From: Candidatus Dojkabacteria bacterium
Lineage (GTDB): Bacteria > Patescibacteriota > Dojkabacteria > B142 > WJKM01
Direction of reading: 5' to 3'
DNA length: 64,000 nt
Assembly (NCBI GenBank): GCA_014729085.1
Contig: WJKM01000008.1
Coordinates: forward strand, 163 to 64,162
The notes beneath the pieces were generated by a model. That model ran no database searches. It saw only the letters and a list, made by a program, of their open reading frames with translations, and was not told where the DNA came from. Both the position numbers and the translations under genes were made by a program. Shown here piece by piece: positions 1 through 64,000 of this stretch (positions are counted from its first letter, which is position 1; each line of letters begins with the position of its first letter).

Positions 1-153
1 ATAATTTGATTGACTTGCTTCACTTTTATCTGGAGCTTTACTTTCTCTAATGTTGTAAAGGATTCCAAATGTCAATAAAATTGTAACAAAAAGGATTATA
101 AAGATGAATACCACTTTTTTATTACTATTTTGAACTGTGAGAGAATTTTTCAT
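1..153 (-). CDS. N-terminal fragment of a membrane-anchored secreted protein (signal-anchor, then a KSEAS motif); the 3' part lies beyond the window
   Basis: Reverse complement of 1-153 is one open frame: MKNSLTVQNSNKKVVFIFIILFVTILLTFGILYNIRESKAPDKSEASQSNY. It has a basic N-terminus, a TM helix and the same post-TM SEAS motif seen in 176..1327 and the 39922-43289 family. The ATG is at 153..151. Confidence 0.4.
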   Translation of the reverse strand, partial: MKNSLTVQNSNKKVVFIFIILFVTILLTFGILYNIRESKAPDKSEASQSNY

Positions 154-175
154 AATTTAAAATTTGAATATTTAC

Positions 176-1327
176 TTAACAACCATTTTTATATTTGTCT
201 ATAAAATTTTTAAAGTCATTTATGTCAATTATTTCATTCTCATCAGTATCTTTACTGCCACAATCTCCTATAGCTGTAGTATTACTACATGATTTCCCAT
301 ATAGTTCTTTAAAAGAGCTAAAGTCCGTAATATCTACCTGGAAATTTGAGTTTGTATCTATTGGACCACAACTGGGTTGAAGATTACTAGGTGAAGGAAT
401 GATAGTTGCTGAAATTACTTCTGTTTGTGTTAGGGTTGGAGTATTTGGTTGGGTTACAGTTGGATCTGTTGTAGTTCCAGTATATTCCATCTTTGCGATA
501 ACTGGAAAGTGGTCAGAGGATTTCATATTGTGATCAATATAGGCTTCAACCACCTTCCATTCTGAATTCTTTGAAACAAAAATATGATCAATTGTGGTTG
601 AATTTTCTCCTTTGCCACCGGATAGCTTATGCCATACCTCATCATTTACGCTATCTGTACATTGATCTGCTAATACTGGATTACATGCCTCGTAGAAATT
701 GGTTAAAAAGTTAGTGTAACATGAGGCTTTTTCGGACATATTAAAATCACCCAATAGAAATTTATTGTTGTTTTCATAATTCTTTTGAATTTTCAGTAAT
801 TCAAGATTACTTTTACATGGGTTTTTTGTGTTTGGGTGTATATTAAATAATCTTACTATATGTCCGGAAGGAAGAGTAACCTGGAAAGTCATAATTCTAC
901 GATCTTGAGCATCTGAATACGTTTGATAGTCTTCTATTGGGTAACGGCTAAAAATTGCCATATAATCTAATTCTTGTTTGGAGTTCATCTCCCACCCTTT
1001 TTCCTTTAATTGTTTTTTTAAAGTTTTATAATTATTGTTTGTATATATTTCCTGCATACAAATAAAATCTGGTTGTTTTGAGGCTATGTAATCAGTAATT
1101 TCATTCATTCTTTGTTCCAACTTTTTATAAAGTACATTGAAAGACATGAGTGTTATTTCCTCTTTTGCGAAGGAGTCTGATGCCTCACTTAATTCCGGAG
1201 CAGTTGATTGGTTTCTAATACTTTGGGAAATAAGTAAGATAATAATTAGTAAGGCTATTAATAAAAATACTATTAAAACTGAAGAACCCATTCTTTTTCT
1301 ATTATATTTATTAAAAGAGTTCATCAT
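176..1327 (-). CDS. Secreted endonuclease/exonuclease/phosphatase (EEP) family protein with a C-terminal Cys-bracketed dockerin-like double EF-hand module
   Basis: N-terminal TM anchor. The EEP hallmarks are present (ITLMSFNVL, LGDFNMSE, SDHFPVIAKMEY). The C-terminus reads CGPIDTNSNFQVDITDF...CGSKDTDENEIIDINDFKNFIDKYKNGC, i.e. two DxNxNxxxDxxD calcium loops. Confidence 0.6.
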   Translation of the reverse strand: MMNSFNKYNRKRMGSSVLIVFLLIALLIIILLISQSIRNQSTAPELSEASDSFAKEEITLMSFNVLYKKLEQRMNEITDYIASKQPDFICMQEIYTNNNYKTLKKQLKEKGWEMNSKQELDYMAIFSRYPIEDYQTYSDAQDRRIMTFQVTLPSGHIVRLFNIHPNTKNPCKSNLELLKIQKNYENNNKFLLGDFNMSEKASCYTNFLTNFYEACNPVLADQCTDSVNDEVWHKLSGGKGENSTTIDHIFVSKNSEWKVVEAYIDHNMKSSDHFPVIAKMEYTGTTTDPTVTQPNTPTLTQTEVISATIIPSPSNLQPSCGPIDTNSNFQVDITDFSSFKELYGKSCSNTTAIGDCGSKDTDENEIIDINDFKNFIDKYKNGC

Positions 1328-1788
1328 TTACTTGTACAATTATTTAGTTTATTCATTCTTATAAATTCATGTAGGTCGACTATGTTGATTCGTCCATTTG
1401 AATCAGCATCTTTGGGTCCGCAACCGTTATATTTTGGTATGTCAGAACAAGTTTTCTGATATACTTTAGTGAAATTGGTAAAATCGTCCAGATCTATTTT
1501 TTCGTTTTGATTTTCATCAATTGGGCCACAAAGTACTTTTTTTTCTATAATTTCTCCACTTTGATCTAAAATTTCACCACTTTCAGAGAGTAAGTGTTTA
1601 TTAAAAGTATTGTCTATAGAGGCTAGATTTATATTTTCTGATACTTTGATTACTTCGTCTTCAACCTGCCTATTTTTTTTCATAGTTATACTCATAACTA
1701 TTGCAGGTAAACAAATTACTAAGGTAATCAATAAGCTTAAAGCTGGTTTTTTTAATTTCTGTTTTTGATTTTTCGTGAATTTGAACAT
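1324..1788 (-). CDS. Small membrane-anchored protein made essentially of a dockerin-like double EF-hand module
   Basis: N-terminal TM, then CGPIDENQNEKIDLDDFTNF...CGPKDADSNGRINIVDLHEFI. There is a 4-nt ATGA start/stop overlap with 176..1327, suggesting translational coupling. Confidence 0.5.
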   Translation of the reverse strand: MFKFTKNQKQKLKKPALSLLITLVICLPAIVMSITMKKNRQVEDEVIKVSENINLASIDNTFNKHLLSESGEILDQSGEIIEKKVLCGPIDENQNEKIDLDDFTNFTKVYQKTCSDIPKYNGCGPKDADSNGRINIVDLHEFIRMNKLNNCTSK

Positions 1789-1818
1789 AAACTTATCGTA
1801 TTATATTAAAAGCCGTAA

Positions 1819-3057
1819 CTAATCGCATCCATGTTTATATAAATTAATAAAATTTTGGAAATCTATGATATCAATCAAACCGTTTCCATCCGAATCTTTA
1901 CTTCCGCAACCTCCGATTTGAATTGTATCAGTGCAGTTCTTTCCGTATATATTTTTAAAGGATTCAAAGTCTGTTATATCTACTTCAAAATTTGAATTTG
2001 TATCTATTGGTCCACATGTTTGCCCAATAACAGTAGGAACCGGTGAGGAAGTTTCAGTTGGATTTAAAGATGAAGTTGGTTTTATACTTGAAGTTGGATT
2101 TAAAGATGAAGTTGGTTTTGTACTTGAAGTTGGACTTTGAGTTATTGTATTAGTTGGGCTTGTTGTGATGGAGTTTATTGAAAATCTTCCAATTACTGGG
2201 TAATGGTCAGAAATTTTTTGGTTGTAATCTGTTTTTACTTCGATTACTTGTAAGTTCGTATTATGGAAAATATAATCAATTGCATATCCTCCGGAACTGG
2301 GATCCCCTACAGTTACTTCACAAGTCTTATTGCTAGATTGAGTACATGCATCTGTATAAAGTTTAGATAATTCTGGATAACAATATCTATCTTTTGTGAA
2401 GTTATAATCTCCAAGTATAAATGTATTTCGATCTTGATATTGTTTAACTACTCCCTTAAATTGATCAAAATAATCGTGATCCTTATTACAAGCTGGTACT
2501 GGGTGAGGATGATGATTAATCACCCATATATTGTTTCCTGAATTAGGGCTAATTTTGGCAGCTTGAATTACATGTTGTTCTCCACCGTAGGGAGAATCAA
2601 AAATATAGTTTTTATGATCAAGAATTGGGTATTTACTAAATATCGCATTGGATAGTGTTATTCCATCAATTTTAAGATTTTTCCTTTTTTTTACAATCAC
2701 ATACATCGGATAATTTTTTTCCTCTAATTTGGGTATTAGAAATTCATTTAAAGGTTTCCCATCTCTATCAAAAGGAAATTCTTGGAAGCCAATAATATCT
2801 ATTTCATTGTTAATAATGTAGTCGGCAAGCCCGTTAATATAGTTAGCATAATTTTTATTTTGTGTGGGATGCGAAACACGTAGATTAAATGTCATAAATG
2901 TTAGTTCATTTTCTTTGTTTTCTGAAGCTTTATCTCTAAAATCTAAGTTTTGCCTAGATATTTGATTAGCAAAGACTATGAATATTAAAAGGATTATGAA
3001 TAGGCCTAAAACTATAAATGATTTATATTTGGATTTTATACTATGAATCGTTTTCAT
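1819..3057 (-). CDS. Secreted EEP-family nuclease/phosphatase paralog with a Ser/Thr/Pro linker and C-terminal dockerin-like module
   Basis: EEP motifs are LTFMTFNL, GFQEF, LGDYNFTKD and SDHYPVIGRF. The linker is TSSLNPTSSIKPTSSLNPT. The C-terminus reads CGPIDTNSNFEVDITDFESF...CGSKDSDGNGLIDIIDFQNFINLYKHGC. Confidence 0.6.
   Translation of the reverse strand: MKTIHSIKSKYKSFIVLGLFIILLIFIVFANQISRQNLDFRDKASENKENELTFMTFNLRVSHPTQNKNYANYINGLADYIINNEIDIIGFQEFPFDRDGKPLNEFLIPKLEEKNYPMYVIVKKRKNLKIDGITLSNAIFSKYPILDHKNYIFDSPYGGEQHVIQAAKISPNSGNNIWVINHHPHPVPACNKDHDYFDQFKGVVKQYQDRNTFILGDYNFTKDRYCYPELSKLYTDACTQSSNKTCEVTVGDPSSGGYAIDYIFHNTNLQVIEVKTDYNQKISDHYPVIGRFSINSITTSPTNTITQSPTSSTKPTSSLNPTSSIKPTSSLNPTETSSPVPTVIGQTCGPIDTNSNFEVDITDFESFKNIYGKNCTDTIQIGGCGSKDSDGNGLIDIIDFQNFINLYKHGCD
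2057..2137. repeat. Near-perfect 36-bp tandem direct repeat (2.25 copies, 1 mismatch) encoding the SSLNPTSSIKPT linker of 1819..3057
   Basis: Units at 2057-2092 and 2093-2128 differ at a single base; a partial third copy runs 2129-2137. The repeat is in frame (12 aa per unit). Confidence 0.7.
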
Positions 3058-4171
3058 ATTGTAATTTAATACTATCTATGGTTTTTTGAAAGTACGTTAG
3101 GTTGTGGATACTTGCTAGCCTCCAACCAACTGCATCGTTGATTTTTATAAGGTGTCTTAGATAGGCCCGAGTAACAGTTGAGCAACATTCACATTTACAA
3201 TTTGGATCTACAGGTTTATTTGAAAACTTATATCTTTTGCCTTTAATGTTTAAAACAGAATAATTATTAAAATCCTTATTTCCATGTCCTTTAGAAACAT
3301 ATAAGTATCCATGCCGTCCATTTCTTGTTGGTAAAACGGTATCAAAAATGTCCCATCCGACTTTTGTTGAAAAGATCATGTCGTCGGGTGACCCCACTCC
3401 CATAGCATATTTTATTTTATCATCAGGGATTAAATTAGACACATATTCCAGCATTTCATGATGAAATCCGCGAGGAGCATTTGAACGCCAGTCCTTTTCT
3501 TTATGGATTGGAGGTCCACCAAAGTTATAAAGATCAAAGCCAATTGAAAGAAGTTCTTCTGCACTTTGTTTTCTGAGATCTTTGTTGTTCCCACCTTGAA
3601 TAACAGCTCCTATTAAAGGTCTTTTAATTTTAGGATTATTAAAGTCTTGCTCGGTTAAATGATGTAGTTCGAGAAACTTGTCTTTTGATCTTTTAGCCCA
3701 TTGAGTATTTCTTTTTATAGCCTGTTTGAGCTGGGAGGTGGGGGCATCATGTTGAACAGGAACGTCCAATACAGTTACGATATCTGTTCCTAAATTGAAC
3801 TGTATAATCTGAGATATTTCAGGACTTAGAAAGTGGTATTTACCATTTTCTGGGTCTATAAACGAGCAACCCGCATCAGTTATTGCATTCTTATTGCCTG
3901 GCCTTCTATAAATTAAAGAGAATACCTGGTATCCTCCGCTGTCGGAAAGAATTGGTTTATTCAATCCAAAGAAGCCATGTACTCCTCCCATCTGATCTAT
4001 GTATTCACTTCCTCTCTTTTGTTCAAGATGCAAGGTTGTAGTAACAATTTGATTGGTGCCTGTTTTTTCCAAATCATCCCATGTTAATGCTTTTATAGTT
4101 CCATAAGTCGCATCTGGAAAGAAGGCCGGTGTTTCAATTTTTCCATGATTAGTATGAATAAATTTTTTCAT
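3041..4171 (-). CDS. tgt: Queuine tRNA-ribosyltransferase (tRNA-guanine transglycosylase)
   Basis: TIM-barrel TGT-like sequence with the C-terminal zinc site CKCECC...H (CxCxxC-x-H) and a typical length of 376 aa. The 3' end overlaps the start of 1819..3057 by 17 nt. Confidence 0.85.
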   Translation of the reverse strand: MKKFIHTNHGKIETPAFFPDATYGTIKALTWDDLEKTGTNQIVTTTLHLEQKRGSEYIDQMGGVHGFFGLNKPILSDSGGYQVFSLIYRRPGNKNAITDAGCSFIDPENGKYHFLSPEISQIIQFNLGTDIVTVLDVPVQHDAPTSQLKQAIKRNTQWAKRSKDKFLELHHLTEQDFNNPKIKRPLIGAVIQGGNNKDLRKQSAEELLSIGFDLYNFGGPPIHKEKDWRSNAPRGFHHEMLEYVSNLIPDDKIKYAMGVGSPDDMIFSTKVGWDIFDTVLPTRNGRHGYLYVSKGHGNKDFNNYSVLNIKGKRYKFSNKPVDPNCKCECCSTVTRAYLRHLIKINDAVGWRLASIHNLTYFQKTIDSIKLQYENDS

Positions 4172-4300
4172 TTTACTTAATTATGATTAAATACTTTATA
4201 ATTATATATAAAATTAACTTTTGCAAATAGGATAATAAAAGTTATTCGATTTTAATATAATTGGTAATAAATAGATATTTTAAAATTTGAGAATATAAAT

Positions 4301-5143
4301 ATGTATATTACAATAGATGTTGGAGGAACAAATTCAAGAATTACCTCATTTGAGTCATTAACCAATCCTGAAATTGGAGAGATAATAAGTTTTAAAAATG
4401 AAGATAGTTATAATTCGGACATGACAAAGATTATTAAGGCAATAGAGCAAATTGGGGGTTCAGGAGTAGATAAGATTGGAATATGTGTCCCGGCAGTTAT
4501 TGATAAGAAGAAGGAAAAAATCATTTCATGCAGTAATTTGATGGATTGGATAAATAAACCTATTAGAAATGATTTAATCCAGCGTTTTAATTGTCCTGTT
4601 TTTTTAGAAAATGATGCAGTAGCATCTGCTTTAGCGGAAGCTTATTTTGGATATGGAAAAAGAAAAGATTTTATACTGGTAATTTGGGGCACTGGAATTG
4701 GAGGCACAGCTGTAAAATTTTTCAAGGGAAATCCTTTAGTTGAACCATTTGAACCCGGGCATCATATATTAGATTTCGATGGTCCTGAGTGTACATGTGG
4801 TCAAAAAGGATGTATACAACTGAGTTGTGGCGGTTCTGGAATTCAATATACTTTTAAGAAAACAGCCGAAAATTTAAATGAGAAAGAATGGACCCTTGTA
4901 CTTAGAGATTTTGCTCATTGCCTTATGAATATTATCATGATGCGTCCTACGAATTTAATTATATTAGGTGGAGGTATAGCAATTAATCAATTTTCAAGAA
5001 TAAATAAACTAAAAAAAATACTTGAGGAAAAGTTAACTGTTTATCCTGTTCCTGAAATCAAGATATCAAAGTTAAGAGAAAATTTAGGGTTATTCGGTTC
5101 ATTAGCATTGATAAATTTAAATATTGAAAAGAAACATGTTTAA
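4301..5143 (+). CDS. ROK-family sugar kinase (glucokinase-like)
   Basis: N-terminal ITIDVGGTNSRI ATP-binding motif and the ROK zinc motif GHHILDFDGPECTCGQKGCIQ. Confidence 0.75.
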   Translation: MYITIDVGGTNSRITSFESLTNPEIGEIISFKNEDSYNSDMTKIIKAIEQIGGSGVDKIGICVPAVIDKKKEKIISCSNLMDWINKPIRNDLIQRFNCPVFLENDAVASALAEAYFGYGKRKDFILVIWGTGIGGTAVKFFKGNPLVEPFEPGHHILDFDGPECTCGQKGCIQLSCGGSGIQYTFKKTAENLNEKEWTLVLRDFAHCLMNIIMMRPTNLIILGGGIAINQFSRINKLKKILEEKLTVYPVPEIKISKLRENLGLFGSLALINLNIEKKHV

Positions 5144-5615
5144 GTATTTATTAAAGTTGTTTGAGAAGAGAGATATAGGTATTGAGTTGGATAAGTCTTT
5201 AGCACGTTGGGAAGTTCAAGGAATTAAAGATTACCCTTCTCTATTTAAAAATTTAGGTCAAATAATTCCTGATGATTCTGTTTTATATTTTGAAGGAGGT
5301 TCTCCAAGTAACGATTTGCTCGAATTCCTTCAGAAGAATAAGATTACTGATGATGTTAAAATTAAATTTGGTACAATATTTCCCAGACCAACAGTTTATA
5401 AAATACCGGCAACTAATAAAAACCTTCGTACATTATCAAAAATCACCGAAGGTTATGCAGAGCCTGAGGTAGCAGTCCATTTTCACGTTTATAAAGATGA
5501 TAAGCTATTAGTTGAATGGTTTGATGCATTTTTTCAATCAATGTTATTATCTTCTATTTTTTCCGAAAAAAAAGTACAAAATTTTACAAAGAGTATAGGA
5601 GCTACATATAAATAA
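5124..5615 (+). CDS. Hypothetical protein
   Basis: 163-aa ORF with no recognisable motif. It overlaps the ROK gene end by 20 nt; an alternative start is Met5 at about 5136. Confidence 0.4.
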   Translation: MKRNMFKYLLKLFEKRDIGIELDKSLARWEVQGIKDYPSLFKNLGQIIPDDSVLYFEGGSPSNDLLEFLQKNKITDDVKIKFGTIFPRPTVYKIPATNKNLRTLSKITEGYAEPEVAVHFHVYKDDKLLVEWFDAFFQSMLLSSIFSEKKVQNFTKSIGATYK

Positions 5616-5885
5616 AATAATTGCGAGATTTGAAATCATACCAAAGAGTACAACAACTCACGTACAAGTTGGATTATTAACAGAAATTGATAAAGATAAT
5701 AACTGAAAAAAATATGATTAGTGAAAGAGTGTCGATGTCTCTTGATGATATTAAGAATTCAATTTAGGAGAATAGTTTTAAATGGTCTAAAGCACAATAC
5801 AGGTTATAGGATCTCTTCACCAAAGTTAATAGAAAGTAAAATGATGATTTTAAAATTTGTTAATTAAATTAAAAAATTATTAATA

Positions 5886-6215
5886 ATGAAGTTAACTACA
5901 GCGGGTAATATTCAGAGCTCAAATGTCAGTGAAGAAGAATTAAGAGAAGCTTTTGCAAATGATAGGGAAAGAGGAGAATTCATAATTCTGAGTCAAGGGC
6001 CTCAGCAATATATCCAAGCAGCAGGTGAAGGAAATGATCCTTATACATTAGAGTATAGAGATGGAGACCGAGAAAGGCATTTTCAATGTACCTCTCCGGT
6101 AACCAAGGATAAGGTAGAAACTGTTTTTATTCAGTATTTGAAGAGAGATGAGTCCTGGAAAACCGATTTTTCATGGGAAAAAATGGATTTTAGACCTTGG
6201 TGGAAGTTTTGGTGA
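5886..6215 (+). CDS. Hypothetical small protein
   Basis: 109-aa ORF after a 270-bp intergenic region. No motif recognised. Confidence 0.35.
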   Translation: MKLTTAGNIQSSNVSEEELREAFANDRERGEFIILSQGPQQYIQAAGEGNDPYTLEYRDGDRERHFQCTSPVTKDKVETVFIQYLKRDESWKTDFSWEKMDFRPWWKFW

Positions 6216-6220
6216 ATTAA

Positions 6221-6844
6221 TTGTTTTTATTATTTACTATGGTTTTAAGCCTTTCAGACATAAGAGCAAATCCTGAAATTTTAACATTTAAAATTAGATT
6301 AAACTCTAAAGAAAAATTAACTCTTCGACCATTGGAGAAAGATGATTGCGAGTTATTGAATAGATTTCTTGAAGGTTTATCTGAACAGACTCGTGAATTC
6401 TACATCTATCCAAGTTATGATTTTTCTATGGCTAAAGAGTTATGTGATGCAATTAATCGTTATGATAAACTACGCTTTGTTCTCAATATTCATCCAAAGG
6501 AAGAGATTATTGCTCTTTTCGAATATAGTTTTGATATTCCCGAATCCGATCGAAATCGGTTTAAAAAATATGAAATAAATCTAAGTTTAGATAGGGATTG
6601 TAGGCTTGGCCCTTGTATCTCTGATGTTTTTCAAAATCGGGGTATTGGATCAGCCATTTTTCCTTATCTTATTGAAATAGCAAAACGTTTTCAGCAGAAG
6701 AGAATAATTCTCTGGGGAGGAGTATTTAAGGAAAATAAACTTGCAATAACCTTTTATGAAAATAATGGTTTTGAACATCTTGGGGAATTTGTTAACAGTG
6801 AAAATAAAGTATGTTTAGATATGATTTACAAAATATTCAATTAA
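6221..6844 (+). CDS. GNAT-family N-acetyltransferase
   Basis: Motif A is QNRGIGSAIFPYLIEIAKRF. The motif B region is AITFYENNGFEHLG. Confidence 0.6.
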   Translation: MFLLFTMVLSLSDIRANPEILTFKIRLNSKEKLTLRPLEKDDCELLNRFLEGLSEQTREFYIYPSYDFSMAKELCDAINRYDKLRFVLNIHPKEEIIALFEYSFDIPESDRNRFKKYEINLSLDRDCRLGPCISDVFQNRGIGSAIFPYLIEIAKRFQQKRIILWGGVFKENKLAITFYENNGFEHLGEFVNSENKVCLDMIYKIFN

Positions 6845-6893
6845 TTTAGATATTATATTTCATAGACATAATTTAGCTATTAGATAGATTAAG

Positions 6894-7520
6894 ATGAAAT
6901 TTTATCTTTCGTCATACAAATTAGGAAATGAGTATAAAAAATTGCAAAAAATGATATCAAAGACCAATCAAAAGCTCGCATATATCTCAAACGCTTTAGA
7001 TTTTTCAAATGATATTAATAGAAGAAAAAAAAGTGTAGAATCGGACATAAACGATTTACAGAGATTTAATGTTTCTATTCAAAAAGTTGATCTTAGAGAA
7101 TATTTTGGTAAAAGACAAAAATTACAGGAAATAATTCGCGAATATGATTTATTGTGGGTCAGAGGTGGTAATACCTTTGTTTTAAGACAAGCTATGAAAT
7201 TAAGTGGATTTGATGAAATATTATTAGCAATGTGGAAAAATCAAGAGAAAAAAATATATGGAGGGTATAGTGCAGGAGTATGCGTTCTAACTCAAACATT
7301 ACGAGGGATCGAATTAGTGGATGATGTAAGTCAAAAACCTTATGGTACAGATGTTGAAGTTATATGGAATGGTTTGGGAATTTTAGATTATCAAGTTGCT
7401 CCTCATTATAAGTCGGATCATCCAGAAACTGAGGATGTTGATAGATTGGTGAATTATTATATTGAAAATAAGATTTTATTTAAAGCTTTAAGGGATGGGG
7501 ATGTAATAACTATTGAGTAA
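6894..7520 (+). CDS. Peptidase S51 (dipeptidase E / cyanophycinase-like) family protein
   Basis: LWVRGGNTFVLRQAM and the nucleophile motif YGGYSAGVCVL, followed by a downstream His. Confidence 0.55.
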   Translation: MKFYLSSYKLGNEYKKLQKMISKTNQKLAYISNALDFSNDINRRKKSVESDINDLQRFNVSIQKVDLREYFGKRQKLQEIIREYDLLWVRGGNTFVLRQAMKLSGFDEILLAMWKNQEKKIYGGYSAGVCVLTQTLRGIELVDDVSQKPYGTDVEVIWNGLGILDYQVAPHYKSDHPETEDVDRLVNYYIENKILFKALRDGDVITIE

Positions 7521-7524
7521 GTTT

Positions 7525-8322
7525 TCAATCAAATTCATTGTAGATTTTAATCCAGGTTTTAAATTCAACTTCAGCTGACCTGAGGTTTTCATGGAGTTTA
7601 AGATTATTAAAAATAGTTTTCCAGTTTGTATCCTTATATATTGATTTTAATGTGTTTATAAGTTTTTTCCTTGGTGTCCGAAAAGCGTTTTTTAAAAATT
7701 TGGAGAAATTAACAGGATTGTCAATTTTTTCTAGACAATGTGGTCTAATTTGGATGACGGCTCCATGAACTTTAGGTCGAGGATGGAAATATTGTTTATC
7801 CACTGTGAATTCATATGTTATGTCCGAAAAGATGTGGGCGTAATTACTTAGAAATGTAGCTTTTGGGGGTTTTGCTGTGTAAGCTTCTGCAACTTCTTTT
7901 TGAATAATGAAGATACATTTTTTTGGTTTAAAGTTAGTTTCTACAAATTTGCTTATGATAGGCTTTGAAATATTGTAAGGTAATGAACCAAATACTTTAT
8001 AGGAAGTCCCTTTGTACCGTTTAAGATCGAAATTTAAGATATCTTCATTTATTATCTCAATATTACAATTAAACTGTTCGAGAAGAGCAGGACTAAATTT
8101 GTCTTTTAAAAATGATACGAGTTCTGAGTCGATTTCTACAAGATCTACTTGTGATACATTTGGGATTATACCTTCTGTAAAACGACCGTCCCCTGGACCA
8201 ATTTCTAAAATCGTGTCCGATTCCTTCATTTCTAGTAACTCCAAAGTATCAATAATTACTTTAAAATTCTTAATAAAGTTTTGCCCAAACTTTTTTTTAA
8301 AATCATGATTTTTTTTAAGCAT
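7525..8322 (-). CDS. rsmA: 16S rRNA (adenine1518/1519-N6)-dimethyltransferase
   Basis: KKKFGQNFIKN at the N-terminus and the SAM motif ILEIGPGDGRFTEGI, with KsgA-like length. Confidence 0.85.
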   Translation of the reverse strand: MLKKNHDFKKKFGQNFIKNFKVIIDTLELLEMKESDTILEIGPGDGRFTEGIIPNVSQVDLVEIDSELVSFLKDKFSPALLEQFNCNIEIINEDILNFDLKRYKGTSYKVFGSLPYNISKPIISKFVETNFKPKKCIFIIQKEVAEAYTAKPPKATFLSNYAHIFSDITYEFTVDKQYFHPRPKVHGAVIQIRPHCLEKIDNPVNFSKFLKNAFRTPRKKLINTLKSIYKDTNWKTIFNNLKLHENLRSAEVEFKTWIKIYNEFD

Positions 8323-8334
8323 ATATTTTTTAAC

Positions 8335-9132
8335 TTATTTTACGTATCGGTCTAGAATATATTTATGGGCTTGAATTTCTTCTTTATTGTCTAAAGGTTC
8401 AAGTTTAATACTTCTATCATTATATTTTCTTACTAATGCAAGCCATATCAAATAATCTGCAAAGTGCGGATTTTTCGGAAGAAAGGAGCCGTGCATATAG
8501 CTTCCAAATACATTTCTATATCTGGCACCTTCATATTTTGCCGAATAATTATTACCAAAGCCTTTGATTGTATTTGCAAGAGGCTTAACTTTGTCACTTG
8601 TGAAATAAGTTTGTCCCCAATGATTTTCAAATCCAACTAGAGTATGTAAAATTTTTATGTCCTTAGTATAGATTTTTTTTATTTCGTTATATATATCATG
8701 GTCTAATTCAGCAATTAGATTTCCTATACATCTGTTTTTTACTTCTTTTCCAGGCGCTTTAGTTTCTATATCTATTATGCCAAGTCCTTTTGTGTTTTTG
8801 CCATCCCCCATTAAAAAAGAATGTCCTATAAGTTGATACCCTCCGCAAACACCTAGTAATACTGTATTATTTTCAATATCTTCTTGAATAGTCTTGTATT
8901 TGGTTTTATGAAAGTCGTCAACTATTAGAATTTGGTCATTATCTTGTCCTCCCCCAATGAAATATATGTCTGTTTTTGATGGTTCTATTTTATCTTCTAA
9001 ACCCAGATTATTTATTTGAAAGTCAATCCCATGCCATTCACACCTTCGTTCTAAACATATAATATTTCCGATATCACCATAGAGATTTAGGTGTTTAGGA
9101 TAGAGATGTGCGATTGTTAAATTCAAGTTCAT
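8335..9132 (-). CDS. gatD: CobB/CobQ-type glutamine amidotransferase, lipid II isoglutaminyl synthase subunit GatD
   Basis: GATase1 nucleophile motif LLGVCGGYQLIGH and catalytic His in YMHGSFLP. It lies directly downstream of the MurT-like gene. Confidence 0.7.
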   Translation of the reverse strand: MNLNLTIAHLYPKHLNLYGDIGNIICLERRCEWHGIDFQINNLGLEDKIEPSKTDIYFIGGGQDNDQILIVDDFHKTKYKTIQEDIENNTVLLGVCGGYQLIGHSFLMGDGKNTKGLGIIDIETKAPGKEVKNRCIGNLIAELDHDIYNEIKKIYTKDIKILHTLVGFENHWGQTYFTSDKVKPLANTIKGFGNNYSAKYEGARYRNVFGSYMHGSFLPKNPHFADYLIWLALVRKYNDRSIKLEPLDNKEEIQAHKYILDRYVK

Positions 9133-9209
9133 GTTTTTAGATTAAAAGACGTAAAGCTATAAATTTTAAATAATGAAGCACATATATATTTTAATTGTTG
9201 TCGGGTAAG

Positions 9210-10514
9210 TTATTCCAGTTTTTTACCGAGTAATTTTCTAAACTTAAGCATGGCTGTATAAGTAGGCAATACAAAAATTGTGTCATTATTATTTGCATTA
9301 TTAAAGGATTTTTCTATACATTTGTTAATATCTTCATCTAGAAAATATTCGGAATATTCATTTAGAGCATATTTAAGCCTTACCTGTAAATCCTTTGCTC
9401 GTGTACCGCCTAAAATCATCCACGTTATATCAGATTTATTTAATAACTCAAATCTAGCATCCCATATCCAAGAAATATCTTTCCCATCAGCTGTGTTGTC
9501 ATTTAAAAGTAAAATCAGTTTTAAATTCTTAACACTTCGAATCAAATCAAGATTAAGACTATAACCCGCAGGGTTCTTGACAAGAAGCATTCTAAAATTT
9601 ACTGTTTTTTCTTTATCCTTTTTAGTAATTAGTTCCCCTCGTCCGAATGCCGGATTAAATTTATTTATTCCTTTCTTTATAATATTATTTTTAATGTCAA
9701 GCAGTTTTGAAACAGTGATTGCAATAAGAACATTATAAACATGAAAATATCCGTATGCATTTAAAGTTTGAGTGTCAAATTTTATTTGTTTGTTATTGAT
9801 TTTGCCTAAAACTTCAAATTCTGAAGTAAGATTAGGTGTAACTTTTAGATTTTTTGCTTTTATATAATTTGGTACTTTGGATTTTTGTTTTGTTCTTTCT
9901 CCCTCGTACGGTAGTTCTTTAGAGAATTGATCTGGTAACGAAACATAATATGTATCATTAGGTAGTTTTTTTGTTAACTGTGAAGTTCGGGGATCGTCAT
10001 AATTTAAAATTATTTTTGCATTCGGACATTGTTCGATACCCTTTCTAATATATTTTTGTGTAATGTCTACTTCTCCATAGGCATCTAATTGATCTCTATA
10101 TAGATTTGTAACGGCAATAATCTTAGGATTTAGAACTTTGGCTATTTTTGGTAAAGTACCCTCCTCTATTTCAAAAACAGCATGTGTGCAATCAATTTTT
10201 CCAGTCAAACTGCATTGTTTTAAGATCTCTGAAAGTATTCCTCTACTTAGATTTGCACCTGCAGAATTTATAATGATATTTATGTCCGCTTCCTTGAAAA
10301 TTGAATTTAAAAGGGTTTGCGTTGTTGTTTTTCCATTTGTCCCAGTAATAATAATAATGTTTGGAATTTGACTTACTAGTTTTTGTAAAGTCCTGGGAAA
10401 ATATTTTTCTATAATTCTACCAGGTAAAGCTGTTCCGGAGCCTTCACCGGTGACTTTAAGAAACCAAGTAAGTATTTTCGAAAAGATTATTATAGGTATT
10501 AGTGTTAAGTACAT
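9210..10514 (-). CDS. murT: Mur-ligase-family lipid II isoglutaminyl synthase subunit MurT
   Basis: Mur ligase P-loop ITGTNGKTTTQTLL, followed by a C-terminal DUF1727-like region. It is paired with gatD. Confidence 0.7.
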   Translation of the reverse strand: MYLTLIPIIIFSKILTWFLKVTGEGSGTALPGRIIEKYFPRTLQKLVSQIPNIIIITGTNGKTTTQTLLNSIFKEADINIIINSAGANLSRGILSEILKQCSLTGKIDCTHAVFEIEEGTLPKIAKVLNPKIIAVTNLYRDQLDAYGEVDITQKYIRKGIEQCPNAKIILNYDDPRTSQLTKKLPNDTYYVSLPDQFSKELPYEGERTKQKSKVPNYIKAKNLKVTPNLTSEFEVLGKINNKQIKFDTQTLNAYGYFHVYNVLIAITVSKLLDIKNNIIKKGINKFNPAFGRGELITKKDKEKTVNFRMLLVKNPAGYSLNLDLIRSVKNLKLILLLNDNTADGKDISWIWDARFELLNKSDITWMILGGTRAKDLQVRLKYALNEYSEYFLDEDINKCIEKSFNNANNNDTIFVLPTYTAMLKFRKLLGKKLE

Positions 10515-10616
10515 CTAATTTATTAATTTACAATAAATAATATTATACTTGTTTATTGTAACAGATAGTATGAAAATTCTTACGAAATTTATTAAGATTT
10601 AGGTTGTTTGAAAGTA

Positions 10617-11699
10617 TTATTCGTTTATGGTTGTAAAATTGATAGTAGGTGTAATGCTATCGGGAACCTCTTTACAGTATAAAGTTTCGGCAACTTCGAA
10701 TCCAGGCCTATAATTTAAATAATTCCTCCATTCTGCTGCTTCTCTTACAAATTCACAACGATTTTCGGGATTGCATAAATCATTTGTAATTAAATTTGAA
10801 GGTCCCAAAGCTCTCATATCTTCTTCGGTCAAGTAGCATAGTGTATGAAAATCAATTAATCCGTTTTCTGCAGTTATAAGTTCTTCATTTAAAACAACAG
10901 TTGCTAAGCCTAGTAATTCTTGCAATTGTGCATCTGAAAAAGTTTCGGAGTTTATTAGTACTTCTGTTTGGTCTGGTAACAAATTTTCAATATAGGATTG
11001 AAGTGCATCTGAATTTTCAGTTCCAAGATTTGCTAATGTTGTAAGATAAATTGCAAATAATTTGGCATCTTCTGGATCTTCTAGTGTAAAGGGCCTTAGA
11101 TAACTCTGAAGTTCAGTTTCAAATACTCCTGCGTTCTCTGTTGCTTCCATATATGTTCCGTAGGTTTCTTTAGCGAACGTAGCCGTAATTTCATTGTTTT
11201 CTGTTTCTTCCCAAACCCCTACGTGGTCAAAAATTATTCCTAACGGATCGGAATTAACATCCTCTTCTCCATAGCCAAATGGGGTATAAGTTGCATAACT
11301 TCCTTCTGGATCTAGATATCCGTCCCAATAGACATTATCTGGGAGTTGAGCATCTTCTCTGCCAAGTGCACATTTTGCGAATTCTGCAGTAAGGTCATAA
11401 CTTGGAACTCCAGTGTTTTCTCTATCAGCTATAGTTGTAATTATGTTTAAATATGATGCATCAACATAAGGATTAGAGCAAGGTTCACCTAAATTGGACA
11501 TAAATTCCTCTATTGGGTTAGGTGTTGGAGCCGTTTCTATTTCTACTGGTTCGGGCGATATAGGTGCAGAAGTCGATCTAGAGTCTTGAGTTTCTAATGC
11601 TTCTGAGGTCATAATCCCCTCACCAGCGCAAGCCAATCCTAGGCTAGATAAAAGAATTACCCATAATATTTTATTATCTAATAATTTTTCTTGTTCCAT
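10617..11699 (-). CDS. Secreted hypothetical protein (probable lipoprotein), acidic
   Basis: N-terminus is MEQEKLLDNKILWVILLSSLGLACAGEG, a signal peptide with a lipobox-like LAC. No catalytic motif recognised. Confidence 0.5.
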   Translation of the reverse strand: MEQEKLLDNKILWVILLSSLGLACAGEGIMTSEALETQDSRSTSAPISPEPVEIETAPTPNPIEEFMSNLGEPCSNPYVDASYLNIITTIADRENTGVPSYDLTAEFAKCALGREDAQLPDNVYWDGYLDPEGSYATYTPFGYGEEDVNSDPLGIIFDHVGVWEETENNEITATFAKETYGTYMEATENAGVFETELQSYLRPFTLEDPEDAKLFAIYLTTLANLGTENSDALQSYIENLLPDQTEVLINSETFSDAQLQELLGLATVVLNEELITAENGLIDFHTLCYLTEEDMRALGPSNLITNDLCNPENRCEFVREAAEWRNYLNYRPGFEVAETLYCKEVPDSITPTINFTTINE

Positions 11700-11795
11700 A
11701 GTGTTTATGCTAAATATATCCTTATTATATCTTGGTGGTTTTTATACTTTCAATTTGTTTGCATATTTGTAAACATAGTTTTAATAAGAAATAAA

Positions 11796-11822
11796 AAAGG
11801 GAGCCATTGGCTCCCTTTTAAG
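11796..11822 (-). terminator. Rho-independent terminator for 11838..12656
   Basis: Minus strand reads GGGAGCCAATGGCTCCC (7-bp GC-rich stem, 3-nt loop) followed by TTTTTTATTT. Confidence 0.6.
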
Positions 11823-11837
11823 TGTGAATCTCCTATA

Positions 11838-12656
11838 TTATTTCGTTTTATTTGTTAATGATTTGGTTAAGAAATTACTTAAAGTTTTCATATAGGAGTC
11901 TACCGGATAGTCTTCAGAATCTAATGGGTTTGTTCTTTCTTCTAATTCATCACCATCTTTAAATCCATCTCCGTCGGTATCCGCTAACGTTGGATCAGTA
12001 ATGTATCTGGCCCATGGTACAATATGCCCCCCTGTATGTCCTTCTTCACCATGATTAACCCAAGTTCCTTGTACCATTTTTCTAACCCATTCTACCTCTT
12101 CATTATCATCAATTCTGTCATTATCGCTATCTTTATCTTCTGGATCAGTACCTATTGCAACTTCATATCCATCAGGTAACCCATCTTCGTCAACATCTGG
12201 GTTGTATTCATCGGGATCTTCAGTTCCGATCAGTCCGTCTCTGTCATAATCTTCAGAGCTGGCATTTGGGTTGTTTGGATTAGTTCCTGCACGTAATTCA
12301 TCACCATCACTTACTCCATCCCCGTCACTATCCCATTTCAACGGATCAGTAATATATCTGGCATCTTCAACAAATCTACCGTCTACTGGTGTTCCGTTTA
12401 GTATCTTTTTATCCCAAAGTAATTCATCCCCATCAGTAATTCCATCTCCATCAGTATCAGGGTTTTCAGGATCAGTACCTATTGCAACTTCATATCCATC
12501 ACAAAGTCTGTCGCCATCTGAGTCCCAGTTGTTTGGATCTGGGTCTACCTCATTTAGTAAACCATCTAGATCATGATCAGTCGGCTGATAGGTTGGATCG
12601 TTGGTTGGAATATTTTCTAGTCTCCATTGCCACTGTGGTATTGGTAAATCCTCCAT
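11838..12656 (-). CDS. Thrombospondin type-3-like (TSP3) acidic calcium-binding repeat protein
   Basis: Many DxDxDGxxDxxE repeats ([48 protein letters not shown]). No N-terminal signal peptide in the called ORF. Confidence 0.6.
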
Positions 12657-12802
12657 TGTAATTAAAATTAAAAATTAAACTATGCTTTAATCCTAAATAT
12701 AGATATAATTGTTAGTAAATTAATTAAACTTAATATTATAGGATTATTAGATATATATCTATTCTATAGGTTTTTTTTAAGATCTTAAAATAGTTTGCAA
12801 AA

Positions 12803-13627
12803 ATGCACATAGACGCAATTAAAAATTTTCTTGAAAAGCTTGGACTTTCACAAGATGAAATTAAGATTTATCTAACATTGCTTATAAAAGGAAATTTATC
12901 AGTTTCTTCCATATCTCAAGAAAATAAAATTGAAAGAACAAAAGTTTATAGAATACTGGATAAGTTAATAAGTAAGGGATTTATCAATAAAATAGCCACT
13001 GAACTTGGAGATCTATTTCAGCCGGCTGGTTTTGAGGCTATTAAGTTAGCCGTATTAGCTAGAGAAAAAGAATTAGAGAGTCTTAAAGCGGAATTTTCAA
13101 ATTTTAAAAAGGATATAGAATTAGCTCAGAAAGCAGAAAAGACAATAGGTACAGATGTTAAATTTTATATGGGGAAGAGGGGAATAAAACAGATGGTTTG
13201 GAATGTAACTAAAGCAAATACTGAAATAAAAAAAATATTAAATAAAACGGCAATTAAATTTCTTGGTAAGAACTTCTGGAATGAGTTTCGAAATGCAAAT
13301 AGAATAAACGGACAATCTGCTCGAGCTCTTTACTCCAAGGAATACCTGGATAGTCTAGGTGAATTAAAAGCTGAATATACAGACGAAATGGTTGCACATT
13401 CAATACACCAAACTTACAAGTTTCTTCCCAAAGAAGTATTTGAAATTCGAAATTATGTTTTTCTATACAATGATAAGGTTGCAATCTTTAATTGGAGTCA
13501 AAACGAAATTTATGGAATAGAGATAAAGAGTAGAGATGTTTCTACCATGCTGAATCAAGTTTATGAGATGCTTTGGAATATTGCAGGCGAGGAACATACA
13601 ATCGATAAGATTTTAAAACAAGTATAG
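12803..13627 (+). CDS. TrmB-family transcriptional regulator (paralog 1 of 3)
   Basis: N-terminal wHTH reads IKIYLTLLIKGNLSVSSISQENKIERTKVYRILDKLISKGFINKI. The conserved C-terminus is VAIFNWS...IYGIEI. Confidence 0.65.
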   Translation: MHIDAIKNFLEKLGLSQDEIKIYLTLLIKGNLSVSSISQENKIERTKVYRILDKLISKGFINKIATELGDLFQPAGFEAIKLAVLAREKELESLKAEFSNFKKDIELAQKAEKTIGTDVKFYMGKRGIKQMVWNVTKANTEIKKILNKTAIKFLGKNFWNEFRNANRINGQSARALYSKEYLDSLGELKAEYTDEMVAHSIHQTYKFLPKEVFEIRNYVFLYNDKVAIFNWSQNEIYGIEIKSRDVSTMLNQVYEMLWNIAGEEHTIDKILKQV

Positions 13628-13661
13628 ATTATTTAATCATTATAAATTTAACAATATAAAT

Positions 13662-14489
13662 ATGCACCTAGATAAAGTAAGAAGTTTTCTAGAAAAGTTA
13701 GATTTAACTCATGAGGAAATAAAAATTTATTTAGCTTTGATTAAGCATGGGAATCTTTCCGCATCAGATTTGTCCAAGGAAACTAAGGTAGAAAGAACCA
13801 AAGTTTATCGTTTGTTGGATGATTTAATCGGGAGGGGTTTTGTTAATAAAATTGGGACTGAATCAGGTGATGTATTTCAAGCAGAAGGCGAAGAGTCCGT
13901 TAAATTAATTCTTTTAGAAAAAGAAAGAGAGTTAGAAAATTTAAAAAATTCTTTAGATGCAGTACAAGAAAATTACAAACTTCTTAAATCGGGAAGAGAA
14001 ATCAAAACAGATGTTAGATTCTTTATGGGTAAACGTGGTGTAAAACAAATGGTTTGGAATGTTACGAAAGCTAAATCAGAAGTTCGTAAAATGTTAAATA
14101 AAACTGCTTTAAAATATTTTGGACGAAAGTTTTGGAAGGAATATAAAAAGTCGGTAAAAAAGGGAGGACAACAGCATAAAGCATTATATTCAGAAGATTA
14201 TATCGAAAGTTTAAAAGGATTTAAGATCCAAAGTATTAAGCAGCAGGTTGTATCTCCTGAATATCAAACTTATAAATATATTTCAAAAGAATATCTGGAA
14301 ATTAACGATTATATATTAGTTTATGATAATAAAGTTGCTATTTTTAATTGGAGTGATGTTCATATTTATGGGATTGAGATATTAAGCGAAGGATTTGCTG
14401 CAATGCAGAAGCAGATGTTTGATATCTTATGGAATATGGGAAAAGAAGAACATAAGTTGGATAAAGTTCTAGCTAAAATTGAAGATTAA
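13662..14489 (+). CDS. TrmB-family transcriptional regulator (paralog 2 of 3)
   Basis: Clear paralog of 12803..13627 along the whole length (MHLDKVRSFLEKLDLTHEEIKIYLALIKHGNLSASDLSKETKVERTKVYRLLDDL). Confidence 0.65.
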   Translation: MHLDKVRSFLEKLDLTHEEIKIYLALIKHGNLSASDLSKETKVERTKVYRLLDDLIGRGFVNKIGTESGDVFQAEGEESVKLILLEKERELENLKNSLDAVQENYKLLKSGREIKTDVRFFMGKRGVKQMVWNVTKAKSEVRKMLNKTALKYFGRKFWKEYKKSVKKGGQQHKALYSEDYIESLKGFKIQSIKQQVVSPEYQTYKYISKEYLEINDYILVYDNKVAIFNWSDVHIYGIEILSEGFAAMQKQMFDILWNMGKEEHKLDKVLAKIED

Positions 14490-14543
14490 TAAAAACGAGA
14501 GCTTCAAAAGCTACTTTTTTTATCTATTTTTTCTCAAATATTA

Positions 14544-15083
14544 TTAAAAGCTGTTTGGATCAAGAGGATTTGTTTCATTATTTTTTTCTTCCTTGTCAGA
14601 TTTTCCGTCTCCGTCTGTATCATAGAGAGTTGGATCAGTATATACGTTAAAAATAGGACTTTGATATCTAACTTCGTCTCCATCAGTAATTCCATCTCCA
14701 TCTGTATCTGGATTTGAAGGATCGGTTGGTGAGAAATGTTTCCATATTCTTTCTCCAGCAGAATCGCGCCAACCTAGGTCTATAATACCGAAGTATTCGT
14801 CTTGATTATGTAAACCATCAGCGTCAGGGTCGTCTAGTAAGCCATAGTCAAGATTCCCAAAGTATTTAAGTTCCCATGAATCTTTAAGTCCATCGCCATC
14901 ACTATCAACATTGGCTCTGAAGTTTTCCACTGTGGCAGTCAAATCGGGGGTTGGTAATGGAGTTTCTGTTGGATCTTCAGTAGCTAGGGGAGTTTCAGTA
15001 GTAGCTCCAGTTGTACATCCTGCTATTAATAGTAATGATGCAAGTAAAGCGCTCCCCCATACTAATTTATTTTCCTGTTCCAT
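14544..15083 (-). CDS. Lipoprotein with TSP3-like calcium-binding repeats
   Basis: [26 protein letters not shown] has lipobox IAGC. Acidic repeats [24 protein letters not shown] and [12 protein letters not shown] follow. Confidence 0.6.
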
Positions 15084-15288
15084 AGTAAAAAATATTAAAA
15101 AATTAAATTATTATAAGTCTTATTGGTATATAAACATTCTATAAAGAAAGTTTGTTTTAATAAAACTGTTCACATTATTGTGTACACATGAATTTGCTGG
15201 GCTTGGGTAGTAGATTTGAGGAATTATTTCTTTATAAATTAATCTAGGGTATAATTTGTGATATATAAATATAGTTACACAATGGGAT

Positions 15289-16122
15289 ATGCATATAAAC
15301 ATTATTACTAGATTTCTAGAAAATTTAGATTTATCTAAGGAAGAAATCGAGGTATATGTTACCTTGCTTGATAATCCAGATATTTCTATTTCAGATTTAT
15401 CCCATGAACTAAGTATTAATAGATCAAAAGTATATAGAACACTGGATAGCCTTATTAATAAAGGATATGTGAATAAAGTATCATCGGAAAGTAAGGATTT
15501 ATTTAAAGCCAGAGGTTTTGAGTGTATAAAGCAGGCAGTATATGAAAAAGAAAAAGAGGTCGAAGCAATGAAAGAAGAATTAAACAAGATTGAACAGAAT
15601 TTTCAGTTGTTCGGATCAGGGGCAGATTTAAATATAGATGTAAAATTTTACCAGGGAAAACGGGGTATAAAACAGATGTATTGGAATGTCGCTAAATCCA
15701 AAACTGAAGTAAAAAAAATTTTGAATAAATCAGCTATTGGTTTTTTAGGAAGGCAGTATTGGGAAGATATGGTAAAGGAGCAAAAGTTAAATCAAACACA
15801 AATAAGGGTATTGTATTCCGAGAGTTTTTATAATTCAATAAAAAAAATAGATAAACAAAATTTCCGAAATTACTTTGCTCCTCCTAGCTTACAGACATAT
15901 AAATTTCTTCCAGAAGAAGTATTCAAGATAGAGAATTACTTCATATTATATGAAAATAGGACTACCGTGTTTAATTGGCATGAGAGAAGCATTTATGGGA
16001 TAGAAATTTTAAATCCGGAAGTTGCATCAATGTTATCGCAGATGTTCGACATCTTATGGAATATGGGAGGTAAGGAACATACAATTGAAGATTTGGAAAA
16101 AAGAATACTTCAAGAAAATTAG
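15289..16122 (+). CDS. TrmB-family transcriptional regulator (paralog 3 of 3)
   Basis: Paralog of the two upstream TrmB-like genes (EIEVYVTLLDNPDISISDLSHELSINRSKVYRTLDSLINKGYV). Confidence 0.65.
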   Translation: MHINIITRFLENLDLSKEEIEVYVTLLDNPDISISDLSHELSINRSKVYRTLDSLINKGYVNKVSSESKDLFKARGFECIKQAVYEKEKEVEAMKEELNKIEQNFQLFGSGADLNIDVKFYQGKRGIKQMYWNVAKSKTEVKKILNKSAIGFLGRQYWEDMVKEQKLNQTQIRVLYSESFYNSIKKIDKQNFRNYFAPPSLQTYKFLPEEVFKIENYFILYENRTTVFNWHERSIYGIEILNPEVASMLSQMFDILWNMGGKEHTIEDLEKRILQEN

Positions 16123-16123
16123 A

Positions 16124-19100
16124 TTAGATTTGATACTTTTTAATTATCTCCATTAGTTTAGCACTTGGCTTAATTTTTTTAACAATAGCATTTCTATTAG
16201 TGACACTACCGTATATAATTTTCAACGGAGTTTTTCCTTTATTCTGTATGATTAGTTTCTTGAGTTCCTCAATATTATTTTGGTCTTTTTCGTTGATGAT
16301 ATTGATGGTTATTGTCTTTGGATTCTTAATTTTATTTGCTTTATTTGCATCTTTTACAATCAAACTCAGTGATCCTTTCCGTTCATTTACGCGAACTGAA
16401 AGTATAAGAGGGGTAAATTCAGGTAAGTTATCTATCAATCTTTCGTAGGTTTTGGGAAACACTACCCCGTCTACATGTTCTAAAAGTCCTTCGATTCTTA
16501 CAAAAGCCATAGCTTTGGATCCTTTTTTAGTAAAAATAATTTTTTTGTCTGTAATCATTGCAAGTACTTTAGTGTCTCTTTCCTTGGAGGATTTCATTAC
16601 TGTTTCTATGGTTTCAATACTAGGGTTAAGAGCTTTGTTAAGATGTTTTTCCAAGGGATGATGAGATAAAAATGTTCCAAGAAGTTCTTGTTCCCATAGA
16701 ATTTTCTCCCTGTCTGTTTCAAGTTCAATTCCTTTTGGAAAGGGTGTAGCTTTAACTTCAGGTTCTTCGCCACCATTCATTAATGTAAATATTCCGGTTT
16801 GTCCACCTAATGCTCTTCGTTCATCATTTTGGATTTTTTCAAATACATCTGGAATAACTGCTAATAATTGTTTTCTTGCTCCAAATTGGTCCATAGCGCC
16901 TACTTTGGTTAAATATTCCAAATCTTTTTTTGTGATTTTTGAGGTCCCTACTCTTTTAATAAGATCATCTAAGTGTTTATACTTACCGTTTTTCTTTCTT
17001 TCATCTACTATGTTTTGCATGATTTTTTCACTTGTATTTTTTATAGCTCCCAATCCAAATCTTATAGATTTATTTTTTTCAATTTTAAAGTCAACATAAC
17101 TTTCGTTTATATCTGGGGATAATATGGGAATGCCCATTTCTTTAGCTTCGTTTAAATCCCTTGAGATTTTATCTGAGTTTCCTAAATCCGTCTGCATAAT
17201 TCCTGCCATAAATTCGAGTGGATAATGGGCTTTTAGATATGCTGTTTGATATGAAATTAACGAATAAGATGCTGCATGAGAACGGTTAAAACCATAATCA
17301 GCAAATGGTTCTAAATACGCAAATACTTCTTTGGCTAGTTTTTTTGAGTGTCCGTTTTTCTGTGCTCCTTGTATAAATCTTTTCTTTTCTTTTTTCATTA
17401 TTTCTGGTTTTTTCTTTCCCATAGCACGTCTTAACATATCTGCTTGCCCAAGGCTATATCCAGCAAATTTTACTGCTATTTCCATTACCTGTTCTTGGTA
17501 GATTGCGAATCCATAGGTGGATTGTAAAATCGGTTCTAAGTCTTCATGTAAATAGGTTACTTCTTGTTCTCCTTGTTTTCTTTTAATATAGTCAGGAATA
17601 TATTCCATAGGTCCTGGCCTATAAGCTGATGTCATGAAGAAAAGATCCTCCATTTCTGTTGGTTTTAAATCTCGGAGATATTTTTTCATACCGCTTGATT
17701 CGAACTGGAAAATCCCTGTTGTATCTCCCCTCTGGAATAATTCAAAAGTACTTTTATCATCTAAAGGGATGGAATCAATATCTATTTTTTTATTTTGAGT
17801 ATATTCTATTTGTTTCAGAACATTTTTTATAATTGTAAGGTTGGCAAGACCTAAGAAGTCAAACTTCATTAATCCCATATATTCTGCTACCCAACCTTCG
17901 ATTTGAGTAATAATTCTATCGCCTCCCTTAGTTTCTCTTTGTACAGGAACATAGTCTGTAACGGGATTGGGAGTTACTAGATAACCGCATGCGTGAGTGG
18001 AGACATGTCGAGCTACATTTTCAAGTTTTCTTACATACCCAGCTAACTCTTGTAGTTCTGGGGATGCTTCGATCATTTTCTTGAATTCAGGGACTTCTTC
18101 CATCATTTTGTCTATTGAATAAACCCGGCCAAATTTTACAATCACCATCTTGGAAAGTTTATCTGCAATATCTAGCTCTATACCCATTACTCTTGCTACA
18201 TCTCTTATAGCAGCCTTAGTCTTTAATCTACCAAAAGTCCCTATAAAAGAAGTATTTTCTTTTCCATAAGTTTTAGACATATATTCAAAGAGATCATCTC
18301 GTCTATCATCTTGGAAATCTATATCAAAATCGGGAGGTGAATTCCTTTCAGGATTTAAAAATCTTTCGAAGATAAGATTCCATTTTAGTGGGTCTATATT
18401 TACTATTCCTAAGACATAAGCAACCAGACTTCCGGCACCAGATCCTCTTCCGGGACCAATCAAAATATTCTGGTTACGAGCCCATTTGCAGTAGTCCTGA
18501 ACAATTAGGAAATAATCGTCATATCCTTTTTGGTCAATAATTTCAAGTTCATAGTCTAATCTCTGTTTAATTTCTTCAGATAAATCACCATATTTTTCTT
18601 TAGCTTTTTGATATGTCATTTCTTTTAGATATTGTTTTGCTGTTTTGTTTTTTGGGAGAGCATAATATTCGGGTTGAATACGATCAAATGTTATGTCATA
18701 TTTTTCGACCATCTCAGCTATTTTATTGGTGTTTCTAACAGCATCAGGAATATCTGAAAATAAATCATACATTTCCTTGGGGGATTTTACATAGAATTCT
18801 TTAGAGTCGTATTGTCTTCTCTCAGGATCGGTAAGTAGATTTCCATCGGAAATACACCATGCAATTTCTTGTATTTTCCAATCCTCTTTATCCAGATAAT
18901 GAGAATCAACTGTAGCAACGTAAGGGAGATTAAATTTATTTATTAATTCAAATTGTTTTTTCTCCAATCCTTCTAGCTCTTTAATATTGATCCTCATAAG
19001 TTCAAAATAGAAATCATCAAATTCATTTCCTAAGAAATTTACCCAGTTTTCAGCTTCTTCCTCATTACCATTCAACAGAGCTTGATTAATTGGACTACCT

Positions 19101-19519
19101 GGGCACCCAGTTAGGCAGATAATTCCTTTAGAGTACATTGCCAGAAGTTCTCTGTCTACTCTGGGACGATAGTAAAAACCTTCCTTGTGGCCTCGTGAAA
19201 CAAGCTTTACAAGATTGTGGTAACCTTCTTTGTTTTTAGCGAGCAAAGTAAGGTGGTTGTATTTTGTTCCATCCTCATCACGTTTTTTTTCAAACCTAGA
19301 ATTTGGAGCTATATACATCTCACATCCGATAATTGGTTTAATATCCAGTTCTTTTGACATATTCCAAAACTCAAATGCACCATATAAAACTCCATGATCT
19401 GTAATAGCACACGAATCCATTTTTAAGTCTTTAACCTTTTTTAATAAAGGTTTGATTTTACTGACTCCGTCTAAAAGAGAATATTCAGTATGTAAATGTA
19501 GATGACAAAATTTTTTCAT
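16124..19519 (-). CDS. dnaE: DNA polymerase III alpha subunit
   Basis: N-terminal PHP domain HLHLHTEYSLLDG, 1131 aa, with the polymerase core and a C-terminal OB region. Confidence 0.9.
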   Translation of the reverse strand: MKKFCHLHLHTEYSLLDGVSKIKPLLKKVKDLKMDSCAITDHGVLYGAFEFWNMSKELDIKPIIGCEMYIAPNSRFEKKRDEDGTKYNHLTLLAKNKEGYHNLVKLVSRGHKEGFYYRPRVDRELLAMYSKGIICLTGCPGSPINQALLNGNEEEAENWVNFLGNEFDDFYFELMRINIKELEGLEKKQFELINKFNLPYVATVDSHYLDKEDWKIQEIAWCISDGNLLTDPERRQYDSKEFYVKSPKEMYDLFSDIPDAVRNTNKIAEMVEKYDITFDRIQPEYYALPKNKTAKQYLKEMTYQKAKEKYGDLSEEIKQRLDYELEIIDQKGYDDYFLIVQDYCKWARNQNILIGPGRGSGAGSLVAYVLGIVNIDPLKWNLIFERFLNPERNSPPDFDIDFQDDRRDDLFEYMSKTYGKENTSFIGTFGRLKTKAAIRDVARVMGIELDIADKLSKMVIVKFGRVYSIDKMMEEVPEFKKMIEASPELQELAGYVRKLENVARHVSTHACGYLVTPNPVTDYVPVQRETKGGDRIITQIEGWVAEYMGLMKFDFLGLANLTIIKNVLKQIEYTQNKKIDIDSIPLDDKSTFELFQRGDTTGIFQFESSGMKKYLRDLKPTEMEDLFFMTSAYRPGPMEYIPDYIKRKQGEQEVTYLHEDLEPILQSTYGFAIYQEQVMEIAVKFAGYSLGQADMLRRAMGKKKPEIMKKEKKRFIQGAQKNGHSKKLAKEVFAYLEPFADYGFNRSHAASYSLISYQTAYLKAHYPLEFMAGIMQTDLGNSDKISRDLNEAKEMGIPILSPDINESYVDFKIEKNKSIRFGLGAIKNTSEKIMQNIVDERKKNGKYKHLDDLIKRVGTSKITKKDLEYLTKVGAMDQFGARKQLLAVIPDVFEKIQNDERRALGGQTGIFTLMNGGEEPEVKATPFPKGIELETDREKILWEQELLGTFLSHHPLEKHLNKALNPSIETIETVMKSSKERDTKVLAMITDKKIIFTKKGSKAMAFVRIEGLLEHVDGVVFPKTYERLIDNLPEFTPLILSVRVNERKGSLSLIVKDANKANKIKNPKTITINIINEKDQNNIEELKKLIIQNKGKTPLKIIYGSVTNRNAIVKKIKPSAKLMEIIKKYQI

Positions 19520-19780
19520 TTATTATTATTTTTTGTTGAAAAATACGGAAAAGCTTCACTCTAGGCTATTTTGAGATATTGAATATCAGTGTTCAAGTTT
19601 TCTCCAAGGAAAATATCATTAATTTATACCAGAAAATTACAAGAAAGTTTAGTTATGAATAATTATTGAAAATTCATTCAGAACTTATACTAGTTCTATA
19701 TTTAATTGTACAAATCTATTTTTTGTATGAAAATTTTTTGTGATTTCTTCGGTATTTTGGTACTAAAATTTATTTCTCTA

Positions 19781-20374
19781 CTAGATTTTATATTTTGCAT
19801 ACAAAACTTTATTTTTCCAGGATGAAACATTATGTGCACCATATTTTGTACCCATTAATTCTATGTTCCACGCATATTTTGAAGTATATTGACGTGAAAC
19901 TTTTGCTGTTAATACCTCAAGTGCTTCTTCAAAGGAAGAGTAGTAAACATTGTTCATGTAACCATAGCAGTTAAAATTTTTCATCGGATGTTTACATATT
20001 CCGGATTCTGCAAGCATAATGCCAACATTTAAACGATAATCTACCCCATTTTGTTTTGAAGTCTCAATAATAATTTTTGAATATCTGGGTGAAGCTATTG
20101 GAGATCCATATCTTTTTAAAAATCTTGTGAGTCTTATTACTTCATTATCAAGTTTTGTATATTTTGACTCAAAGGAATGAATTTCATTTTTATTCAAGCA
20201 CAAGTTATCTGAAATCAATTCATATGTAATATTTTTTTCTGTATTTTTATAAATTTTATGATTATAAAATTTAGGATTAGTGGAAATTACTAGATAGAAA
20301 CAGATGTAAATAAACAATATAATTAGAAATTGGAAAATAAGAATTTTTGGAATAGTTTTCAAAAATTTTTTCAT
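19781..20374 (-). CDS. Membrane-anchored hypothetical protein, possibly glucosaminidase/FlgJ-like peptidoglycan hydrolase
   Basis: N-terminal TM. GIMLAESGICKHPMKNFNCYGYM and YSSFEEALEVL weakly resemble the LESGWG / NNLFGIK core of the glucosaminidase domain. Confidence 0.35.
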   Translation of the reverse strand: MKKFLKTIPKILIFQFLIILFIYICFYLVISTNPKFYNHKIYKNTEKNITYELISDNLCLNKNEIHSFESKYTKLDNEVIRLTRFLKRYGSPIASPRYSKIIIETSKQNGVDYRLNVGIMLAESGICKHPMKNFNCYGYMNNVYYSSFEEALEVLTAKVSRQYTSKYAWNIELMGTKYGAHNVSSWKNKVLYAKYKI

Positions 20375-20575
20375 TTCAAAAGCAGTAAGAATGGGTTAAA
20401 AGATAAGATCAGAATACAAGATTTAAATAGAAGATGCAACTTTTCCTAATTTTTCATTCTATTAAATTGAATAAAGAAGTAAATACTCGATATAGTAATA
20501 TTCAAATTTTATGCTATTCATGATATAAATATTTATTCTTAAGTTCATATATTTTAATTTTTATTGTAAATTCAT

Positions 20576-21172
20576 ATGGGTGCTGCATTATTTATTCCAT
20601 TGTGTCTAATCGGAATCCTAGTCTTAGTTGTATTAGGAATTGGAGGTTGGCTTTTGGGTTTATATAATGGTTTGGTCAGACTTAAAAATATTGTTGATGA
20701 GGCATGGAGTGGTATAGATGTTCAATTAAAGCGAAGATATGATTTGATCCCCAATTTGGTCGAGACAGTAAAGGGATATGCAAAACATGAGAAAGGAACA
20801 TTCGAGAAAATTGCACAGTTGAGGTCTACTGCAATGAAAGCAGATAGTGTCGAAAAAAGAGGAAAAGCAGAAGCTGAGTTAACGAATACTTTAAAAACTT
20901 TATTTGCGGTAGCAGAAAATTATCCAGAACTTAAAGCTAATGCAAATTTCATGAGTTTACAGGAAGAGTTGTCGAAAATCGAGACAGAGATTCAAGGTGC
21001 AAGAAGGTACTATAACGGTACAGTAAGAGATTTTAATACTAAAATACAGATGTTTCCTGCCAATTTAATTGCCGGAATGCTAGGATTTAAAAAACGAGAT
21101 TATTTTGAGGCTGATGAAGATGAACGCGAAAATGTAAAAGTTGATTTCAGTGAAAATGAAGAAAAGAAATAA
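20576..21172 (+). CDS. lemA: LemA family protein
   Basis: N-terminal TM plus the conserved LemA region NIVDEAWSGIDVQLKRRYDLIPNLVETVKGYAKHEK. Confidence 0.8.
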   Translation: MGAALFIPLCLIGILVLVVLGIGGWLLGLYNGLVRLKNIVDEAWSGIDVQLKRRYDLIPNLVETVKGYAKHEKGTFEKIAQLRSTAMKADSVEKRGKAEAELTNTLKTLFAVAENYPELKANANFMSLQEELSKIETEIQGARRYYNGTVRDFNTKIQMFPANLIAGMLGFKKRDYFEADEDERENVKVDFSENEEKK

Positions 21173-21190
21173 TAGTAATGTAATGAAAAA

Positions 21191-21712
21191 ATGCACATTA
21201 TGTTAAGGCTTGAGGAGCGACAATTAAATGAATCTGAAATTAGTTTATTGATGTCTGCAATAAAGCAAATTACTAGTATTTTTTACATAAAGAAGAGTAT
21301 GTGGTCTGCGTACAAATATGTCTATGTAATAATGAAAGAATCGGAATTTATTGGTGTTTGTGTAGTAGTCCCGTTTAAAAACTGGAAAAAAATTGGGCCA
21401 ATAATAATTCTCAATGAGTTCCGTGATCAAGGATTTGGAAGAAAGGTTTTTAAGGAAGTTATTAAAAGGAACCGAAAGAGCAATCTTTTTTTAGGTAGTT
21501 CAAATCCTAAAATTCACAATATTATCAAAGATTTTGGTTGTGAATACACTAGTAGTTTTTTTAAAATTCCAAAGGAAGGTAAATATTATATTCTAAAACA
21601 TCTCTTCAAAACAATGAGTTGGAATTTTATTTTAGAATTTTTCCAAAAGTTACCGAAACGTATTCAATCTGAATATAAGTATTTTTATAAATATGGTAAA
21701 AATGTCAATTGA
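21191..21712 (+). CDS. Hypothetical protein, possible GNAT-like acetyltransferase
   Basis: Motif-A-like ILNEFRDQGFGRKVFKEVIKR. Otherwise unrecognisable. Confidence 0.4.
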   Translation: MHIMLRLEERQLNESEISLLMSAIKQITSIFYIKKSMWSAYKYVYVIMKESEFIGVCVVVPFKNWKKIGPIIILNEFRDQGFGRKVFKEVIKRNRKSNLFLGSSNPKIHNIIKDFGCEYTSSFFKIPKEGKYYILKHLFKTMSWNFILEFFQKLPKRIQSEYKYFYKYGKNVN

Positions 21713-22466
21713 AAAATTAGATTTAACAAACTCCAAAGGGTCTAAAATAAGTACTGTTTTGTCTGATTTAGGTAAAGACTTTATAGTTTTATTGTGCCAT
21801 GGCTATCCATCAAACAAACAGAGGGAGAAGTATATTAATCTAGAAAAAGTATTGAACACAGTAAGTATTTCTACATTGAGATTTGATTTCTCGGGGCAAG
21901 GAGAAAGTGGGGGGGAATTTTCTGAATTCAATTTAAGTCAAGGAATCGATGATTTGCAATCTGTTATATCTTCAATAATAGATAAAGGTTTTCAAAACAT
22001 TGGGCTTTGGGGTAATAGTTTTGGTGGAAGCGTTGCGATACAAGTCACCCCAAAGTTTCCGGAAATTAATAGTTTATGTTTGACAGCTCCGGTTATTGAT
22101 TGGAAAGACCAAAAGTCAAAAACTAAAACTAAGGAAGAAATGAATGCTTGGAAAGAAAATGGTTTCATTAGGATAAAACAAAGAGAAGAAAGCAAAACTT
22201 TAGATATTCCCTATTCTTTCTATCAAGATAGTATCCAGTACAATGGCTATAAGGCATTTTCAGAGATTCAGGTTCCAATTCTCATAATTCATGGTAACAG
22301 AGATGAAAAAGTTCCGATTTCTTTGTCTAAGAAAGCTGAAGAGTTAAATTCTAATGCTAAATTAGTAATATTAGAAGGTGCTAATCATCATTTTTCTGAC
22401 AAGAAGCATTTAGATTTGTTAATGGGATTTTCAACAGAATTCTTTTTAAGAAATAAGTTATATTAA
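21693..22466 (+). CDS. Alpha/beta hydrolase (dienelactone hydrolase / S9-like esterase)
   Basis: Nucleophile elbow GLWGNSFGGSVAI (GxSxG) and an HGNRDEKVP acid/His region. Confidence 0.6.
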   Translation: MVKMSIEKLDLTNSKGSKISTVLSDLGKDFIVLLCHGYPSNKQREKYINLEKVLNTVSISTLRFDFSGQGESGGEFSEFNLSQGIDDLQSVISSIIDKGFQNIGLWGNSFGGSVAIQVTPKFPEINSLCLTAPVIDWKDQKSKTKTKEEMNAWKENGFIRIKQREESKTLDIPYSFYQDSIQYNGYKAFSEIQVPILIIHGNRDEKVPISLSKKAEELNSNAKLVILEGANHHFSDKKHLDLLMGFSTEFFLRNKLY

Positions 22467-22483
22467 TTTTTTAAAATATTACC

Positions 22484-24499
22484 TTGAAGATCAAACTGAC
22501 TAAAGTATTCTTTATAACGATACTATTTTTATTATCCCCTCTTTTCTTTTCTCTTGCACATGCTAGATCTTATGTTTATGAAGAGGTAAAAGTTGATATC
22601 GAAATCTTAGAAGATACTACGATGATAGTTGAAGAGGAAATGACTTATAAATTTAATGGGACCTATAGAGGAGTGTTTAGAGACATTACACTAACAGATT
22701 ATGAAGATTTAGAGTTTTGTAGAGAAAATCCCGAGTATCAGTGCGGAGGTTTTAACTCTATTGAGGTGCTTGAAGTTAGAGGAGATGAGGGAAAGGTCTT
22801 AAATGAAACTGAGTATACTGTTGAAGAATATTATAATGAAGACTATGCTCAGGATAGATTAAAAATTGACTGGATGTTTGCTCCAGATGGGAATTTTTTC
22901 AATGATGAACTCTTTAAATTTACAGTGAAATATAAAGTCTATGGAGGTGTTGGCTTTTTTGAGGATTATGATTTATTTTATTGGAATACGCTTTTTCCGG
23001 ATCGAGATGTTAATATTAATAATGCAATCGTCAATATTTCACTTCCAAAAAGTATGAGTTTCCAACAGGAAGATTTGAGAGTAGAATCCGATTATGAAGG
23101 AATGTATACCTATGAATATAAAGACTTAACAAATACTCTGGAACTTACAAAACAGGATATCGTTCCCTACGAGGATTTTACCGTTATTTGGAAACTACCA
23201 AAAGGATTATTAAAGGAACCTGCAGAAATTATCGTGAATACACCTTTTCTTCCAATAGATCCAACTTACTTCATAAATGGTACTGAAAGAAAGGCTTATA
23301 ATGGAAGAATAGAAGGAGTTCCGGCTGGAAATATAGAGTTCGAAGCAAGGAGGATAGGATATCAAACTTATAATGAAAGTCTTAATCTATCCGCTGGAGA
23401 AGAAAGGGAAGTTAATATTGATATGTCCCCTACTCTACCTTTCACTATCATCTTAATGTGTGTGATGATTGTCAATTTATTAGGATGTGTTGGAATTCCA
23501 GGAAGTATTCTCTGGATATACATGCATTGGAGACGAAGAGGTAGAGATGTAGATAAACCAACAACTGTTGTACCTATTTTTCAACCCCCAGATGATATAC
23601 CGCCTTATCTATTAGGTTCACTAAAAGATGAGAAGGTTGATATGGTTGATATAACATCTACGCTTATAGATGCCGCATATAAAGGTTACATTAAAATTGT
23701 TGAAATTTCCGAAAAATCCTTCTTCAAAGAGGCGGAGTTTGAATTCATCAAGAAGAGGAATTTTTCCGATCTTGATCATGTGGAAAAAAAGATATTGGAA
23801 GATATTTTTAGTTATAAAGACAGGGTTACAACGAAAAGTCTGAAAAATTCATTCTATCTAAAAATTCCTGGAATCAAGAAAGAAATTTATAAGGAAATGG
23901 TAAACAGAGGTTATTTTAATAAAAGACCAGACCAGGTAAGGAATAAATATATTGGTTTTGCAATATTAATTATTATATTTAGTTTAATTTTGCTAACAGG
24001 TGTTTCTTTTGCTGTTATAGTTTTCACTGGAGTGCCAATAGGTATATGTTTGCCCCAATGTGCTCTTTTATTGCTTGGTGTTGCAATGATTCCAGTAGCT
24101 TTTATTATGCCTGCTAAGACTGCTAAAGGTTCGGTAATCTATATGAAAACTTTAGGTTTTAGAATGTATATGCATCATGCAGAAAGATATCGAGTCCAGA
24201 ATTTGACTCCAAAAACATTTGAAAAATATTTAAGTTATGCAATTGTCTTTGGTTTAGAAGACAAATGGGCCGAAACCTTTAAGGATATATATAAAGGTCA
24301 ACCTGATTGGTATCAGGGACAGGGTAGTTTTTCACCTACAACATTTGTTCACTCTTTAAATAGTATGTCAAGTACCACTGCTTCGGCTATGAGAAGTACT
24401 CCTTCAAGTTCGAGCGGGAGTGGATGGTCTGGAGGAGGAGGTTTTTCTGGAGGTTTCTCTGGAGGCGGAGGCGGAGGTGGAGGAGGAGGAGCTTATTAA
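22484..24499 (+). CDS. DUF2207-family membrane protein with C-terminal Gly-rich tail
   Basis: Signal peptide, a large extracellular N-domain, TM helices, then SSSSGSGWSGGGGFSGGFSGGGGGGGGGGAY, the tail characteristic of DUF2207. Confidence 0.65.
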   Translation: MKIKLTKVFFITILFLLSPLFFSLAHARSYVYEEVKVDIEILEDTTMIVEEEMTYKFNGTYRGVFRDITLTDYEDLEFCRENPEYQCGGFNSIEVLEVRGDEGKVLNETEYTVEEYYNEDYAQDRLKIDWMFAPDGNFFNDELFKFTVKYKVYGGVGFFEDYDLFYWNTLFPDRDVNINNAIVNISLPKSMSFQQEDLRVESDYEGMYTYEYKDLTNTLELTKQDIVPYEDFTVIWKLPKGLLKEPAEIIVNTPFLPIDPTYFINGTERKAYNGRIEGVPAGNIEFEARRIGYQTYNESLNLSAGEEREVNIDMSPTLPFTIILMCVMIVNLLGCVGIPGSILWIYMHWRRRGRDVDKPTTVVPIFQPPDDIPPYLLGSLKDEKVDMVDITSTLIDAAYKGYIKIVEISEKSFFKEAEFEFIKKRNFSDLDHVEKKILEDIFSYKDRVTTKSLKNSFYLKIPGIKKEIYKEMVNRGYFNKRPDQVRNKYIGFAILIIIFSLILLTGVSFAVIVFTGVPIGICLPQCALLLLGVAMIPVAFIMPAKTAKGSVIYMKTLGFRMYMHHAERYRVQNLTPKTFEKYLSYAIVFGLEDKWAETFKDIYKGQPDWYQGQGSFSPTTFVHSLNSMSSTTASAMRSTPSSSSGSGWSGGGGFSGGFSGGGGGGGGGGAY

Positions 24500-24525
24500 G
24501 TTTAAATTACCATGGATTAGAAGAA

Positions 24526-24957
24526 ATGGATCATTTAGCAATAATGAAAAAAAGCTGGGGACTTATTGACAAAATTATCAAAGGAGCAAAGATTGCGGAG
24601 TCAAGATGGTATAAAACAAAAAAAGCACCTTGGAATAGAATTACAGTTGGTGATAATCTATATTTCAAAGATTCAGGGGAAGAAGTTAAAGTTAAAGCTG
24701 ATGTAACCAAGGTTCTTCAGTTTGATAATTTGAATCCATCAAAAAGAAAAGAAATATTAGATCAATATGGTAAGGATGATTTAGGAACTTCAGATCTAGA
24801 AAACCAAATTAGGGAATATACCAAGGATAAAAAGTATTGTATTATTGTATATTTTGAGAATGTAAGGATTCTGAAATCTTTTAAAATAGATAAGACAGGG
24901 TATGGCGCAATGAGCGCTTGGATAGTCGTAGATAATATAAATAAAATTAAAATATAA
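24526..24957 (+). CDS. ASCH/PUA-like domain protein
   Basis: KIIKGAKIAESRWYKTKKAPWNRITVGDNLYF resembles the ASCH beta-barrel N-terminal motif. The track ORF begins at 24424, but that N-terminal extension (RRRFFWRFLWRRRRRW) is an alternate frame of the GGN repeat. Start chosen at ATG 24526. Confidence 0.4.
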   Translation: MDHLAIMKKSWGLIDKIIKGAKIAESRWYKTKKAPWNRITVGDNLYFKDSGEEVKVKADVTKVLQFDNLNPSKRKEILDQYGKDDLGTSDLENQIREYTKDKKYCIIVYFENVRILKSFKIDKTGYGAMSAWIVVDNINKIKI

Positions 24958-24967
24958 TATATTTATT

Positions 24968-25342
24968 ATGGATATTAAGCAGTATTTACTAGAAAGCGAG
25001 AAAACTAATTCGCATTTATTTAACCCCGATGAGAGAGCAAAAAATTTACTTCATGGTTCTATAGGTATTTCTACTGAGGCAGGTGAGTTACTTGATCATA
25101 TGAAAAAACATATATATCAGGATAGAGATTTAGATGTGGTTAATATAAAAGAGGAATTGGGCGATATAATGTGGTATATGGCAATAATTCTACGGGCCTT
25201 GAATCTTGATTTTGAAGAGATTTTAGATTTGAATATTCAAAAGTTGCGAAAAAGATATGGAGAAGAGTTTGATGAGCAGAAGGCTTTACTACGAGATTTA
25301 GATGAGGAAAGAAAAATTTTAGAGGGAAAAGAAACTAAATAA
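24968..25342 (+). CDS. MazG-like nucleoside triphosphate pyrophosphohydrolase
   Basis: EAGELLDHMKK and EELGDIMWYMAII are the classic MazG/NTP-PPase EExGD motifs. Confidence 0.7.
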   Translation: MDIKQYLLESEKTNSHLFNPDERAKNLLHGSIGISTEAGELLDHMKKHIYQDRDLDVVNIKEELGDIMWYMAIILRALNLDFEEILDLNIQKLRKRYGEEFDEQKALLRDLDEERKILEGKETK

Positions 25343-25368
25343 ATTTAATTATTTAACTAAACTACATA

Positions 25369-26232
25369 ATGTCAATAAAACAAGCTGTAATTAGCGATGC
25401 AGGTATTTCCAGTAGATTTCTACCAATTGTAAAAACTATTCCCAAATCTTTTCTTCCAATAGGTAATAAACCAATTATTCATTATTTGGTTGAAGAATGC
25501 GCGGAAGCCGGAGTGGAAAAAGTTATCATTGTTGCACGAGAAGAAACAAAAACTTTTTTTGATGATTACTTTCATAATAGCTGTGATGAGTTGGAAGAAC
25601 TATTAAAGAATATGAATAAACTTAATCGATTTAAAAGTGTTAAAAATGTATTCGATTTACCTAAGGTACAGGTGATAACTCAGGACTTAGACTTACCTTA
25701 TGGAACTGCAGCTCCTGTAATCTCTGCAAGGTCATATCTAACAGAAGAAGAGCCGTTTCTTTTTTTACATGCTGATGATTTAGTAATTGCTGATAACAAA
25801 GACTGTAAAGTTTTAGTAGATGAGTATGAAGAAAATTCTGATTATGCGGGTTATATGATTACTGAAGAAATTAGTTTAGAAAGGGTGCATCTATATGGGA
25901 TGGTAAAAACAAAGGGGCAAAACAAAGATCAATTAGATAGAATTGTGGAAAAACCAACCCAGAAAGACACTCCTTCACTTTTAGCATCTTATGGCAGATT
26001 TTTATATAAATACAAAATCTTCGAATATTTGGACATAGATAGACTTGGTAAAGATAATGAATTATGGAATGTTGATGCTTTGACTGCAATGGCACAAGAG
26101 TATCCAGTTAAAGTAGTTAAAAATAAGGGTACTTGGGTAACGACAGGAGATCCTTTGAATTATTTTAAAGCCCAGATTCTTTTTAGTAGAACGAAAAAGA
26201 AGTATTCTGAAATACTAGATAAGCCAAGCTAA
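25369..26232 (+). CDS. Sugar-phosphate nucleotidyltransferase (UTP-glucose-1-phosphate uridylyltransferase-like)
   Basis: N-terminal AVISDAGISSRFLPIVKTIPKSFLPIGNKPIIHY, the GxGxR/K nucleotidyltransferase signature. Confidence 0.65.
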   Translation: MSIKQAVISDAGISSRFLPIVKTIPKSFLPIGNKPIIHYLVEECAEAGVEKVIIVAREETKTFFDDYFHNSCDELEELLKNMNKLNRFKSVKNVFDLPKVQVITQDLDLPYGTAAPVISARSYLTEEEPFLFLHADDLVIADNKDCKVLVDEYEENSDYAGYMITEEISLERVHLYGMVKTKGQNKDQLDRIVEKPTQKDTPSLLASYGRFLYKYKIFEYLDIDRLGKDNELWNVDALTAMAQEYPVKVVKNKGTWVTTGDPLNYFKAQILFSRTKKKYSEILDKPS

Positions 26233-26243
26233 TATGGACTCTA

Positions 26244-27653
26244 ATGGCTAAATTGTTTTCTAAGAAAAAGACAAGTCTAATTTTAACTATGTTTTTAGTT
26301 ATTTTTTCAGTATTGATTGTGTTTGTTCTAAGCAGAAGAAACAAGGAGTTAAATACTAGGACAAACGCCTCAAATCAACTATCAAATTATATTATTCCAA
26401 AGAAAGTATATGTGTTGATATATAATCCAACTTTACAGCTGGAAGGTAATCCTACTCTTGTAGAATTTAAAAATTGGAATAATCCTAATGAACTAGTCCA
26501 ACAACTTGAGAATTGGTTTTTGGTCACTTCCGAAGAAAGAGTTCGTTATAACATAGTCTCTATCGAAGAAATTGATGCTATCCCTATCAAAGAAGATGGA
26601 TTTGAATATACTCAAGCTTCCTATTTAGAATGTTTAGAGGACGAAACTGAGTGTCACAAACCGGACATAGCAGATTATTCGGAAATTTTTAATAATAATT
26701 CTATATGTGAAAAATTTAATAACGGTGAGTTTGATGAATTATGGATGATTGCAGGTCCGTGGTTTGGATTTTATGAATCTAGACTAACTGGTCCAAATGC
26801 ATTTTATTATAATTCCCCTCCATTAAGAGGCACAAGTTGTAATAAACTTTTACCAATTATGGGTTTTAATTATGAAAGAGGTCTTGAGAATATGGTTCAT
26901 GATTATGGACACAGATTAGAGGATACGATGAAAAAAGTATATGGTTCATGGGATAGAAATTCATCAGCACATAATTGGAACAAGTTTGCATTAGTTGACT
27001 CCCAAGCTAATAGTTTTGATTTTAGTGGATGCGGTTTCTGTCATTTTCCACCTAATGCTATTGATGATTATGCTTATTCAGACACGAGAAACGTAAGATC
27101 TTATTGTAATCAATTTTACAATTATCCCAATTTGGACAACTTGAGTGATAATACAGATACTATTTCCTGCGATGTTTGGGGTTGTAATGAACTTGGATAT
27201 TTTAGATGGTTGTTTAGGCATATGCCGAAATATCAAGGCTATGGTCCAGATAAAAAATTAAATGATTGGTGGATGTATCTTATTGATCCCAATATTGTTC
27301 TTACAAACATAGTCCCAGATTATTGCCCAACTATTACTCCTACTCCTACTCCTACTAAAACTGCAACTAGTAGTCCCGTGATTACTGGTACCTCTACAGA
27401 AGACTCGACGCCTACAGAAGATCCGGAAACAACTATTACATATATTCCTACTTCAACTGAAATGGTTACAGAATCACCTATTGATAAAAAATCTGATTTT
27501 AACAAAGATGGAAAGGTTAATATAGTTGATTTTAGAATATTTATCGAATGCTATAAAGCTGAAACTTCGGAATGTGATTTAAATCGGGATACAAAAGTTG
27601 ATCTATATGATTTTGTTGAATTTCGCATGGATTATCTTCAAGAAAATAGTTAA
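26244..27653 (+). CDS. Membrane-anchored secreted protein with Thr/Pro linker and canonical C-terminal dockerin
   Basis: TM anchor and an unknown ~320-aa domain, then linker TITPTPTPTKTATSSPVITGTSTEDSTPTEDPETT. The dockerin reads DFNKDGKVNIVDFRIF...DLNRDTKVDLYDFVEF, a textbook DxNxDGxVNxxD pair. Confidence 0.55.
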   Translation: MAKLFSKKKTSLILTMFLVIFSVLIVFVLSRRNKELNTRTNASNQLSNYIIPKKVYVLIYNPTLQLEGNPTLVEFKNWNNPNELVQQLENWFLVTSEERVRYNIVSIEEIDAIPIKEDGFEYTQASYLECLEDETECHKPDIADYSEIFNNNSICEKFNNGEFDELWMIAGPWFGFYESRLTGPNAFYYNSPPLRGTSCNKLLPIMGFNYERGLENMVHDYGHRLEDTMKKVYGSWDRNSSAHNWNKFALVDSQANSFDFSGCGFCHFPPNAIDDYAYSDTRNVRSYCNQFYNYPNLDNLSDNTDTISCDVWGCNELGYFRWLFRHMPKYQGYGPDKKLNDWWMYLIDPNIVLTNIVPDYCPTITPTPTPTKTATSSPVITGTSTEDSTPTEDPETTITYIPTSTEMVTESPIDKKSDFNKDGKVNIVDFRIFIECYKAETSECDLNRDTKVDLYDFVEFRMDYLQENS

Positions 27654-27668
27654 ATGTTTATTGATAAT

Positions 27669-28871
27669 CTATCTATTGTTTAAATTTGCTTGTCTGCTTA
27701 TATTTAATAGAATTCCAAGAGCAATAAAAATAGTCACAGTTGAACTTCCCCCATAACTTATAAAAGGAAGAGGTATTCCAGTAACCGGTATAAGTCCGAT
27801 ATTTGCTCCTATATGTAAAAAAGCTTGTAGGGTTATCCAAATTACAATTCCACTGGATAGAAGCCTTCCGAAACGATCGGGAACTTTTTCGGCAATTTTT
27901 AAACCTCTAAAAAGTATATAAAAATAAATTGAAGTAAGGATCAGGCTTCCAACTAACCCAAACTCTTCGGCAATAACTGCAAATATATTATCGCTAAATG
28001 CTGTTTGTCCTAAATAATGAAATTTTTGTCTGGATTCGCCAAACCCCACACCAAAAAGGCCTCCGCTTCCTACTGCAATAAGTATGTTTTGTAATTGATA
28101 GCCTGTTCCTTTTGGATCCTGAACTTCTCCAGTTATTAAAAAATCTTTGTAAGTATTAACTCTTTTATATCTATAAGGAGCTAATATTGCTGCAAATATA
28201 CCGAAAAGGATTAGTATAACTAAAATAAATGCTGTCCCAATATTATGTAAGTAATCTCTTCCTGATAAAAAGTAAACAGCTAAAGATGTAAGTCCTATGA
28301 TTCCAGTTGTTGCTAAATCAGGTTCAAGTAATATTAATAAAGATATTAAAGTAAGAATTGTAATAAAAGGTATGAGATCCTTTTTAAGGTATTTTTCAAT
28401 ATCAACATTTTTAGTTTGAGATTTTTGTTTACTTGTCCAAGCAGCTAAATATATTAGAAAAGTAAGTTTGGTCAATTCGGACGGTTGAAGGTCAAATAAC
28501 TTCAGATCTATCCATCGGGTTGCACCGTTTATTGTTTTTCCTATTCCTGGAATTAATACTAGTATTAATAGTAGTATTGAAATACCCAAGCCTATGGCAA
28601 TATACTTGGGGTATTGTTTATAATCAATTATATACACAAAAAAACAGCATATAAGTCCTATTATTATATAAATACTTTGTCGGAAGAAAAAATAAAAGGG
28701 ATTATCTTTAACAGTTATGAAACTTGAACTATAAACCATTAATAACCCAAAAATTGAAAGTCCTAATATTAAAAAAAGTAATGTTTTATCAGGAGTACTC
28801 TTGGTAATTCGTCGTAAATTTTTTCTCCTTTTTAGTATTGTTTTCTTTCCTCTGACCATCTTGGCAATCAC
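27669..28871 (-). CDS. SEDS-family peptidoglycan glycosyltransferase (FtsW/RodA)
   Basis: Ten TM segments and a conserved C-terminal region PLPFISYGGSS. Confidence 0.8.
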   Translation of the reverse strand: MIAKMVRGKKTILKRRKNLRRITKSTPDKTLLFLILGLSIFGLLMVYSSSFITVKDNPFYFFFRQSIYIIIGLICCFFVYIIDYKQYPKYIAIGLGISILLLILVLIPGIGKTINGATRWIDLKLFDLQPSELTKLTFLIYLAAWTSKQKSQTKNVDIEKYLKKDLIPFITILTLISLLILLEPDLATTGIIGLTSLAVYFLSGRDYLHNIGTAFILVILILFGIFAAILAPYRYKRVNTYKDFLITGEVQDPKGTGYQLQNILIAVGSGGLFGVGFGESRQKFHYLGQTAFSDNIFAVIAEEFGLVGSLILTSIYFYILFRGLKIAEKVPDRFGRLLSSGIVIWITLQAFLHIGANIGLIPVTGIPLPFISYGGSSTVTIFIALGILLNISRQANLNNR

Positions 28872-29021
28872 AAGTAGTAAAAAGTAAAAAGTGCCTGTTA
28901 AGAAGTATGAATTCTCTTACTTTATTATTTAAATTAATTATAACTTATTGTTTAATAATTTAAAATTATATGTACAAACGTAAATTACCATTAAGCTAAA
29001 TCTAGGTGTATAATACTATCT

Positions 29022-29264
29022 ATGTCTAAAGATAATAAAAAGCATAAACCCCAATCAAAATATAAAATAAATTCCGATACAATAATCTCAGATATTGTAG
29101 AGTTATATCCAAAAGCTGCAGAATTGCTTCTAGAGGAGTATGGACTTTATTGTATTAATTGTTTTATGTCTGAATTTGAAACACTTGAGGAAGGAGCAAT
29201 ACGTCATGGTATCGATGGCAAGGATTTTGAGAAACTCTTGGAAGAAGTTAATAATCTTACCTAA
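29022..29264 (+). CDS. DUF1858 (hybrid-cluster-protein-associated redox disulfide) domain protein
   Basis: TIISDIVELYPKAAELLLEEYGLYCINCFMSEFETLEEGAIRHGID matches the DUF1858 CxxC core. Confidence 0.5.
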   Translation: MSKDNKKHKPQSKYKINSDTIISDIVELYPKAAELLLEEYGLYCINCFMSEFETLEEGAIRHGIDGKDFEKLLEEVNNLT

Positions 29265-29397
29265 TTATCCCTTTTACGCTCTAAGTTTAATCCGTTTATA
29301 TATTCTTGTATACTGGATATAGTTAAGGAACTAACGAGCTGAATATATAGAGTAATAAACTGTTAAGAATTCACTATGTTATTTAGGATCTTTTTAT

Positions 29398-31155
29398 ATG
29401 TTTAGAGTATTAAAAAGCATTTTCCGCTTAATCTACAAATACCGATATGTTTATCTAGCAGCGTTGTTATTAATTGTTATTGCGTCTATATTAACAAATA
29501 TTAGACCTCTAATAATTAGGGAAATTGTAAATGAGATAGAAAATGAGATCTACACAGATGGGTATAAACTTTTTATAATTTTAATATTTATTACTTTTAT
29601 CCAGATAATAATTAGAAGTATAGCAATATATGTATCGGATATTGTTTTATTGAAAGCTACTAAGGATCTAAGGGTGAAGGTATTTGAACATCTCCATAAA
29701 TTAGATTTTGCATATCATTCAGATAAATCTTCAGGTTCCTTAATTAGTTTATTCAAAAGAGGTGAAGGTGCTTTTCTAAGTTTTTATGACCATATAAATC
29801 TGTGGGCTTTAGAAACAATCTTAGATTTTGTTTTTATGACTTTTATTTTTTTCAGCTTGTATCCGAAATTGGTAATTGTATCCGTTTTAACTTTTGTTAT
29901 CAACGCAGTATTTATGGTATTTACTGTAAGATTGAATGTTAAAAAGAGAAAAGAAGTAAACAACTGGGAGGATAAAATAACTGGTATAACGGTTGACAAC
30001 ATGGTTGCGTTTGATACAGTAAAACATTTTGCAAACGAAAGATATGAACAATCAAGACTTGAGAAAATCATAGAAAAATGGAGACAATCTGTTATGCTTT
30101 ACTCCCAAACTTTTAGAGTCATTGATCTTTCTAATGGAGGAATTGTTACCTTGGGAATGTTGACAGTTATAGGGGTTGCACTTTTCGATTTAGTGAATGG
30201 AAATATAAATACTGGAGATTTTGTACTGGCATTAAGTTTTGCAACTTTATTTTTTCCGAAAATGATTCATCTAGTTTTTAATTTCCGAGAAGTAGCAAAA
30301 CACTATGTTGACTTAAAAAGATATCTATCTGTTTTAGAAGAACCGGTACGAATTAAAGAGACGCCTAAACCTATCGCAATAAGAAAATGGAAAGAACTTG
30401 AGCGCGAGAATAAATATGATATTAAAATGCAGGACGTCGATTTTTCTTTTGACGGAAAAGTTGATGTTTTATCGGATATTAATATAGAAATTAAGTCTGG
30501 AGAGTCGGTTGCTTTAGTAGGAAAATCAGGTGCGGGCAAAACCACAATAACTAAGCTTTTGATGAGATTTTATGATCCACAGAAAGGACAAATTAAGATT
30601 GGTGGTATTGATATTAAAGACTTACCTAAAGAGAATTTTAGAAAGAAGATAGGCTTTGTACCTCAGGAAGCAATTCTTTTTAATGATACGATTGGTTATA
30701 ACTTGGCATATGGAAGAGAGGAATTCACAATGAATGAACTTATAGGAGCTGCTAAGATTGCTAATTTACATGATTTCATTAAAAGTCTACCTGAAGGTTT
30801 TCAAACAATTGTTGGAGAAAGAGGGATTAAGCTCTCTGGTGGTCAGAAGCAAAGGCTTGCAATTGCTCGAGTTGTAATGGAGAATGCCCCAATTATTATA
30901 TTTGACGAAGCAACAAGTAATCTAGATTCAGAATCTGAAAAGATGATACAGGAGGCATTTTGGAATATTGCAAAAACTAAAACGACAATCATAATTGCAC
31001 ATCGGCTTTCTACAGTTAGGAAATCAGATCGAATAATTGTTATGGATTCAGGTAAGATTGTGGAAATTGGAACTCATAAGCAGCTTACAAATAAACAATC
31101 AGGTATCTATAAACATCTTTGGGAGTTGCAAACAAGCGGAGAGTTGAGTGAATAA
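29398..31155 (+). CDS. ABC transporter, fused permease/ATPase (ABCB-type exporter)
   Basis: Six-TM N-domain, then Walker A GKSGAGKTT, signature LSGGQKQR, Walker B IIIFDEATS and an H-loop. Confidence 0.85.
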   Translation: MFRVLKSIFRLIYKYRYVYLAALLLIVIASILTNIRPLIIREIVNEIENEIYTDGYKLFIILIFITFIQIIIRSIAIYVSDIVLLKATKDLRVKVFEHLHKLDFAYHSDKSSGSLISLFKRGEGAFLSFYDHINLWALETILDFVFMTFIFFSLYPKLVIVSVLTFVINAVFMVFTVRLNVKKRKEVNNWEDKITGITVDNMVAFDTVKHFANERYEQSRLEKIIEKWRQSVMLYSQTFRVIDLSNGGIVTLGMLTVIGVALFDLVNGNINTGDFVLALSFATLFFPKMIHLVFNFREVAKHYVDLKRYLSVLEEPVRIKETPKPIAIRKWKELERENKYDIKMQDVDFSFDGKVDVLSDINIEIKSGESVALVGKSGAGKTTITKLLMRFYDPQKGQIKIGGIDIKDLPKENFRKKIGFVPQEAILFNDTIGYNLAYGREEFTMNELIGAAKIANLHDFIKSLPEGFQTIVGERGIKLSGGQKQRLAIARVVMENAPIIIFDEATSNLDSESEKMIQEAFWNIAKTKTTIIIAHRLSTVRKSDRIIVMDSGKIVEIGTHKQLTNKQSGIYKHLWELQTSGELSE

Positions 31156-31292
31156 GTATCCTAGGTAGATCTGTTTCATGAATAGAAAGAAGTTTACTAG
31201 TTGTGTACTAAGGATTTGGTGATTTTAAGCCCATTTAATTTTTGATTGGATTGTTATTGTTTTATTTATAATTCTTATTTAGTTAATAAAGA

Positions 31293-31892
31293 ATGAAATA
31301 TATTTTAGTACGACATGGAGAAACGAAGGAAAATAAAGAAGGTATTTTTCAAGGTCAAAATGATGGAACCCTGACTAGAAAGGGTTTAGAACAAACAGAG
31401 AGAGTTGCTTCAAGACTTAAAAAGGAGAAAATTGATGCGATATTTTCGAGTGATTTAGGTAGAACAGCATATATGGCTAGAACTATTGGGAAGTATCATC
31501 CAGAAATACCTATATATTTTAATAAAAAGTTAAGAGAGAGGGATTTAGGAAGTTTTGTTGGTAAAAAGAAATCTTTAGTTGATTGGATGAATCCGCCACC
31601 TGATATAGAAACTAAAGAAGAGATGAGATATCGTCTTTCTCAGATTTTTAGAAAAATTTGTGAAGCGGATTTTGGTCAAAATATACTTTTCGTAGGTCAC
31701 AGTGGCACAAACAAACTACTCATAACTTTAATATTAGACAAACCTCTAAGCTATCTTGCAAAGATAGAGTCCCAACCAAATGCTTCAATTACAATCATAA
31801 GTGATGATGGTGAGGGAAATAACGAAATTCAAACTTTAAATGATATTAGTTATTTAAATGAAGGGGAGAAAGATATTTATTTCTCCCCTTAG
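31293..31892 (+). CDS. Histidine phosphatase (phosphoglycerate mutase-like) family protein
   Basis: ILVRHGETKEN RHG motif and the downstream GHSG His. Confidence 0.7.
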   Translation: MKYILVRHGETKENKEGIFQGQNDGTLTRKGLEQTERVASRLKKEKIDAIFSSDLGRTAYMARTIGKYHPEIPIYFNKKLRERDLGSFVGKKKSLVDWMNPPPDIETKEEMRYRLSQIFRKICEADFGQNILFVGHSGTNKLLITLILDKPLSYLAKIESQPNASITIISDDGEGNNEIQTLNDISYLNEGEKDIYFSP

Positions 31893-31903
31893 ACGATTTA
31901 AAC

Positions 31904-32563
31904 CTAGTTCAATTGGAACATACTCATAGCAGATTGAAGGTCTTGAATTTCCTCTTTTGTACTATCTTCTTCGTAAGCTGTTGCGGCGGTATATATTGTT
32001 GATTCATCAGCTTTCCATAGAGCTTTAGTTTCGATTACCATGATGAAACCATCTCCCATATCAGCGGTTACCTTCGAAGTACACATTTCAGTTCCACCCT
32101 TTGAAGAATGTTCAGAGGATAGTATTTCACCAGTATAGACTGAGGATACTCCATTAGCCATTTCATCGCAAGCATTCTTGTCCCCCTCACCTATTTCTGA
32201 TCCAAGATCCATTTGGTTGGCTCCAATATTATTAGCACCACCAAGGTCATTCATCTCAGTTGATCGGAAGGATAGTTCTTGTTGAGGGTTATCATAGGCT
32301 TCATAGTAGCTTGGATAGTAAAAAGTGTATCCATCTCCAGCTGTAGAGTCAAGATTCTCATTATCTGTCTCAACCTCTTCAGAATCGTCTGCATCCATAT
32401 CTTCCTCGTCCTCAATATCTGCTTCGGTTTCAATTGGAGTTTCGTCTTCTGGGTTTCTGTCCGTTGTATCATCTGATCCAGGTGTACAACCTAAAACAAG
32501 AAAAGCAAGAAGAGCAACGAAAATTGCAAGCACTATGCTTAATCGTTTCTTTTTGATTTGCAT
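31904..32563 (-). CDS. Acidic lipoprotein, hypothetical
   Basis: MQIKKKRLSIVLAIFVALLAFLVLGCTPG has lipobox VLGC. It is followed by an extremely acidic D/E-rich region. Confidence 0.5.
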   Translation of the reverse strand: MQIKKKRLSIVLAIFVALLAFLVLGCTPGSDDTTDRNPEDETPIETEADIEDEEDMDADDSEEVETDNENLDSTAGDGYTFYYPSYYEAYDNPQQELSFRSTEMNDLGGANNIGANQMDLGSEIGEGDKNACDEMANGVSSVYTGEILSSEHSSKGGTEMCTSKVTADMGDGFIMVIETKALWKADESTIYTAATAYEEDSTKEEIQDLQSAMSMFQLN

Positions 32564-32760
32564 TTAAATTATTTAAAAATTAAATTAGCTTCTTTCTGCT
32601 AGTTATTTACTAATATTAGCAGATTAGATTAAGAAAAGCACATAATCCTCGCTACGCTCGGAATTATTTGCCTTCATCCCGTAAAACAGGATTTCGGCAG
32701 CTTGTATGTAAAAATGTAAATTTTACAAAATTTCTAATTTCCGTAACAAGCAACTATGTA

Positions 32761-34416
32761 TTATACATTAGTAAATTCATAGACTCGTTTTAGTATTTGT
32801 TGGTATGAAGGATGATCCTCTTTTAGTTTTTTAGGTTGCCAATATACGCACCCCTTAGATTCGTCAGCTGTATAGACTTCTTCTAAATCAATTTTTTCAT
32901 CGAGTAAGGCTTGGGTTATATCAGTTGACGTTTGATGATAACCACATATTTGGTGGGGTATTAATTCGATGTTTTTTAATTTTTCATTATAGTAATGAAG
33001 ATTTACTGCTATACCTTGTCTTGTTTCGAGTTCATGAGTTTGGTCAAATATAAAATTTCCAAGGCTGTAAATTATGGGAGTATTTTTGTAAAATTCAATA
33101 CTTTGCACCCAATGAGGATGGCTACCAATTATTAAATCAGCCCCATTGTCAACGAGAGCATGAGCGAGTTCGATTTGATGTTTGGTTGGTTTATTCGTAT
33201 ATTCGACTCCCCAGCTCATGTAAATTATGGAGTAGTCAGCATTATACCCATAATCTGCTTCTTGTGATTTTAATCTTTTAATTGCTTCAACGTTTGTTTT
33301 ATTTACAGACAGCATACTCTCAGAAATTTTTGAAAAGGTATAAGTACCATATCTTTCATTTTTATCTATAGGTTCTGGAAGTCCAGTTTCTGGGTTCTCT
33401 TTAAAATTCCAAGGCCAAGTGGGTATCCAGTAGTAGGAAGCAACATCTTCAGCTCCAATCATTGCATATGTTTTCCCATTTAAAGTTTTTGTCGCAATAT
33501 TTAAGTTATTAGATGGTGATACTTTGGTACTTATGAAACCTGTACCGGTGACTTCAATAGTATTTTTTTCTAATAGTTCAATAGTATTTTGCATCGCTTT
33601 TTGACCAGCATCTCCAGCATGATTTCCTGCAGTTGAAATGAAATCGAATCCTACTTCTCCGAGACCTTCTGCTACTTTCTCATCCCCAGTAAACATCATA
33701 CACCCGGTGCATGGGGTTGGATCTCCAAGAAGCGAATTTTCCAGTAGAGCAATTGAAATATCTGCAGATTCAATGTCTTTTCTGAAAAAATCGAAAAGAT
33801 ATGTGTAGTCTTCATATTTATTTAATCCTAAACGATCCACTGCTCTGGCCGGTATGATTTCTCCTGCAGCAAAAAAAGTCATAATTTGTTCACGGTCTGT
33901 AATGTAATCCTCATTAATTTCTTGGTATCTTTTTATTGTATTCTGTAAAGGATATTTAGACGCTTGAAATCCTTCCGACCAGAAATATTGATTGTCGATA
34001 CTTATAGTTTTGTAATTAGGTTTAACTTGGCTAGGTGTCAACAATGCAATATTCCCTTTCTCTAATTCCGTTTCAATTTCAGAATAGTCAACTATTGAAA
34101 CAAGGTTTATTAATTTATTTGGAAGAAATTCTTTATTTATATATGGGGTTATAAGATTTTGTTTTTTAAGTTCAGAATAAGTGTAGTTGTTTTTGGGATT
34201 GGTAAATTTTGTAACTGCTAGAAAAAAAATGTTGTAATTTTTAAGATTATCTTCGATTTCTCTCAGGTACACTGCCTTTTCGTTTTCAATATCTATCATT
34301 GCCTTCCCTTTTTCTTGAATGAAAAAAAATATTAAAACAACAAAGCTTGCACCTATTACAATTAGTAAAATTGTTTTAATAACTTTCTTAATGTTTACTG
34401 ATTTATATTCACGCAA
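32761..34416 (-). CDS. CapA-family (PGA_cap) metallophosphatase-like protein
   Basis: N-terminal TM. Motifs are GDPTPCTGCMMFTGDE, TAGNHAGDAG, GSHPHWVQ and LGNFIFDQ, as in poly-gamma-glutamate CapA. Confidence 0.7.
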   Translation of the reverse strand: MREYKSVNIKKVIKTILLIVIGASFVVLIFFFIQEKGKAMIDIENEKAVYLREIEDNLKNYNIFFLAVTKFTNPKNNYTYSELKKQNLITPYINKEFLPNKLINLVSIVDYSEIETELEKGNIALLTPSQVKPNYKTISIDNQYFWSEGFQASKYPLQNTIKRYQEINEDYITDREQIMTFFAAGEIIPARAVDRLGLNKYEDYTYLFDFFRKDIESADISIALLENSLLGDPTPCTGCMMFTGDEKVAEGLGEVGFDFISTAGNHAGDAGQKAMQNTIELLEKNTIEVTGTGFISTKVSPSNNLNIATKTLNGKTYAMIGAEDVASYYWIPTWPWNFKENPETGLPEPIDKNERYGTYTFSKISESMLSVNKTNVEAIKRLKSQEADYGYNADYSIIYMSWGVEYTNKPTKHQIELAHALVDNGADLIIGSHPHWVQSIEFYKNTPIIYSLGNFIFDQTHELETRQGIAVNLHYYNEKLKNIELIPHQICGYHQTSTDITQALLDEKIDLEEVYTADESKGCVYWQPKKLKEDHPSYQQILKRVYEFTNV

Positions 34417-35462
34417 GGATTTGAATTTGCAAAATTAATATTTTCTTTTTCAACAAACTTTTTAATCTGCATATTGATTTCATCCTTAGTATTAATGAAA
34501 TCGTTGAAATTGTCGTTTTTCATATAATAGACAACTTCTGTAATAATTGAATATTGATTAATTTCTGAGATAGTAACTCTAATATTGTCTTTTTCCGTCA
34601 TTTTTTGATTATTAATAATTTCTGAGATGCGCGTCTTGAGATGAGAAATTTTTTGACTTTCAGTATTTGTATCTAGATATAGATTGAAGCTAACTCTACG
34701 TTTATCTCTATTACTAAAATTATATATTCTGGAATTTAAAATATCATCGTTTGGAATAAGTAGGTCTTCCCCGCTTATAGTTTTAATAGAGGTATTTTTG
34801 AACCCAATTTTTTCTACAGTTCCCTTTTGGTCTTTATCAAGTTTGATAAAGTCTCCAATTTTGAAAGGTTTATTGACGAGTATAATAAATCCACTAAAAA
34901 TATCTTTGAGAATATTCTGTACAGCTAGTGCTATTGCAACACCTCCTACTCCTATACTTGTGATTAAGGAACTAATGTCATAACCGATGTTTGAGAGGAA
35001 TAATAATATACCAAGAATCCAAACTACAATTATCAAAAATTTTGAAATGAAAGTATACAATGATCTGGACTCTGGATGTTGCGGTTCATGTTCTTCTGCA
35101 TAGGATTCAAAAAAGGCTTTGATTGCACCTTGAACTAAGAAAATAATCTGAAGAGTTAAGGCAGATTGGAAAACTAACGTTAAAAGTGTGTTCAAGCGTG
35201 CTTCGATTTTTAATGAGAAAGATATTAGATATCCAATGAGAATTAATAATAAAGGAAATTTAATTTGTTTTAATATCTCCATTAAAAATTTATTAATTCT
35301 AGAACCTGTTAGCAAAGTTTTTGTTTTTTGTTTCTTGATTAAATAATTCAGATAAATACGAAGCAATATTATAAACAAGAGTAAAAAAAGAATTGTGTTT
35401 AAAAGATCACGGGTAAGGTAAATCGAAATTTGTTTTTGAATCTGATAGGCTATTTCTGTCAT
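34395..35462 (-). CDS. Small-conductance mechanosensitive channel (MscS family)
   Basis: Multi-TM N-terminus, then the MscS beta-domain region FKIGDFIKLD...GTVEKIGFKNTSIKT. Confidence 0.7.
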   Translation of the reverse strand: MTEIAYQIQKQISIYLTRDLLNTILFLLLFIILLRIYLNYLIKKQKTKTLLTGSRINKFLMEILKQIKFPLLLILIGYLISFSLKIEARLNTLLTLVFQSALTLQIIFLVQGAIKAFFESYAEEHEPQHPESRSLYTFISKFLIIVVWILGILLFLSNIGYDISSLITSIGVGGVAIALAVQNILKDIFSGFIILVNKPFKIGDFIKLDKDQKGTVEKIGFKNTSIKTISGEDLLIPNDDILNSRIYNFSNRDKRRVSFNLYLDTNTESQKISHLKTRISEIINNQKMTEKDNIRVTISEINQYSIITEVVYYMKNDNFNDFINTKDEINMQIKKFVEKENINFANSNPCVNINQ

Positions 35463-35575
35463 GGTTTTTCTAGAAACTAAAAATTTACTAGTTATTATAT
35501 ATTAATCTAAATTTCTTGTTATATAAAGTTTAGCAGGTTAGAATTATTTAATATTTATTTAAGGTAGAGTTAGTT

Positions 35576-36739
35576 ATGAAGAATGACTTCAAGACTATAT
35601 CATTTGCTCATGCATCTTATGGAGTTCTTTCAAAGTTAATTAGTATTTTTGGTATTGTATTTTTTTATAAAATATTTGATTTTTCTCTATCTAAGACCTT
35701 ATTTCTTTTCGGTGTAATTTTTACATCTTATGGAATTTTAGTTAGATATTCTACCGGGATGCTGGGGAAGATAGGAATGAGCAAAAGTGCCCGTTTTGGT
35801 TTGATTGCATTTGGTCTCACTTTTTGCTGTCTTGCTCTTTTTGATAAAACTCAAAATACTCTATTTTTATTATTATTTATAATATCTAATGTACTTGGAA
35901 AATTGTTTTATCACATACCTTCACAAATTTTTAGAGTTGAGACCATAAAAAGCGGAGAGTTGGGAGATAAATTGGGTTTTATGAAGATCTTGTGGGATAT
36001 TGTCGGATTTTTAACACCAATAGCAGGAGGTTTTTTAAGTGAATACCTTGGAAGTGTAGGACTTCTGATATTAGTTTTTATTGCCTTGGTACCGTCAATG
36101 TATTTTTATTCCAAATTAGAAAATATTAAATATAACTTTACATTAAAGTCAGGACATTTTTTTAAGGATAGAACATATAGGAATTTACTGAAGCTTTCAT
36201 TTATTGCAAGTTTTCAGAATCCTGTAATTTATATTTGGCCTATCTGGATATTTGTTAGTTTGAATTCAAGTTTTAAAAATTTAGGAATCTTTTCTTCAAT
36301 TGTAATGTTTTTTTCATTAATCTTAATAAAAATTTTTGGTAAATATCTGGACAAACACAACAAAAAAGATGCATTAATTAAATTGATTTTTTTTAGAGGG
36401 CTTGATTTTATTTTGAAATTTCTAAGTATTAACCAAATTATTTTATTTGTATCTGATATATATGGAAAAATCAATCGAGCATTGTTCTCAATTGCACATG
36501 ATACATATCTTTTTAGTTGGTACGAACACCATGATTCAAAACAGCTGTTTGATGAGAGAATTGCACTAAGGGAATTTGCATTGAATATTTTAATAGGTTT
36601 GTATTTGCTTTCATTATCATTCTTGAATTTATTTTTTTACTTTTCCATCAATTCAATTTTTCTGCTGTTTGGAATAATATATTTTATATTATATTTGAAA
36701 TTTGAATTGTGGGATAGTTTTAGAAATGAAGGTTCCTAA
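35576..36739 (+). CDS. Polytopic membrane protein, hypothetical (transporter-like)
   Basis: About 10-12 predicted TM helices; no diagnostic motif. Confidence 0.45.
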   Translation: MKNDFKTISFAHASYGVLSKLISIFGIVFFYKIFDFSLSKTLFLFGVIFTSYGILVRYSTGMLGKIGMSKSARFGLIAFGLTFCCLALFDKTQNTLFLLLFIISNVLGKLFYHIPSQIFRVETIKSGELGDKLGFMKILWDIVGFLTPIAGGFLSEYLGSVGLLILVFIALVPSMYFYSKLENIKYNFTLKSGHFFKDRTYRNLLKLSFIASFQNPVIYIWPIWIFVSLNSSFKNLGIFSSIVMFFSLILIKIFGKYLDKHNKKDALIKLIFFRGLDFILKFLSINQIILFVSDIYGKINRALFSIAHDTYLFSWYEHHDSKQLFDERIALREFALNILIGLYLLSLSFLNLFFYFSINSIFLLFGIIYFILYLKFELWDSFRNEGS

Positions 36740-39700
36740 TTTTTTTCATAACTTCTTTGATAAGCTTCTTCAGATTTTCAATATCTTGCCGAGGAATTTC
36801 GAAGCTAACTTTTTTGAAATCCTTTTTTTTGCTTTTTATGAAGTCAAGTTCGCATTTTCTAACTACATATGGAAATCTGGAATCAAGTTCAGAAATTAAC
36901 TTATAAAATACAAGTTGCCGATATAGATTTGATTTTTCATCTCCATCTATTGGCTTTGTTATTACGCCTTTAGTCTTAGGTTTGCTCGTTTTATAATCGA
37001 TAACTTTCACCTGTTTTGAGGTCTTATCAATCCATTCAATTTTATCTATCTTTGCGATTAGAGGAATATCTCCAAGATAAACTCCACTACCGTAGAAACT
37101 ATATTCTAAGGCAACTGGAATGACAAAATCATCTTTATAATAGTCGTACCAGTTGGAAAGGATATCATTTCCCTCAGATAGTGTTTCTTCAAACTCTTCA
37201 TGCCCTAGAAATTCTTTTTGTAGAGTCTTTTTAAAAAATTCAAGTAATATAGATTTATCTAGAATCTTATTGGAATTTTGTTTTGAAGAACGCATATAAT
37301 TTCTAAAAAAGAATTCCAATGCTGAATGTACAGCTGTTCCTAAGGCCTGGCCTTTTGTTTTGACTTTAGGCATTCGTAATAAATTATTATAAAGAAACTT
37401 TTGAGGATCCTCTAAATAATTATTTAGGGCTGTAACTGATAATTTGAAATCTTTAAGTATTTCTTTTAGATATATTCTTTCTTTTTTGTCCAGATTTAAT
37501 TTTGTTGGGGTGTTAAATTCTAGAAGTAGGACATCTTCTATTGTATTTTCTAAATCTTGAGTATCTGTTTTGTGAATTAAGTTTTTGTCCAGTTCTTCTA
37601 AAAATTGCGAGGGTGTTGCCTGTGAAGTTCGTTGATCCTTATTGTATTCTTCGGAAAAGCTTAAAAATATTTTGTTTTTTGCTCTTGTTAAGGCAACATA
37701 AAAAAGACGTCTCTCTTCTTCAAGTTTTTCTTTTTTGTCTATTCCTGGTAATAACTCTATCAAGTCAGGTTTTTCTATATTCTCTGTTGACTTATGATTT
37801 AAATTAGTATTAATAAGTTTAATTTTGTTTATAACCCGCATGTTGCTCCAAGTTTTCTCTATTACTTTTGGTATAAAGATATGTTCGAATTCGAGACCCT
37901 TTGCTGCATGAGCAGTAAGCATATTAACTCCTTTGTCCTGTGATTTAAATGTTTCTTTTTCAAGTTTGATATTTGCTTCTTCAAGAACATCACAGTCTTT
38001 TAGAAAGTTAGGCATTTTGTAATCTTTTTTCTCTCTAGTTCTGGTTTTTATAAAATCAAAAATTGTTTTTAAAGAATTTAGATCATCTAAATTTTTTGTA
38101 GACTTTATGAATTTCAAAAGGTTTGATTCATTAATTACTAAGTCAAAAAATTGTACAAAAGAGAGGTTTTGGTCAGCTTGTTTCCACTCAAGCATTTTTT
38201 CAGCTAGTTTCTTTATTTCTTTTGAGTGTTGAATTCCTGCCTCCTGGAGTAAGTTTTCATCTAACATACAATCAAATAGGGTTTTGTTTCTAATTTTTTT
38301 ATTGTATCCAACAAATCGATACAGTTTGAATACATCCAATCTATTTAGTTCTAAAAAATTAAAAAGAAGTATATCTATTAAATGGTCATTTATGTTCGGA
38401 TTATCAATTGCTTTAAATAGTTTAATAAGCTGAACTATAATTTCTTCTTCAAGGATGTTGCTTTTTGCAATCAAGTTAACAGGTATATCTGATCTTAATA
38501 AAAAGTCAAGAATTTCTTCTCCATCTGAATGTTTCCTGTAGATTATGGCTATTTCATTTGGATCTGTCCCCTTTTTAATTAAGGATTTGATTTTTTCACA
38601 GATAGCAAAGTATTCTATTTCGTTCCTTGAAAATTTGGACAAGACTATTGCCTCTTGGTTATCTGTCTGACGTCCGGAAGTCAAATTTTTATCCAGTTTT
38701 TTTATTTTATTTGTCAAACGTTGAGAATTTTTTTTGATTAGGGAGGAAGCAAAATCTATGATTTGTTGATTTGATCTGTAGTTTGTATGAATAGTTATTA
38801 CTTTTGATCTTGGATAAGTCTGCTTGAATTCTAGTATGTTTTCTAGATTGGCACCTTGAAATCTATATATTGACTGATCATCGTCTCCTACAACAAATAT
38901 ATTTGGATAATCATCCCAGCTTCCTAAAGTCTTAATAACTTCATTTTGTGCTCCATTAGTATCTTGGTATTCATCAACCAAAATATATAGATATTGCTCT
39001 TGATAGTAAGCAAGTAGTTCATCGTCGGTTTTCAATTTATCAGTTACAAAGGAAATCATATCTGTAAAGTCATATTTACCTTTCTCTTTTAAGTTTTTTT
39101 CATACAATTTATATAAATTTAGTAATTCAATATTTTTTGATATATCTTTATATGCTTTTGACCACTTCCCATAAGGTTTATTAGTTCTTGGATTGATTTT
39201 TTTTAGTTCATTAAATACTTTGATTGTTTGAATTATCATGTTTTCAAATTTTTCTATATTTATATATTCCCTTTTTAAGGTGGAAATGAGATGAACGATA
39301 TCCTTCTGGTAATAAAAAGGTGCATAGAATGGTTTTAAAATTTTCTTGTTAGAATTCTTTAAGTCTTTTTGAATATTTTTGTCTTTAAAATATTTACTGA
39401 ATTTTTTATATGTCTTGGAAGGATCATGATTATCTAATAATTGTTGAATTATTTTGTATTTATCTAATTCATCAAGTTGCGTTAGGTTATTATGAAAGGC
39501 AAATTTTTCCGGAAATGTTTGAATTACTTCGTTACAAAAGCTATGAAAAGTTGATATTTTTACTTTGTATGCATCACTCCCGATAAATTCTATAAGTCTT
39601 TGTCGCATATTGTAAGTAGCTGTTTCGGTAAAGGTCATTGCTAAAATATTTTGCGGTTTGGTATCAGTTTTTTTAAGAATATTGGCAATCCTTAGAGCAA

Positions 39701-39815
39701 GAATTTGCGTCTTCCCAGTTCCTGGACCTGCTACTACTAAAACGGGTCCTTGGAGTGAATCTACAGCTTTCTTTTGATCTTCGTTTAGTTGCTTATAAGC
39801 AGGTTTAAATTTCAT
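36720..39815 (-). CDS. UvrD/PcrA-type SF1 helicase fused to C-terminal RecB-family PD-(D/E)xK nuclease (AddA-like)
   Basis: Walker A VVAGPGTGKTQIL and UvrD motifs. The C-terminus has IAKIDKIE...VIDYKTSK (D...DxK) and the YRQLVFY QhxxY motif of RecB/Cas4 nucleases. Confidence 0.8.
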   Translation of the reverse strand: MKFKPAYKQLNEDQKKAVDSLQGPVLVVAGPGTGKTQILALRIANILKKTDTKPQNILAMTFTETATYNMRQRLIEFIGSDAYKVKISTFHSFCNEVIQTFPEKFAFHNNLTQLDELDKYKIIQQLLDNHDPSKTYKKFSKYFKDKNIQKDLKNSNKKILKPFYAPFYYQKDIVHLISTLKREYINIEKFENMIIQTIKVFNELKKINPRTNKPYGKWSKAYKDISKNIELLNLYKLYEKNLKEKGKYDFTDMISFVTDKLKTDDELLAYYQEQYLYILVDEYQDTNGAQNEVIKTLGSWDDYPNIFVVGDDDQSIYRFQGANLENILEFKQTYPRSKVITIHTNYRSNQQIIDFASSLIKKNSQRLTNKIKKLDKNLTSGRQTDNQEAIVLSKFSRNEIEYFAICEKIKSLIKKGTDPNEIAIIYRKHSDGEEILDFLLRSDIPVNLIAKSNILEEEIIVQLIKLFKAIDNPNINDHLIDILLFNFLELNRLDVFKLYRFVGYNKKIRNKTLFDCMLDENLLQEAGIQHSKEIKKLAEKMLEWKQADQNLSFVQFFDLVINESNLLKFIKSTKNLDDLNSLKTIFDFIKTRTREKKDYKMPNFLKDCDVLEEANIKLEKETFKSQDKGVNMLTAHAAKGLEFEHIFIPKVIEKTWSNMRVINKIKLINTNLNHKSTENIEKPDLIELLPGIDKKEKLEEERRLFYVALTRAKNKIFLSFSEEYNKDQRTSQATPSQFLEELDKNLIHKTDTQDLENTIEDVLLLEFNTPTKLNLDKKERIYLKEILKDFKLSVTALNNYLEDPQKFLYNNLLRMPKVKTKGQALGTAVHSALEFFFRNYMRSSKQNSNKILDKSILLEFFKKTLQKEFLGHEEFEETLSEGNDILSNWYDYYKDDFVIPVALEYSFYGSGVYLGDIPLIAKIDKIEWIDKTSKQVKVIDYKTSKPKTKGVITKPIDGDEKSNLYRQLVFYKLISELDSRFPYVVRKCELDFIKSKKKDFKKVSFEIPRQDIENLKKLIKEVMKKIRNLHF

Positions 39816-39921
39816 GTTGTATTTCCAACTTTAATTAAAGCTTTACCTTATAGGTAGATGATATTATAATTTGATTAAACAATAAAGCGTAAGAAATAAT
39901 TAAACCTACCAAGGTATCTTC

Positions 39922-40896
39922 ATGAAATTTAAATTCACAAATATTGGTGAAGATAGAAAAAGTAAACAGAAGTTAATTGTTGTTCTACTTTTATGTTTTC
40001 TTTTTTTAGTAATTGCCAATTCTATAGTTTTTGTTAGCAACTACTCAAAATATACAAGAACTGAAAAAACAGAAGCTTCCGATATAGAAAGTAAGTATTG
40101 GAATCATGATTTGTTTGATGGGCGATTGGAAGCGGTAAGCTGTGAACGTATAGTTGGATGGATAGGAACTAAAGATGATTTGATGGCACAGATGCCAGTT
40201 TTTTTTACTATAGGAGGTCCTTATGAGGGAAATGGAGTTGTGTTTAATCCCAATACAATAGCAGATATAAAACGAGAGAAAGCTGTATGTGATTTTTTGG
40301 ATGGTACTCTTAGTATGGCTGAAGAATGTGTTACCTGCGAAGGTACATCTTGTAATCATGGGTTCGAAATCAATCTTCCCAATTATACCGACTCTCCAAT
40401 TTTTAATAATAGCTCTAATAATAAGGTTTACGCTTATGGTGTTTATAAAGGACAAATTGCAGCTATTATGGATGGTCCTAGTTTTTCAAAATTTTTTCTT
40501 GAAATTCCGGAAAATTGTGGCGATGGATGGGATGGAAATTCAGATGAAATACCTACTTATACTGAAACTCCTACACCAGGCCCGGTTGAAATTCCCGAGG
40601 GCGTTAATTTTGATTTTAATTTAGATACTTTGATTGATCTGAATGATTTTACTTTATTTGCAAATGGTTATAGGGAGTGTAACAAACCGGATAATCCTGA
40701 CTCACAAAATTCTCCCGAATGCGAAATGTATAAAAGTACAGATGCTACTTTTGATTTCGATTTTAATGATGATCAAAAAGTTGATTTGAATGATTTCGTC
40801 ATTTTCGCACAAGTATATAAAGTTTGTAATAAACCAGGAGATACAGCAGCTCAAGACTCGACAGATTGTAATCAATATAAGGGAGGAGATAACTGA
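39922..40896 (+). CDS. Membrane-anchored secreted protein with C-terminal dockerin-like double EF-hand module (family member 1)
   Basis: TM, then the NYSKYTRTEKTEAS motif and an unknown ~190-aa domain. The dockerin-like part is DFNLDTLIDLNDFTLFANGY...DFNDDQKVDLNDFVIFAQVYKVC. Confidence 0.55.
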   Translation: MKFKFTNIGEDRKSKQKLIVVLLLCFLFLVIANSIVFVSNYSKYTRTEKTEASDIESKYWNHDLFDGRLEAVSCERIVGWIGTKDDLMAQMPVFFTIGGPYEGNGVVFNPNTIADIKREKAVCDFLDGTLSMAEECVTCEGTSCNHGFEINLPNYTDSPIFNNSSNNKVYAYGVYKGQIAAIMDGPSFSKFFLEIPENCGDGWDGNSDEIPTYTETPTPGPVEIPEGVNFDFNLDTLIDLNDFTLFANGYRECNKPDNPDSQNSPECEMYKSTDATFDFDFNDDQKVDLNDFVIFAQVYKVCNKPGDTAAQDSTDCNQYKGGDN

Positions 40897-41174
40897 TATA
40901 ATTCGATAAAATATTTATTGAAATTATTAGAAAAAAAAGGATTATTTTTACTAATCATAAACCAATTTAACCAACAACTATATTTTACTGATCGCAAATG
41001 CAATGTCTGGATTTCTAATAATACTGTGTAAATTATAATTTTTGGGGGTCCTAGTGCCGTTTTAAGATTAGAAGTTCGATTTGCTTACCTGTAGGTAGAT
41101 TGACCTACCGGAGAGGTACAATTGGACAATCTGATTTGAGAGAGGTATATATTTTTATAAGTAGAGTATAAAGT

Positions 41175-42566
41175 ATGAAGAAACTAAAATTCAAAAAAAT
41201 AGATGATAAGCAGACATATAGGAAACTTCTGCTGACAATATTTTTATTTGTCTTGGTAATTGTATTTTCAGTTTCAATTTATTTTGTACATAACTATTCA
41301 AAGTATAGTGAAATTAAAAAGAGTGAGGCAGCTGGCAATAATTGCTGTAATGAACCGGATTATAAAGTATGCGATGAAGACCATGAATGGGATGAAGGAT
41401 ATTATGCTTGTTTAAACGAAGAATGTGAGAAATGCGGTGGGGCTTCATGGGGTTCATGTAATGAAAATTGCAAGTGTGATCCTGGTGAGGATCATGTTAA
41501 GTGTCCTTCTGATTGTACAGATGAAGGTGTGGATGTACTAAAGCAAATAAATTTTGATTTTAATCTTGACGAAATTTTGGACTTATCTGATTTCACCCTA
41601 TTTGCTGAGGGATATAAGATTTGTAATTCAACGACAACAGAAAGTCCGCAAACAACCGAAGAATGTAAAGATTATAAAGAAGCAGACAGATCTTATGATT
41701 TTGATTTTAATGAAGATACTTGGCTTGACTTAAAAGATTTTGTTCATTTTGTTGAAGCATATAAAGTATGCAATTCAACGACACAAGACAATTCTCAAGA
41801 TAGTATCGAATGCAAGAAACTTAAGGGATTAGGACCTGAACCTACATGCGAAATTAGTCCAACATCTACTGCAGAACCCACTAGTGACCCAACAGATGAT
41901 CCTAGTCCAACAGCAGAACCAACAAATCCTCCTGATTTTGAGGATCCTGAAGGTAGTACTTCAATTGGTGGCGATTTTGAAGGTGAGTTCTATCATGATG
42001 GAGCTCCTGAATTGTATATTGCTAAGGACTGGAAAACCTGGTATGAAGATGGCTGTACAGCCGGGAAGTGTGGTACTTTTAATTGTGATGGGAGTCCAGC
42101 TTATTGCAGACGTCCTGAATTTAAAAAAGCGGATGGTACAAGGTTTAGAAATAGGGTAAGAACTGGACAGTATTCTCAGCAATGGTTTAATACTTTCGGT
42201 ACACATAATGCAGGTATTTATAGAAAAGTAAATGTTGGAACCGATAAACAGCTTAAAATGCAAGCATATGGATCGCAATGGACAGATGATGGTAGTGGTG
42301 GGTCAACCATTATGAATGGTAGAATTGGTATAGATCCAACTGGAGGCACGGATCCTAATAGTGATTCAGTTATATGGACAGACTGGACTCCCCTACCAAA
42401 TGTCAAACCCGAAGACAGTGGTGAATGGAAGAAGCTTGAAATAGAGGCTACGAGCGAAGTTGATGAAGTGACAATTTTCATTATGTCGAATAATCAGTAT
42501 CCCCTTACAAATAATGATGTCTATTGGGATGATGTTATATTATATATTGATGGTGAAAAAATCTAA
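41175..42566 (+). CDS. Membrane-anchored secreted Cys-rich protein with internal dockerin-like module and C-terminal CBM-like beta-sandwich domain (family member 2)
   Basis: TM and NYSKYSEIKKSEAA, then a Cys-rich EGF-like stretch. The dockerin-like part is DFNLDEILDLSDF...DFNEDTWLDLKDF. A PT linker follows, and the C-terminus ends ...NNDVYWDDVILYIDGEKI. Confidence 0.55.
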   Translation: MKKLKFKKIDDKQTYRKLLLTIFLFVLVIVFSVSIYFVHNYSKYSEIKKSEAAGNNCCNEPDYKVCDEDHEWDEGYYACLNEECEKCGGASWGSCNENCKCDPGEDHVKCPSDCTDEGVDVLKQINFDFNLDEILDLSDFTLFAEGYKICNSTTTESPQTTEECKDYKEADRSYDFDFNEDTWLDLKDFVHFVEAYKVCNSTTQDNSQDSIECKKLKGLGPEPTCEISPTSTAEPTSDPTDDPSPTAEPTNPPDFEDPEGSTSIGGDFEGEFYHDGAPELYIAKDWKTWYEDGCTAGKCGTFNCDGSPAYCRRPEFKKADGTRFRNRVRTGQYSQQWFNTFGTHNAGIYRKVNVGTDKQLKMQAYGSQWTDDGSGGSTIMNGRIGIDPTGGTDPNSDSVIWTDWTPLPNVKPEDSGEWKKLEIEATSEVDEVTIFIMSNNQYPLTNNDVYWDDVILYIDGEKI

Positions 42567-42581
42567 ATTATTTATTGATTA

Positions 42582-43289
42582 ATGAAGAAGTTATATCAAA
42601 AGAATCAGGTCAAAAAAATTTTGGTCATAATTCTATTTTCAATTCTCCTTATTACCTTATTTCTTTCTGCTTTATTTGTTCAAAATTATTCTAGATATAG
42701 TGAGGTTAAGGAATCTGAGGCCTCTTCCTCAAAACCGAATATAGATTTCAATACAGATAAGAATATAGACTTAAATGATTTCAGAAATTTTGTAGAGGTT
42801 TATAGAATATGTAATAGTTCTGACACAGATAATCCACAGAATAGCTCTCAATGTATCTCACAAAAAGCTGATTATGATTTAGATGATAATGGGAAAGTTG
42901 ATATTCAGGATTTTGTTGTATTTGCAGATGGATACAAGATTTGTAATAAGCCTGGAGATTCGAATGCACAGGATTCTAATGAATGTAAGGCATATAAAGG
43001 AAGTGAGGACGATATAACCATTGAACCTTCCCCTACTAGTACAGAAGACTTAGATGGAGAATGCACTTGCCATGTAACAGGTAAAGGTTGTGGGAAGAAG
43101 GGTTTATTTAAAGGTTGCGAAGATTTTGATGAAACTGAGTCAAGATGTGTGAAAGAGAACGAATGTACCGAATCCAATTGTTGTACTGAGGCAGAAAAGG
43201 TTGCTGAACAAGAAGCCGAAAATAGAGGAGCTGTTCTAGAAAGTTTTGAATGTAATGCAGAGGTGCAGTGGACAGAAGGGGGCTGTTGA
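42582..43289 (+). CDS. Membrane-anchored secreted protein with dockerin-like module and Cys-rich C-terminus (family member 3)
   Basis: TM and NYSRYSEVKESEAS. The dockerin-like part is DFNTDKNIDLNDFRNF...DYDLDDNGKVDIQDFVVF. The C-terminal 100 aa contain about 14 Cys. Confidence 0.5.
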   Translation: MKKLYQKNQVKKILVIILFSILLITLFLSALFVQNYSRYSEVKESEASSSKPNIDFNTDKNIDLNDFRNFVEVYRICNSSDTDNPQNSSQCISQKADYDLDDNGKVDIQDFVVFADGYKICNKPGDSNAQDSNECKAYKGSEDDITIEPSPTSTEDLDGECTCHVTGKGCGKKGLFKGCEDFDETESRCVKENECTESNCCTEAEKVAEQEAENRGAVLESFECNAEVQWTEGGC

Positions 43290-43355
43290 TGACTTTTAAT
43301 AATTAAATTGATTAAAACACGATTGAGTCGTGTTTTTGTTTTATAATAAGTTATT

Positions 43356-44912
43356 ATGGCTAATCGAATGAATTCGAGTTTAAAACAGAAAATAGAAGAA
43401 GCCCCTTCTCTACCAGGCTGTTATTTGTGGAAAGATAAAAAGGGTAAGATTCTATATATAGGTAAGGCCGTCAATCTATCAAACCGTGTTAATTCATATG
43501 TGCAAAATTATAAACGACTTGATCCGAAAATACGGAAAATGGTGGATAAGATTGCAGACATTGATTATTATACTGTTGATAGCGAAGTAGAGGCACTTAT
43601 TCTAGAAACTAATCTGATTAAAAAATACAAGCCTAGATATAATAAACTCATGAAAGATGATAAGAATTATTCATGGGTCATGATTGATTGGTATAACGAT
43701 CTTCCTTCAATAAATTTAGTTAGAGAAAAAGATGATAAGAAAGCAGAGTATTATGGTCCGTATCCCAATAGATCTCCTGTATTTAAAGTTCTAAGAAGAT
43801 TGAGAAAAATATTCCCTTATTGTGGAAAGCTCCCAAAGAACAATAAGAATAAAACGAAGCCCTGTTTTGATTATCATATTGGTTTGTGTTCAGGAATTTG
43901 TGCCGGATTAGTATCCAAAAAAGAACATAGACAGCATATTAATGCTATAAGGAAATTTTTTAAAGGAAAGAGAATGAAAATGATCAATAATATGAAGAAG
44001 CAGATGAATAAGAAATCAGATAAGTTAAATTTTGAAGAGGCTGCAGAGCTAAGAGATAAGATTAATGACTTGGAGTATGTTACTCAGAGAATTAAGATAG
44101 GTAAAGAGATAGATGAGATAAAGCTTCAAACACTAAAAAAGGACTATCCTAAAGAAGCATTGAAGACCTTGATTAATAAGTTAGATTTTTCTGGTTTAAA
44201 GTATAAGAGAAACTTTCGAATTGAATGTTACGACATTTCAAATATCTCAGGTACAAATGCAGTGGGAAGTATGATTGTTTTTCAAGATGGCAGACCTGTT
44301 AAAAATCAGTATAGAAAGTTTAAGATAAGAAATAAAGCAACACCGGATGATTTTGCAATGATGCAGGAAGTAATAAAAAGACGTTTGAAATATTTGAGTT
44401 CAAATTATAAAGCAAAAAAGAGTGATTCATCTTTTAGGACTAAACCTAATTTAATAATTGTTGATGGCGGTAAAGCTCAATTGTCATCTGCATATGAGGT
44501 TTTAAAACGGAAAGGGCTTGAAGACAAGATTTATACGATTGGACTTGCAAAAAAGTTTGAAGAAATATACAAAATTAAAATAAATAACAGGAAAGAAGAA
44601 GATAAATCAAAAATAGTCAAAATTAAATTTAAAAAGATTAGATTTTCTAAAAGGTCAAAGGAATTATATTTGATTCAAAGAATCCGGGATGAAGCACATA
44701 GATTTGCCATAGGCTATCACAGAAAGATTCGTAGTAAAGGGCAAACAAAATCCATACTTGATGATATTCCGGGAGTTGGGAAAGTCACTAAAAGGCGCTT
44801 GATTGAAGCTTTTGGAAATGTGAATAAGATAAGAAAAGCTAGTAAAGAGGAACTCCAAACAGTAATTAGAAACAAAAGGACTGTTGAAGCAATTAAGAAG
44901 ATCTTAACTTAA
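43356..44912 (+). CDS. uvrC: Excinuclease ABC subunit C
   Basis: GIY-YIG motif GCYLWKDKKGKILYIGKAVNLSNRVNSY, a central endonuclease region and a C-terminal HhH IPGVGKVTKRRLIEAFG. Confidence 0.8.
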   Translation: MANRMNSSLKQKIEEAPSLPGCYLWKDKKGKILYIGKAVNLSNRVNSYVQNYKRLDPKIRKMVDKIADIDYYTVDSEVEALILETNLIKKYKPRYNKLMKDDKNYSWVMIDWYNDLPSINLVREKDDKKAEYYGPYPNRSPVFKVLRRLRKIFPYCGKLPKNNKNKTKPCFDYHIGLCSGICAGLVSKKEHRQHINAIRKFFKGKRMKMINNMKKQMNKKSDKLNFEEAAELRDKINDLEYVTQRIKIGKEIDEIKLQTLKKDYPKEALKTLINKLDFSGLKYKRNFRIECYDISNISGTNAVGSMIVFQDGRPVKNQYRKFKIRNKATPDDFAMMQEVIKRRLKYLSSNYKAKKSDSSFRTKPNLIIVDGGKAQLSSAYEVLKRKGLEDKIYTIGLAKKFEEIYKIKINNRKEEDKSKIVKIKFKKIRFSKRSKELYLIQRIRDEAHRFAIGYHRKIRSKGQTKSILDDIPGVGKVTKRRLIEAFGNVNKIRKASKEELQTVIRNKRTVEAIKKILT

Positions 44913-45039
44913 AATTCTTCGAAAATATATTTGAAAAATCCGTTTTTTAGGCAACCTTCTCTCTTCGATATTCGTAAGCAAAGTTTAAGGAATCCATTTT
45001 AGGTGTAACATTTTTTTTTGCTTTACGTCTTATCATTAG

Positions 45040-46320
45040 TTGCGGAAAGAATTATTTAGGAATTTTCGCATATATTTAATATTTTATTTCAAAATTATGG
45101 AACAACTTCCAGTCTTTGATTTCTACAACGATCAAGCTATAGATACTCCAGATTTTCCCTCAAGTTTAATAGAAGCAGATATAGATGGAGATGGTGACTT
45201 AGACATCTTGGCATTAAATGCGCAGAGAGTAGACAGTGTAGATGGTGATTATTTTAATCACTATATTTTACTTAACGAAGAAGGCAAATTCCAATTCGAA
45301 AACCCTCTCATGTTTCAATCTGGTGAGAGACTTGGGGATGCAGCCTTTGGAGATTTAGATAACGACGGTGATTTAGATATTTACACAACATCCTATTGGA
45401 GAGGTGAAGATAGTGTATATCTAAACACAGGTAATCAGTTTAATATTTTAAATCAGAATGAGACTTATGAACATGAAGATGGTTTAGTTGAGCTTGTAGA
45501 TATAGATGATGATGGAGATTTGGATGCAATTGTGACAACGCAGTCTCATAATTACCAAGATCCACCTCAAAACCCAACCCAAGTAAGGTTGAATGATGGT
45601 AGTGGCCAGTTTGCAAATTCTGTAACCCTTGGTAGGAGCTCAAGGACTGTTGATACTGCAATTGCAGATGTGGACGGTGATGGTGATCAAGATTATTTTC
45701 AAAGATCATATGAGAGAGGTTTGGAATTTTTTGAAAATCAGGGGGATGGCAGTTTTGCTGAGGGTGAAGCTATAAATATAGGGACCACAATCTACTCTTT
45801 TGATTTAGGAGATATTGATGGAGATGGTAAGGATGATTTAGTTGTATTGCATCAAGATAAGCCTGAAGAAGTACTAGAGATGGGAGCTTTATCATGGTTG
45901 GAACGGAATGGAGATAGTTGGCAAATTGAAGGTGATCATTTTTGGAATGGATTAATTCCTTATAATCAGGATATAGAACTTGGAGATGTAGATGGAGATG
46001 GGGATTTTGATGTTTTAATTGGTGGTGGAGCAGAAAAAAGTTATTTTCCGGAAGTTCATTATGATGTTCAACCTGCGAGGGTGGTGCATAATGCCGGTTT
46101 ATCTCCCTTTGAAAATGTAGTGGAGAAAGAGTTAAAGAGAAATAATATAGAAACTCCAATAATTGATCCATATGATTTGAGTTTAGTTCTAGCTGATATT
46201 GATGGAGACGGTAAAGATGAACCGATTATATCTAGTTTTTTTAATGAAGGGCAGGATATAACAATATGGGATAATGATCCATTATTATTTTTACCGGTAG
46301 TAGTTAGAAATTTTAGCTAA
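45040..46320 (+). CDS. FG-GAP / VCBS-type repeat (beta-propeller) protein
   Basis: Repeated DIDGDGDLDI, DLDNDGDLDI, DIDDDGDLDA, DVDGDGDQD and DIDGDGKDD calcium-binding propeller repeats. The start is ambiguous: Met20 at 45097 is an alternative, and there is no obvious signal peptide. Confidence 0.55.
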   Translation: MRKELFRNFRIYLIFYFKIMEQLPVFDFYNDQAIDTPDFPSSLIEADIDGDGDLDILALNAQRVDSVDGDYFNHYILLNEEGKFQFENPLMFQSGERLGDAAFGDLDNDGDLDIYTTSYWRGEDSVYLNTGNQFNILNQNETYEHEDGLVELVDIDDDGDLDAIVTTQSHNYQDPPQNPTQVRLNDGSGQFANSVTLGRSSRTVDTAIADVDGDGDQDYFQRSYERGLEFFENQGDGSFAEGEAINIGTTIYSFDLGDIDGDGKDDLVVLHQDKPEEVLEMGALSWLERNGDSWQIEGDHFWNGLIPYNQDIELGDVDGDGDFDVLIGGGAEKSYFPEVHYDVQPARVVHNAGLSPFENVVEKELKRNNIETPIIDPYDLSLVLADIDGDGKDEPIISSFFNEGQDITIWDNDPLLFLPVVVRNFS

Positions 46321-46335
46321 GGCATTTGTAAAATA

Positions 46336-46367
46336 AAGTAGGTCTCGATATGGAGACCTACTTTTTT
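46336..46367. terminator. Bidirectional Rho-independent terminator between convergent genes
   Basis: AAGTAGGTCTC-GATATG-GAGACCTACTT forms a perfect 11-bp stem, followed by TTTTTT on the plus strand and by a T-rich run on the minus strand. Confidence 0.6.
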
Positions 46368-46384
46368 AGGGTTAGGATATCACA

Positions 46385-48178
46385 TTAACCACAATTCTTC
46401 TGTTTATATAAAATAATAAAATTTTTAAAGTCAATAATATCAACTTTTCCGTTTCTATCACTGTCTTTTGGTCCACAACCTTCCACAATAGGTGAGTCCG
46501 AACAGGTTTTACTGTAAACATCTTTAAAAGGCTCAAAGTCATAGAGATCGACTTTATTATTATTGTTATGGTCAAGTTGACCGCAAATTACTCCTATTGG
46601 TGTACTAACCGCTGAAGATGTTACAGTAACAGTTGGAGTTGGTGTTTTAACTGTCGAAGATGTTACAGTAACAGTTGCTGTTGGAGTATTAGTTACTGAT
46701 GGACTTGTGGTAGTAGTTAAGGTAGGGCTATGTGAAGGTTCACTTGTTTGTGTTGGTGAATTAAGTACTTTACCTATTGTTATAAGATTTCCCGTCGGTT
46801 TTGGAGAAGACCAGTGTGTATAATTTCCTTCTATAAATGTTCCAATTATATCAGTAGTGAAATTTCCAATAAAATTTAATTGGCCAACTGTTAGATTGGA
46901 ACTTGTATATATTTCAGTTTCCGAAATATTGGAATTACTAATTGAGTATTTAGTTATTGTCTGGTATTGATTATTTCGTCCGTATATCTGTTTAATTCCG
47001 TCTTCTATAATTATTTCATAAGGCTGGAAAAGACCTAGATGATGGTAATTATCGATTTCCCATTTACTACCATCCCAGCTAGCTATTTCTAAGTATGGTG
47101 TATAAGGCATATTGCCAACTGTATTTATTTGTTTGAACCTTGTGAATGCAATGACTGGCTTGTTATTATAAATATCAACAGCCATTCTGGTATTCCCGCC
47201 TTCTTTTCCAAATTCCAGTTTGTTTTCATAACCAAATATTTCACAGTGCTGTTCAAATTCACTTCTGGTTATAGTACTTCCAAGGTTATGCTTTGAGGCT
47301 GAATATATATTATTATCTTCGAAGTTGAAGAATATATAATAGTGCTTATTAAAATAGTCGTTGTGATTTTGATGGATTCCAAAAGTAATATGAAGTCCTT
47401 CGGGATCGCTTTCGTAATGTATGGCTTTTGTATAAACTGTATTCCAAACATCTTCACTTTTCCCAGGGTCAATCAATTTATGAGATGTCCAGGTTTCACC
47501 ATTATCAGTTGATTTTAAATAATACTCTGGTTCATACCAATTTGAAAGCGGAGGATTAATAACACCATTCCCTTTGGTTTTTCGAAATAAATAGTATAAA
47601 TCTCCGTTTTTTGCTTTATATGCAGCTCCATATGTAGCTTCATTTGTACCGTTTATTTCATTGATTTCCCAGTTCGTAATATCAGTTGTGGAAGAGCTTG
47701 TTGCTTGAATAACCTTATGATTTGCATGCATGGAATATAAAACATGTAGTCGTCCCATACTATCCTTTAAGATCTGAGGATAATTATGTGAGTCTGGTTG
47801 AACTGGGGAGTCTAGAATTTTATGTGGCTCTGACCAATTCTCTAGATTATGATCATAATACATAATATAAGGCGAACAAGATGATAGCCCTTCTTTTTGA
47901 TCATTTGAAAAAACCACAAATGTTCGATTTGAGTCTGTATCATAAATTCCAGAATATATTTGTGTTTTTTGTCTGGCATAAGTTTCAACTATATTTTCGG
48001 CTATTATCTGTGTTTCGTATTGATCAGACGAAATTTGAGCACCGGATTTTTTAATATTCAGTTCAGATTGTTTTTCGATTTTAAAGGAAATAAGTAGAGA
48101 TGTCCCAATTAAGAATACAACTATGAAAGATAACAGAATAACGAAATGAAATTTTTTAGATGTTTCAGCTTTATGCAT
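46385..48178 (-). CDS. Membrane-anchored BNR/Asp-box (sialidase/glycoside-hydrolase-like beta-propeller) protein with Thr/Pro linker and C-terminal dockerin-like module
   Basis: TM anchor and the Asp-box YLKSTDNGETW (SxDxGxTW). The linker is TSPSVTNTPTATVTVTSSTVKTPTPTVTVTSS. The C-terminus reads CGQLDHNNNNKVDLYDFEPF...CGPKDSDRNGKVDIIDFKNFIILYKQKNC. Confidence 0.6.
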   Translation of the reverse strand: MHKAETSKKFHFVILLSFIVVFLIGTSLLISFKIEKQSELNIKKSGAQISSDQYETQIIAENIVETYARQKTQIYSGIYDTDSNRTFVVFSNDQKEGLSSCSPYIMYYDHNLENWSEPHKILDSPVQPDSHNYPQILKDSMGRLHVLYSMHANHKVIQATSSSTTDITNWEINEINGTNEATYGAAYKAKNGDLYYLFRKTKGNGVINPPLSNWYEPEYYLKSTDNGETWTSHKLIDPGKSEDVWNTVYTKAIHYESDPEGLHITFGIHQNHNDYFNKHYYIFFNFEDNNIYSASKHNLGSTITRSEFEQHCEIFGYENKLEFGKEGGNTRMAVDIYNNKPVIAFTRFKQINTVGNMPYTPYLEIASWDGSKWEIDNYHHLGLFQPYEIIIEDGIKQIYGRNNQYQTITKYSISNSNISETEIYTSSNLTVGQLNFIGNFTTDIIGTFIEGNYTHWSSPKPTGNLITIGKVLNSPTQTSEPSHSPTLTTTTSPSVTNTPTATVTVTSSTVKTPTPTVTVTSSAVSTPIGVICGQLDHNNNNKVDLYDFEPFKDVYSKTCSDSPIVEGCGPKDSDRNGKVDIIDFKNFIILYKQKNCG

Positions 48179-48188
48179 TTAGTCACAT

Positions 48189-49235
48189 TTATCTATTGGC
48201 AAGTGAATATTTAGTTGCTCTCCCCTTCCCTTCTACTTTTATTAGCTTTTTTTTCAAAAGTTCATTTAGATCTCTATAAGCTGTCATTGTCGATACATCA
48301 AACATTTGAACATAATCCTGCCTTTTAACCGATGGTATAGTTTGCAGATACTTGAGGATTTTGAGTTGTCTTTTATTCAAATTTAAAAAGGGTTGATGTG
48401 TTCTTTTCTTGTTAGTTTCAATTTGCTTAGTAATTCTTTTATACCGATTTTCAAATTCAGCAGCTATATGTTCTGTAAATTTTTCGATCCAAAAGGTAAT
48501 ATTTCCAGTTGGAGAGTTTGATGACTTTTCCCATTGTTCCTTGAATTCGTCTTGATTTAAATCAAAAAGTTTTGGAACAGATAAATAAGTAATAGTTGAA
48601 TATTCATTTTTTTGTAAAAGAAAGTCACATATTGCAATAATTGTTAGTTTGTTCAAATTTGAAAAAGGAATTATCCTGATAAGTCTGTATATAGTTACAG
48701 CAGTTCTAATTATTGGATTAATTCTATCTGTATTGTTTTTGTACCATTCGAACGTGTTGTCCAGTTCGGCTTCTATTTCATTAGTTTTTATTGATTGATC
48801 CCCATAAGTTAACCAGTCATCAAATGAAGAGTCGATATCGGTTCCGACACGGAATTTTGCCTCCCAAGGTTCCTTCCAGGAATAAATTAATAATTTATTT
48901 AGATGAAGAACTAGATCTTTGTTTATATTTACATAATTATCGTAACGATTTGATCTAATGTATTCGATAGCATTCTTAAAATTATTTAAAATCTTATTTT
49001 TCAAGTCATTTTGAGTGTCTATCTTTCCAACTAAAAACTTTTCCGTATCTTTAAGTGTTATATTTAAACCAAGCATATGTGCTGTATGGAAAATATCGAT
49101 TTTCTTTTGTTTTTTATTTAATTGGGTTTGTATCTCGTCACTTAAATCTAATTGGGATATTTTACATTTAGTAGTCTCGAGATCTATTAAATTATTTACA
49201 ATTGTATTGGTCAATTGATAGTTAATTTGCCTCAT
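48189..49235 (-). CDS. Fic-like protein with degenerate Fic motif and C-terminal winged-helix DNA-binding domain
   Basis: The C-terminus KRQLKILKYLQTIPSVKRQDYVQMFDVSTMTAYRDLNELLKKKLIKVEGKGRATKYSL is the typical Fic C-terminal wHTH. In place of HPFxxGNGR the protein has IIPFSNLNKLTIIAI. Confidence 0.4.
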   Translation of the reverse strand: MRQINYQLTNTIVNNLIDLETTKCKISQLDLSDEIQTQLNKKQKKIDIFHTAHMLGLNITLKDTEKFLVGKIDTQNDLKNKILNNFKNAIEYIRSNRYDNYVNINKDLVLHLNKLLIYSWKEPWEAKFRVGTDIDSSFDDWLTYGDQSIKTNEIEAELDNTFEWYKNNTDRINPIIRTAVTIYRLIRIIPFSNLNKLTIIAICDFLLQKNEYSTITYLSVPKLFDLNQDEFKEQWEKSSNSPTGNITFWIEKFTEHIAAEFENRYKRITKQIETNKKRTHQPFLNLNKRQLKILKYLQTIPSVKRQDYVQMFDVSTMTAYRDLNELLKKKLIKVEGKGRATKYSLANR

Positions 49236-49372
49236 TAATTATAAGTTTTATAGATTTTATGTAAATCAAGATTTCTAATATATTATACATGAAATGCTAA
49301 TTAAGCAAATATTATAATTCAAAATTATTAGCTCAAATACATATAAAATTTATGAATTTTAATTACATCAAT

Positions 49373-49831
49373 TTATGAAGAAGATTGAAAACCTGTAGTT
49401 TCTGGAGATCGATTCACAACTAACCAATATAGACCTACTTTTTTTACAACCTCAGAAAACTTGTCAAAATCTACCGGTTTTTGGATAAAACTGTTTGCAC
49501 CAAGTTCATACCCTTTTTCTATATCTGCTTGAAGATTAGAGGAAGTGAGTATGATAACAGGTATATTTTTTGTTTTAGGATTGTCTTTTATTAGCTTTAG
49601 AACCTCTAAACCATGTAGTTTGGGAAGTTTGAGATCAAGAAGAATTAATTTGGGATTTTCGTTTTTATTTCTATCTGAATATTGATTTTTACAAAATAAA
49701 AAGTCTAGCGCTTCTTCGCCATCACTAACTAAATGAATATTATTAGATATATGGTTGTTTCGGAGAGATAATAGTATTAATTCTGCATCATTTGGATCGT
49801 CTTCGATTAATAAAATTTCAACTGTGTTCAT
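49373..49831 (-). CDS. Single-domain response regulator (CheY/Rcp1-like REC only)
   Basis: ILLIEDDPNDAELI, the phospho-acceptor LILLDLKLPKLHGLEVLK, and T/K residues in ILTSS...QKP. Confidence 0.8.
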   Translation of the reverse strand: MNTVEILLIEDDPNDAELILLSLRNNHISNNIHLVSDGEEALDFLFCKNQYSDRNKNENPKLILLDLKLPKLHGLEVLKLIKDNPKTKNIPVIILTSSNLQADIEKGYELGANSFIQKPVDFDKFSEVVKKVGLYWLVVNRSPETTGFQSSS

Positions 49832-49902
49832 ATTGAATTCTTAAGATGTAGGCTATATTAAACATTGCATATTAAACAGAATGATCTGTGTGTCAACTTG
49901 AT

Positions 49903-50328
49903 TTATTTTTGCACAAGAGACCAATATAAACCTGCTTGTTTTACTGCTTCTGAGAACTGGGTAAAATCAAGAGGTTTTTGAATATAGCTATTTGCTCCTA
50001 GTTTATATCCATCAATCATATCTTTATCAAGTTCGGATGAAGTAAAAATCGCGACCGGAATATTTTTAGTATTATCATTTTCTCTGATATTTTTGAGGAC
50101 TTCTAAACCGTTAATTTTGGGAAGTTTAAGATCTAGCAGAATCAGTTGTGGTTTGTTCTCGTCAGTCCTATTTGAATATTTTCCTTGGCAATGCAGGAAA
50201 TCCAAGGCTTCCTGACCGTCAGTAACCAGATGAATTTTATTTAGAATATTATTTCGGCGCAGGGTTAGAAGAGCAAGTTCAGCATCATTTGCATCATCTT
50301 CAACTAATAATATTTCAATATTTTCCAT
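49903..50328 (-). CDS. Single-domain response regulator (REC only), paralog
   Basis: ILLVEDDANDAELA...LILLDLKLPKINGLEVLK...IFTSS...QKP. It is a paralog of 49373..49831. Confidence 0.8.
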   Translation of the reverse strand: MENIEILLVEDDANDAELALLTLRRNNILNKIHLVTDGQEALDFLHCQGKYSNRTDENKPQLILLDLKLPKINGLEVLKNIRENDNTKNIPVAIFTSSELDKDMIDGYKLGANSYIQKPLDFTQFSEAVKQAGLYWSLVQK

Positions 50329-50342
50329 GACTACAATTAAAA

Positions 50343-52811
50343 TTACAAGTTAAACTTAATATAGAAAGTCGCCCCTTTACCGGGTTTTCCGACGGCTTTT
50401 ATACTACCATTATGTTTTTCAATAATTCGTTTCACTGTAGCAAGGCCTATGCCAATACCTTCAAAATCTTTTGCTTTATGCAATCTCTGGAAAATACCAA
50501 AGAGTTGATTTTGGTATTTCATATCGAAACCTGCTCCATTATCTTTGATATAGAAACCGGTTTCATTTTGTTTTAAAGGTCCTATCTCAATCTTAGCATT
50601 TTCTGTATTGCTTGTATATTTGATTGCATTGGAGATTAGGTTACGAAATACTGTTGTCATTAATATCTCATCACATTCTAAAGTAGGTAGTTCATGTATT
50701 ATTACTTTAATTTCGTATTCGGAAATTTCATCTTCAAATTCAGATACTACTTGAGTTACTATTTCGTTAAGATCAAGCTTGGTGAGAGTAAGCGCTTTTC
50801 TTCCAATTCTAGATAGATCGAGCAATCCATCAATTAGTTTATTCATCTTTGTTATGCCATTAATAATTTTTTCAAAATATGTTTTAGCTTTGTTAGGCAA
50901 TTTATCTTTATATTCAGTATTTATTATTTGCGAAAAACCCCCTATATGTCTCAGTGGGGCTCTTAAATCATGTGATACAGAGTAGGTAAAAGCTTCAAGC
51001 TCCTCATTTGCAATTTTTAATTCCTTGGTTCTTTTACGAACCCTTTCGTCTAACTCCTTACTTAGTTTTCTATATTTTGATTCACTCAATTTCAGCTCTT
51101 TAGATGCTGTTTTTAGTTCAACAATATTTCCTATTATTTCAGAAATAGTGGTTGTTAGATTGATTGCATTGTCCGAAAATAGGTTACTATTCTTATTATC
51201 TTGTTTCGTAAGTCTGGAAAGTTCAAGTTTACCTATTATTTTGTCATTCGAACTAATAGTATGAGATATTGAATTCTCACTCTCTGAATAATTTCTAGAT
51301 AAATAGGCCTGGTTATTTACTATTATGCGTGCTGTGATTTGATCATTATTTACTGAAATTTTTGGAATTATATCCGCAATTTTTTGAATAGTCTCATTGA
51401 TTGTAAGGTCAGTTTTTTGAAGAAGTTTAGTAATATTATATAGGCAATTCAGTTCTCTAACCCGCTGGAATAATTCTTGAGTCCGCTTTTCAAGGTTTTC
51501 TTTCAATTGTTGTTCTTCGGTTACATCTTTATAAATAGCTACTATTTCTCCGGTAGATAATTTATATACATAATTATCTCTCCATCCAGCTATTCTTTTA
51601 TCTTTATACATTTTTAAGGGAAAGTGTTTGGGTTTTCCAGTTTCCCATACTTTTTGAAAAACTTCAAAAAGTCCGAATTTTTTTATACTTGGGAATATTT
51701 GTAAAACGCTTTTGCCAATTATGTCTTCTCGTTTAATTTTTTCAGTTTTTTCTGCTGCTTTATTAAAATCTTTAAAGATAAAGTCACTTCCATTATCTCT
51801 AGCCTCATATATTGCTACACAGTTGCTCATATTATCAAATAGTTCTTTAAATTTTTGTTCTGTTAAAAGTAGTTTTTCTGAGGTTTCCTTTTCGAAAGTT
51901 ATATCTCTTATAATTAACGTAAAATAGATTTCGTTTTCAAATGTATATTTACTTGGAGAAATTTCAATATTAATTATTCTTCCATATCTATCCTTACCGT
52001 ATAATCTGCTTACATTATTCTTATTTTTTATATTAGTAATTATGTTTTGAAATTTAGTTTTATTTAGCAATATTTTGGATATGTGTTTATCTAAGAGTTC
52101 GGATTCATTGTAATTAAAGATTTTTTTTGCTGCTTCGTTTAAGGATTTGATTTTAAAAGAAGAGTCGATAGAAATAATTGCTTCATTAACATTTTCTATC
52201 ACTGAATTTACGAAGTTTTCGTGTTTAGTAAATTGCTTAACTCGAATATTATTTAATGTATTTGTATTCCATTTGTATATAAGAGTAATGATGACAATGA
52301 TACTAATAAAACTAAAAATTCCATAAAAAATATCCTCTAGGGTTAAGTTTGGATGAATATATGAATATAAAGGCAGAGTTAATAAAAAAAGTAGATATGT
52401 AAAAGACAATCTTTTGATATCCTGAAATATACAGGAAATTAATACTGGTACTGCTAGAAAAGTCAACATATCTGGTAAATCTAGTCCTATATATAAAATT
52501 AGTAGAAATAAAATCCAGACTAAAATCGTGGATCCCCAGAAAATATAATTTTTTTTACTTAAAATAAAAATAATAAATAAAATAAGAATTATTAGTAAAT
52601 TTTTATCTAATAATCTAAAACTGTAGGGATTAAATATATGAGAGGATATTGTAGATAAAATTAAGAAAGACATTAATGTAAAGGACGTAAGGCTTAAGAT
52701 TTGAGATTGACGACGTAATTTAGGATCAGGAATTGTTTTAGAAGGTTTAATAATAAACTTTTTAAATTTATTAATAAATCTGAGGATTGAATTTTTAAAT
52801 TTATCCTCCAT
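50343..52811 (-). CDS. Sensor histidine kinase with polytopic N-terminal sensor, PAS domains, HisKA and HATPase_c
   Basis: About 6 TM helices and two PAS-like regions. The H-box is SHDLRAPLRHI. The HATPase N-box is NLISNAIKY and the G-boxes are KDNGAGF / GIGIGLATV. Confidence 0.8.
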   Translation of the reverse strand: MEDKFKNSILRFINKFKKFIIKPSKTIPDPKLRRQSQILSLTSFTLMSFLILSTISSHIFNPYSFRLLDKNLLIILILFIIFILSKKNYIFWGSTILVWILFLLILYIGLDLPDMLTFLAVPVLISCIFQDIKRLSFTYLLFLLTLPLYSYIHPNLTLEDIFYGIFSFISIIVIITLIYKWNTNTLNNIRVKQFTKHENFVNSVIENVNEAIISIDSSFKIKSLNEAAKKIFNYNESELLDKHISKILLNKTKFQNIITNIKNKNNVSRLYGKDRYGRIINIEISPSKYTFENEIYFTLIIRDITFEKETSEKLLLTEQKFKELFDNMSNCVAIYEARDNGSDFIFKDFNKAAEKTEKIKREDIIGKSVLQIFPSIKKFGLFEVFQKVWETGKPKHFPLKMYKDKRIAGWRDNYVYKLSTGEIVAIYKDVTEEQQLKENLEKRTQELFQRVRELNCLYNITKLLQKTDLTINETIQKIADIIPKISVNNDQITARIIVNNQAYLSRNYSESENSISHTISSNDKIIGKLELSRLTKQDNKNSNLFSDNAINLTTTISEIIGNIVELKTASKELKLSESKYRKLSKELDERVRKRTKELKIANEELEAFTYSVSHDLRAPLRHIGGFSQIINTEYKDKLPNKAKTYFEKIINGITKMNKLIDGLLDLSRIGRKALTLTKLDLNEIVTQVVSEFEDEISEYEIKVIIHELPTLECDEILMTTVFRNLISNAIKYTSNTENAKIEIGPLKQNETGFYIKDNGAGFDMKYQNQLFGIFQRLHKAKDFEGIGIGLATVKRIIEKHNGSIKAVGKPGKGATFYIKFNL

Positions 52812-52880
52812 ATAAATATTTAAGATTGAAAAATATATTTCATTTTAGCCTAATACTAATTTCATGAAAAGCTATAAATA

Positions 52881-52952
52881 AGCTGGCTATGAGATTTGAA
52901 CTCATAACCTTTCCCTTACGAAGGGAATGCTCTACCATTGAGCTAAGCCAGC
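52881..52952 (-). tRNA. tRNA-Thr (anticodon CGU)
   Basis: Minus strand: GCTGGCT-TA-GCTC-AATGGTA-GAGC-A-TTCCC-TTCGTAA-GGGAA-AGGTT-ATGAG-TTCAAAT-CTCAT-AGCCAGC-T. All four stems pair perfectly. The T-loop is TTCAAAT and the anticodon loop has CGT at positions 34-36. No CCA is encoded. Confidence 0.8.
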
Positions 52953-52998
52953 ATTTGTTGAAAATCTATTTTAATAACTAATGGGGTTTATCGTTATT

Positions 52999-53037
52999 TT
53001 CATGTCATCTAAGAATAATATCTAAGATGACATGAAA
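52999..53037. repeat. Perfect 11-bp inverted repeat (TTCATGTCATC ... GATGACATGAA) with 17-nt loop, between tRNA-Thr and the zinc-ribbon gene
   Basis: Read directly: 52999-53009 is the exact reverse complement of 53027-53037. It lies 13 nt downstream of the stop of 53051..53242 (minus) and 47 nt upstream of the tRNA 5' end. Confidence 0.5.
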
Positions 53038-53050
53038 TATGTGGAATAAT

Positions 53051-53242
53051 TTATTTTTCTTCCTCAAGCATTTCTAATGTAAAATTTTCACTCTCATCTT
53101 GATCAATTAGGGTGTATTCGATACCGCAAAATTCACATTCTACTATATCTTTGATTTTTTTTTCTTCAGAAATGGTATTTTCATTTTTACATTCATCACA
53201 GACGTAATTATTTCCATTTGATTTGATTTGAACTTCATCCAT
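53051..53242 (-). CDS. Small zinc-ribbon protein with acidic C-terminal tail (LysW/amino-group-carrier-like architecture)
   Basis: 63 aa with CDEC and CEFC (two CxxC pairs, 18 residues apart), then the acidic tail TLIDQDESENFTLEMLEEEK. It is divergent from the PLP/ATP-grasp genes. Confidence 0.45.
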   Translation of the reverse strand: MDEVQIKSNGNNYVCDECKNENTISEEKKIKDIVECEFCGIEYTLIDQDESENFTLEMLEEEK

Positions 53243-53368
53243 ATTGCTGATAAGTTTGTAATATATTAAATAGTAATGAGTTATATAGACAGTAACTTAA
53301 ATATTATACACAATAGTATAATATCATTATTTTAGATCAATTTAGTTTATACAATTATATAACATTTT

Positions 53369-54295
53369 ATGTTCAAGAAAGGAATTTGGACCTACAGTCA
53401 AATATCTGAGCTTATAGAACCTAAATATCATATTTCTTTGGGGGAAGGCGGAACTGGTATTAATGAAATTAGTTTTGAAGATCAAAAGGTATGCCTTAAA
53501 AGAGAAGATAAAAATCCAAATCAGTCATTTAAGGATAGAAGCTTGGTCTTTCAAATTGCTTTTTATTTACAGCAAGGAAAAAAACGTTTTGTAATTAGTT
53601 CTTCTGGGAATGCCGCAATAAGTGCTCTTTCCTGTTGTCAAAAGTATAATCTAGAACTTGATATATTCGTATCTAACAAAATTGAAGATTATAAATTGAA
53701 AAAAATAACTGATATTATAGATATAAAATTTGTTCATAAATCAAAGAGGCCAAAATCCGATGCAATGAAGTTTTCGAGGAAAACTGGAGCTGTTAACTTA
53801 AGAGGTTCCAAGGATGAAAAGGCGGTAATTGGTTTTCAAACAATTGCCTTCGAACTTATTAAGCAGATGCCAAATGCCGATGCTGTATTCATCTGTTGTA
53901 GTTCGGGTACAAGTACTGTAGGCATTTGGCAGGGTTATCAAGTATATAATTTTGAGGGTATATATCCACAAATTCATATTGTCCAAACAAGTAAAATTCA
54001 TCCAATAGCAAAAGAGTTTGATACTGATTTTAAGATTACCAAATCATCATTAGCAGGAGCTGTTTGTGACCGTGTTGCACACAGAAAATTACAAGTATTG
54101 GAGATTATTAGAGAATCAAATGGATCGGGTTGGGTTGTTAGTGATCAAGAATTAATAATTGTAAAAAAAAATCTAAGTGCAAAGGGAATAGAGATTGAAG
54201 GATATAATGCATATGTTTCATTTGCAGGGTTACAAAAAGCATTAAAAAACGGATTCCAGTTTGATAATCCTGTTTGTATTATTTCGGGTATTTAA
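53369..54295 (+). CDS. PLP-dependent fold-type II enzyme, cysteine-synthase/SbnA/threonine-synthase-like (beta-replacement family)
   Basis: The PLP-lysine motif is LKREDKNPNQSFKDRS. GNAAISALSCC and the glycine loop CCSSGTSTVG match OASS-family positions. At 308 aa it has OASS-like size. Confidence 0.6.
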   Translation: MFKKGIWTYSQISELIEPKYHISLGEGGTGINEISFEDQKVCLKREDKNPNQSFKDRSLVFQIAFYLQQGKKRFVISSSGNAAISALSCCQKYNLELDIFVSNKIEDYKLKKITDIIDIKFVHKSKRPKSDAMKFSRKTGAVNLRGSKDEKAVIGFQTIAFELIKQMPNADAVFICCSSGTSTVGIWQGYQVYNFEGIYPQIHIVQTSKIHPIAKEFDTDFKITKSSLAGAVCDRVAHRKLQVLEIIRESNGSGWVVSDQELIIVKKNLSAKGIEIEGYNAYVSFAGLQKALKNGFQFDNPVCIISGI

Positions 54296-54378
54296 TCCGG
54301 TTATTCAAGAAGAAAAGTTTGCGAGCTAACGATTTTACTAATTCCTCACAGCTTGCTACAGGGTAGTTTATTTTATAA

Positions 54379-55770
54379 TTGAAATTTATGGATGATCTAA
54401 ATTCGATAGTAAAAAAGATCAATAATAAGATAGGGACACGGGACTATTTCTATATTAGTAATGAAGTGGAACATGGTTTAGGATTAGCAGATTTAATACA
54501 TAACTTTAAATCAGTCTGCCTGAATTACGTTGATATAGTAGATTATCTTTATGAGGATAAGAGGGATATATTCTGTTTATTACAGCACAATCAAAAGACA
54601 AAAGTTAGGACATCAGCAGGTTTATTATCCTATTTAACTAGCAATCCTCTACCCTCCTTAATTCATGACTGGAATTTCAATGGTGCATGTTTCCAGACAT
54701 TTAAGATATCTCCTAAGTTTGAAAATTTAGTTTCTGATCTGGGTGGTGTTTTAGTAAATACACCTGCAAGGTTAAATCGTTTGTTTGAATTAAAGATAAG
54801 TCAATCTAGATTACTGGGTAAGGGCAAGATTAATATTCCCAAAACATATATTGGCGTTTTAGGAAAGTTTGATTATGACGATTTGGTAAACAAATTAGGA
54901 AGTAATTTTGTAATTCAATATAATAGAGGCCATACTGGGCAAGGGACAAAGTTTATCAAATCCCAAAAGGCTTTTAATGAAATAAAGGACTTATTTCCCA
55001 AACGTGAAGTGAGAGTCTTAGAGTATATTAAAGGACAAACATATTCTATAAATTGCTGTATGGGCAAGAATAGAATTTTTATAGGAGGTATTTATAAACA
55101 AATTACAGGAATACCTGAATTAACTTCTAAAAAGGGAGCGACAGTTGGGGGAACATGGAATCATGGCCTTCCCGAAGAAATTTTAGAAAAACTAAAGATT
55201 GAAATTTCTAAATTAGAGATTTTATTCAAACAAAATAATTATTTAGGATTGTTTGGATTTGATTTTATTTATAATTCCGAAAATCAAGAGGTAAAAATAA
55301 TTGAAATAAATGCCAGACAACAAATGACTGTTGCATTTAATTCACAGATAAATTTGCTTCAAGGATTAATACCTCTCAATTTACTGCATATTGTACAGAT
55401 TTTAAATGTAGATATAGATGTGGATATTGATGAGTACAATAAAATAGGAATGGAAGAGATTGATGCAGGGCAGCTATATTTTAGAAATCAAGCAGATATA
55501 AGCACAGATATAAAAAAAGAGATAAGAACAGGTGAATACAAACCTCAAATAGATAGTTTTGATCATGATTCTATAATAAAACAAACTTATAAAATAAAAG
55601 AAATATCTGAAGAAAATGTCTTGTTGTATACTAGAAAATACCAAGAAGAAATTTCCCCAGGCCATGAAGTAGCTAGAATTCAAGTAAAAAATAACTTATT
55701 CGATAAATCGGGAAAATTAGATACTAAATATGTAAAGTTTGTTTCACAAGTTGGTAACAGTTGTATATAA
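54379..55770 (+). CDS. ATP-grasp superfamily ligase
   Basis: Motifs FVIQYNRGHTGQGTKFI (Gly-rich ATP loop), RVLEYIKG and GLFGFDFIYNSENQEVKIIEINARQQ (compare E-x-N motif of RimK/LysX). Confidence 0.6.
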   Translation: MKFMDDLNSIVKKINNKIGTRDYFYISNEVEHGLGLADLIHNFKSVCLNYVDIVDYLYEDKRDIFCLLQHNQKTKVRTSAGLLSYLTSNPLPSLIHDWNFNGACFQTFKISPKFENLVSDLGGVLVNTPARLNRLFELKISQSRLLGKGKINIPKTYIGVLGKFDYDDLVNKLGSNFVIQYNRGHTGQGTKFIKSQKAFNEIKDLFPKREVRVLEYIKGQTYSINCCMGKNRIFIGGIYKQITGIPELTSKKGATVGGTWNHGLPEEILEKLKIEISKLEILFKQNNYLGLFGFDFIYNSENQEVKIIEINARQQMTVAFNSQINLLQGLIPLNLLHIVQILNVDIDVDIDEYNKIGMEEIDAGQLYFRNQADISTDIKKEIRTGEYKPQIDSFDHDSIIKQTYKIKEISEENVLLYTRKYQEEISPGHEVARIQVKNNLFDKSGKLDTKYVKFVSQVGNSCI

Positions 55771-55787
55771 ATTAATTGATACAGTAA

Positions 55788-56561
55788 ATGCAAAAGATAC
55801 CTAAATTGCTACAAAAACAAATTGATAAGTATTTTAACCTCCAAATTGGGAGTAAATCGGTAGTTTGTCCTTATTATATTAATCCAAAAGTAATGGTTGG
55901 TAATTTGCGGGTTATGGCAGGTAAAGGAAGTCCGAGAGAAATTGAGCATGAGACAAAAGTATGGGCAAAAGTGAAAGGCTTTGATCTTAAGAAAGCAACT
56001 TCTAAAGAAATTAGAAAATTTATGATTGAAACACATATTGGTATAGATTGCTCAGGATTCATTTCTCAAGTCCTTTCTTTGTATTTGAAGGAAAATAATT
56101 TACCCCCTTTAATCAAACTATTAAAATTCAAGAATAATAATCTCGGTAGTAAAATAAGAAGGTTTCTTAGGCCTATCGAAAATATTGGGGCCAAGACCTT
56201 GACATCCAAGGCAAATACAGTAGAAATAAAAGATTTAAACGATATTTCTGCAGGAGACTTAATTAGAGCTAAAGGAAAACAAAGAAATGCATTTCATGTA
56301 GCAATGATTGTTGAAGTAAAGAGGAATTCGGCAGGTGAGATTCAAATTTTTGAATATGTTAATTCGCATAGATATTATGAGGATCAAAACGGTGTTAGGT
56401 ATGGAAAAGTAGAAATAACTGATCCTGATGGCGAGTTGAAAAAACAGAATTGGTTAGATGAGTTGAATGGGAGAAATTATTTTTTGGAGGATTTATTAGT
56501 GGATTACGAAGATAACGGAATTAGGAGGTTAAGATTTGCAGACGAGATAGGACTGTATTAG
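55788..56561 (+). CDS. NlpC/P60-like (papain-fold) cysteine hydrolase/amidase
   Basis: The catalytic Cys is in HIGIDCSGFISQVL. The downstream segment GDLIRAKGK...NAFHVAMIVEV supplies the His, in the C40-family order. Confidence 0.45.
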   Translation: MQKIPKLLQKQIDKYFNLQIGSKSVVCPYYINPKVMVGNLRVMAGKGSPREIEHETKVWAKVKGFDLKKATSKEIRKFMIETHIGIDCSGFISQVLSLYLKENNLPPLIKLLKFKNNNLGSKIRRFLRPIENIGAKTLTSKANTVEIKDLNDISAGDLIRAKGKQRNAFHVAMIVEVKRNSAGEIQIFEYVNSHRYYEDQNGVRYGKVEITDPDGELKKQNWLDELNGRNYFLEDLLVDYEDNGIRRLRFADEIGLY

Positions 56562-56841
56562 AAAAATATTGATTATCAAAGTTGCAGCAATGCTAGTAAG
56601 AAGATATACCCAAAATAGTTTGCCTAGCGTTGCCAAACAAATTAATTGATTAAAACTCCAAATTTATATAATAACTTGATTAATTAAAGCTTTATTTAAA
56701 ATTTGATTAAAATAAAGCTATTAATTGCAACACGTTTATGTTGTCTCTCTTTAAAGTTCTTTCTTCTGAGGTTAGAATCCTACAAAAATATGGTAAAAAC
56801 TTAGAATCTAATTGAAATAATTTTATTCTCATTAAAAATCT

Positions 56842-56868
56842 TTAGCACTTGACGTTTTGGACTGCTAA
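56842..56868. promoter_or_regulatory. CIRCE operator (HrcA binding site) overlapping a sigma70-like promoter of hrcA-grpE
   Basis: TTAGCACTT-N9-GACTGCTAA has one mismatch per arm against the consensus TTAGCACTC-N9-GAGTGCTAA. The -35 TTGACG is at 56849-56854; a 17-bp spacer precedes the -10 TATATT at 56872-56877. Confidence 0.7.
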
Positions 56869-56892
56869 TGATATATTTTGTTTGTATTTTAG

Positions 56893-57648
56893 TTGCAATT
56901 TTCTATGAACGATATTGAATTAACACAAAGACAAATAAAGCTTTTGAAAGCTATTTTGAGTGAATTTATGGATACAGCTGAAGCTGTCGGGTCTTCTCAT
57001 CTACCTACTAAATATAATATTAAAGTTAGTCCAGCAACCATAAGAAATGAAATGATGCAACTTGGCAATATGGGATTATTAAGTAAAAGCCATGTTTCTT
57101 CCGGACGAAAACCAACTTCAAGAGCTTTTAGGTTTTTTATTGATGAATTATTGGATGACTTAGAAGAGATTAAAGGAGAAAGAGAAGCGAAAATACGAGA
57201 AACTATATTTCAACATCGCTTTAGTGTTGATAGGCTTTTATATGAAGCAGTTAGAAAGCTAAACGAAATTACTAACAATATATCCATAGCTGTTTTTGAA
57301 GATAGGGTTTATCATTCTGGAATTTGTGAGCTTGTAAACTACCCTGAATATCAGCAACATAGACGGTTGAAAAGCTTATTACAAGTGCTAGAAGATGTAC
57401 AAACTTTAACTGATTTATTCCAAAAGCACGCTCAGGAAGATAATGATGTTTATATATTAATTGGAAAAGATGACACTGGACTAAGTTCATTTGAAAGAAC
57501 TTCAATTGTCTTTGGCAAACTTTATTTACATGGAAACCAGGTAGGTTATTTAGCTGTAATTGGTCCTGACAGAATAGATTATTCTCAAGTTATCCCATCA
57601 GTCAAATGGATGATTAAAACTGTCAATAAAAGTGTTCAAGGATGGTAA
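56893..57648 (+). CDS. hrcA: Heat-inducible transcription repressor HrcA
   Basis: N-terminal wHTH region IRNEMMQLGNMGLLSKSHVSSGRKPT and HrcA-like length. The track start at 56893 is TTG; the first ATG is 56905. Confidence 0.85.
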   Translation: MQFSMNDIELTQRQIKLLKAILSEFMDTAEAVGSSHLPTKYNIKVSPATIRNEMMQLGNMGLLSKSHVSSGRKPTSRAFRFFIDELLDDLEEIKGEREAKIRETIFQHRFSVDRLLYEAVRKLNEITNNISIAVFEDRVYHSGICELVNYPEYQQHRRLKSLLQVLEDVQTLTDLFQKHAQEDNDVYILIGKDDTGLSSFERTSIVFGKLYLHGNQVGYLAVIGPDRIDYSQVIPSVKWMIKTVNKSVQGW

Positions 57649-57694
57649 TTCTTCTTTTTAAATAACCAATAGATTAACTATTAAGTAAATATTT

Positions 57695-58261
57695 ATGTCT
57701 AAAAAACAAAAGGAAAAGTCAAATAAAAAAGAACAAAAAAAATCAGTCAAAAAAGATAAGGATCAAAAGGATGTAAGTAAAAAAGTTGATAATAAAAACT
57801 TAGAAGAAAAAATTAAAGATTTGGAAGAAAGACTGCAGGAAGAAAAAGAAAGTAGACTTGTTGCACTAGCAGATTTTGAAAACTATAAGAAGAGAGTTCA
57901 AGCTGAAAAGGAACAGCTTAATCTTCTTGCAAATGCGACAGTATTAAATCTTGTTCTCGAAGTACTTGATGATCTCCAAAGAGCAATGCAGGATATGGAG
58001 GAAGTTCCAGCAGGTTTGTCAATGATTGAGGGTAAGATTACTAATCTTTTAGAAGAACAAGGCTTAGAACAAATCAATGTAGAAGAAGGGGATGAATTCG
58101 ACCCCAAATTAATGGAGGCTCTTGGAACCGTAACTGTTGAAGATAAAGAGAAAGATGGAAAAGTAATTCATTTAGAAAGAAAAGGATATAAATTTAAAGA
58201 TAAAGATATAATTGTGAGAGGAGCGAGGGTGATTGTTGGAAAAAAAGAAACGAAATCTTAA
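57695..58261 (+). CDS. grpE: Nucleotide exchange factor GrpE
   Basis: Lys-rich N-terminus, coiled coil, ALADFENYKKRVQAEKEQ and a C-terminal beta-domain. Confidence 0.85.
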   Translation: MSKKQKEKSNKKEQKKSVKKDKDQKDVSKKVDNKNLEEKIKDLEERLQEEKESRLVALADFENYKKRVQAEKEQLNLLANATVLNLVLEVLDDLQRAMQDMEEVPAGLSMIEGKITNLLEEQGLEQINVEEGDEFDPKLMEALGTVTVEDKEKDGKVIHLERKGYKFKDKDIIVRGARVIVGKKETKS

Positions 58262-58282
58262 TTTAATTAATCCATTTGACTT

Positions 58283-58789
58283 ATGCAAGTATTAATCTAC
58301 TCAGATGTCCATGATAATGTTTTAAATTTACAAAGAGTATTTAGTAAGGCAAAAAACCTTGGTGTTAAGAAAGCTTTGGCTCTTGGAGATTTTGGAAGTC
58401 CTAATGCCATCCGAGCAATTATTGAAAACGGTTTACCAACCAAAGCGGTTTTCGGAAATACAGATGGAGAAAAAGTCATGAGTTTCAAACTGGCTTCTGA
58501 AAGTAATGGTATTTTGTCTATAACTCCTAAAACAAGCGATATTATTGAAATGAGTAATAAAAAGGTATACATTGATCATTTCCCGGATATTGCCCCTACC
58601 TTAGCTGTATCAGGAGAATTTGATGCGGTTTTTTATGGACATACTCATGAAATTGAATATGAAAAATTAGAGAATGGATGTATCCTTGCAAATCCTGGAG
58701 AAGTAGGGGGTTATATCACAGGCAAATCAACGTTTTTGGTTTGGAATACAAAACTGGATGAAATAAAGGAATATGAATTAAACATATAA
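58283..58789 (+). CDS. Metallophosphoesterase (YfcE/MJ0936-like phosphodiesterase)
   Basis: MQVLIYSDVHDN, LGDFGSP, GNTDGE and GHTHEIEY, the calcineurin-like metal-binding motifs. Confidence 0.7.
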   Translation: MQVLIYSDVHDNVLNLQRVFSKAKNLGVKKALALGDFGSPNAIRAIIENGLPTKAVFGNTDGEKVMSFKLASESNGILSITPKTSDIIEMSNKKVYIDHFPDIAPTLAVSGEFDAVFYGHTHEIEYEKLENGCILANPGEVGGYITGKSTFLVWNTKLDEIKEYELNI

Positions 58790-58825
58790 AATTCTCCGTT
58801 TCATTTTTTTAAATTAGACACTTAC

Positions 58826-59872
58826 ATGAAGGATCTAAATATAAACTTTACTTCTGAGAAGATCCGATCTGTTCAGTCTGTATATATTGCTTGTAAGTTG
58901 TTAATGGAAAGAAAATACTATACATATGGTTTTATTCCTGCGACAGACCATTTCTTTCAAAATCAAAAAACGATTGTTTTTCCGGATATTGAATACAGTT
59001 TATACAATAATTTTTGGGAAGCAATAAGGGAAATAAATTTGAAAAAACTTCCTGTAGATGGAAAACTGATTAAATTTTTAAGTGAATCCATAGATCATTA
59101 TTACAAGAAAAGTGAACTTGAAGAAAAAAGACTTGATCTTATTGAATTTTGGAATTCCATTGAAAATGAATTTATTGAATTCCTCAATAATAATTTTCCT
59201 GGATTAAAAGATAAAGAGATAAACCTGGATTTGGGTATTAAGTTATTTGGAGCTCCAATTGACTTTGAAAAGCCTTCCTGTTTTGCACAAAATAAATGTA
59301 AGGGGTATGCAGGAATTCGTTTTGATATGCCTGTTGAAAAAATAATTTTGTCAGTATTTTCCTTATTATTCTCAGATTATTTAAAAGAGAAACAAATCTA
59401 TAGATGGAGAGAACAAAAATCTATACTTGATTTTCTAACAAATACATTTATAGAGGTACTTGGTCTAGACTGCTCAAAGATATTAGGGACAATTGAGTCT
59501 TTAGAACAACTAAAGGTGGAAAAAAAATTAATTAGTAATTCCAGGGAATTCATAAATAAAAATAAAATACCAATTCAGCATATATTCTCTAAAGAGAAAG
59601 GAAAGATTATGCTTTTTGGGGCTTGTTTAAATGATGGTACTTACACTAAAGATGAAATTTCTATTTTAGATGAATTTTTAGAAAAAGATAATAATATATT
59701 AACTTATGATGAAATTGCAGATATAGTATGGGCAGAAAAAGCTACTGAGAGGTTTTCTTTATCTACTATTAGTAAACGTATAGAAAGGCTTAGAAACAAG
59801 CTCTTCGAAGATGGTTTACCAAAATCAGAAATTATTGCAGTCAGAGGAATAGGTTATTATTTGAAAAATTAG
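58826..59872 (+). CDS. Protein with unknown N-terminal domain and C-terminal OmpR/PhoB-type winged-helix DNA-binding domain
   Basis: The C-terminus LTYDEIADIVWAEKATERFSLSTISKRIERLRNKLFEDGLPKSEIIAVRGIGYYL matches trans_reg_C. There is no REC domain at the N-terminus. Confidence 0.5.
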   Translation: MKDLNINFTSEKIRSVQSVYIACKLLMERKYYTYGFIPATDHFFQNQKTIVFPDIEYSLYNNFWEAIREINLKKLPVDGKLIKFLSESIDHYYKKSELEEKRLDLIEFWNSIENEFIEFLNNNFPGLKDKEINLDLGIKLFGAPIDFEKPSCFAQNKCKGYAGIRFDMPVEKIILSVFSLLFSDYLKEKQIYRWREQKSILDFLTNTFIEVLGLDCSKILGTIESLEQLKVEKKLISNSREFINKNKIPIQHIFSKEKGKIMLFGACLNDGTYTKDEISILDEFLEKDNNILTYDEIADIVWAEKATERFSLSTISKRIERLRNKLFEDGLPKSEIIAVRGIGYYLKN

Positions 59873-59884
59873 TTAAGGTAAAAC

Positions 59885-60364
59885 TTAGGGTTCAGATTCG
59901 ATAATCCCTGGATTGCATTTTTCGGAAGAACCGCAATTTACAAATCTTATGTAATTCCCTGCGTCCAACTCTGACTGAAGAAAATCTGCGTAGCTTTGAG
60001 CCTGTGGATTAAAAGTATTATCCTCTGAATTGTATGGATCCCACATCTCCTGAAGTGGAACTCCTTCCTCAGAAAAATGGCCTAGAGTAATATTAGGGTC
60101 ATTTGTAATGCAAAGAGCGACATTGTCTCTAAGATCAATTGGACCGATATTTGCATCTCTTATAGGATCTGTAGCTATTTTTCCTTCATAACAAGTTACT
60201 CCTTCAGTCTCGAAAATTACATCTCCGGGAGCGCTTGATCCATTAACTGGATCTTGAGTTCCATCCGTACTGTCTTCGGGATTTGCTGAGGCACATGCAC
60301 CAAGTAAAGAAGACAAAAATAGTATTAATCCCATTTCTTTCCATGGCAATCTTTCTTGTTCCAT
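59885..60364 (-). CDS. Small secreted lipoprotein, hypothetical
   Basis: MEQERLPWKEMGLILFLSSLLGACASANPEDS has lipobox LGAC. Confidence 0.5.
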   Translation of the reverse strand: MEQERLPWKEMGLILFLSSLLGACASANPEDSTDGTQDPVNGSSAPGDVIFETEGVTCYEGKIATDPIRDANIGPIDLRDNVALCITNDPNITLGHFSEEGVPLQEMWDPYNSEDNTFNPQAQSYADFLQSELDAGNYIRFVNCGSSEKCNPGIIESEP

Positions 60365-60481
60365 ATTTTGAAATTAAAATTTAATATAAATATTATATAG
60401 GTTGTTTGTGTTTTTTTATTGACAATTAATCGACAGGAGTAATAAGATCAAAATTATTATTTCAATTGAAAATTTTAATAG

Positions 60482-60508
60482 TTAGCACTTGACTAAAGTG
60501 ACTGCTAA
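60482..60508. promoter_or_regulatory. CIRCE operator overlapping a sigma70-like promoter of dnaK
   Basis: TTAGCACTT-N9-GACTGCTAA, with the same arms as the hrcA copy. The -35 TTGACT is at 60489-60494; a 17-bp spacer precedes the -10 TATATT at 60512-60517. The 40 nt are nearly identical to 56842-56880. Confidence 0.7.
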
Positions 60509-60568
60509 TGATATATTTATTTTGCCTCAAAGACAATTTTTATAGTTAAATTATTATTATTAAGATTA

Positions 60569-62530
60569 ATGGCAAAAATAATCGGAATTGACCTTGGAAC
60601 CACAAATTCATGCATGGCTGCAGTTGAAGGTGGCTCTCCAAATGTTATTTCAAACAAAGAAGGTGGTAGGTTAACTCCTTCTGTAGTAGCACTTACAGCA
60701 GATGAAAAAGACGAAGTAGTTGTTGGTATTACTGCAAAAAATCAAATGGTTACAAACCCTGAACAGACTTTTTATTCAATAAAACGACTAATCGGGAGAA
60801 GATGGGATGATCCTGAAGTTAAAAAAGATAAGGATCTTCTACCATTTGAAATGCGTAAAAGCGATAAAGGCGGTCTTGAGATTCAATATGGAGATGAATG
60901 GGTTACACCAGAAGCAGTTTCTGCAAGAGTTTTAGCTAAACTAAAAGCTGATGCAGAGGCTTATTTCGGAGAAACAATAAATGAAGCAGTAATTACAGTA
61001 CCTGCATATTTTGACGACTCACAAAGACAAGCTACCAAAAATGCAGGAAAGATTGCTGGCTTTGATGTAAAGAGAATTATAAATGAACCAACTGCTGCTG
61101 CTATTGCATATGGTTTGAATGAATCAGAAGATAAGACTATATTAGTTTACGACCTTGGGGGAGGAACTTTTGACGTTTCTATTCTTGAGGTTGGTGAAGG
61201 TGTAGTTGAAGTATTATCTACGAACGGAGATACGCATTTAGGTGGAGACGATTTTGATCAAGAAATAATAAACATGCTTGTCAAGGATTTTAAAAATGAA
61301 CAAGGAATTGATCTTAAAGATGATGCTGCTGCTTTACAGAGATTAAAGGAAGCTGCTGAGGCTGCGAAGATAACATTGTCTTCTAGTGAGAAAACAGAAA
61401 TTAATCTTCCGTATATAACCGCAGATGCAAAAGGACCTAAACATCTAAAGAAAACTTTAACAAGGTCGGATCTTGAGAAACTAGTTGACGACTTGATACA
61501 GGAAACCTTGGAGCCTATTAAAAAAGCCATGAAAGATGCAAAGGTAGAGAATGATGATTTGGATGATATTGTGCTTGTTGGTGGTATGACCCGTATGCCA
61601 GCAATTAAGAGATTAGTAGAGGATTATTTTGGGAAAAAACCACATGAAGGGGTAAATCCAGATGAGGTTGTCGCAGTTGGTGCGGCAATTCAAGCTGCTG
61701 TTCTAGCAGGAGATAGTTCAGTAAAAGACATTACATTACTTGATGTTACACCGCTTACACTTGGAATTGAGACCATGGGAGGAGTTAGAACACCATTGAT
61801 TCCAAGAAATACAACTATTCCAACCGAGAAAACGCAAGTATTTTCTACTGCTGCTGATAATCAGCCAGCTGTTGAGGTGCATGTACTTCAAGGAGAAAGA
61901 GAAATGGCAGCAGACAATAAAACACTTGGTAAATTCATTTTAGATGGAATTCCACCGGCACCAAGAGGTGTTCCTCAAATTGAGGTTACTTATAAAATTG
62001 ATGCAAATGGTATTTTGAATGTTTCTGCAAAAGATAAGGCAACAGGCAAAGAGCAGAATATAACTATTAAAGCTTCTACGCAAATGGAGGAAGATGAGAT
62101 AGACAAAATGGTAGAAGAAGCATCAAAGCATGCAGCAGAAGACAAGAAAAAGAAAGAAAAGGCTGAGATAAAAAACAATGCTGATACATTGGTATTCCAG
62201 ACCAAAAAACTAATTGAAGATATGGGAGATAAAATTGACAAAAAAGACAAAAAGGAATTAGAAAAAGATTCCGAGGCCCTTCAAAAGTTAATTGCAGAAG
62301 AAGATTTTGATAAGGATGAGGTAAAGAAAAAGACAGAGGAGTTAACAAAGAAACTACAGGACAAAGGAGCTAAGATGTATGAAAAAGTAGCTAAAGAAGA
62401 AGCTGCAAAAAAGTCCAAAGAGGAAAAAAAAGAAAAAAAAGACAAGAAGAAAAAAGATAAAAAGAAGGCTAATGATAAAAAAGATGATGACGACGCAGAA
62501 GAAGGCGAAGTAGTTGATGAAGATAAATAA
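60569..62530 (+). CDS. dnaK: Molecular chaperone DnaK (Hsp70)
   Basis: [33 protein letters not shown] and a Lys/Glu-rich C-terminal tail. Confidence 0.95.
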
Positions 62531-62556
62531 GTAGTGTAAAAAGAGTAGTTATTGAT

Positions 62557-62596
62557 AAGCTGGAGCAATCTTGAAGATTGCTCCAGCTTTTGTTTT
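62557..62596 (+). terminator. Rho-independent terminator of dnaK
   Basis: AAGCTGGAGCAATCTT-GA-AAGATTGCTCCAGCTT forms a perfect 16-bp stem, followed by TTTGTTTT. Confidence 0.7.
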
Positions 62597-62705
62597 CAGA
62601 GGAAAAAATTAGTTTGCAGTTGGATGTCTAAATGTAAATTATGTAATTAAAAAATTATTATAAGTTATGATATAATTGTAAAGTTATTTATTAAATTAAT
62701 CAAAT

Positions 62706-62969
62706 ATGGAGCAAGACATAAGAGAATTGGATCTTCGAATGAATAGTGCTGAAGGAGGCGGGTTAGTTGCTACTTCCGTTAAACCGCCTTATTGTGCTCT
62801 AGCATGTAGCAATCCTGATGCAGAGGCAGTTATAGACTGTCCGACACTATCTATTAATTGTCTCGATTGCACCCGTCTTTCAAATTTAAGAGGTGATCGT
62901 TCTGATGAAAAACTATTTGAGATTATGGATGCAATTAGACAAGATGGTTATGCATATACTTCACCATAA
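62706..62969 (+). CDS. Small Cys-rich hypothetical peptide (87 aa) in a GC-elevated island
   Basis: MEQDIRELDLRMNSAEGGG-LVATSVKPPYCALACSNPDAEAVIDCPTLSINCLDCTRLS... has six Cys. A GGG follows an EL-containing N-terminal segment, which is leader-like. Local GC is about 44%. Confidence 0.3.
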   Translation: MEQDIRELDLRMNSAEGGGLVATSVKPPYCALACSNPDAEAVIDCPTLSINCLDCTRLSNLRGDRSDEKLFEIMDAIRQDGYAYTSP

Positions 62970-63324
62970 TAAATTTATAGCTCATATCATTCTTTTCATT
63001 TTTATAGAATTGTAAATTATGATCTACTTTCAATCAAATACTTGGAATATAGAAACTTTACAATGCGTCAGTTGCTATTTTGATTTATTACGGAGGATTG
63101 TCTTTGTCAACATTGTGGGGATGGTGGTGACTTTGGAAGAGTGAGAGAACAGTTGAAGAGTACAGATGAGAGATTGGTAATTTGTGCAACAAAGGGGAAA
63201 CGGTGTGAGGAAGTATGTGTTTTCGGCTTGGACTAAGTCAACTAACATCTGCAGGTTTAACTACAATTATGCCTGAGTTTGTATAGTATTATAACCTGAA
63301 ATTAATTGTACGAATAAAAGATAT

Positions 63325-64000
63325 TTAATTCTCCCTCATCTCAATATAATATTCAAATGAATCAATATCCCACGCAACTCTTTCTATTACATCGGTTAAT
63401 TTAAAATGAAATCCAAATGCATCTGCCTCCTGGGTACTATTGTTGGAGCAGTCTACCTGCAGGTGAATTCTTTGAGACTGTCCATCTTTTGCTACATTGA
63501 GTTCAATAAATTTCATTTTTTCGGACGTTGTACAGTGGATTCCAAAATTATGAGATGTCATACTTATACCCTCTTCCAAAATAGTATGGGAATCATTTCT
63601 TTTCATCATAAAATTATATACAGCTTTTGGTTTTTCAGGTTCTGGATCTAGAGGAGTATAACTGTTGTGAATGATTTGAATAATATGGGCTACTTCTCCC
63701 CTGTTGGTTATGTGTTTTACATTGGCTTCGGTAATAGTTGGAGGGCGAGCATTAAATAAATCCATACGGTTTAAGTATTCCATAAGTTCGGCATTTTTAT
63801 CTATATTATGATTTTCATCAAGTGTGCGCATTGCTATCTTCAAAGCTTCTCCGTATGTAATGTTATTTTCTGGTTTGAAAGTTCCATCTGTAAAGCCTTT
63901 AATTATGTCTTCTTCTTTTGCTACACAAATATATGTGGAAAATGGGTGGCCGTCATAATCCCAGTTTTGACATTCTTCTCGTTCCTGGAGTCCTGCTGTG
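63325..64000 (-). CDS. SLH (S-layer homology) domain-containing surface protein, N-terminus beyond window
   Basis: The reverse frame is open to position 64000: ...CQNWDYDGHPFSTYICVAKEEDIIKGFTDGTFKPENNITYGEALKIAMRTL matches the SLH consensus (GIIxGYxDGTFxPxxxITRAEfa). The track start at 63843 is an internal TTG. Confidence 0.5.
   Translation of the reverse strand, partial: TAGLQEREECQNWDYDGHPFSTYICVAKEEDIIKGFTDGTFKPENNITYGEALKIAMRTLDENHNIDKNAELMEYLNRMDLFNARPPTITEANVKHITNRGEVAHIIQIIHNSYTPLDPEPEKPKAVYNFMMKRNDSHTILEEGISMTSHNFGIHCTTSEKMKFIELNVAKDGQSQRIHLQVDCSNNSTQEADAFGFHFKLTDVIERVAWDIDSFEYYIEMREN

Follow-up and report, generated by a model that had tools for sequence, protein, structure and literature searches.

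The window analysed here is a 64,000-nucleotide stretch of a Candidatus Dojkabacteria contig. It holds ~60 genes, and dockerin-like modules occur in eight. Near its start, four genes form a run on the minus strand: tgt, two genes for EEP-domain proteins (EEP2 and EEP1) and, between these two, a gene for a small 'mini' protein (Table 1). The tgt product scores 315.5 bits against PF01702 (cut-off 26.3) and 298.7 bits against NCBIfam tgt_general (TIGR00449; cut-off 47.6), and falls slightly under the cut-off of Q_tRNA_tgt (303.2 against 306.75 bits). EEP1 and the mini protein are identical to GenBank entries MBD3362488.1 and MBD3362489.1, respectively, the latter being labelled 'hypothetical protein' there.

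Table 1. Positions, in the 64,000-nucleotide window, of the genes, domains and modules discussed in the text
Feature	Position	Strand	Description
tgt, tRNA-guanine transglycosylase	3041..4171	-	376 aa; first gene of the run; Pfam TGT 5.7e-94
EEP2	1819..3057	-	412 aa; putative export segment, EEP domain, Thr/Pro/Ser linker and four-Cys dockerin module
EEP2 hydrophobic N-terminal segment	2968..3018	-	aa 14-30, after a Lys-rich stretch; candidate signal peptide or signal anchor; read from translation
EEP2 catalytic domain	2203..2895	-	aa 55-285; Pfam Exo_endo_phos 8.5e-15; motifs N, QE, H, GDYN, IDY, SDH
EEP2 Thr/Pro/Ser-rich linker	2017..2178	-	read from translation
36-bp tandem repeat within EEP2 linker	2056..2134		TRF: 2.2 copies, 97% matches
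EEP2 module	1825..2016	-	C348, C375, C384, C411; 87.4 bits to family profile
Mini protein	1324..1788	-	154 aa; hydrophobic N-terminus (aa 15-35), spacer of ~50 aa, then module only
Mini module	1336..1530	-	C87, C114, C123, C151; 93.1 bits to family profile
EEP1	176..1327	-	383 aa; architecture like that of EEP2; start overlaps mini stop by 4 nt
EEP1 catalytic domain	509..1147	-	aa 61-273; Pfam Exo_endo_phos 1.5e-14
EEP1 module	179..370	-	C320, C347, C356, C383; last Cys is the protein end; 83.4 bits to family profile
Fifth co-oriented ORF, begins MKNSLTVQNSNKKVVFIFIILFVTILLTFGILYNIRESKAPDKSEASQSNY	1..153	-	N-terminal hydrophobic segment as in neighbours; leaves window
BNR-repeat (sialidase-like) protein	46385..48178	-	597 aa; Pfam BNR_4 8.7e-14; fourth module copy
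BNR-protein module	46391..46585	-	C532, C559, C568, C596; 96.7 bits to family profile

The coordinates of EEP1, mini and EEP2 in a preliminary description of this DNA are exact, and two of the three overlaps claimed there hold, namely the one between mini and EEP1 and that of the last 17 nt of tgt with the start of EEP2. The third does not: a spacer of 30 nt lies between mini, whose start is at 1788, and EEP2, whose stop ends at 1819, and as the mini frame is open upstream to 1800 only, no upstream start could reach EEP2. The fifth co-oriented ORF, which starts at 153, and the module copy in the BNR-repeat protein had been missed. A promoter-like site upstream of tgt and the lack of a terminator-like site between the genes of the run hint weakly that tgt, EEP2, mini and EEP1 may be co-transcribed. 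At both EEP-plus-module loci of one other Dojkabacteria MAG (HKST-UBA11), linkage to tgt is absent.

The two EEP proteins score 54.7 and 55.5 bits against Pfam Exo_endo_phos (PF03372; cut-off 24.5), and both keep all catalytic residues, the corresponding columns being invariant across 12 homologs (N9, Q37-E38, H109, G138-D139-x-N141, D192 and S216-D217-H218). The EEP fold with its full catalytic constellation, as first proposed, is thus borne out, as is the paralogy of EEP1 and EEP2 (BLASTP, 33% identity, E=1e-63). HKST-UBA11 has two EEP-plus-module genes, each on its own contig; one is much nearer EEP2 (E=8.6e-52, against 6.1e-19 to EEP1) and the other much nearer EEP1 (E=5.4e-26, against 2e-09 to EEP2). 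Because this MAG has one gene of each type, the duplication is probably ancient. Four extra cysteines are kept in the three Dojkabacteria EEP domains and are consistent with extracytoplasmic folding.

The substrate of these enzymes cannot be assigned from sequence, and may be nucleic acid, phospholipid or another phosphoester. Solved structures are matched over their full length (3teb, 4.5e-11; 3g6s, 5.1e-9; β-hemolysin, 6.9e-6; ExoIII, ~2e-4). The catalytic motifs are common to the window EEPs, the uncharacterised EEP proteins 3TEB and 3G6S, Staphylococcus aureus β-hemolysin (sphingomyelinase C) and exonuclease III; unlike these relatives, the Dojkabacteria EEPs add the four extra cysteines, a putative export segment, a Thr/Pro linker and the dockerin module. 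Neither window EEP reaches any EEP subfamily threshold, and the ExoIII equivalog cut-offs are missed widely, by EEP1 (38.1 against 99.05 bits for TIGR00633; 33.7 against 182.55 for TIGR00195) and by EEP2 (16.4 against 99.05). With the nearest solved relatives, namely the uncharacterised EEPs, sphingomyelinase C and ExoIII, giving similarly weak scores, the label 'nuclease' in the preliminary description is not established. The EEPs could instead be membrane-active phosphodiesterases, resembling sphingomyelinase C or phospholipase C, or phosphatases, with host or environmental lipids or glycans as targets. The shortfall against the ExoIII models agrees with such a role, as do the rank of β-hemolysin/sphingomyelinase C, first or third among solved-structure matches beside the uncharacterised EEPs, and profile matches to mannosyl-6-phosphatase and further non-nuclease EEPs. 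Yet among NCBIfam models, EEP1 most resembles those of the ExoIII and YafD types, and in another family member the bona fide non-specific nuclease Endonuclease_NS is fused to the same module, so nucleases are among its cargo. As a rule, CPR bacteria do not synthesise nucleotides de novo, which would also make nucleic-acid scavenging plausible. A non-nuclease activity is therefore a tentative proposal, to which we give somewhat less than an even chance.

EEP1, EEP2 and the mini protein each combine an N-terminal hydrophobic segment with a C-terminal module of 64-66 residues that contains four conserved cysteines (C1-C4). Alignment of the four window copies gives 24 invariant columns, including all four cysteines and both DxNxN...D..D loops. 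The loops are spaced 36 residues apart, with a cysteine at position -3 of each loop and another ~12 residues past each loop end. A profile built from the four copies retrieved 308 clusters at E<=1e-3 from 1.84 billion representatives; so few matches in so large a set place the shared pattern, which the preliminary description had recognised in three proteins, far beyond chance. The order of parts, from a hydrophobic N-terminus through the catalytic domain and a Thr/Pro/Ser linker to the C-terminal module, also fits the export and tethering proposed there. At 17-23 residues, the hydrophobic N-terminal segments of these probably exported proteins are long and may be anchors that stay uncleaved.

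Across the family, 140 of 150 members have the module no more than 12 residues from the C-terminus, and a hydrophobic stretch is present at the N-terminus in 105 of 150. The cysteines are near-invariant, with occupancies of 165/166 (C1), 169/171 (C2), 165/166 (C3) and 105/105 (C4). All named sources of family members are Dojkabacteria, and genome matches to the module are labelled Dojkabacteria or Saccharibacteria. Domains fused to it in relatives include nucleases, BNR/sialidase-like domains, lipases, proteases, β-helix lyases and uncharacterised domains, and small module-only proteins whose N-terminus is hydrophobic occur commonly. By these sequence features, the four-Cys modules are a coherent subfamily, nearly always placed C-terminally on diverse, apparently secreted enzymes.

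The module is predicted to adopt the dockerin fold. In alignments and in an AF2 model of the EEP2 module (pLDDT 90.2), it consists of two tandem F-hand units, each a 12-residue Ca loop followed by a helix (residues 19-27 and 55-64, the only helices), and has no entering helices, as is characteristic of dockerins. Loop position 1 is Asp in 168/169 and 166/167 repeats and position 12 is Asp in 165/169 and 167/167, with N or D at positions 3 and 5 and mostly D, N or T at position 9. This corresponds to the ligand pattern of dockerins (1, 3, 5, 9, 12), and the module probably binds calcium. The model matches solved dockerins in three dimensions, best 2OZN and 2Y3N. The preliminary description had staked its dockerin assignment on a significant Pfam dockerin or EF-hand match, and this is formally missing from all three modules it covered: the EEP2 module reaches 16.1 bits against Dockerin_1 (PF00404; threshold 22.9), those of EEP1 and mini are unmatched, and EF-hand scores of the window modules are 9.6-19.3 bits against cut-offs of 25-30. 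The fold call therefore draws on structure prediction and on Dockerin_1 matches at the family level (27 of 108 relatives at E<1e-3, best 1.3e-11). With loop chemistry, model and structural matches in agreement, a dockerin-type module of two Ca-loop/helix repeats, as originally suggested, is the predicted structure.

Known dockerins (PF00404) include Clostridium perfringens NagH (2OZN), a Bacteroides cellulosolvens dockerin (2Y3N) and the type I dockerins of C. thermocellum and C. cellulolyticum. The window module is unlike them in having four near-invariant cysteines and in scoring under the Pfam threshold, and the organisms that carry it are non-cellulolytic, ultra-small CPR bacteria. Fungal (Neocallimastigomycota) dockerins are small, disulfide-containing docking modules on secreted enzymes, with an unrelated fold that lacks EF/F-hand Ca loops; they have only the name and the disulfides in common with the window module.

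In dockerins, an intramolecular clasp has been described in which residues at positions -3 to -1 relative to the first Ca loop touch C-terminal residues non-covalently; this contact stabilises both the Ca-bound fold and the surface that binds cohesin, and occurs in 2OZN and 2Y3N (Slutzki et al. 2013, PMC3821032). These are the two best structural matches of the module, in which C1 lies exactly at -3 before loop 1 and C4 at the C-terminus. Correspondingly, C3 lies at -3 of loop 2 and C2 follows helix 1. Dockerin-like variants exist that have the C2/C3-equivalent pair only (26244..27653 in the window, and L013) or a C-x13/14-C hairpin after each helix, and this argues for C2-C3 as an independent pair. 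The likely pairing is thus C1-C4 and C2-C3, rather than the single bracket around each loop proposed in the preliminary description. Unlike the non-covalent clasp of Slutzki et al., that of the module would be a disulfide, with a symmetry-related counterpart in the second repeat. In one relative (P0022), C1 and C2 are present but C3 and C4 are missing; this pattern agrees with one bracket per loop and speaks against the preferred pairing.

A related dockerin variant is covered by the curated NCBIfam model NF041540 (dockerin_GC, 'GC-type dockerin domain-anchored protein'). The window modules and 11 of 108 relatives match it weakly, the window modules scoring under its cut-off of 29 bits (EEP1 19.3, mini 13.2, EEP2 19.5), and a literature search found no paper mentioning the model. 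Planctomycetota/Phycisphaerae sequences found in a genome scan, which we take to be NF041540 members, have a cysteine after helix 1, a 'GC' before loop 2 and a cysteine after helix 3, the equivalents of C2, C3 and C4. Against the CPR four-Cys profile they score 17-28 bits, whereas CPR members score 44-99 bits (mostly >60), and the two are accordingly distinct subfamilies. The earlier claim that this is not a described family is thus partly right: the four-Cys CPR subtype appears undescribed and is mostly unannotated, but it belongs to the known dockerin superfamily, and NCBIfam has curated NF041540.

By analogy with dockerins, the module may serve in docking. A dockerin fold without a cohesin partner is an alternative; the module would then either self-associate, with the membrane-anchored mini protein as a possible receptor for the modules of released enzymes, or bind a non-protein ligand, such as a polymer on the host surface or a glycan in the cell wall or S-layer of the bacterium itself. 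A search for Cohesin domains in 39 window proteins, in 20 family members taken one by one and in the genomic surroundings of relatives found none, and the frequency of module-only small proteins with a hydrophobic N-terminal segment would suit self-association. In clostridial type I dockerins, a Ser-Thr pair serves cohesin recognition, whereas the equivalent positions in the window family are hydrophobic (I/L/Y, then I/V/T). Furthermore, a dockerin-domain protein of an epibiotic Saccharibacterium is essential and has been proposed to target host glycans (PMC10633639). Against a cohesin-free system, 3 of 108 family members carry Pfam Cohesin (best 7.3e-13), so cohesins coexist with the module somewhere in the family; the cohesin scan of this genome spanned 64 kb only; and every solved structure matching the model is a cohesin-binding dockerin. 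We consider the cohesin-free alternative rather unlikely.

Sequence profiles rate EF-hand proteins as high as dockerins: the family profile matches EhCaBP at 2.5e-7, calmodulin at ~1e-5 and dockerin 5nrm_B at 1.3e-5. It is nevertheless very unlikely that the module is an EF-hand pair for calcium sensing or buffering, through which Ca2+ would regulate or stabilise the attached enzyme, since the similarity to EF-hand pairs (calmodulin, EhCaBP; PF13499), namely a DxDxDG-type 12-residue loop, 36-residue spacing, comparable profile scores, sub-threshold Pfam EF-hand matches and a UniProt label of 'EF-hand domain-containing protein' on one relative, stands against the lack of a helix before the loops, Asp rather than Glu at position 12, another helix arrangement in the model and the context of an extracellular C-terminal tag (PF13499/PF00036).

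The joint reading that we favour, as moderately probable, is that the run after tgt encodes Sec-exported proteins, two anciently duplicated EEP phosphodiesterases with intact catalytic residues and a module-only small protein, which carry a Ca-binding, disulfide-clasped dockerin fold as a surface-address tag. The module would comprise two loop-helix Ca sites related by internal two-fold symmetry, and two symmetry-equivalent disulfides, a covalent C1-C4 clasp and a C2-C3 staple of the inter-repeat linker, would lock its Ca-bound fold outside the cell. It would act as the lineage's general C-terminal address tag, holding enzymes at the cell surface through a partner that may be a receptor resembling cohesin, some other component of the envelope, or the surface of a host. 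A bolder proposal, which we regard as unlikely, is that the four-Cys clasped dockerin is the tag of a CPR-wide surface-display system without classical cohesins, whose partner could be a module-only membrane-anchored protein such as mini, a constituent of the S-layer or of a pilus, or the cell surface of the host.

It is long established that dockerins occur outside cellulosomes, so the four-Cys module adds to a known picture and does not overturn it. Hundreds of secreted proteins of Dojkabacteria and Saccharibacteria-labelled MAGs that would otherwise be called 'hypothetical' bear the four-Cys form, and a dedicated profile would therefore annotate a sizeable share of the CPR secretome at once. 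A natural disulfide-locked clasp, as predicted for the module, would offer a testable design principle for stabilising cohesin-dockerin parts, and the module, being small and stable, would provide a handle for fishing out its surface or host receptor. CPR bacteria (Patescibacteria) are mostly uncultured and dependent on other cells, and the organisation of their extracellular enzymes and their attachment to hosts are poorly understood. If the bolder proposal of a cohesin-free display system is correct, these ultra-small episymbionts would build, at the zone of contact with the host, a 'scavenging coat' comprising phosphodiesterases, nucleases, sialidase-like enzymes, lipases and proteases.

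The last 64–66 residues of EEP1, the mini-protein and EEP2 align with one another, at 42–65% identity to the EEP1 module. EEP1 and EEP2 are paralogs (E=1e-63) whose modules are 65% identical, compared with 33% for the whole proteins. A fourth copy, absent from the preliminary description, is carried by a BNR-repeat protein. The alignment of the four modules contains 24 invariant columns, including four cysteines (C1–C4 in order) and two D-x-N-x-N/D-x(3)-D-x(2)-D-F loop–helix units, which bears out the common C-terminal module claimed for the first three proteins. Curated profiles fall short of naming it: Pfam Dockerin_1 matched the EEP2 module alone, at 16.1 bits (cut-off 22.9), Pfam EF-hand models gave 9.6–19.3 bits on the window modules (cut-offs 25–30), and NCBIfam NF041540 (dockerin_GC, 'GC-type dockerin domain-anchored protein') gave 13–19.5 bits on the modules of EEP1, mini and EEP2 (cut-off 29). 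The Pfam comparison proposed earlier for the module is thus formally negative, and as the copies lie below all curated cut-offs, evidence beyond sequence profiles is needed for the fold.

Table. Gene run and dockerin-like proteins in the window
Feature	Coordinates	Strand	Remarks
Fifth co-oriented ORF, partial	153..1	-	N-terminus of the same kind; leaves the window
EEP1	176..1327	-	383 aa
mini	1324..1788	-	154 aa
EEP2	1819..3057	-	412 aa
tgt	3041..4171	-	376 aa; Pfam TGT 5.7e-94
Dockerin-like protein, putatively secreted	26244..27653	+	469 aa; Dockerin_1 24.0 bits vs 22.9; short linker
Second dockerin-like subtype, putatively secreted, Cys-rich, adjoining genes	39922..40896, 41175..42566, 42582..43289	+	No Pfam dockerin match
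BNR-repeat protein with the same four-Cys module	46385..48178	-	Fourth copy

Sequence profiles score EF-hand proteins and a dockerin alike and give no separation by themselves, as is to be expected if the dockerin F-hand derives from the loop of the EF-hand. Loop position 12, which is Asp in dockerins and Glu in EF-hands, is Asp in nearly every repeat of the module. An AlphaFold2 model from four sequences (pLDDT 70) gave mixed, non-significant dockerin and EF-hand matches, and was superseded by a model of the EEP2 module built with 40 family sequences (pLDDT 90.2, pTM 0.77). The only helices of this model, at residues 19–27 and 55–64, both come after a Ca loop, and entering helices are absent. 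Foldseek returned dockerins as 14 of its 15 matches, the best being B. cellulosolvens 2Y3N_B (E=0.03, probability 0.99). The structure prediction suggested at the outset thus yields two loop–helix units, and the module very probably adopts the dockerin fold.

Slutzki et al. (2013, PMC3821032) described an 'intramolecular clasp' in dockerins that joins residues -3 to -1 before loop 1 with C-terminal residues, is required for stability and cohesin binding, and is present in 2OZN and 2Y3N. These two structures are the top structural matches of the module. Compared with the dockerin clasp, C1 of the module lies exactly at position -3 (C-G-P-I-D1) and C4 at the C-terminus. C3 likewise occupies position -3 of loop 2, and the distance from C2 to helix 1 equals that from C4 to helix 3, in keeping with the internal two-fold symmetry. 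A pair equivalent to C2/C3 occurs alone in the protein at 26244..27653 ('...FIECYKAETSEC-DLNRD...') and in an Anaerohalosphaeraceae sequence, and other variants, at 39922..43289 in the window, have a local C-x13/14-C hairpin behind each of the helices. Clasp position, symmetry and these variants together make the pairing C1–C4 plus C2–C3 more likely than the originally proposed disulfide around each loop (C1–C2, C3–C4). On the side of the loop-bracketing pairing, one relative, P0022, has C1 and C2 but neither C3 nor C4. The DSSP bridge pattern was rejected as a decider of connectivity, both pairings agreeing with the internal symmetry. A Zn(Cys)4 site is unlikely, as dockerin geometry would put the cysteines in two separate pairs.

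A profile of the four modules retrieved 308 proteins at E<=1e-3, 81 of them at E<=1e-10, from 1.84 billion cluster representatives. Among the best 150 of the 308, 140 have the module no more than 12 residues from the C-terminus, 105 have an N-terminal hydrophobic stretch, and 15 carry two to four module copies. Where aligned, C1–C4 are nearly invariant (165/166, 169/171, 165/166 and 105/105), counts that are biased to some degree by ascertainment, as the four cysteines were already part of the query profile. When 108 members were scanned whole, Dockerin_1 matched 27 (best 1.3e-11), EF-hand_1 17 and dockerin_GC 11, and a Cohesin domain was also found on three; precomputed Pfam annotation was empty for two other family members. 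The N-terminal domains of the 108 are diverse, comprising beta-helix, BNR, EEP, Endonuclease_NS, GDSL lipase, trypsin, glycoside hydrolase and polysaccharide lyase domains, and many of no assigned family.

All family members with a source name belong to Candidatus Dojkabacteria. Word-indexed homolog searches with module alignments gave no match, and a related-locus search of genome contigs with the module alignment gave no relative. When 185,579 species genomes were instead scanned with a degenerate DNA pattern, built by hand from the second repeat, 28 loci were identified. The high-scoring four-Cys modules among these (44–87 bits, all but two above 60) come from MAGs that bear the label Ca. 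Saccharibacteria or Ca. Dojkabacteria, and from one labelled only 'uncultured bacterium'. Matches from Planctomycetota and Phycisphaerae are weak (17–28 bits against the four-Cys profile) and represent another Cys-containing dockerin type; this other type is probably what NF041540 models. On a JGI metagenome contig (3300044712; locus L031, 9995..18364), three consecutive or near-consecutive genes, with 629, 732 and 990 codons, all have the four-Cys module at their end; with three module genes in 21 kb there, clustering is not peculiar to the window.

Both EEP enzymes exceed the Pfam Exo_endo_phos cut-off of 24.5 bits, at 54.7 (EEP1) and 55.5 (EEP2). A word-indexed homolog search with EEP2 found only 10 distant EEP proteins. 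In an alignment with these and one Dojkabacteria relative, all canonical catalytic positions are invariant (Asn; Gln-Glu; His; Gly-Asp-x-Asn; Asp; Ser-Asp-His), so the loss of catalytic residues that would have told against active enzymes is not seen. Four further invariant cysteines in the catalytic domain are common to the three Dojkabacteria EEP sequences and would fit extracytoplasmic folding. A profile of the three domains best matched uncharacterised structural-genomics EEP proteins (3teb, 4.5e-11; 3g6s, 5.1e-9), followed by S. aureus beta-hemolysin, a sphingomyelinase C (6.9e-6), and ExoIII (~2e-4); scores against the NCBIfam ExoIII equivalog models were well under the cut-offs. Of the earlier designation 'EEP nucleases', the fold stands and sequence identifies EEP1 and EEP2 as EEP-fold phosphodiesterases, but with ExoIII cut-offs missed and the closest solved structures uncharacterised, a nuclease activity is a reasonable guess.

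In the Dojkabacteria MAG HKST-UBA11, EEP-plus-module genes occur on two contigs, one gene on each, and neither adjoins a tgt. One is much nearer EEP2 (8.6e-52 vs 6.1e-19 to EEP1) and the other much nearer EEP1 (5.4e-26 vs 2e-09 to EEP2); the duplication is old. The gene nearest EEP1 (locus L029, 118..1353) is split into two adjoining frames, 118..468 and 472..1353, which would be due to a frameshift, to decay into a pseudogene or to faulty assembly.

In the window (G+C ~30%), the minus strand of 1..4171 forms a tight co-oriented gene run. The end-to-start overlaps first described hold for mini/EEP1 (4 nt) and tgt/EEP2 (17 nt); the 17-nt overlap given for EEP2/mini is wrong, these genes being separated by a 30-nt spacer, with the mini frame open upstream only as far as 1800. 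The genes are not separated by any terminator-like site, and tgt has a sigma-70-like site upstream, which weakly suggests a single tgt–EEP2–mini–EEP1 transcript. A functional tgt–EEP link, through queuine or nucleoside salvage, is not supported, given the HKST-UBA11 genes without a tgt neighbour. Three window proteins, EEP1 and mini included, are identical to Candidatus Dojkabacteria GenBank entries (MBD3362488.1, MBD3362489.1 and MBD3362530.1), each named 'hypothetical protein'.

Eight proteins of the 64-kb window bear dockerin-like modules: four of the four-Cys type (83–97 bits to the family profile) and four of other subtypes (10–28 bits). The 26244..27653 protein has a 400-aa N-terminal domain without a Pfam family, and close homologs of this domain (E ~1e-81 to 1e-84) bear the four-Cys module in place of its C2/C3-like pair, indicating that dockerin subtypes are swapped on the same cargo. 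In the subtype at 39922–43289, which gave no Pfam dockerin match in any of its three proteins, the loops read 'DFDFN.D..(I/L/V)DL.DF', the motif C-N-(K/S)...x13-14...C comes after each helix, and the module is internal, not C-terminal, in two of the three. Elsewhere, another extracellular Ca-binding protein of this genome is predicted at 11838..12656 (-); it has four Ca-binding repeats of the bacterial thrombospondin type-3 family (TSP3_bac, 3e-25). An FG-GAP repeat (integrin-alpha-like beta-propeller) protein at 45040..46320 (+; 1.2e-32), convergent with the BNR–dockerin gene, is a candidate surface protein. The adjoining ~275-aa proteins at 12803..13627 and 13662..14489 (+) have clearly similar N-termini (MHIDAIKNFLEKLGLSQDEIKIYL... 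and MHLDKVRSFLEKLDLTHEEIKIYL...) and have the appearance of an HTH-type regulator duplicated in tandem.

All eight dockerin-like proteins have a Lys/Arg-rich N-terminus followed by a hydrophobic segment of 17–23 residues. A '(K/E)-x-(S/T)-E-A-(S/A)' motif recurs ~12–15 residues past this segment in at least five putatively secreted window proteins (EEP1 aa 46–50, the partial ORF 153..1, and the N-terminal 40–55 aa of the proteins at 39922, 41175 and 42582) but in only 4 of 138 proteins of the wider family; processing may take place there, as the motif would satisfy the -3/-1 rule. Mini was rejected as a lipoprotein, its lipobox (LVIC) being atypical as judged by sequence. The Thr/Pro/Ser linker of EEP2 holds a 36-bp tandem repeat (2056..2134, 2.2 copies, 97% matches) and the mini spacer a 21-bp repeat (1544..1583, 1.9 copies), suggesting length-variable tethers.

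No Pfam Cohesin domain was found in 39 window proteins scanned, in 20 family members scanned singly or among the genes around three relatives, and phmmer with a cohesin sequence as probe gave no match. It is proposed that Sec exports the EEP enzymes and mini, and that catalytic domain and module would fold oxidatively outside the cell. The module would bind two Ca2+ and be locked by two symmetric disulfides, and the flexible Thr/Pro/Ser linker and module would hold the enzyme to a putative envelope or host receptor. The EEP enzymes could cleave phosphodiester substrates for scavenging, and the module-only mini may act as adaptor, competitor or anchor.

A protein with a dockerin domain is on record as essential for an epibiotic Saccharibacterium in cultivation (PMC10633639). 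Literature searches found neither 'GC-type dockerin' nor a description of the four-Cys subtype, and for dockerins in Dojkabacteria nothing except CAZyme counting. The module is a previously unannotated, putatively disulfide-bearing subfamily; the suggestion that it is not a described family applies to this subfamily and not to the fold, which is that of known dockerins. Non-cellulosomal dockerins have reportedly long been known, an account attributed to Peer et al. in 2009. Despite this, the module is of interest for its probable covalent clasp and its CPR setting, and a broad secretome carries it, both in Dojkabacteria and in MAGs under the label Saccharibacteria.

Follow-up and report, generated by a model that had tools for sequence, protein, structure and literature searches.

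TrmBL2 of hyperthermophilic archaea is reportedly a single, highly conserved and abundant chromatin protein that is largely sequence-nonspecific. It is a tetramer that forms filaments and binds DNA within genes as well as between them (PMC4158304, PMC4877046). TrmB contacts its sugar in the second subdomain of the EBD through N305, G320, M321, V324, I325 and E326 (PMC4158304); the N305-E326 set makes up six of the seven sugar contacts of the protein (PMC4158304; PMC4877046). Y50 is the conserved recognition-helix tyrosine of P. furiosus TrmB (PMC4158304, Table 1).

The window analysed here is a 64-kb stretch of DNA from Candidatus Dojkabacteria, a CPR bacterium with a GC content of about 0.31, which fits the small, AT-rich bacterial genome described in an earlier note on this DNA. 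The locus contains three paralogs (A, B and C) interleaved with two TSP3-repeat genes, and has the following features.

11795-11819, minus strand: terminator-like hairpin with a T-run (stem of 11 bp with 6 GC) 3' of TSP3-1, between it and the next putative lipoprotein gene
11838-12656, minus strand: TSP3-1, TSP3-repeat protein, 272 aa (PF18884, E 3e-25), divergent from A
12657-12802, no strand: divergent promoter region between TSP3-1 and A, with two perfect palindromes as candidate operators
12803-13627, plus strand: paralog A, 274 aa, with wHTH (aa 10-80), long helix (aa 77-114) and PLD-like alpha/beta domain (aa 118-274); NCBI GF362_02175, "hypothetical protein"
13662-14489, plus strand: paralog B, 275 aa, 34 bp 3' of A and 50.4% identical to it
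14497-14522, no strand: weak 5-bp hairpin (AGCTT/AAGCT) with T-runs on either strand, in the gap where B and TSP3-2 converge, read from the sequence
14544-15083, minus strand: TSP3-2, TSP3-repeat putative lipoprotein, 179 aa (PF18884, E 3.4e-13), convergent with B and divergent from C
15084-15288, no strand: divergent promoter region between TSP3-2 and C, with TATAAT and a candidate dyad
15289-16122, plus strand: paralog C (277 aa), transcribed away from TSP3-2

All five ORFs were confirmed with the coordinates and strands claimed, as were the interleaving of tandem paralogs with TSP3 genes, the 34-bp gap between A and B and the convergent gene at 14544-15083. No terminator-like site was called in the A-B gap, and B is probably co-transcribed with A. 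The hairpin at 14497-14522 has only 2 GC pairs and was not called by the terminator scanner; it is a possible bidirectional terminator. A divergent gene pair is the classic layout of a local regulator and its target. This layout (TSP3 <- -> regulator) is present twice in the locus, and both TSP3 genes of the 64-kb window sit immediately divergent to family genes. Besides the TSP3 genes, the neighbourhood of the paralogs encodes an unknown putative lipoprotein, MurT/GatD and DnaE. No gene for a sugar transporter, glycolysis or gluconeogenesis adjoins the paralogs, and the nearest sugar-related gene is a ROK-family gene (4301-5143) 7.6 kb away.

The paralogy of A, B and C is borne out by pairwise identities of 50.4% (A-B), 46.4% (A-C) and 44.3% (B-C) over full-length, intact proteins (E 1e-93 to 1e-105). 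The nearest kin of each paralog are the other two (44-50% identity versus at most 33%) with the topology ((A,B),C); therefore, the three genes result from a lineage-specific triplication. A tblastn search of the window found no fourth paralog. The best conserved segment among the three is the recognition helix (64-79% identity). The least conserved is the dimerisation helix (32-35%), and not the C-terminal domain (46-49%); the divergent helix would favour homodimers. Effector specificity may have diversified among the paralogs, as the earlier note had suggested. The VAIFNWS...IYGIE block, which had been described as conserved in all three, is present in A and B, but C reads TTVFNWH...IYGIE. 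The pI of A and B is 9.1 (basic), and one paralog of the three has a pI of 6.2.

The assignment of a TrmB-type wHTH to the paralogs survived the HMM test. PF01978 scores 62.1, 58.2 and 55.5 bits in A, B and C (E 4.5e-17, 7.6e-16 and 5e-15) against a Pfam cutoff of 25.6. The MarR HMM is mostly below its cutoff, and only C is just over it (25.4 vs 24.6 bits). The recognition helix has the motif E/N-R-T/S-K-V-Y-R, in which R45 and Y49 are family-invariant. Y49 is conserved in 100% of 236 family members and aligns to Y50 of TrmB (3qph). The NCBIfam equivalogs of TrmB/TrmBL1 give weak, N-terminal matches (E 1e-5 to 1e-7) of 23-31 bits, and NF040851, NF047390 and NF047392 together span 19-31 bits, compared to cutoffs of 500-650. 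Some sources name relatives of the paralogs "sugar-specific transcriptional regulator TrmB", but such names were assigned automatically on the basis of the Pfam domain.

The AF2 model (pLDDT 87) consists of the wHTH, a helix at residues 77-114 and an alpha/beta domain at 118-274. The helix of about 38 residues is predicted to make the dimer. Foldseek matches the model over its full length (274 columns) to TrmBL2 (5bpd, E 1.5e-13). TrmB (3qph) is matched with an E of 9e-8. Sequence identity to TrmBL2 is only 16-17%. The family profile aligns to TrmBL2 from end to end (profile 1-256 to residues 1-263, E 3e-6), but to TrmB only over the first ~105 residues (profile 5-104 to residues 6-105). Like the paralogs, TrmBL2 (PF0496/TK0471; PDB 5bpd, 5box, 5bqt) and TrmBL3 of the Thermococcales have an extended wHTH, a long amphipathic dimerisation helix, one PLD-like domain and no sugar-binding subdomain, and are of similar length (about 264 aa versus 274-277 aa). 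A, B and C therefore have the short TrmBL2/TrmBL3-type architecture and belong to a branch of the TrmB superfamily. They differ from TrmBL2 in their low identity to it and in being three diverged copies in a CPR bacterium, with a nearest subclade that has a defined 17-bp operator. With TrmB/TrmBL1 (Tgr; 3qph; NF040851, NF047390) they share the homologous wHTH, the tyrosine pair Y49/Y50, the dimerisation helix and the PLD-like first EBD subdomain. Unlike those proteins, they lack the C-terminal beta-barrel subdomain of ~70-80 aa, which holds the TrmB sugar contacts, as well as a TGM (TATCAC-N5-GTGATA) or sugar-gene context. Since the sugar-binding part is absent, the paralogs are probably ordinary local regulators. 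Recognition of a short TrmBL2-like protein rather than a sugar sensor stops the spread of a misleading annotation.

The C-terminal domain (aa 118-274) has the same fold as Nuc (PDB 1byr), NucT (6ehi) and Zucchini (4ggj), with a TM score of 0.67 for Nuc and a range of 0.53-0.67 normalised to target. Unlike these enzymes, the paralogs do not have the HKD catalytic motif HxK(x)4D. HxK does not occur in any of the three, and the 236 family members show no conserved His/Lys or catalytic residue. Identity to the three proteins is 9-11%. A Pfam scan of the C-terminus gave no match, and no ligand or pocket was identified. By the model and the missing motif, the C-terminus, which had been called sensor-like, is a single, catalytically dead PLD/Nuc-like domain. 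PLD-fold domains that occur singly work as pairs, in keeping with a role in oligomerisation. The domain would be an oligomerisation and/or small-ligand module and not an enzyme or sugar pocket.

The family is large, uncharacterised and common in CPR bacteria. At E<=1e-30 it counts 2,351 cluster representatives, most of which have 255-285 aa, and CPR names are attached to its members. To our knowledge, very few transcription factors can be recognised in CPR bacteria. We know of no study of any member of this family, and no paper was found that links TrmB to CPR. A family gene usually diverges from a small-molecule gene or is fused to one (EamA, MFS, APH). At 17 related loci the partners comprise EamA/MFS transporters, APH kinases and PLD-like proteins that stand alone, and none of these loci has a TSP3-like ORF. 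Neither of two TSP3-homolog loci has a TrmB neighbour. A conserved TSP3 linkage (0/17 and 0/2) was therefore rejected. The EamA linkage of the relatives was likewise rejected for this window, which has no EamA homolog anywhere and no EamA, MFS or APH gene near the paralogs.

The description of the flanking genes as TSP3-repeat proteins is correct. PF18884 (TSP3_bac), whose repeat has the pattern D-x-D-x-D-G-x-x-D-x-x-E, scores 88.1 bits with 5 repeats in TSP3-1 and 49.6 bits with 3 repeats in TSP3-2, compared to a cutoff of 25. The two proteins have a common 88-aa module (44% identity), and each has a pI of 4.05. Homologs of TSP3-1 are generic TSP3/OmpA proteins, and TSP3 homologs overall, which come from Bacteroidota and others, match through generic repeats. 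Calcium binding by both proteins would be expected from their family. By inspection, TSP3-2 has a putative lipoprotein-type signal (LLLIAGC with the lipobox LIAGC), and TSP3-1 has no hydrophobic N-terminus or signal peptide. A stop codon lies 5 codons 5' of the TSP3-1 ATG. Control of the TSP3 genes by the paralogs is suggested by gene position; the adjacency is missing at the related and TSP3-homolog loci, so the assignment of these targets rests on position in one genome. The control proposed in the earlier note is unsupported beyond this layout.

The nearest (sister) subclade, which includes P0003 and P0005, has a 17-bp palindromic operator (TGTYCN-N5-NGRACA, for example TGTCCATTTGGTGAACA) with 14 sites compared to 0.27 expected. 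All 14 coincide with the promoter or the start codon of a family gene, and the proximal one directly follows TATAAT. Since the sites are at the genes' own promoters, they argue for sequence-specific autoregulators and not chromatin proteins. MarR-type repressors are dimeric wHTH proteins that bind palindromic operators over their own or divergent promoters, often beside exporters. The sister clade resembles such autoregulated local repressors in its operator layout with EamA/MFS, but the family differs from MarR in its TrmB HMM scores (55-62 bits), the extra PLD-like domain and dimerisation via a single long helix. With this operator, DNA binding by a CPR regulator family could be approached experimentally for the first time.

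The exact sister-clade operator has no site in the window. A relaxed scan (spacers 4-11, at most 1 mismatch) gave 36 hits in the window compared to about 40 expected. Only one hit, at 15167, falls inside the locus, where about 0.25 would be expected, and its spacing is wrong. The operator was therefore rejected for the window. The region 12657-12802 holds two perfect palindromes, TAGATATATATCTA (12748-12761) and TTTTAAGATCTTAAAA (12775-12790), which are candidate operators. Two perfect palindromes of at least 14 bp have a P of about 0.015 in a composition-matched simulation, evaluated post hoc; window-wide there are 32 perfect palindromes compared to 32.6 by chance. The region 15084-15288 has a TATAAT at 15250-15255 and a candidate dyad, TGTTCACA-TTAT-TGTGTACA (15167-15186), that resembles the sister-clade half-site with the wrong spacing. 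The best dyad of this region is at chance level. Neither the palindromes, when used as a regulon test, nor the dyad recur above chance elsewhere in the window. A search for a motif common to both regions, as the earlier note had proposed, found nothing beyond chance. The best shared 10-16-mers were within the shuffle distribution and the best dyads were at chance, as was the window-wide number of perfect palindromes; a common operator was therefore rejected.

We consider it moderately likely that A, B and C are tandem-duplicated one-component transcription factors of the short TrmBL2/TrmBL3 type, which are autoregulated and locally repress the divergent TSP3 genes. The recognition helix of the N-terminal wHTH would read the DNA. 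By analogy with the nearest subclade, the paralogs, in the form of dimers or dimers of dimers, would most likely bind palindromic operators in the promoters of their own genes. In this way they would regulate themselves and locally repress the gene that diverges from them. The genes so placed in this Dojkabacteria genome encode the two acidic, putatively calcium-binding TSP3 proteins. The TSP3 <- -> regulator module apparently duplicated first, followed by the tandem duplication of A and B. For the window itself the result is modest: three diverged regulators beside two TSP3 genes, with a putative regulatory link.

Alternatively, the real targets may be elsewhere. A local segmental duplication within a variable stretch of surface-protein genes would then have left the TSP3 adjacency as a by-product, and the paralogs would answer a small metabolite or xenobiotic, to which the EamA/MFS/APH partners of relatives point. 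The relatives pair with transporters and kinases and never with TSP3 at the 17 related loci, the TSP3 promoters have no common operator, and TSP3-1, without a signal peptide, may be decaying. However, EamA, MFS and APH genes are missing from the vicinity of the paralogs, and both TSP3 genes of the window are immediately divergent from family genes; this explanation is a lesser possibility. It is unlikely that the paralogs are nucleoid-associated proteins that coat or bridge DNA with little specificity, as global architectural repressors like TrmBL2/TK0471 in the Thermococcales. Such a role would agree with TrmBL2 being the best whole-chain match by structure and profile, with the same length and domain order, and with the tetrameric, filament-forming behaviour of TrmBL2 on coding and intergenic DNA (PMC4158304, PMC4877046). 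The basic pI of A and B and the lack of a specific operator in the window also agree with it. However, identity to TrmBL2 is as low as 16-17%, the nearest subclade has its precise operator at its own promoters, and genes of the family are tied to particular partners, as neighbours or as fusions (EamA, APH). Moreover, the three copies have diverged to 44-50% identity and one has a pI of 6.2, unlike a single, highly conserved, abundant chromatin protein.

In the model of the earlier note, the paralogs would be regulators of the TrmB/TrmBL1 type that respond to sugars, have diverged in their sugar specificity and may control the TSP3 surface proteins beside them. The TrmB-type wHTH, the weak equivalog matches, the names given to relatives, the ROK-family gene and the repeated divergent arrangement would fit such a role. 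However, the beta-barrel subdomain is missing, since the proteins have 274-277 aa compared to 338-341 and the entire C-terminus is one PLD-like domain (PMC4158304; PMC4877046). The equivalog scores are far under their cutoffs, the whole-chain match is to TrmBL2, no sugar transporter or glycolytic gene adjoins, the names are automatic and no shared operator was found. The sugar-responsive analogy is therefore not supported, and this explanation is highly improbable. A broader proposal, which is quite doubtful, is that the triplet and its thousands of CPR relatives form a distinct class of bacterial one-component regulators. The dead PLD-fold domain would be the signalling unit, through self-pairing, pairing with free-standing PLD-like partners or 3-7 repeats per chain, and the class would have been recruited and triplicated here to switch acidic, calcium-binding TSP3 surface proteins that mediate episymbiont cell-surface interactions.

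A PADLOC check for a defence-system link via the PLD-like domain gave only weak wHTH matches (Csa3/CasR), and the link was rejected. The Rfam scan of the long spacers for structured RNA detected only a tRNA (52881-52952). A scan of genome contigs found a single distant locus, in a Woesearchaeota archaeon. The gene at 10617-11699 has an N-terminus ending in LLSSLGLAC, which by inspection is lipobox-like.

The locus holds three regulator paralogs (A, B and C) and two genes for TSP3-repeat proteins (TSP3-1 and TSP3-2), and all five open reading frames lie at exactly the coordinates claimed in the earlier note:

12803-13627, + strand, regulator A, 274 aa
13662-14489, + strand, regulator B, 275 aa
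15289-16122, + strand, regulator C, 277 aa
11838-12656, - strand, TSP3-1, divergent from A
14544-15083, - strand, TSP3-2, convergent with B and divergent from C

The window is part of a 64.5-kb contig of a Candidatus Dojkabacteria (CPR) genome, in whose existing annotation A, B and TSP3-1 are hypothetical proteins and nothing more. The proposed paralogy holds along the full length, with identities of 50.4% (A-B), 46.4% (A-C) and 44.3% (B-C), and tblastn finds no further regulator copy in the 64-kb window. The proposed TrmB-type wHTH also withstands the HMM test, since PF01978 scores 55-62 bits in all three against a cutoff of 25.6. The VAIFNWS block, described as conserved among the three, does not extend to C, which has TTVFNWH instead.

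PF18884 (TSP3_bac) is above cutoff in both minus-strand flanking genes, as expected of TSP3-repeat neighbours, and the two proteins have in common an 88-aa module (44% identity) that exceeds the bare repeat. A lipoprotein-type signal (…LIAGC) occurs only in TSP3-2. TSP3-1 has neither a signal peptide nor a hydrophobic N-terminus, with an in-frame stop 5 codons above its ATG. That is unusual for a calcium-binding repeat protein presumed to be extracellular: the gene could be a decaying copy, or the protein could leave the cell by some other route.

Residues 115-275 of A, B and C have no Pfam or NCBIfam match. An AlphaFold2 model from 12 family sequences (mean pLDDT 86.9) contains the wHTH, a helix (77-114) and an alpha/beta domain (118-274). 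Whole-chain Foldseek against the PDB returns TrmBL2 first (5bpd, E 1.5e-13), followed by TrmB (3qph, E 9e-8). TrmBL2 is an archaeal chromatin protein of roughly 260 aa. The family profile aligns with it end to end (1-256 to 1-263), and the alignment with TrmB is confined to TrmB residues 6-105. The DNA-binding domain, dimerisation helix and first C-terminal domain are common to TrmB and TrmBL2, and an additional sugar-binding domain is found only in TrmB and TrmBL1 (PMC4877046). This second subdomain holds six of the seven sugar contacts (N305, G320, M321, V324, I325 and E326; PMC4158304). Unlike TrmB and TrmBL1, the A, B and C chains stop before it could exist, and the TrmB/TrmBL1 equivalog models score 19-31 bits on them against cutoffs of 500-650. 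Therefore, the wHTH assignment is kept and the sugar sensor of the earlier note, now a very improbable reading, is dropped; the superfamily-level assignment was correct, but the branch chosen for the functional analogy was the wrong one. A, B and C are very likely short-form TrmB-superfamily DNA-binding proteins.

Searched alone, the C-terminal domain matches single-domain members of the PLD superfamily, namely Nuc, NucT and Zucchini, with TM values of up to 0.67 normalised to the target. Since this PLD-like domain has no catalytic HxK, and no His or Lys is conserved across 236 aligned family members, it is not an enzyme. Single-domain PLD-fold proteins such as Nuc work in pairs. TrmBL2 is tetramer-forming (PMC4877046). 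These two points favour oligomerisation among the possible roles of the domain, the others being ligand sensing and pairing with partner PLD-like proteins.

In an exhaustive search of 1.84 billion cluster representatives, the family profile matches 21,686 proteins at E<=1e-3, of which 2,351 reach E<=1e-30; most are 255-285 aa long and match the profile end to end. Named members come from Peregrinibacteria/Peribacteria and Dojkabacteria, with a distant one from a Woesearchaeota archaeon. A, B and C resemble one another (44-50% identity) more closely than any other retrieved protein (<=33%). The triplet is therefore an expansion specific to this lineage, with topology ((A,B),C). This topology fits duplication of a divergent TSP3-regulator module followed by tandem duplication of A/B. 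Identity among the three is 64-79% in the recognition helix, 46-49% in the PLD-like domain and 32-35% in the dimerisation helix; the divergence of the latter suggests that the dimer interfaces may have been insulated after duplication. Among the top 150 representatives, P0014, P0015, P0021, P0028 and about 25 others are proteins of 510-1080 aa with one wHTH and dimer helix followed by 3-7 tandem PLD-like domains (~135 aa each), a repeat within one polypeptide that parallels the gene-level amplification in the window.

None of the 17 related loci examined (L numbers) has a TSP3-like ORF. Representatives P0007-P0009 form one subclade with the second copies of L004 and L006; its genes are consistently paired with an EamA transporter gene, either divergently or within an operon, and some loci add MFS transporters. 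The window has no EamA gene. In the subclade closest to A, B and C (31-32% identity) the divergent partner is of one of two kinds, an APH-type kinase or a free-standing PLD-like protein. The positions for the two subclades are:

L002 3220-4962, L003, L005 1-1139, L004 5176-6900, L006 2808-4554: EamA/DMT pairings of the P0007-P0009-like subclade
L008 5720-6865 (-), L010 3554-4540 (-): APH-type kinase, divergent partner in the closest subclade
L004 7525-7941 (-), L006 5130-5576 (-), L011 174-620 (-): free-standing PLD-like protein, ~140 aa, divergent partner in the closest subclade

The ~140-aa proteins have no Pfam hit, and their similarity to the profile is confined to its PLD-like part (positions about 120-255); a role as partner or anti-regulator is possible. 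P0018 (598 aa) is a family member fused to APH (TrmB wHTH plus APH, E 5.7e-16), and together with the adjacency this gives a Rosetta-stone hint of a functional link in the closest subclade. Loci with two full-length copies occur often (L004, L006, L011), so paralog clustering is a habit of the family.

Family genes of the closest subclade all carry a 17-bp upstream palindrome, TGTYCN-N5-NGRACA, at their promoter or start codon. The non-redundant loci add up to 113 kb and contain 14 sites where 0.27 would be expected; no site lies away from the start codon or promoter of a family gene, and most are paired, 30 or about 65 bp apart:

L004 7945/8013, L006 5559/5626, L008 6927/6991, L011 634/701: two sites
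L012 1781/1811, L013 3292/3322: two sites
L010 4593, L014 1796, L015 884: one site

The proximal site starts 1-5 nt past a TATAAT hexamer in L006, L008 and L012, the arrangement expected of an autorepressor. The palindrome is probably the autoregulatory operator of this subclade; it informs on relatives at ~31% identity and not on A, B and C themselves. The operator is the strongest argument for reading the family as local regulators with sequence specificity, and not as chromatin proteins like TrmBL2. It likewise speaks against A, B and C being nucleoid proteins of the TrmBL2 kind, which is quite unlikely. The operator and the corrected architecture are the most useful by-products of the analysis.

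The window has no exact site for this operator, and a relaxed scan gives 36 matches against about 40 expected. The sole relaxed match in the locus and two perfect palindromes upstream of A are:

15167-15186: TGTTCACA-TTAT-TGTGTACA
12748: TAGATATATATCTA
12775: TTTTAAGATCTTAAAA

The first has half-sites similar to the operator with a spacer 3 bases too long, and is not significant. Two perfect palindromes in the 146 bp upstream of A have P ~0.015 in a composition-matched simulation, as a post hoc observation; neither recurs elsewhere in the window, where palindromes occur at chance rate. K-mers common to the two divergent regions (12657-12802 and 15084-15288) fall inside the shuffle distribution, and the best dyads there are at chance level. 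By the earlier note's own yardstick, a shared operator in the neighbouring promoters, control of the TSP3 genes is therefore not supported. It may nevertheless exist, since the comparison covers two promoters and A, B and C may have diverged in DNA specificity.

The most likely mechanism is that A, B and C are dimeric wHTH regulators binding palindromes in their own promoters or in divergent ones, perhaps with the PLD-like domain joining two dimers into a dimer of dimers. Such sequence-specific local autoregulation, argued largely by analogy with relatives, falls just on the probable side. That the TSP3 genes are targets is a doubtful suggestion, made solely because both in the window are immediately divergent from family genes; the regulatory link is positional only. 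It is unlikely that the targets lie elsewhere and that the TSP3 adjacency is a by-product of local duplication.

PADLOC shows no more than weak wHTH similarity to Csa3/CasR, and an Rfam scan of the locus finds nothing. TSP3-1 is followed by a clear terminator-like hairpin (11795-11819), and there is a weak one in the gap that separates B from TSP3-2. Nearby features are:

15120-15587, - strand, 155-aa ORF that spans the divergent spacer and lies antisense to the first part of C, almost certainly a spurious AT-rich antisense frame
4301-5143, + strand, ROK-family protein (E 1e-35)
8335-10514, - strand, adjacent GatD-like (PF07685) and MurT (PF08353 + Mur_ligase_M) pair
10617-11699, - strand, putative lipoprotein, 360 aa, very acidic (pI 4.05)

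Near the locus, the only gene related to sugars is the ROK-family one, at a distance of 7.6 kb from A. The GatD/MurT pair is the lipid II isoglutamine amidotransferase pair known from Gram-positive bacteria. The putative lipoprotein has no Pfam or NCBIfam match. Its signal (MEQEK…LGLAC) resembles that of TSP3-2 (MEQEN…LIAGC), and the gene has a separate, strong promoter-like site (TTGAAA-18-TATAAT, 11753-11724).

Follow-up and report, generated by a model that had tools for sequence, protein, structure and literature searches.

The window, as we call the whole 64,000-nucleotide stretch of DNA analysed here (nearly the whole of its contig, which is 64,577 nt long), encodes eight proteins with a module in which two calcium loops are paired, each followed by a helix. 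The modules fall into three subtypes (A, B and C), all of which carry cysteine pairs; they are real, far more frequent than chance would produce and homologous to one another. The reading that we favour, and to which we give about an even chance, is that they are dockerins on exported enzymes, which dock onto cohesin-type partners encoded elsewhere. The module type is a known one, and its cysteine-bearing variants are poorly annotated.

Each of three module HMMs selected the identical eight ORFs at E < 0.01, the next match being at E >= 0.19. An earlier note on this DNA had spoken of at least nine dockerin proteins; the number found is eight, which is also what that note's own list comes to. 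Candidates for a ninth were rejected, since the calcium-binding repeats in the FG-GAP protein (45040) and in two TSP3 proteins are not of the dockerin kind. These extracellular repeat proteins, and an SLH protein, are further products of the window. Profile comparison with hhalign links the subtypes to each other (A-B 98.2%, B-C 98.0%, A-C 96.1%). All modules have the layout of a dockerin, namely two 12-residue calcium loops with D or N at positions 1, 3, 5 and 9 and Asp at position 12, and then a helix: D is invariant at positions 1 and 12 (16/16 loops at each), and D or N stands at positions 3, 5 and 9, again in 16/16. Both structure models, that of the focal protein and that of subtype B, place a helix after each loop.

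One could suspect chance here. The genome has a GC content of about 31%, a composition in which codons for Asn, Asp, Ile and Lys are enriched, and Asp/Asn-rich motifs might arise by accident or in ORFs that are not coding. The high density of modules pointed out in the earlier note is, however, far from accidental: the window has 16 loops, where 200 composition-preserving shuffles gave 0.47 on average and never more than 3. The loops are also always paired and lie on long ORFs with recognised domains. The shuffles, the agreement of three HMMs on eight ORFs and the existence of 297 family representatives elsewhere refute this explanation, to which we assign practically no probability.

Most module genes are arranged in two tandem arrays, within each of which the module subtype is common to the genes. 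A single N-terminal hydrophobic helix is present in 8/8 module proteins, and the three of subtype C have this helix in common with one another as well. Several have the Thr/Pro-rich linkers that had been noticed before, with 18-22 P/T/S residues in 30 (proteins 176, 1819, 26244, 41175 and 46385). The seven carriers besides the focal protein comprise two EEP nuclease/phosphatase-like proteins, one BNR beta-propeller, one protein with a domain that is associated with LysM elsewhere and three proteins without a recognised domain.

The focal gene, 26244..27653 (+), is a genuine ORF of 469 aa, as had been claimed, and its product (P0001) is identical to GF362_02240, a hypothetical protein at NCBI from the MAG of an uncultured Candidatus Dojkabacteria bacterium. 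We regard it as a putative exported hydrolase with a C-terminal dockerin. A hydrophobic helix at about aa 11-30 (26274..26333, +; hydropathy 3.0 over 19 residues, AlphaFold helix at aa 8-38) is predicted to serve as a signal peptide or, if it stays uncleaved, as a signal anchor. The following ~310 residues have a confidently predicted fold and form a conserved, widespread domain of catalytic type from an uncharacterised family (aa 50-360; 26391..27323, +), possibly a metal-dependent hydrolase; candidates for the closest known systems, for this N-terminal domain only, are zincin/metzincin metalloproteases (ADAM17, ADAMTS, CpaA, atrolysin), a group characterised by an HExxH (or HxxEH) helix that binds zinc and by the zincin fold. 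Next comes a linker rich in Thr, Pro and Ser (aa 361-415; 27324..27488, +; P/T/S in 22 of 30 residues, pLDDT <50), and then the dockerin module of subtype A (aa 416-467; 27489..27644, +), recognised by Pfam PF00404 and by matches to dockerins in the PDB.

The two loops expected at this C-terminus are indeed there, DFNKDGKVNIVD at aa 418-429 and DLNRDTKVDLYD at aa 445-456, and the Pfam Dockerin_1 match over aa 417-457 exceeds the gathering score, narrowly (24.0 against 22.9 bits). The architecture of subtype A consists of two calcium loops that start 27 aa apart, a helix after each and a Cys-x7-Cys in the module's linker. Among its true sequence matches in the PDB the best are dockerins, all weak: 2y3n_B (E 0.009), 4fl4_A, 2jnk_A, 2mte_A and 1daq_A. 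AlphaFold places helices at 427-438 and 455-467 with low confidence (pLDDT 40-76). To call this a textbook type I dockerin, as was done before, goes too far in view of the marginal score, the loop spacing, the cysteine pair and the low pLDDT; it is a genuine but marginal dockerin. Three homologues of the focal enzyme also carry Pfam dockerins (P0016, P0022, P0094). Others have SLH, PG_binding_1, CarboxypepD_reg, Big_7 or CBM_4_9 in place of the dockerin, so the accessory modules are interchangeable, and several of them bind cell walls or carbohydrates.

Subtype B has four conserved cysteines with spacings of 27, 9-12 and 27-31, and is found in four proteins of the window. Two of these are EEP-family paralogues (33% identity over 413 aa, E 7e-63) with the module at the C-terminus. 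In 176..1327 it occupies 179..373 (-), supported by its loops and by the module HMM (E 4e-24), the enzyme domain matching Exo_endo_phos at E 1.5e-14; in 1819..3057 it occupies 1825..2019 (-), with support from Pfam, loops and the module HMM. Between them lies a 154-aa protein, 1324..1788, that consists of a hydrophobic helix, a short spacer and the module (1333..1536, -). The fourth, 46385..48178, is a sialidase-like beta-propeller protein (BNR_4, E 8.7e-14) with its module at the C-terminus (46391..46591, -; module HMM E 1e-27).

An exhaustive HMMER search with the subtype B profile gave 297 cluster representatives. The few with an organism name belong to Dojkabacteria and Saccharibacteria. 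The module is C-terminal in 137 of 163 cases, and the other domains of the relatives are of secreted-enzyme types (EEP, Endonuclease_NS, trypsin, GDSL, GH39, lyases, beta-helix); the carriers include nucleases, lipases, proteases, glycosidases and lyases. One relative goes by the name 'EF-hand domain-containing protein' in UniRef.

That name belongs to an explanation we consider improbable, namely that the modules are ordinary EF-hand calcium sensors or buffers that merely resemble dockerins. Several window proteins have weak Pfam EF-hand matches, and in PDB sequence searches EF-hand proteins come first for the profiles of subtypes B and C. Like EF-hand pairs such as calcium vector protein (1c7v), the modules have paired 12-residue loops of the DxDxDG type with a helix, and show weak sequence similarity to them. 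A canonical EF-hand has an entering helix and Glu at loop position 12. Here, by contrast, Asp occupies position 12 in 298 of 312 family loops (96%), while Glu is found in 3/312 and in 0/16 window loops, and every EF-hand Pfam score is under its cut-off. Dockerin_1 is matched at E <= 0.001 by 29 of 114 subtype B relatives (best 1.3e-11), more than match any EF-hand model. The AlphaFold model of the subtype B module is confident (pLDDT 92-97) and has two helices only, none of them ahead of either loop, as in solved dockerins, which lack the entering E-helix. Dockerins lead its structural neighbours, and the first EF-hand protein appears at rank 15. The predicted structure thus puts the four-Cys subtype closer to solved dockerins than to any other solved fold. 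The setting also differs from that of EF-hand sensors: the modules are extracellular, stand behind Thr/Pro linkers on enzymes and have cysteines predicted to form disulfides.

Subtype C, the DFDFN type, has a cysteine-bounded insert after each loop-helix, of the form Cys-x12/13-Cys in 39922..40896 and with x10-13 across the three proteins. In 39922..40896 the module is C-terminal (40603..40893, +); loops, the module HMM and hhalign all support it, the last linking it at 98% to subtype B and at 96% to Pfam-positive dockerins. The other two copies, identified by loops and the module HMM, are not C-terminal (2/3 of the subtype). The one in 41175..42566 is internal (41547..41831, +); behind it come a P/T/S-rich linker and a C-terminal domain that occurs elsewhere in fusion with LysM. 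A homologue search with this protein returned relatives of its C-terminal domain only and none of the subtype C module. The one in 42582..43289 lies just past the N-terminal helix (42732..43010, +) and is followed by a Cys-rich tail.

Taken individually, seven of the eight proteins are under the Pfam dockerin cut-off of 22.9 bits, which the focal protein alone passes; the best of the others score 10.9 and 10.6 bits or have no match. The proposal that these seven ORFs bear dockerins stands as far as the profile links to dockerins and, for the four-Cys subtype, the structure prediction go, and not at the level of individual Pfam matches. NCBIfam has a curated C-terminal anchoring domain, NF041540 (GC-type dockerin domain-anchored protein), with which the focal protein, 176 and 1819 align over most of its length, at 24.3, 19.3 and 19.5 bits against a cut-off of 29 bits. 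Only 10 of 114 subtype B relatives match it at E <= 0.001. NF041540 and the window modules are related and are not the same family. In the searchable literature we found no description of the cysteine-bearing subtypes, nor anything on a 'GC-type dockerin' or on conserved dockerin cysteines.

The resemblance to cellulosomal type I/II dockerins (PF00404; 2y3n_B, 2ccl_B, 2b59_B) lies in the duplicated 12-residue calcium loop and helix, Asp at position 12, a size of about 60-70 residues, a mostly C-terminal position after Thr/Pro linkers on secreted enzymes and the closest predicted fold. There are also differences. The carriers in the window (EEP, BNR_4, the putative hydrolase) are not plant-cell-wall CAZymes; no GH or CBM family was matched among them, while a cellulosome consists mainly of CAZymes and CBMs for plant polysaccharides, and the window has no scaffoldin with cohesins. 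The focal module has its 27-residue loop spacing and cysteine pair, subtype B has four cysteines, and subtype C has two Cys-bounded inserts of 10-13 residues and may be internal or N-terminal.

There are documented cases of non-cellulosomal dockerins and cohesins, and of genomes rich in one of them only (PMC4300822, PMC9012536, bioRxiv 10.1101/680553). Examples are a dockerin-domain envelope protein in Saccharibacteria, SEML1_0315 (PMC10633639), and dockerin proteins of ANME archaea (PMC9012536) and of the giant ORFs of Omnitrophota (PMC10066038). What the window shares with these systems is a variety of non-CAZyme extracellular carriers, a symbiotic or consortial type of organism, cohesins that are missing or unmatched and a proposed role in adhesion or display; it differs from them in having defined cysteine-bearing subtypes, eight genes in 64 kb and a very small genome.

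If the modules are dockerins, one would like to see cohesins. The earlier note had seen none in the window, and we agree. The Pfam scan took in the ORFs with a hydrophobic start and no plain integral-membrane or transport character, except 27669 and 29398, as well as the lipoprotein-like ORF 59885, and detected no cohesin in any of them. A six-frame search of the window with a local cohesin HMM built from related proteins, one of them from a Saccharibacteria MAG, gave nothing, and hhalign against cohesins gave probabilities of <=0.2% in the window. The seeds of this HMM were Pfam-confirmed cohesins from proteins carrying subtype B; a C. thermocellum CipA cohesin was unproductive as a phmmer/jackhmmer seed. 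The SLH-domain protein that runs off the window with its C-terminal part at 63325..64000 (-; Pfam SLH E 8.7e-10) is a possible cell-wall anchoring protein, considered too as a candidate anchoring scaffoldin, and is mentioned as context only. Pfam finds no cohesin in the part of it inside the window, beyond which the contig has at most 577 bases.

A Pfam cohesin and a four-Cys module occur in one protein in 3 of 114 relatives (P0171, P0175, P0145). On a Saccharibacteria contig a dockerin-bearing DUF4832 protein is encoded directly upstream of a cohesin protein of this kind. At one further locus (L006) a membrane-anchored cohesin-like ORF, which Pfam does not recognise, adjoins a protein with three modules. 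A locus search with the cohesin alignment gave only one locus among genome contigs; among metagenome contigs, a locus search gave only one weak locus.

How might such docking work? The focal product consists of its N-terminal helix, the putative hydrolase domain of ~310 aa, the Thr/Pro linker and the C-terminal dockerin. Once loaded with calcium, the modules may act as plugs for cohesin-type receptors encoded elsewhere in the genome or present on a partner cell, and docking would keep scavenging enzymes on the cell surface. Outside the cell, disulfides between their cysteines would staple these small modules; dockerin topology suggests the pairing C1-C4 and C2-C3 in the four-Cys subtype. A docking or anchoring role is reasonable for modules of predicted dockerin fold that are borne by exported proteins with varied domains. 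Against docking speak the lack of a cohesin in the window and the scores of seven of the eight modules, which are under the Pfam dockerin and NCBIfam dockerin_GC cut-offs. Further points against it are the four other related loci without a nearby cohesin, the EF-hand proteins that head the PDB matches of the subtype B and C profiles, the low confidence of the focal dockerin model, the position of two subtype C copies away from the C-terminus and the lack of a Pfam match for the cohesin-like ORF of L006.

A serious competitor, in our estimate somewhat less probable than docking onto cohesins, is that the genome has no cohesin at all and the dockerin fold serves as a calcium-dependent stabiliser or as an anchor that binds a wall polymer, an S-layer or SLH protein, a host glycan or itself. 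Consistent with this, cohesins are missing from the window and, within 10 kb, from four further related loci. The N-terminal hydrophobic helix could already anchor the carriers, which leaves no obvious need for a second anchor, and the window has other extracellular calcium-binding repeat proteins as well as the SLH protein. On the other hand, cohesins are fused or adjacent to the same module subtype in relatives. To our knowledge every dockerin with a known partner binds a cohesin, and we know of no carbohydrate- or wall-binding activity of the dockerin fold. Genomes with dockerins and without cohesins are reported to be common (bioRxiv 10.1101/680553; PMC4300822 and PMC9012536, both citing Peer et al. 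2009). Roles proposed for non-cellulosomal dockerins include adhesion (PMC10066038) and, in Saccharibacteria, the targeting of host glycans (PMC10633639).

The earlier note had offered either an undescribed assembly system or a direct calcium-dependent anchor. The dockerin fold on varied exported proteins agrees with this proposal, while 'undescribed' is too strong given the documented precedents. Between the two, the data do not decide for the focal genome; assembly is partly supported, by the relatives only.

Cells of the CPR/Patescibacteria, to which the Dojkabacteria belong, are unable to make many of their own building blocks. Their genomes are tiny. The few that have been cultivated are mostly Saccharibacteria and live attached to other cells (PMC10633639). 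A broader and more tentative suggestion, which we think rather doubtful, is that CPR bacteria, at least Dojkabacteria and Saccharibacteria, have their own lineages of disulfide-stapled dockerins together with small membrane-anchored or adaptor cohesins. These might form a 'scavengosome', a non-cellulosomal display system in analogy to the cellulosome, in which a large part of the exported hydrolases (nucleases, lipases, proteases, glycosidases) is tethered at the surface of the episymbiont or at the interface with the host.

The four-Cys subtype, with its ~300 cluster representatives, is mostly missed at current Pfam/NCBIfam thresholds, and hence its carriers bear the annotation 'hypothetical' or 'EF-hand'. 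As engineering parts, small dockerins stabilised by disulfides may be of interest too. Should no partner exist, the modules would add to the long-standing puzzle of orphan dockerins. If a common plug module is indeed present on many exported CPR enzymes, it would give a handle on the surface proteome from sequence and a route to the receptor, whether or not that is a cohesin, and would allow adhesion and surface display to be tested directly.

The ORF at 26244..27653(+) encodes a protein of 469 aa, identical to the deposited hypothetical protein GF362_02240 of Candidatus Dojkabacteria. The contig with that protein is 64,577 nt long, and hence the window (GC about 31%) is essentially the entire contig. 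In the AlphaFold model a single N-terminal hydrophobic helix (aa 8-38) is followed by an N-terminal domain (aa 50-360, pLDDT 95-98), and a Thr/Pro/Ser-rich linker separates this domain from two Ca loops (aa 418-429 and 445-456). The C-terminal region is a dockerin, as the earlier note held: both loops quoted there were located, Pfam Dockerin_1 matches aa 417-457 with 24.0 bits against a gathering score of 22.9, and the top genuine PDB sequence matches are dockerins, all of them weak (E from 0.009 up). Calling it textbook type I was an overstatement. The score is marginal, the loop starts are 27 residues apart, a Cys-x7-Cys pair lies between helix 1 and loop 2, and the dockerin region, with a helix after each loop, is modeled at low confidence (pLDDT 40-76).

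Homologous double F-hand modules whose loops are of dockerin type occur in eight exported proteins of the window. We distinguish three subtypes. Subtype A is the focal module and the only one above the Pfam dockerin threshold. Subtype B, in the proteins starting at 176, 1324, 1819 and 46385, follows C-G-x-x-[loop]-helix-C-x(8-11)-C-G-x-x-[loop]-helix-C, and in subtype C (39922, 41175 and 42582) each helix is followed by a Cys-x(10-13)-Cys insert. A regular expression for the loop, applied to the six-frame translation, gives 16 loops, always paired, in eight ORFs; composition-preserving shuffles average 0.47 and never exceed 3. Three module HMMs (from subtype B relatives; from the focal module with the dockerins of four focal-enzyme homologues, three of them Pfam-positive; and from subtype C) each select these same eight ORFs at E < 0.01, the next match having E >= 0.19. 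The count is therefore eight and not "at least nine" as previously proposed; two TSP3 proteins and one FG-GAP protein may have been included in that tally. The former contain Ca-binding bacterial TSP3 repeats (TSP3_bac; 11838..12656(-), E 3e-25, and the lipoprotein-like 14544..15083(-), E 3e-13), and the latter, which starts with TTG and lacks a clear signal sequence, has seven FG-GAP/FG-GAP_3 repeats (45040..46320(+), E 1e-32). Its gene has the subtype C array on one side and the BNR/subtype B gene on the other. Together with the eight module proteins these make 11 extracytoplasmic Ca-repeat proteins in the window.

Much of the density is accounted for by two tandem arrays, each of a single subtype, one on the minus strand (176, 1324, 1819) and one on the plus strand (39922, 41175, 42582). 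The two EEP (Exo_endo_phos) proteins of the first, 176 and 1819, share 33% identity over 413 aa (E 7e-63) and are clearly paralogous; the three subtype C proteins have both their modules and their N-terminal helices in common. A single hydrophobic helix stands at the start of all eight module proteins, and the Thr/Pro-rich linkers reported before are borne out as P/T/S-rich linkers in five. Some 10-20 aa past the helix, every one of the eight has a motif of Ala followed by a small residue (SEA/S, TEA/S, SEA/A, TNA/S, DKA/S or SGA/Q). Judged from sequence, this could be a site for signal peptidase at an unusually large distance from the hydrophobic core; cleavage there would decide between release of these proteins and their tethering to the membrane. 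Of 40 homologues of the C-terminal domain of 41175..42566(+) (aa ~270-463), most carry a fused LysM (PF01476) and many an SdrD_B (PF17210) as well, which suggests a peptidoglycan- or cell-wall-associated function. The homologue search with this protein found no relative of its subtype C module.

Do subtypes B and C belong with dockerins or with EF-hands? Pfam gives them weak EF-hand or sub-threshold dockerin matches, and their profiles match EF-hand proteins first in the PDB. Several lines of evidence place them with dockerins. Profile-profile comparison relates A to B at 98.2%, B to C at 98.0% and A to C at 96.1%, and plain BLASTP links A with C and B with C at about 1e-4 to 1e-5. Dockerins typically have Asp at loop position 12, and EF-hands Glu. 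All 16 loops of the window have Asp there; in the wider subtype B family 298 of 312 loops do, and only three have Glu. For the 154-aa protein 1324..1788, an AlphaFold model that drew on 114 relatives has the subtype B module at pLDDT 92-97, with two helices only, one after each loop, and no entering helix. This predicted fold is that of a dockerin: in a Foldseek search of the PDB, ranks 1-14 are all dockerin entries (best 2y3n_B, probability 0.92, TM 0.62 normalised to target), and no EF-hand protein appears before rank 15.

Subtype B extends far beyond the window. An exhaustive HMMER search yielded 297 cluster representatives at E <= 0.001, 72 of them at E <= 1e-10. In the best 150 of the 297, which have 163 modules, the module is C-terminal in 137 cases and has exactly four Cys in 150, with spacings of 27, 9-12 and 27-31. 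The cysteines would pair as disulfides, C1 with C4 and C2 with C3, since helices 1 and 3 are antiparallel in the dockerin fold and bring these pairs close. Such bonds would be a covalent version of the "intramolecular clasp" already known in dockerins (PMC3821032). A Pfam census of 114 of the best 150 proteins found Dockerin_1 in 29 (best E 1.3e-11), EF-hand_1 in 17 and Cohesin in three. The partner domains, typical of secreted enzymes, include Beta_helix, BNR, Exo_endo_phos, Endonuclease_NS, Trypsin, GDSL lipases, GH39, Glyco_hydro_cc and Polysacc_lyase, as well as Kazal. The module family is thus attached to many kinds of secreted enzyme and now and then fused to cohesins. The "GC-type dockerin" of NCBIfam (NF041540) is a related but different family: the window proteins reach 19-24 bits where the cut-off is 29, and matches are limited to 10 of the 114 relatives. 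The few members with an organism name are P0133 and P0138 from Dojkabacteria and P0175 from a Saccharibacteria MAG.

Of eight independent related loci, four have sigma-70 r2/r4_2 (ECF-like) genes no more than a few kb from their subtype B dockerin genes (L005 11641..14082, L007 6507..7004, L009 171..755, L010 7422..7931). Cellulosome genes of Clostridium thermocellum are under SigI/RsgI control. The proximity may be a coincidence.

The three cohesin fusions are P0171 (two Pfam cohesins, a Ser-rich linker and a subtype B module), P0175 (cohesin, DUF4215 repeats, subtype B module) and P0145 (cohesin, subtype B module). Directly upstream of P0175, its Saccharibacteria contig encodes a DUF4832 protein with a C-terminal dockerin. 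A further locus (L006; GCA_041738875.1, JBGSOW010000044.1) has a cohesin-like ORF of 316 aa at 9165..10115(-), with hydrophobic segments at both ends, adjoining on the opposite strand P0124, which has three subtype B modules. Its aa 64-189 match our local cohesin HMM at E 3e-6 and hhalign at 52% over 125 columns; Pfam does not recognise a cohesin in it. On this evidence it is a candidate for a minimal anchoring cohesin. Four other related loci have no cohesin within 10 kb.

Within the 64-kb window no cohesin was found, in agreement with the earlier note. Pfam detected none in the ORFs that start with a hydrophobic segment, plainly integral-membrane or transport ones aside (FtsW-like 27669 and ABC-transporter-like 29398, both identified by eye), nor in the lipoprotein-like ORF 59885 or the SLH fragment. 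The HMM from the relatives' cohesins matched nothing in six frames, and hhalign of the unassigned exported ORFs against cohesin gave probabilities <= 0.2%. The lipoprotein-like ORFs 10617, 31904 and 59885 are without any family. On our preferred reading the modules would bind Ca2+ and dock onto partners of cohesin type, either encoded elsewhere or located on a partner cell, which would display scavenging enzymes at the surface. The main rival explanation is a role without cohesins, for instance in adhesion or in the binding of wall polymers or host glycans; the absence of cohesin here and the literature on orphan dockerins are compatible with it.

The N-terminal domain of the focal protein has 187 homologues without any listed precomputed Pfam family for the domain, and Pfam, run directly on the focal protein, found no match in this region. 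Conserved among 36 sequences are [H/E]219-x3-H223 (35/36), R224 (36/36), x and E226 (34/36), together with H267 (34/36), D164 (35/36) and E165 (36/36). A putative metal-dependent hydrolase is a reasonable guess, no more. Depending on lineage, the homologues carry dockerin, SLH, PG_binding_1, CarboxypepD_reg, Big_7, CBM_4_9, DNRLRE or LRR modules; this exchange with known wall- or surface-targeting modules lends indirect support to a targeting role for the dockerin. One homologue, P0022 (596 aa), combines, in this order, a cohesin-like region (Pfam E 0.009, below cut-off), a Pfam dockerin (28.6 bits) on the N-terminal side of the catalytic domain, and that domain. Plug and socket on one enzyme suggest self-assembly into chains. 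The surroundings of the focal gene are envelope-related: the FtsW-like gene adjoins it, and it starts 12 nt past the stop of a GalU-like UTP-glucose-1-phosphate uridylyltransferase gene (25369..26232(+); TIGR01099 E 9e-51, below the equivalog cut-off), so that the two may be co-transcribed.

Other features of the window can be mentioned briefly. Three paralogues of ~275 aa (12803..13627, 13662..14489 and 15289..16122, all (+)) with near-identical N-termini, MH[IL]D..[KR].FLEKL.L...EIKIYL.L, look by eye like TrmB-type HTH regulators. A Fic/DOC protein with a DeoR-type HTH (48189..49235(-); Fic 23.8 bits against a cut-off of 24) has as neighbours, at 49373..52811(-), a large membrane protein and two ORFs that resemble single-domain response regulators, all three recognised by eye. 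ARAGORN and Rfam at gathering thresholds found tRNA-Thr (CGT) at 52881..52952(-) and no other RNA gene.

The general phenomenon is already known from the literature. Dockerins and cohesins outside cellulosomes are on record (Peer et al. 2009, as cited in PMC4300822 and PMC9012536), enrichment in just one of the two classes has been called common (bioRxiv 10.1101/680553), an adhesin role was proposed for Omnitrophota dockerins (PMC10066038), and a cultivated Saccharibacterium has an essential envelope protein with a dockerin domain (PMC10633639). Our literature search found no description of the cysteine-bearing subtypes, of their breadth or of their concentration in a Dojkabacteria contig. Curated thresholds now in use mostly miss these subtypes. 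What stands out from routine is a defined four-Cys lineage of modules, with cohesin fusions among its relatives, including one from a Saccharibacteria MAG.
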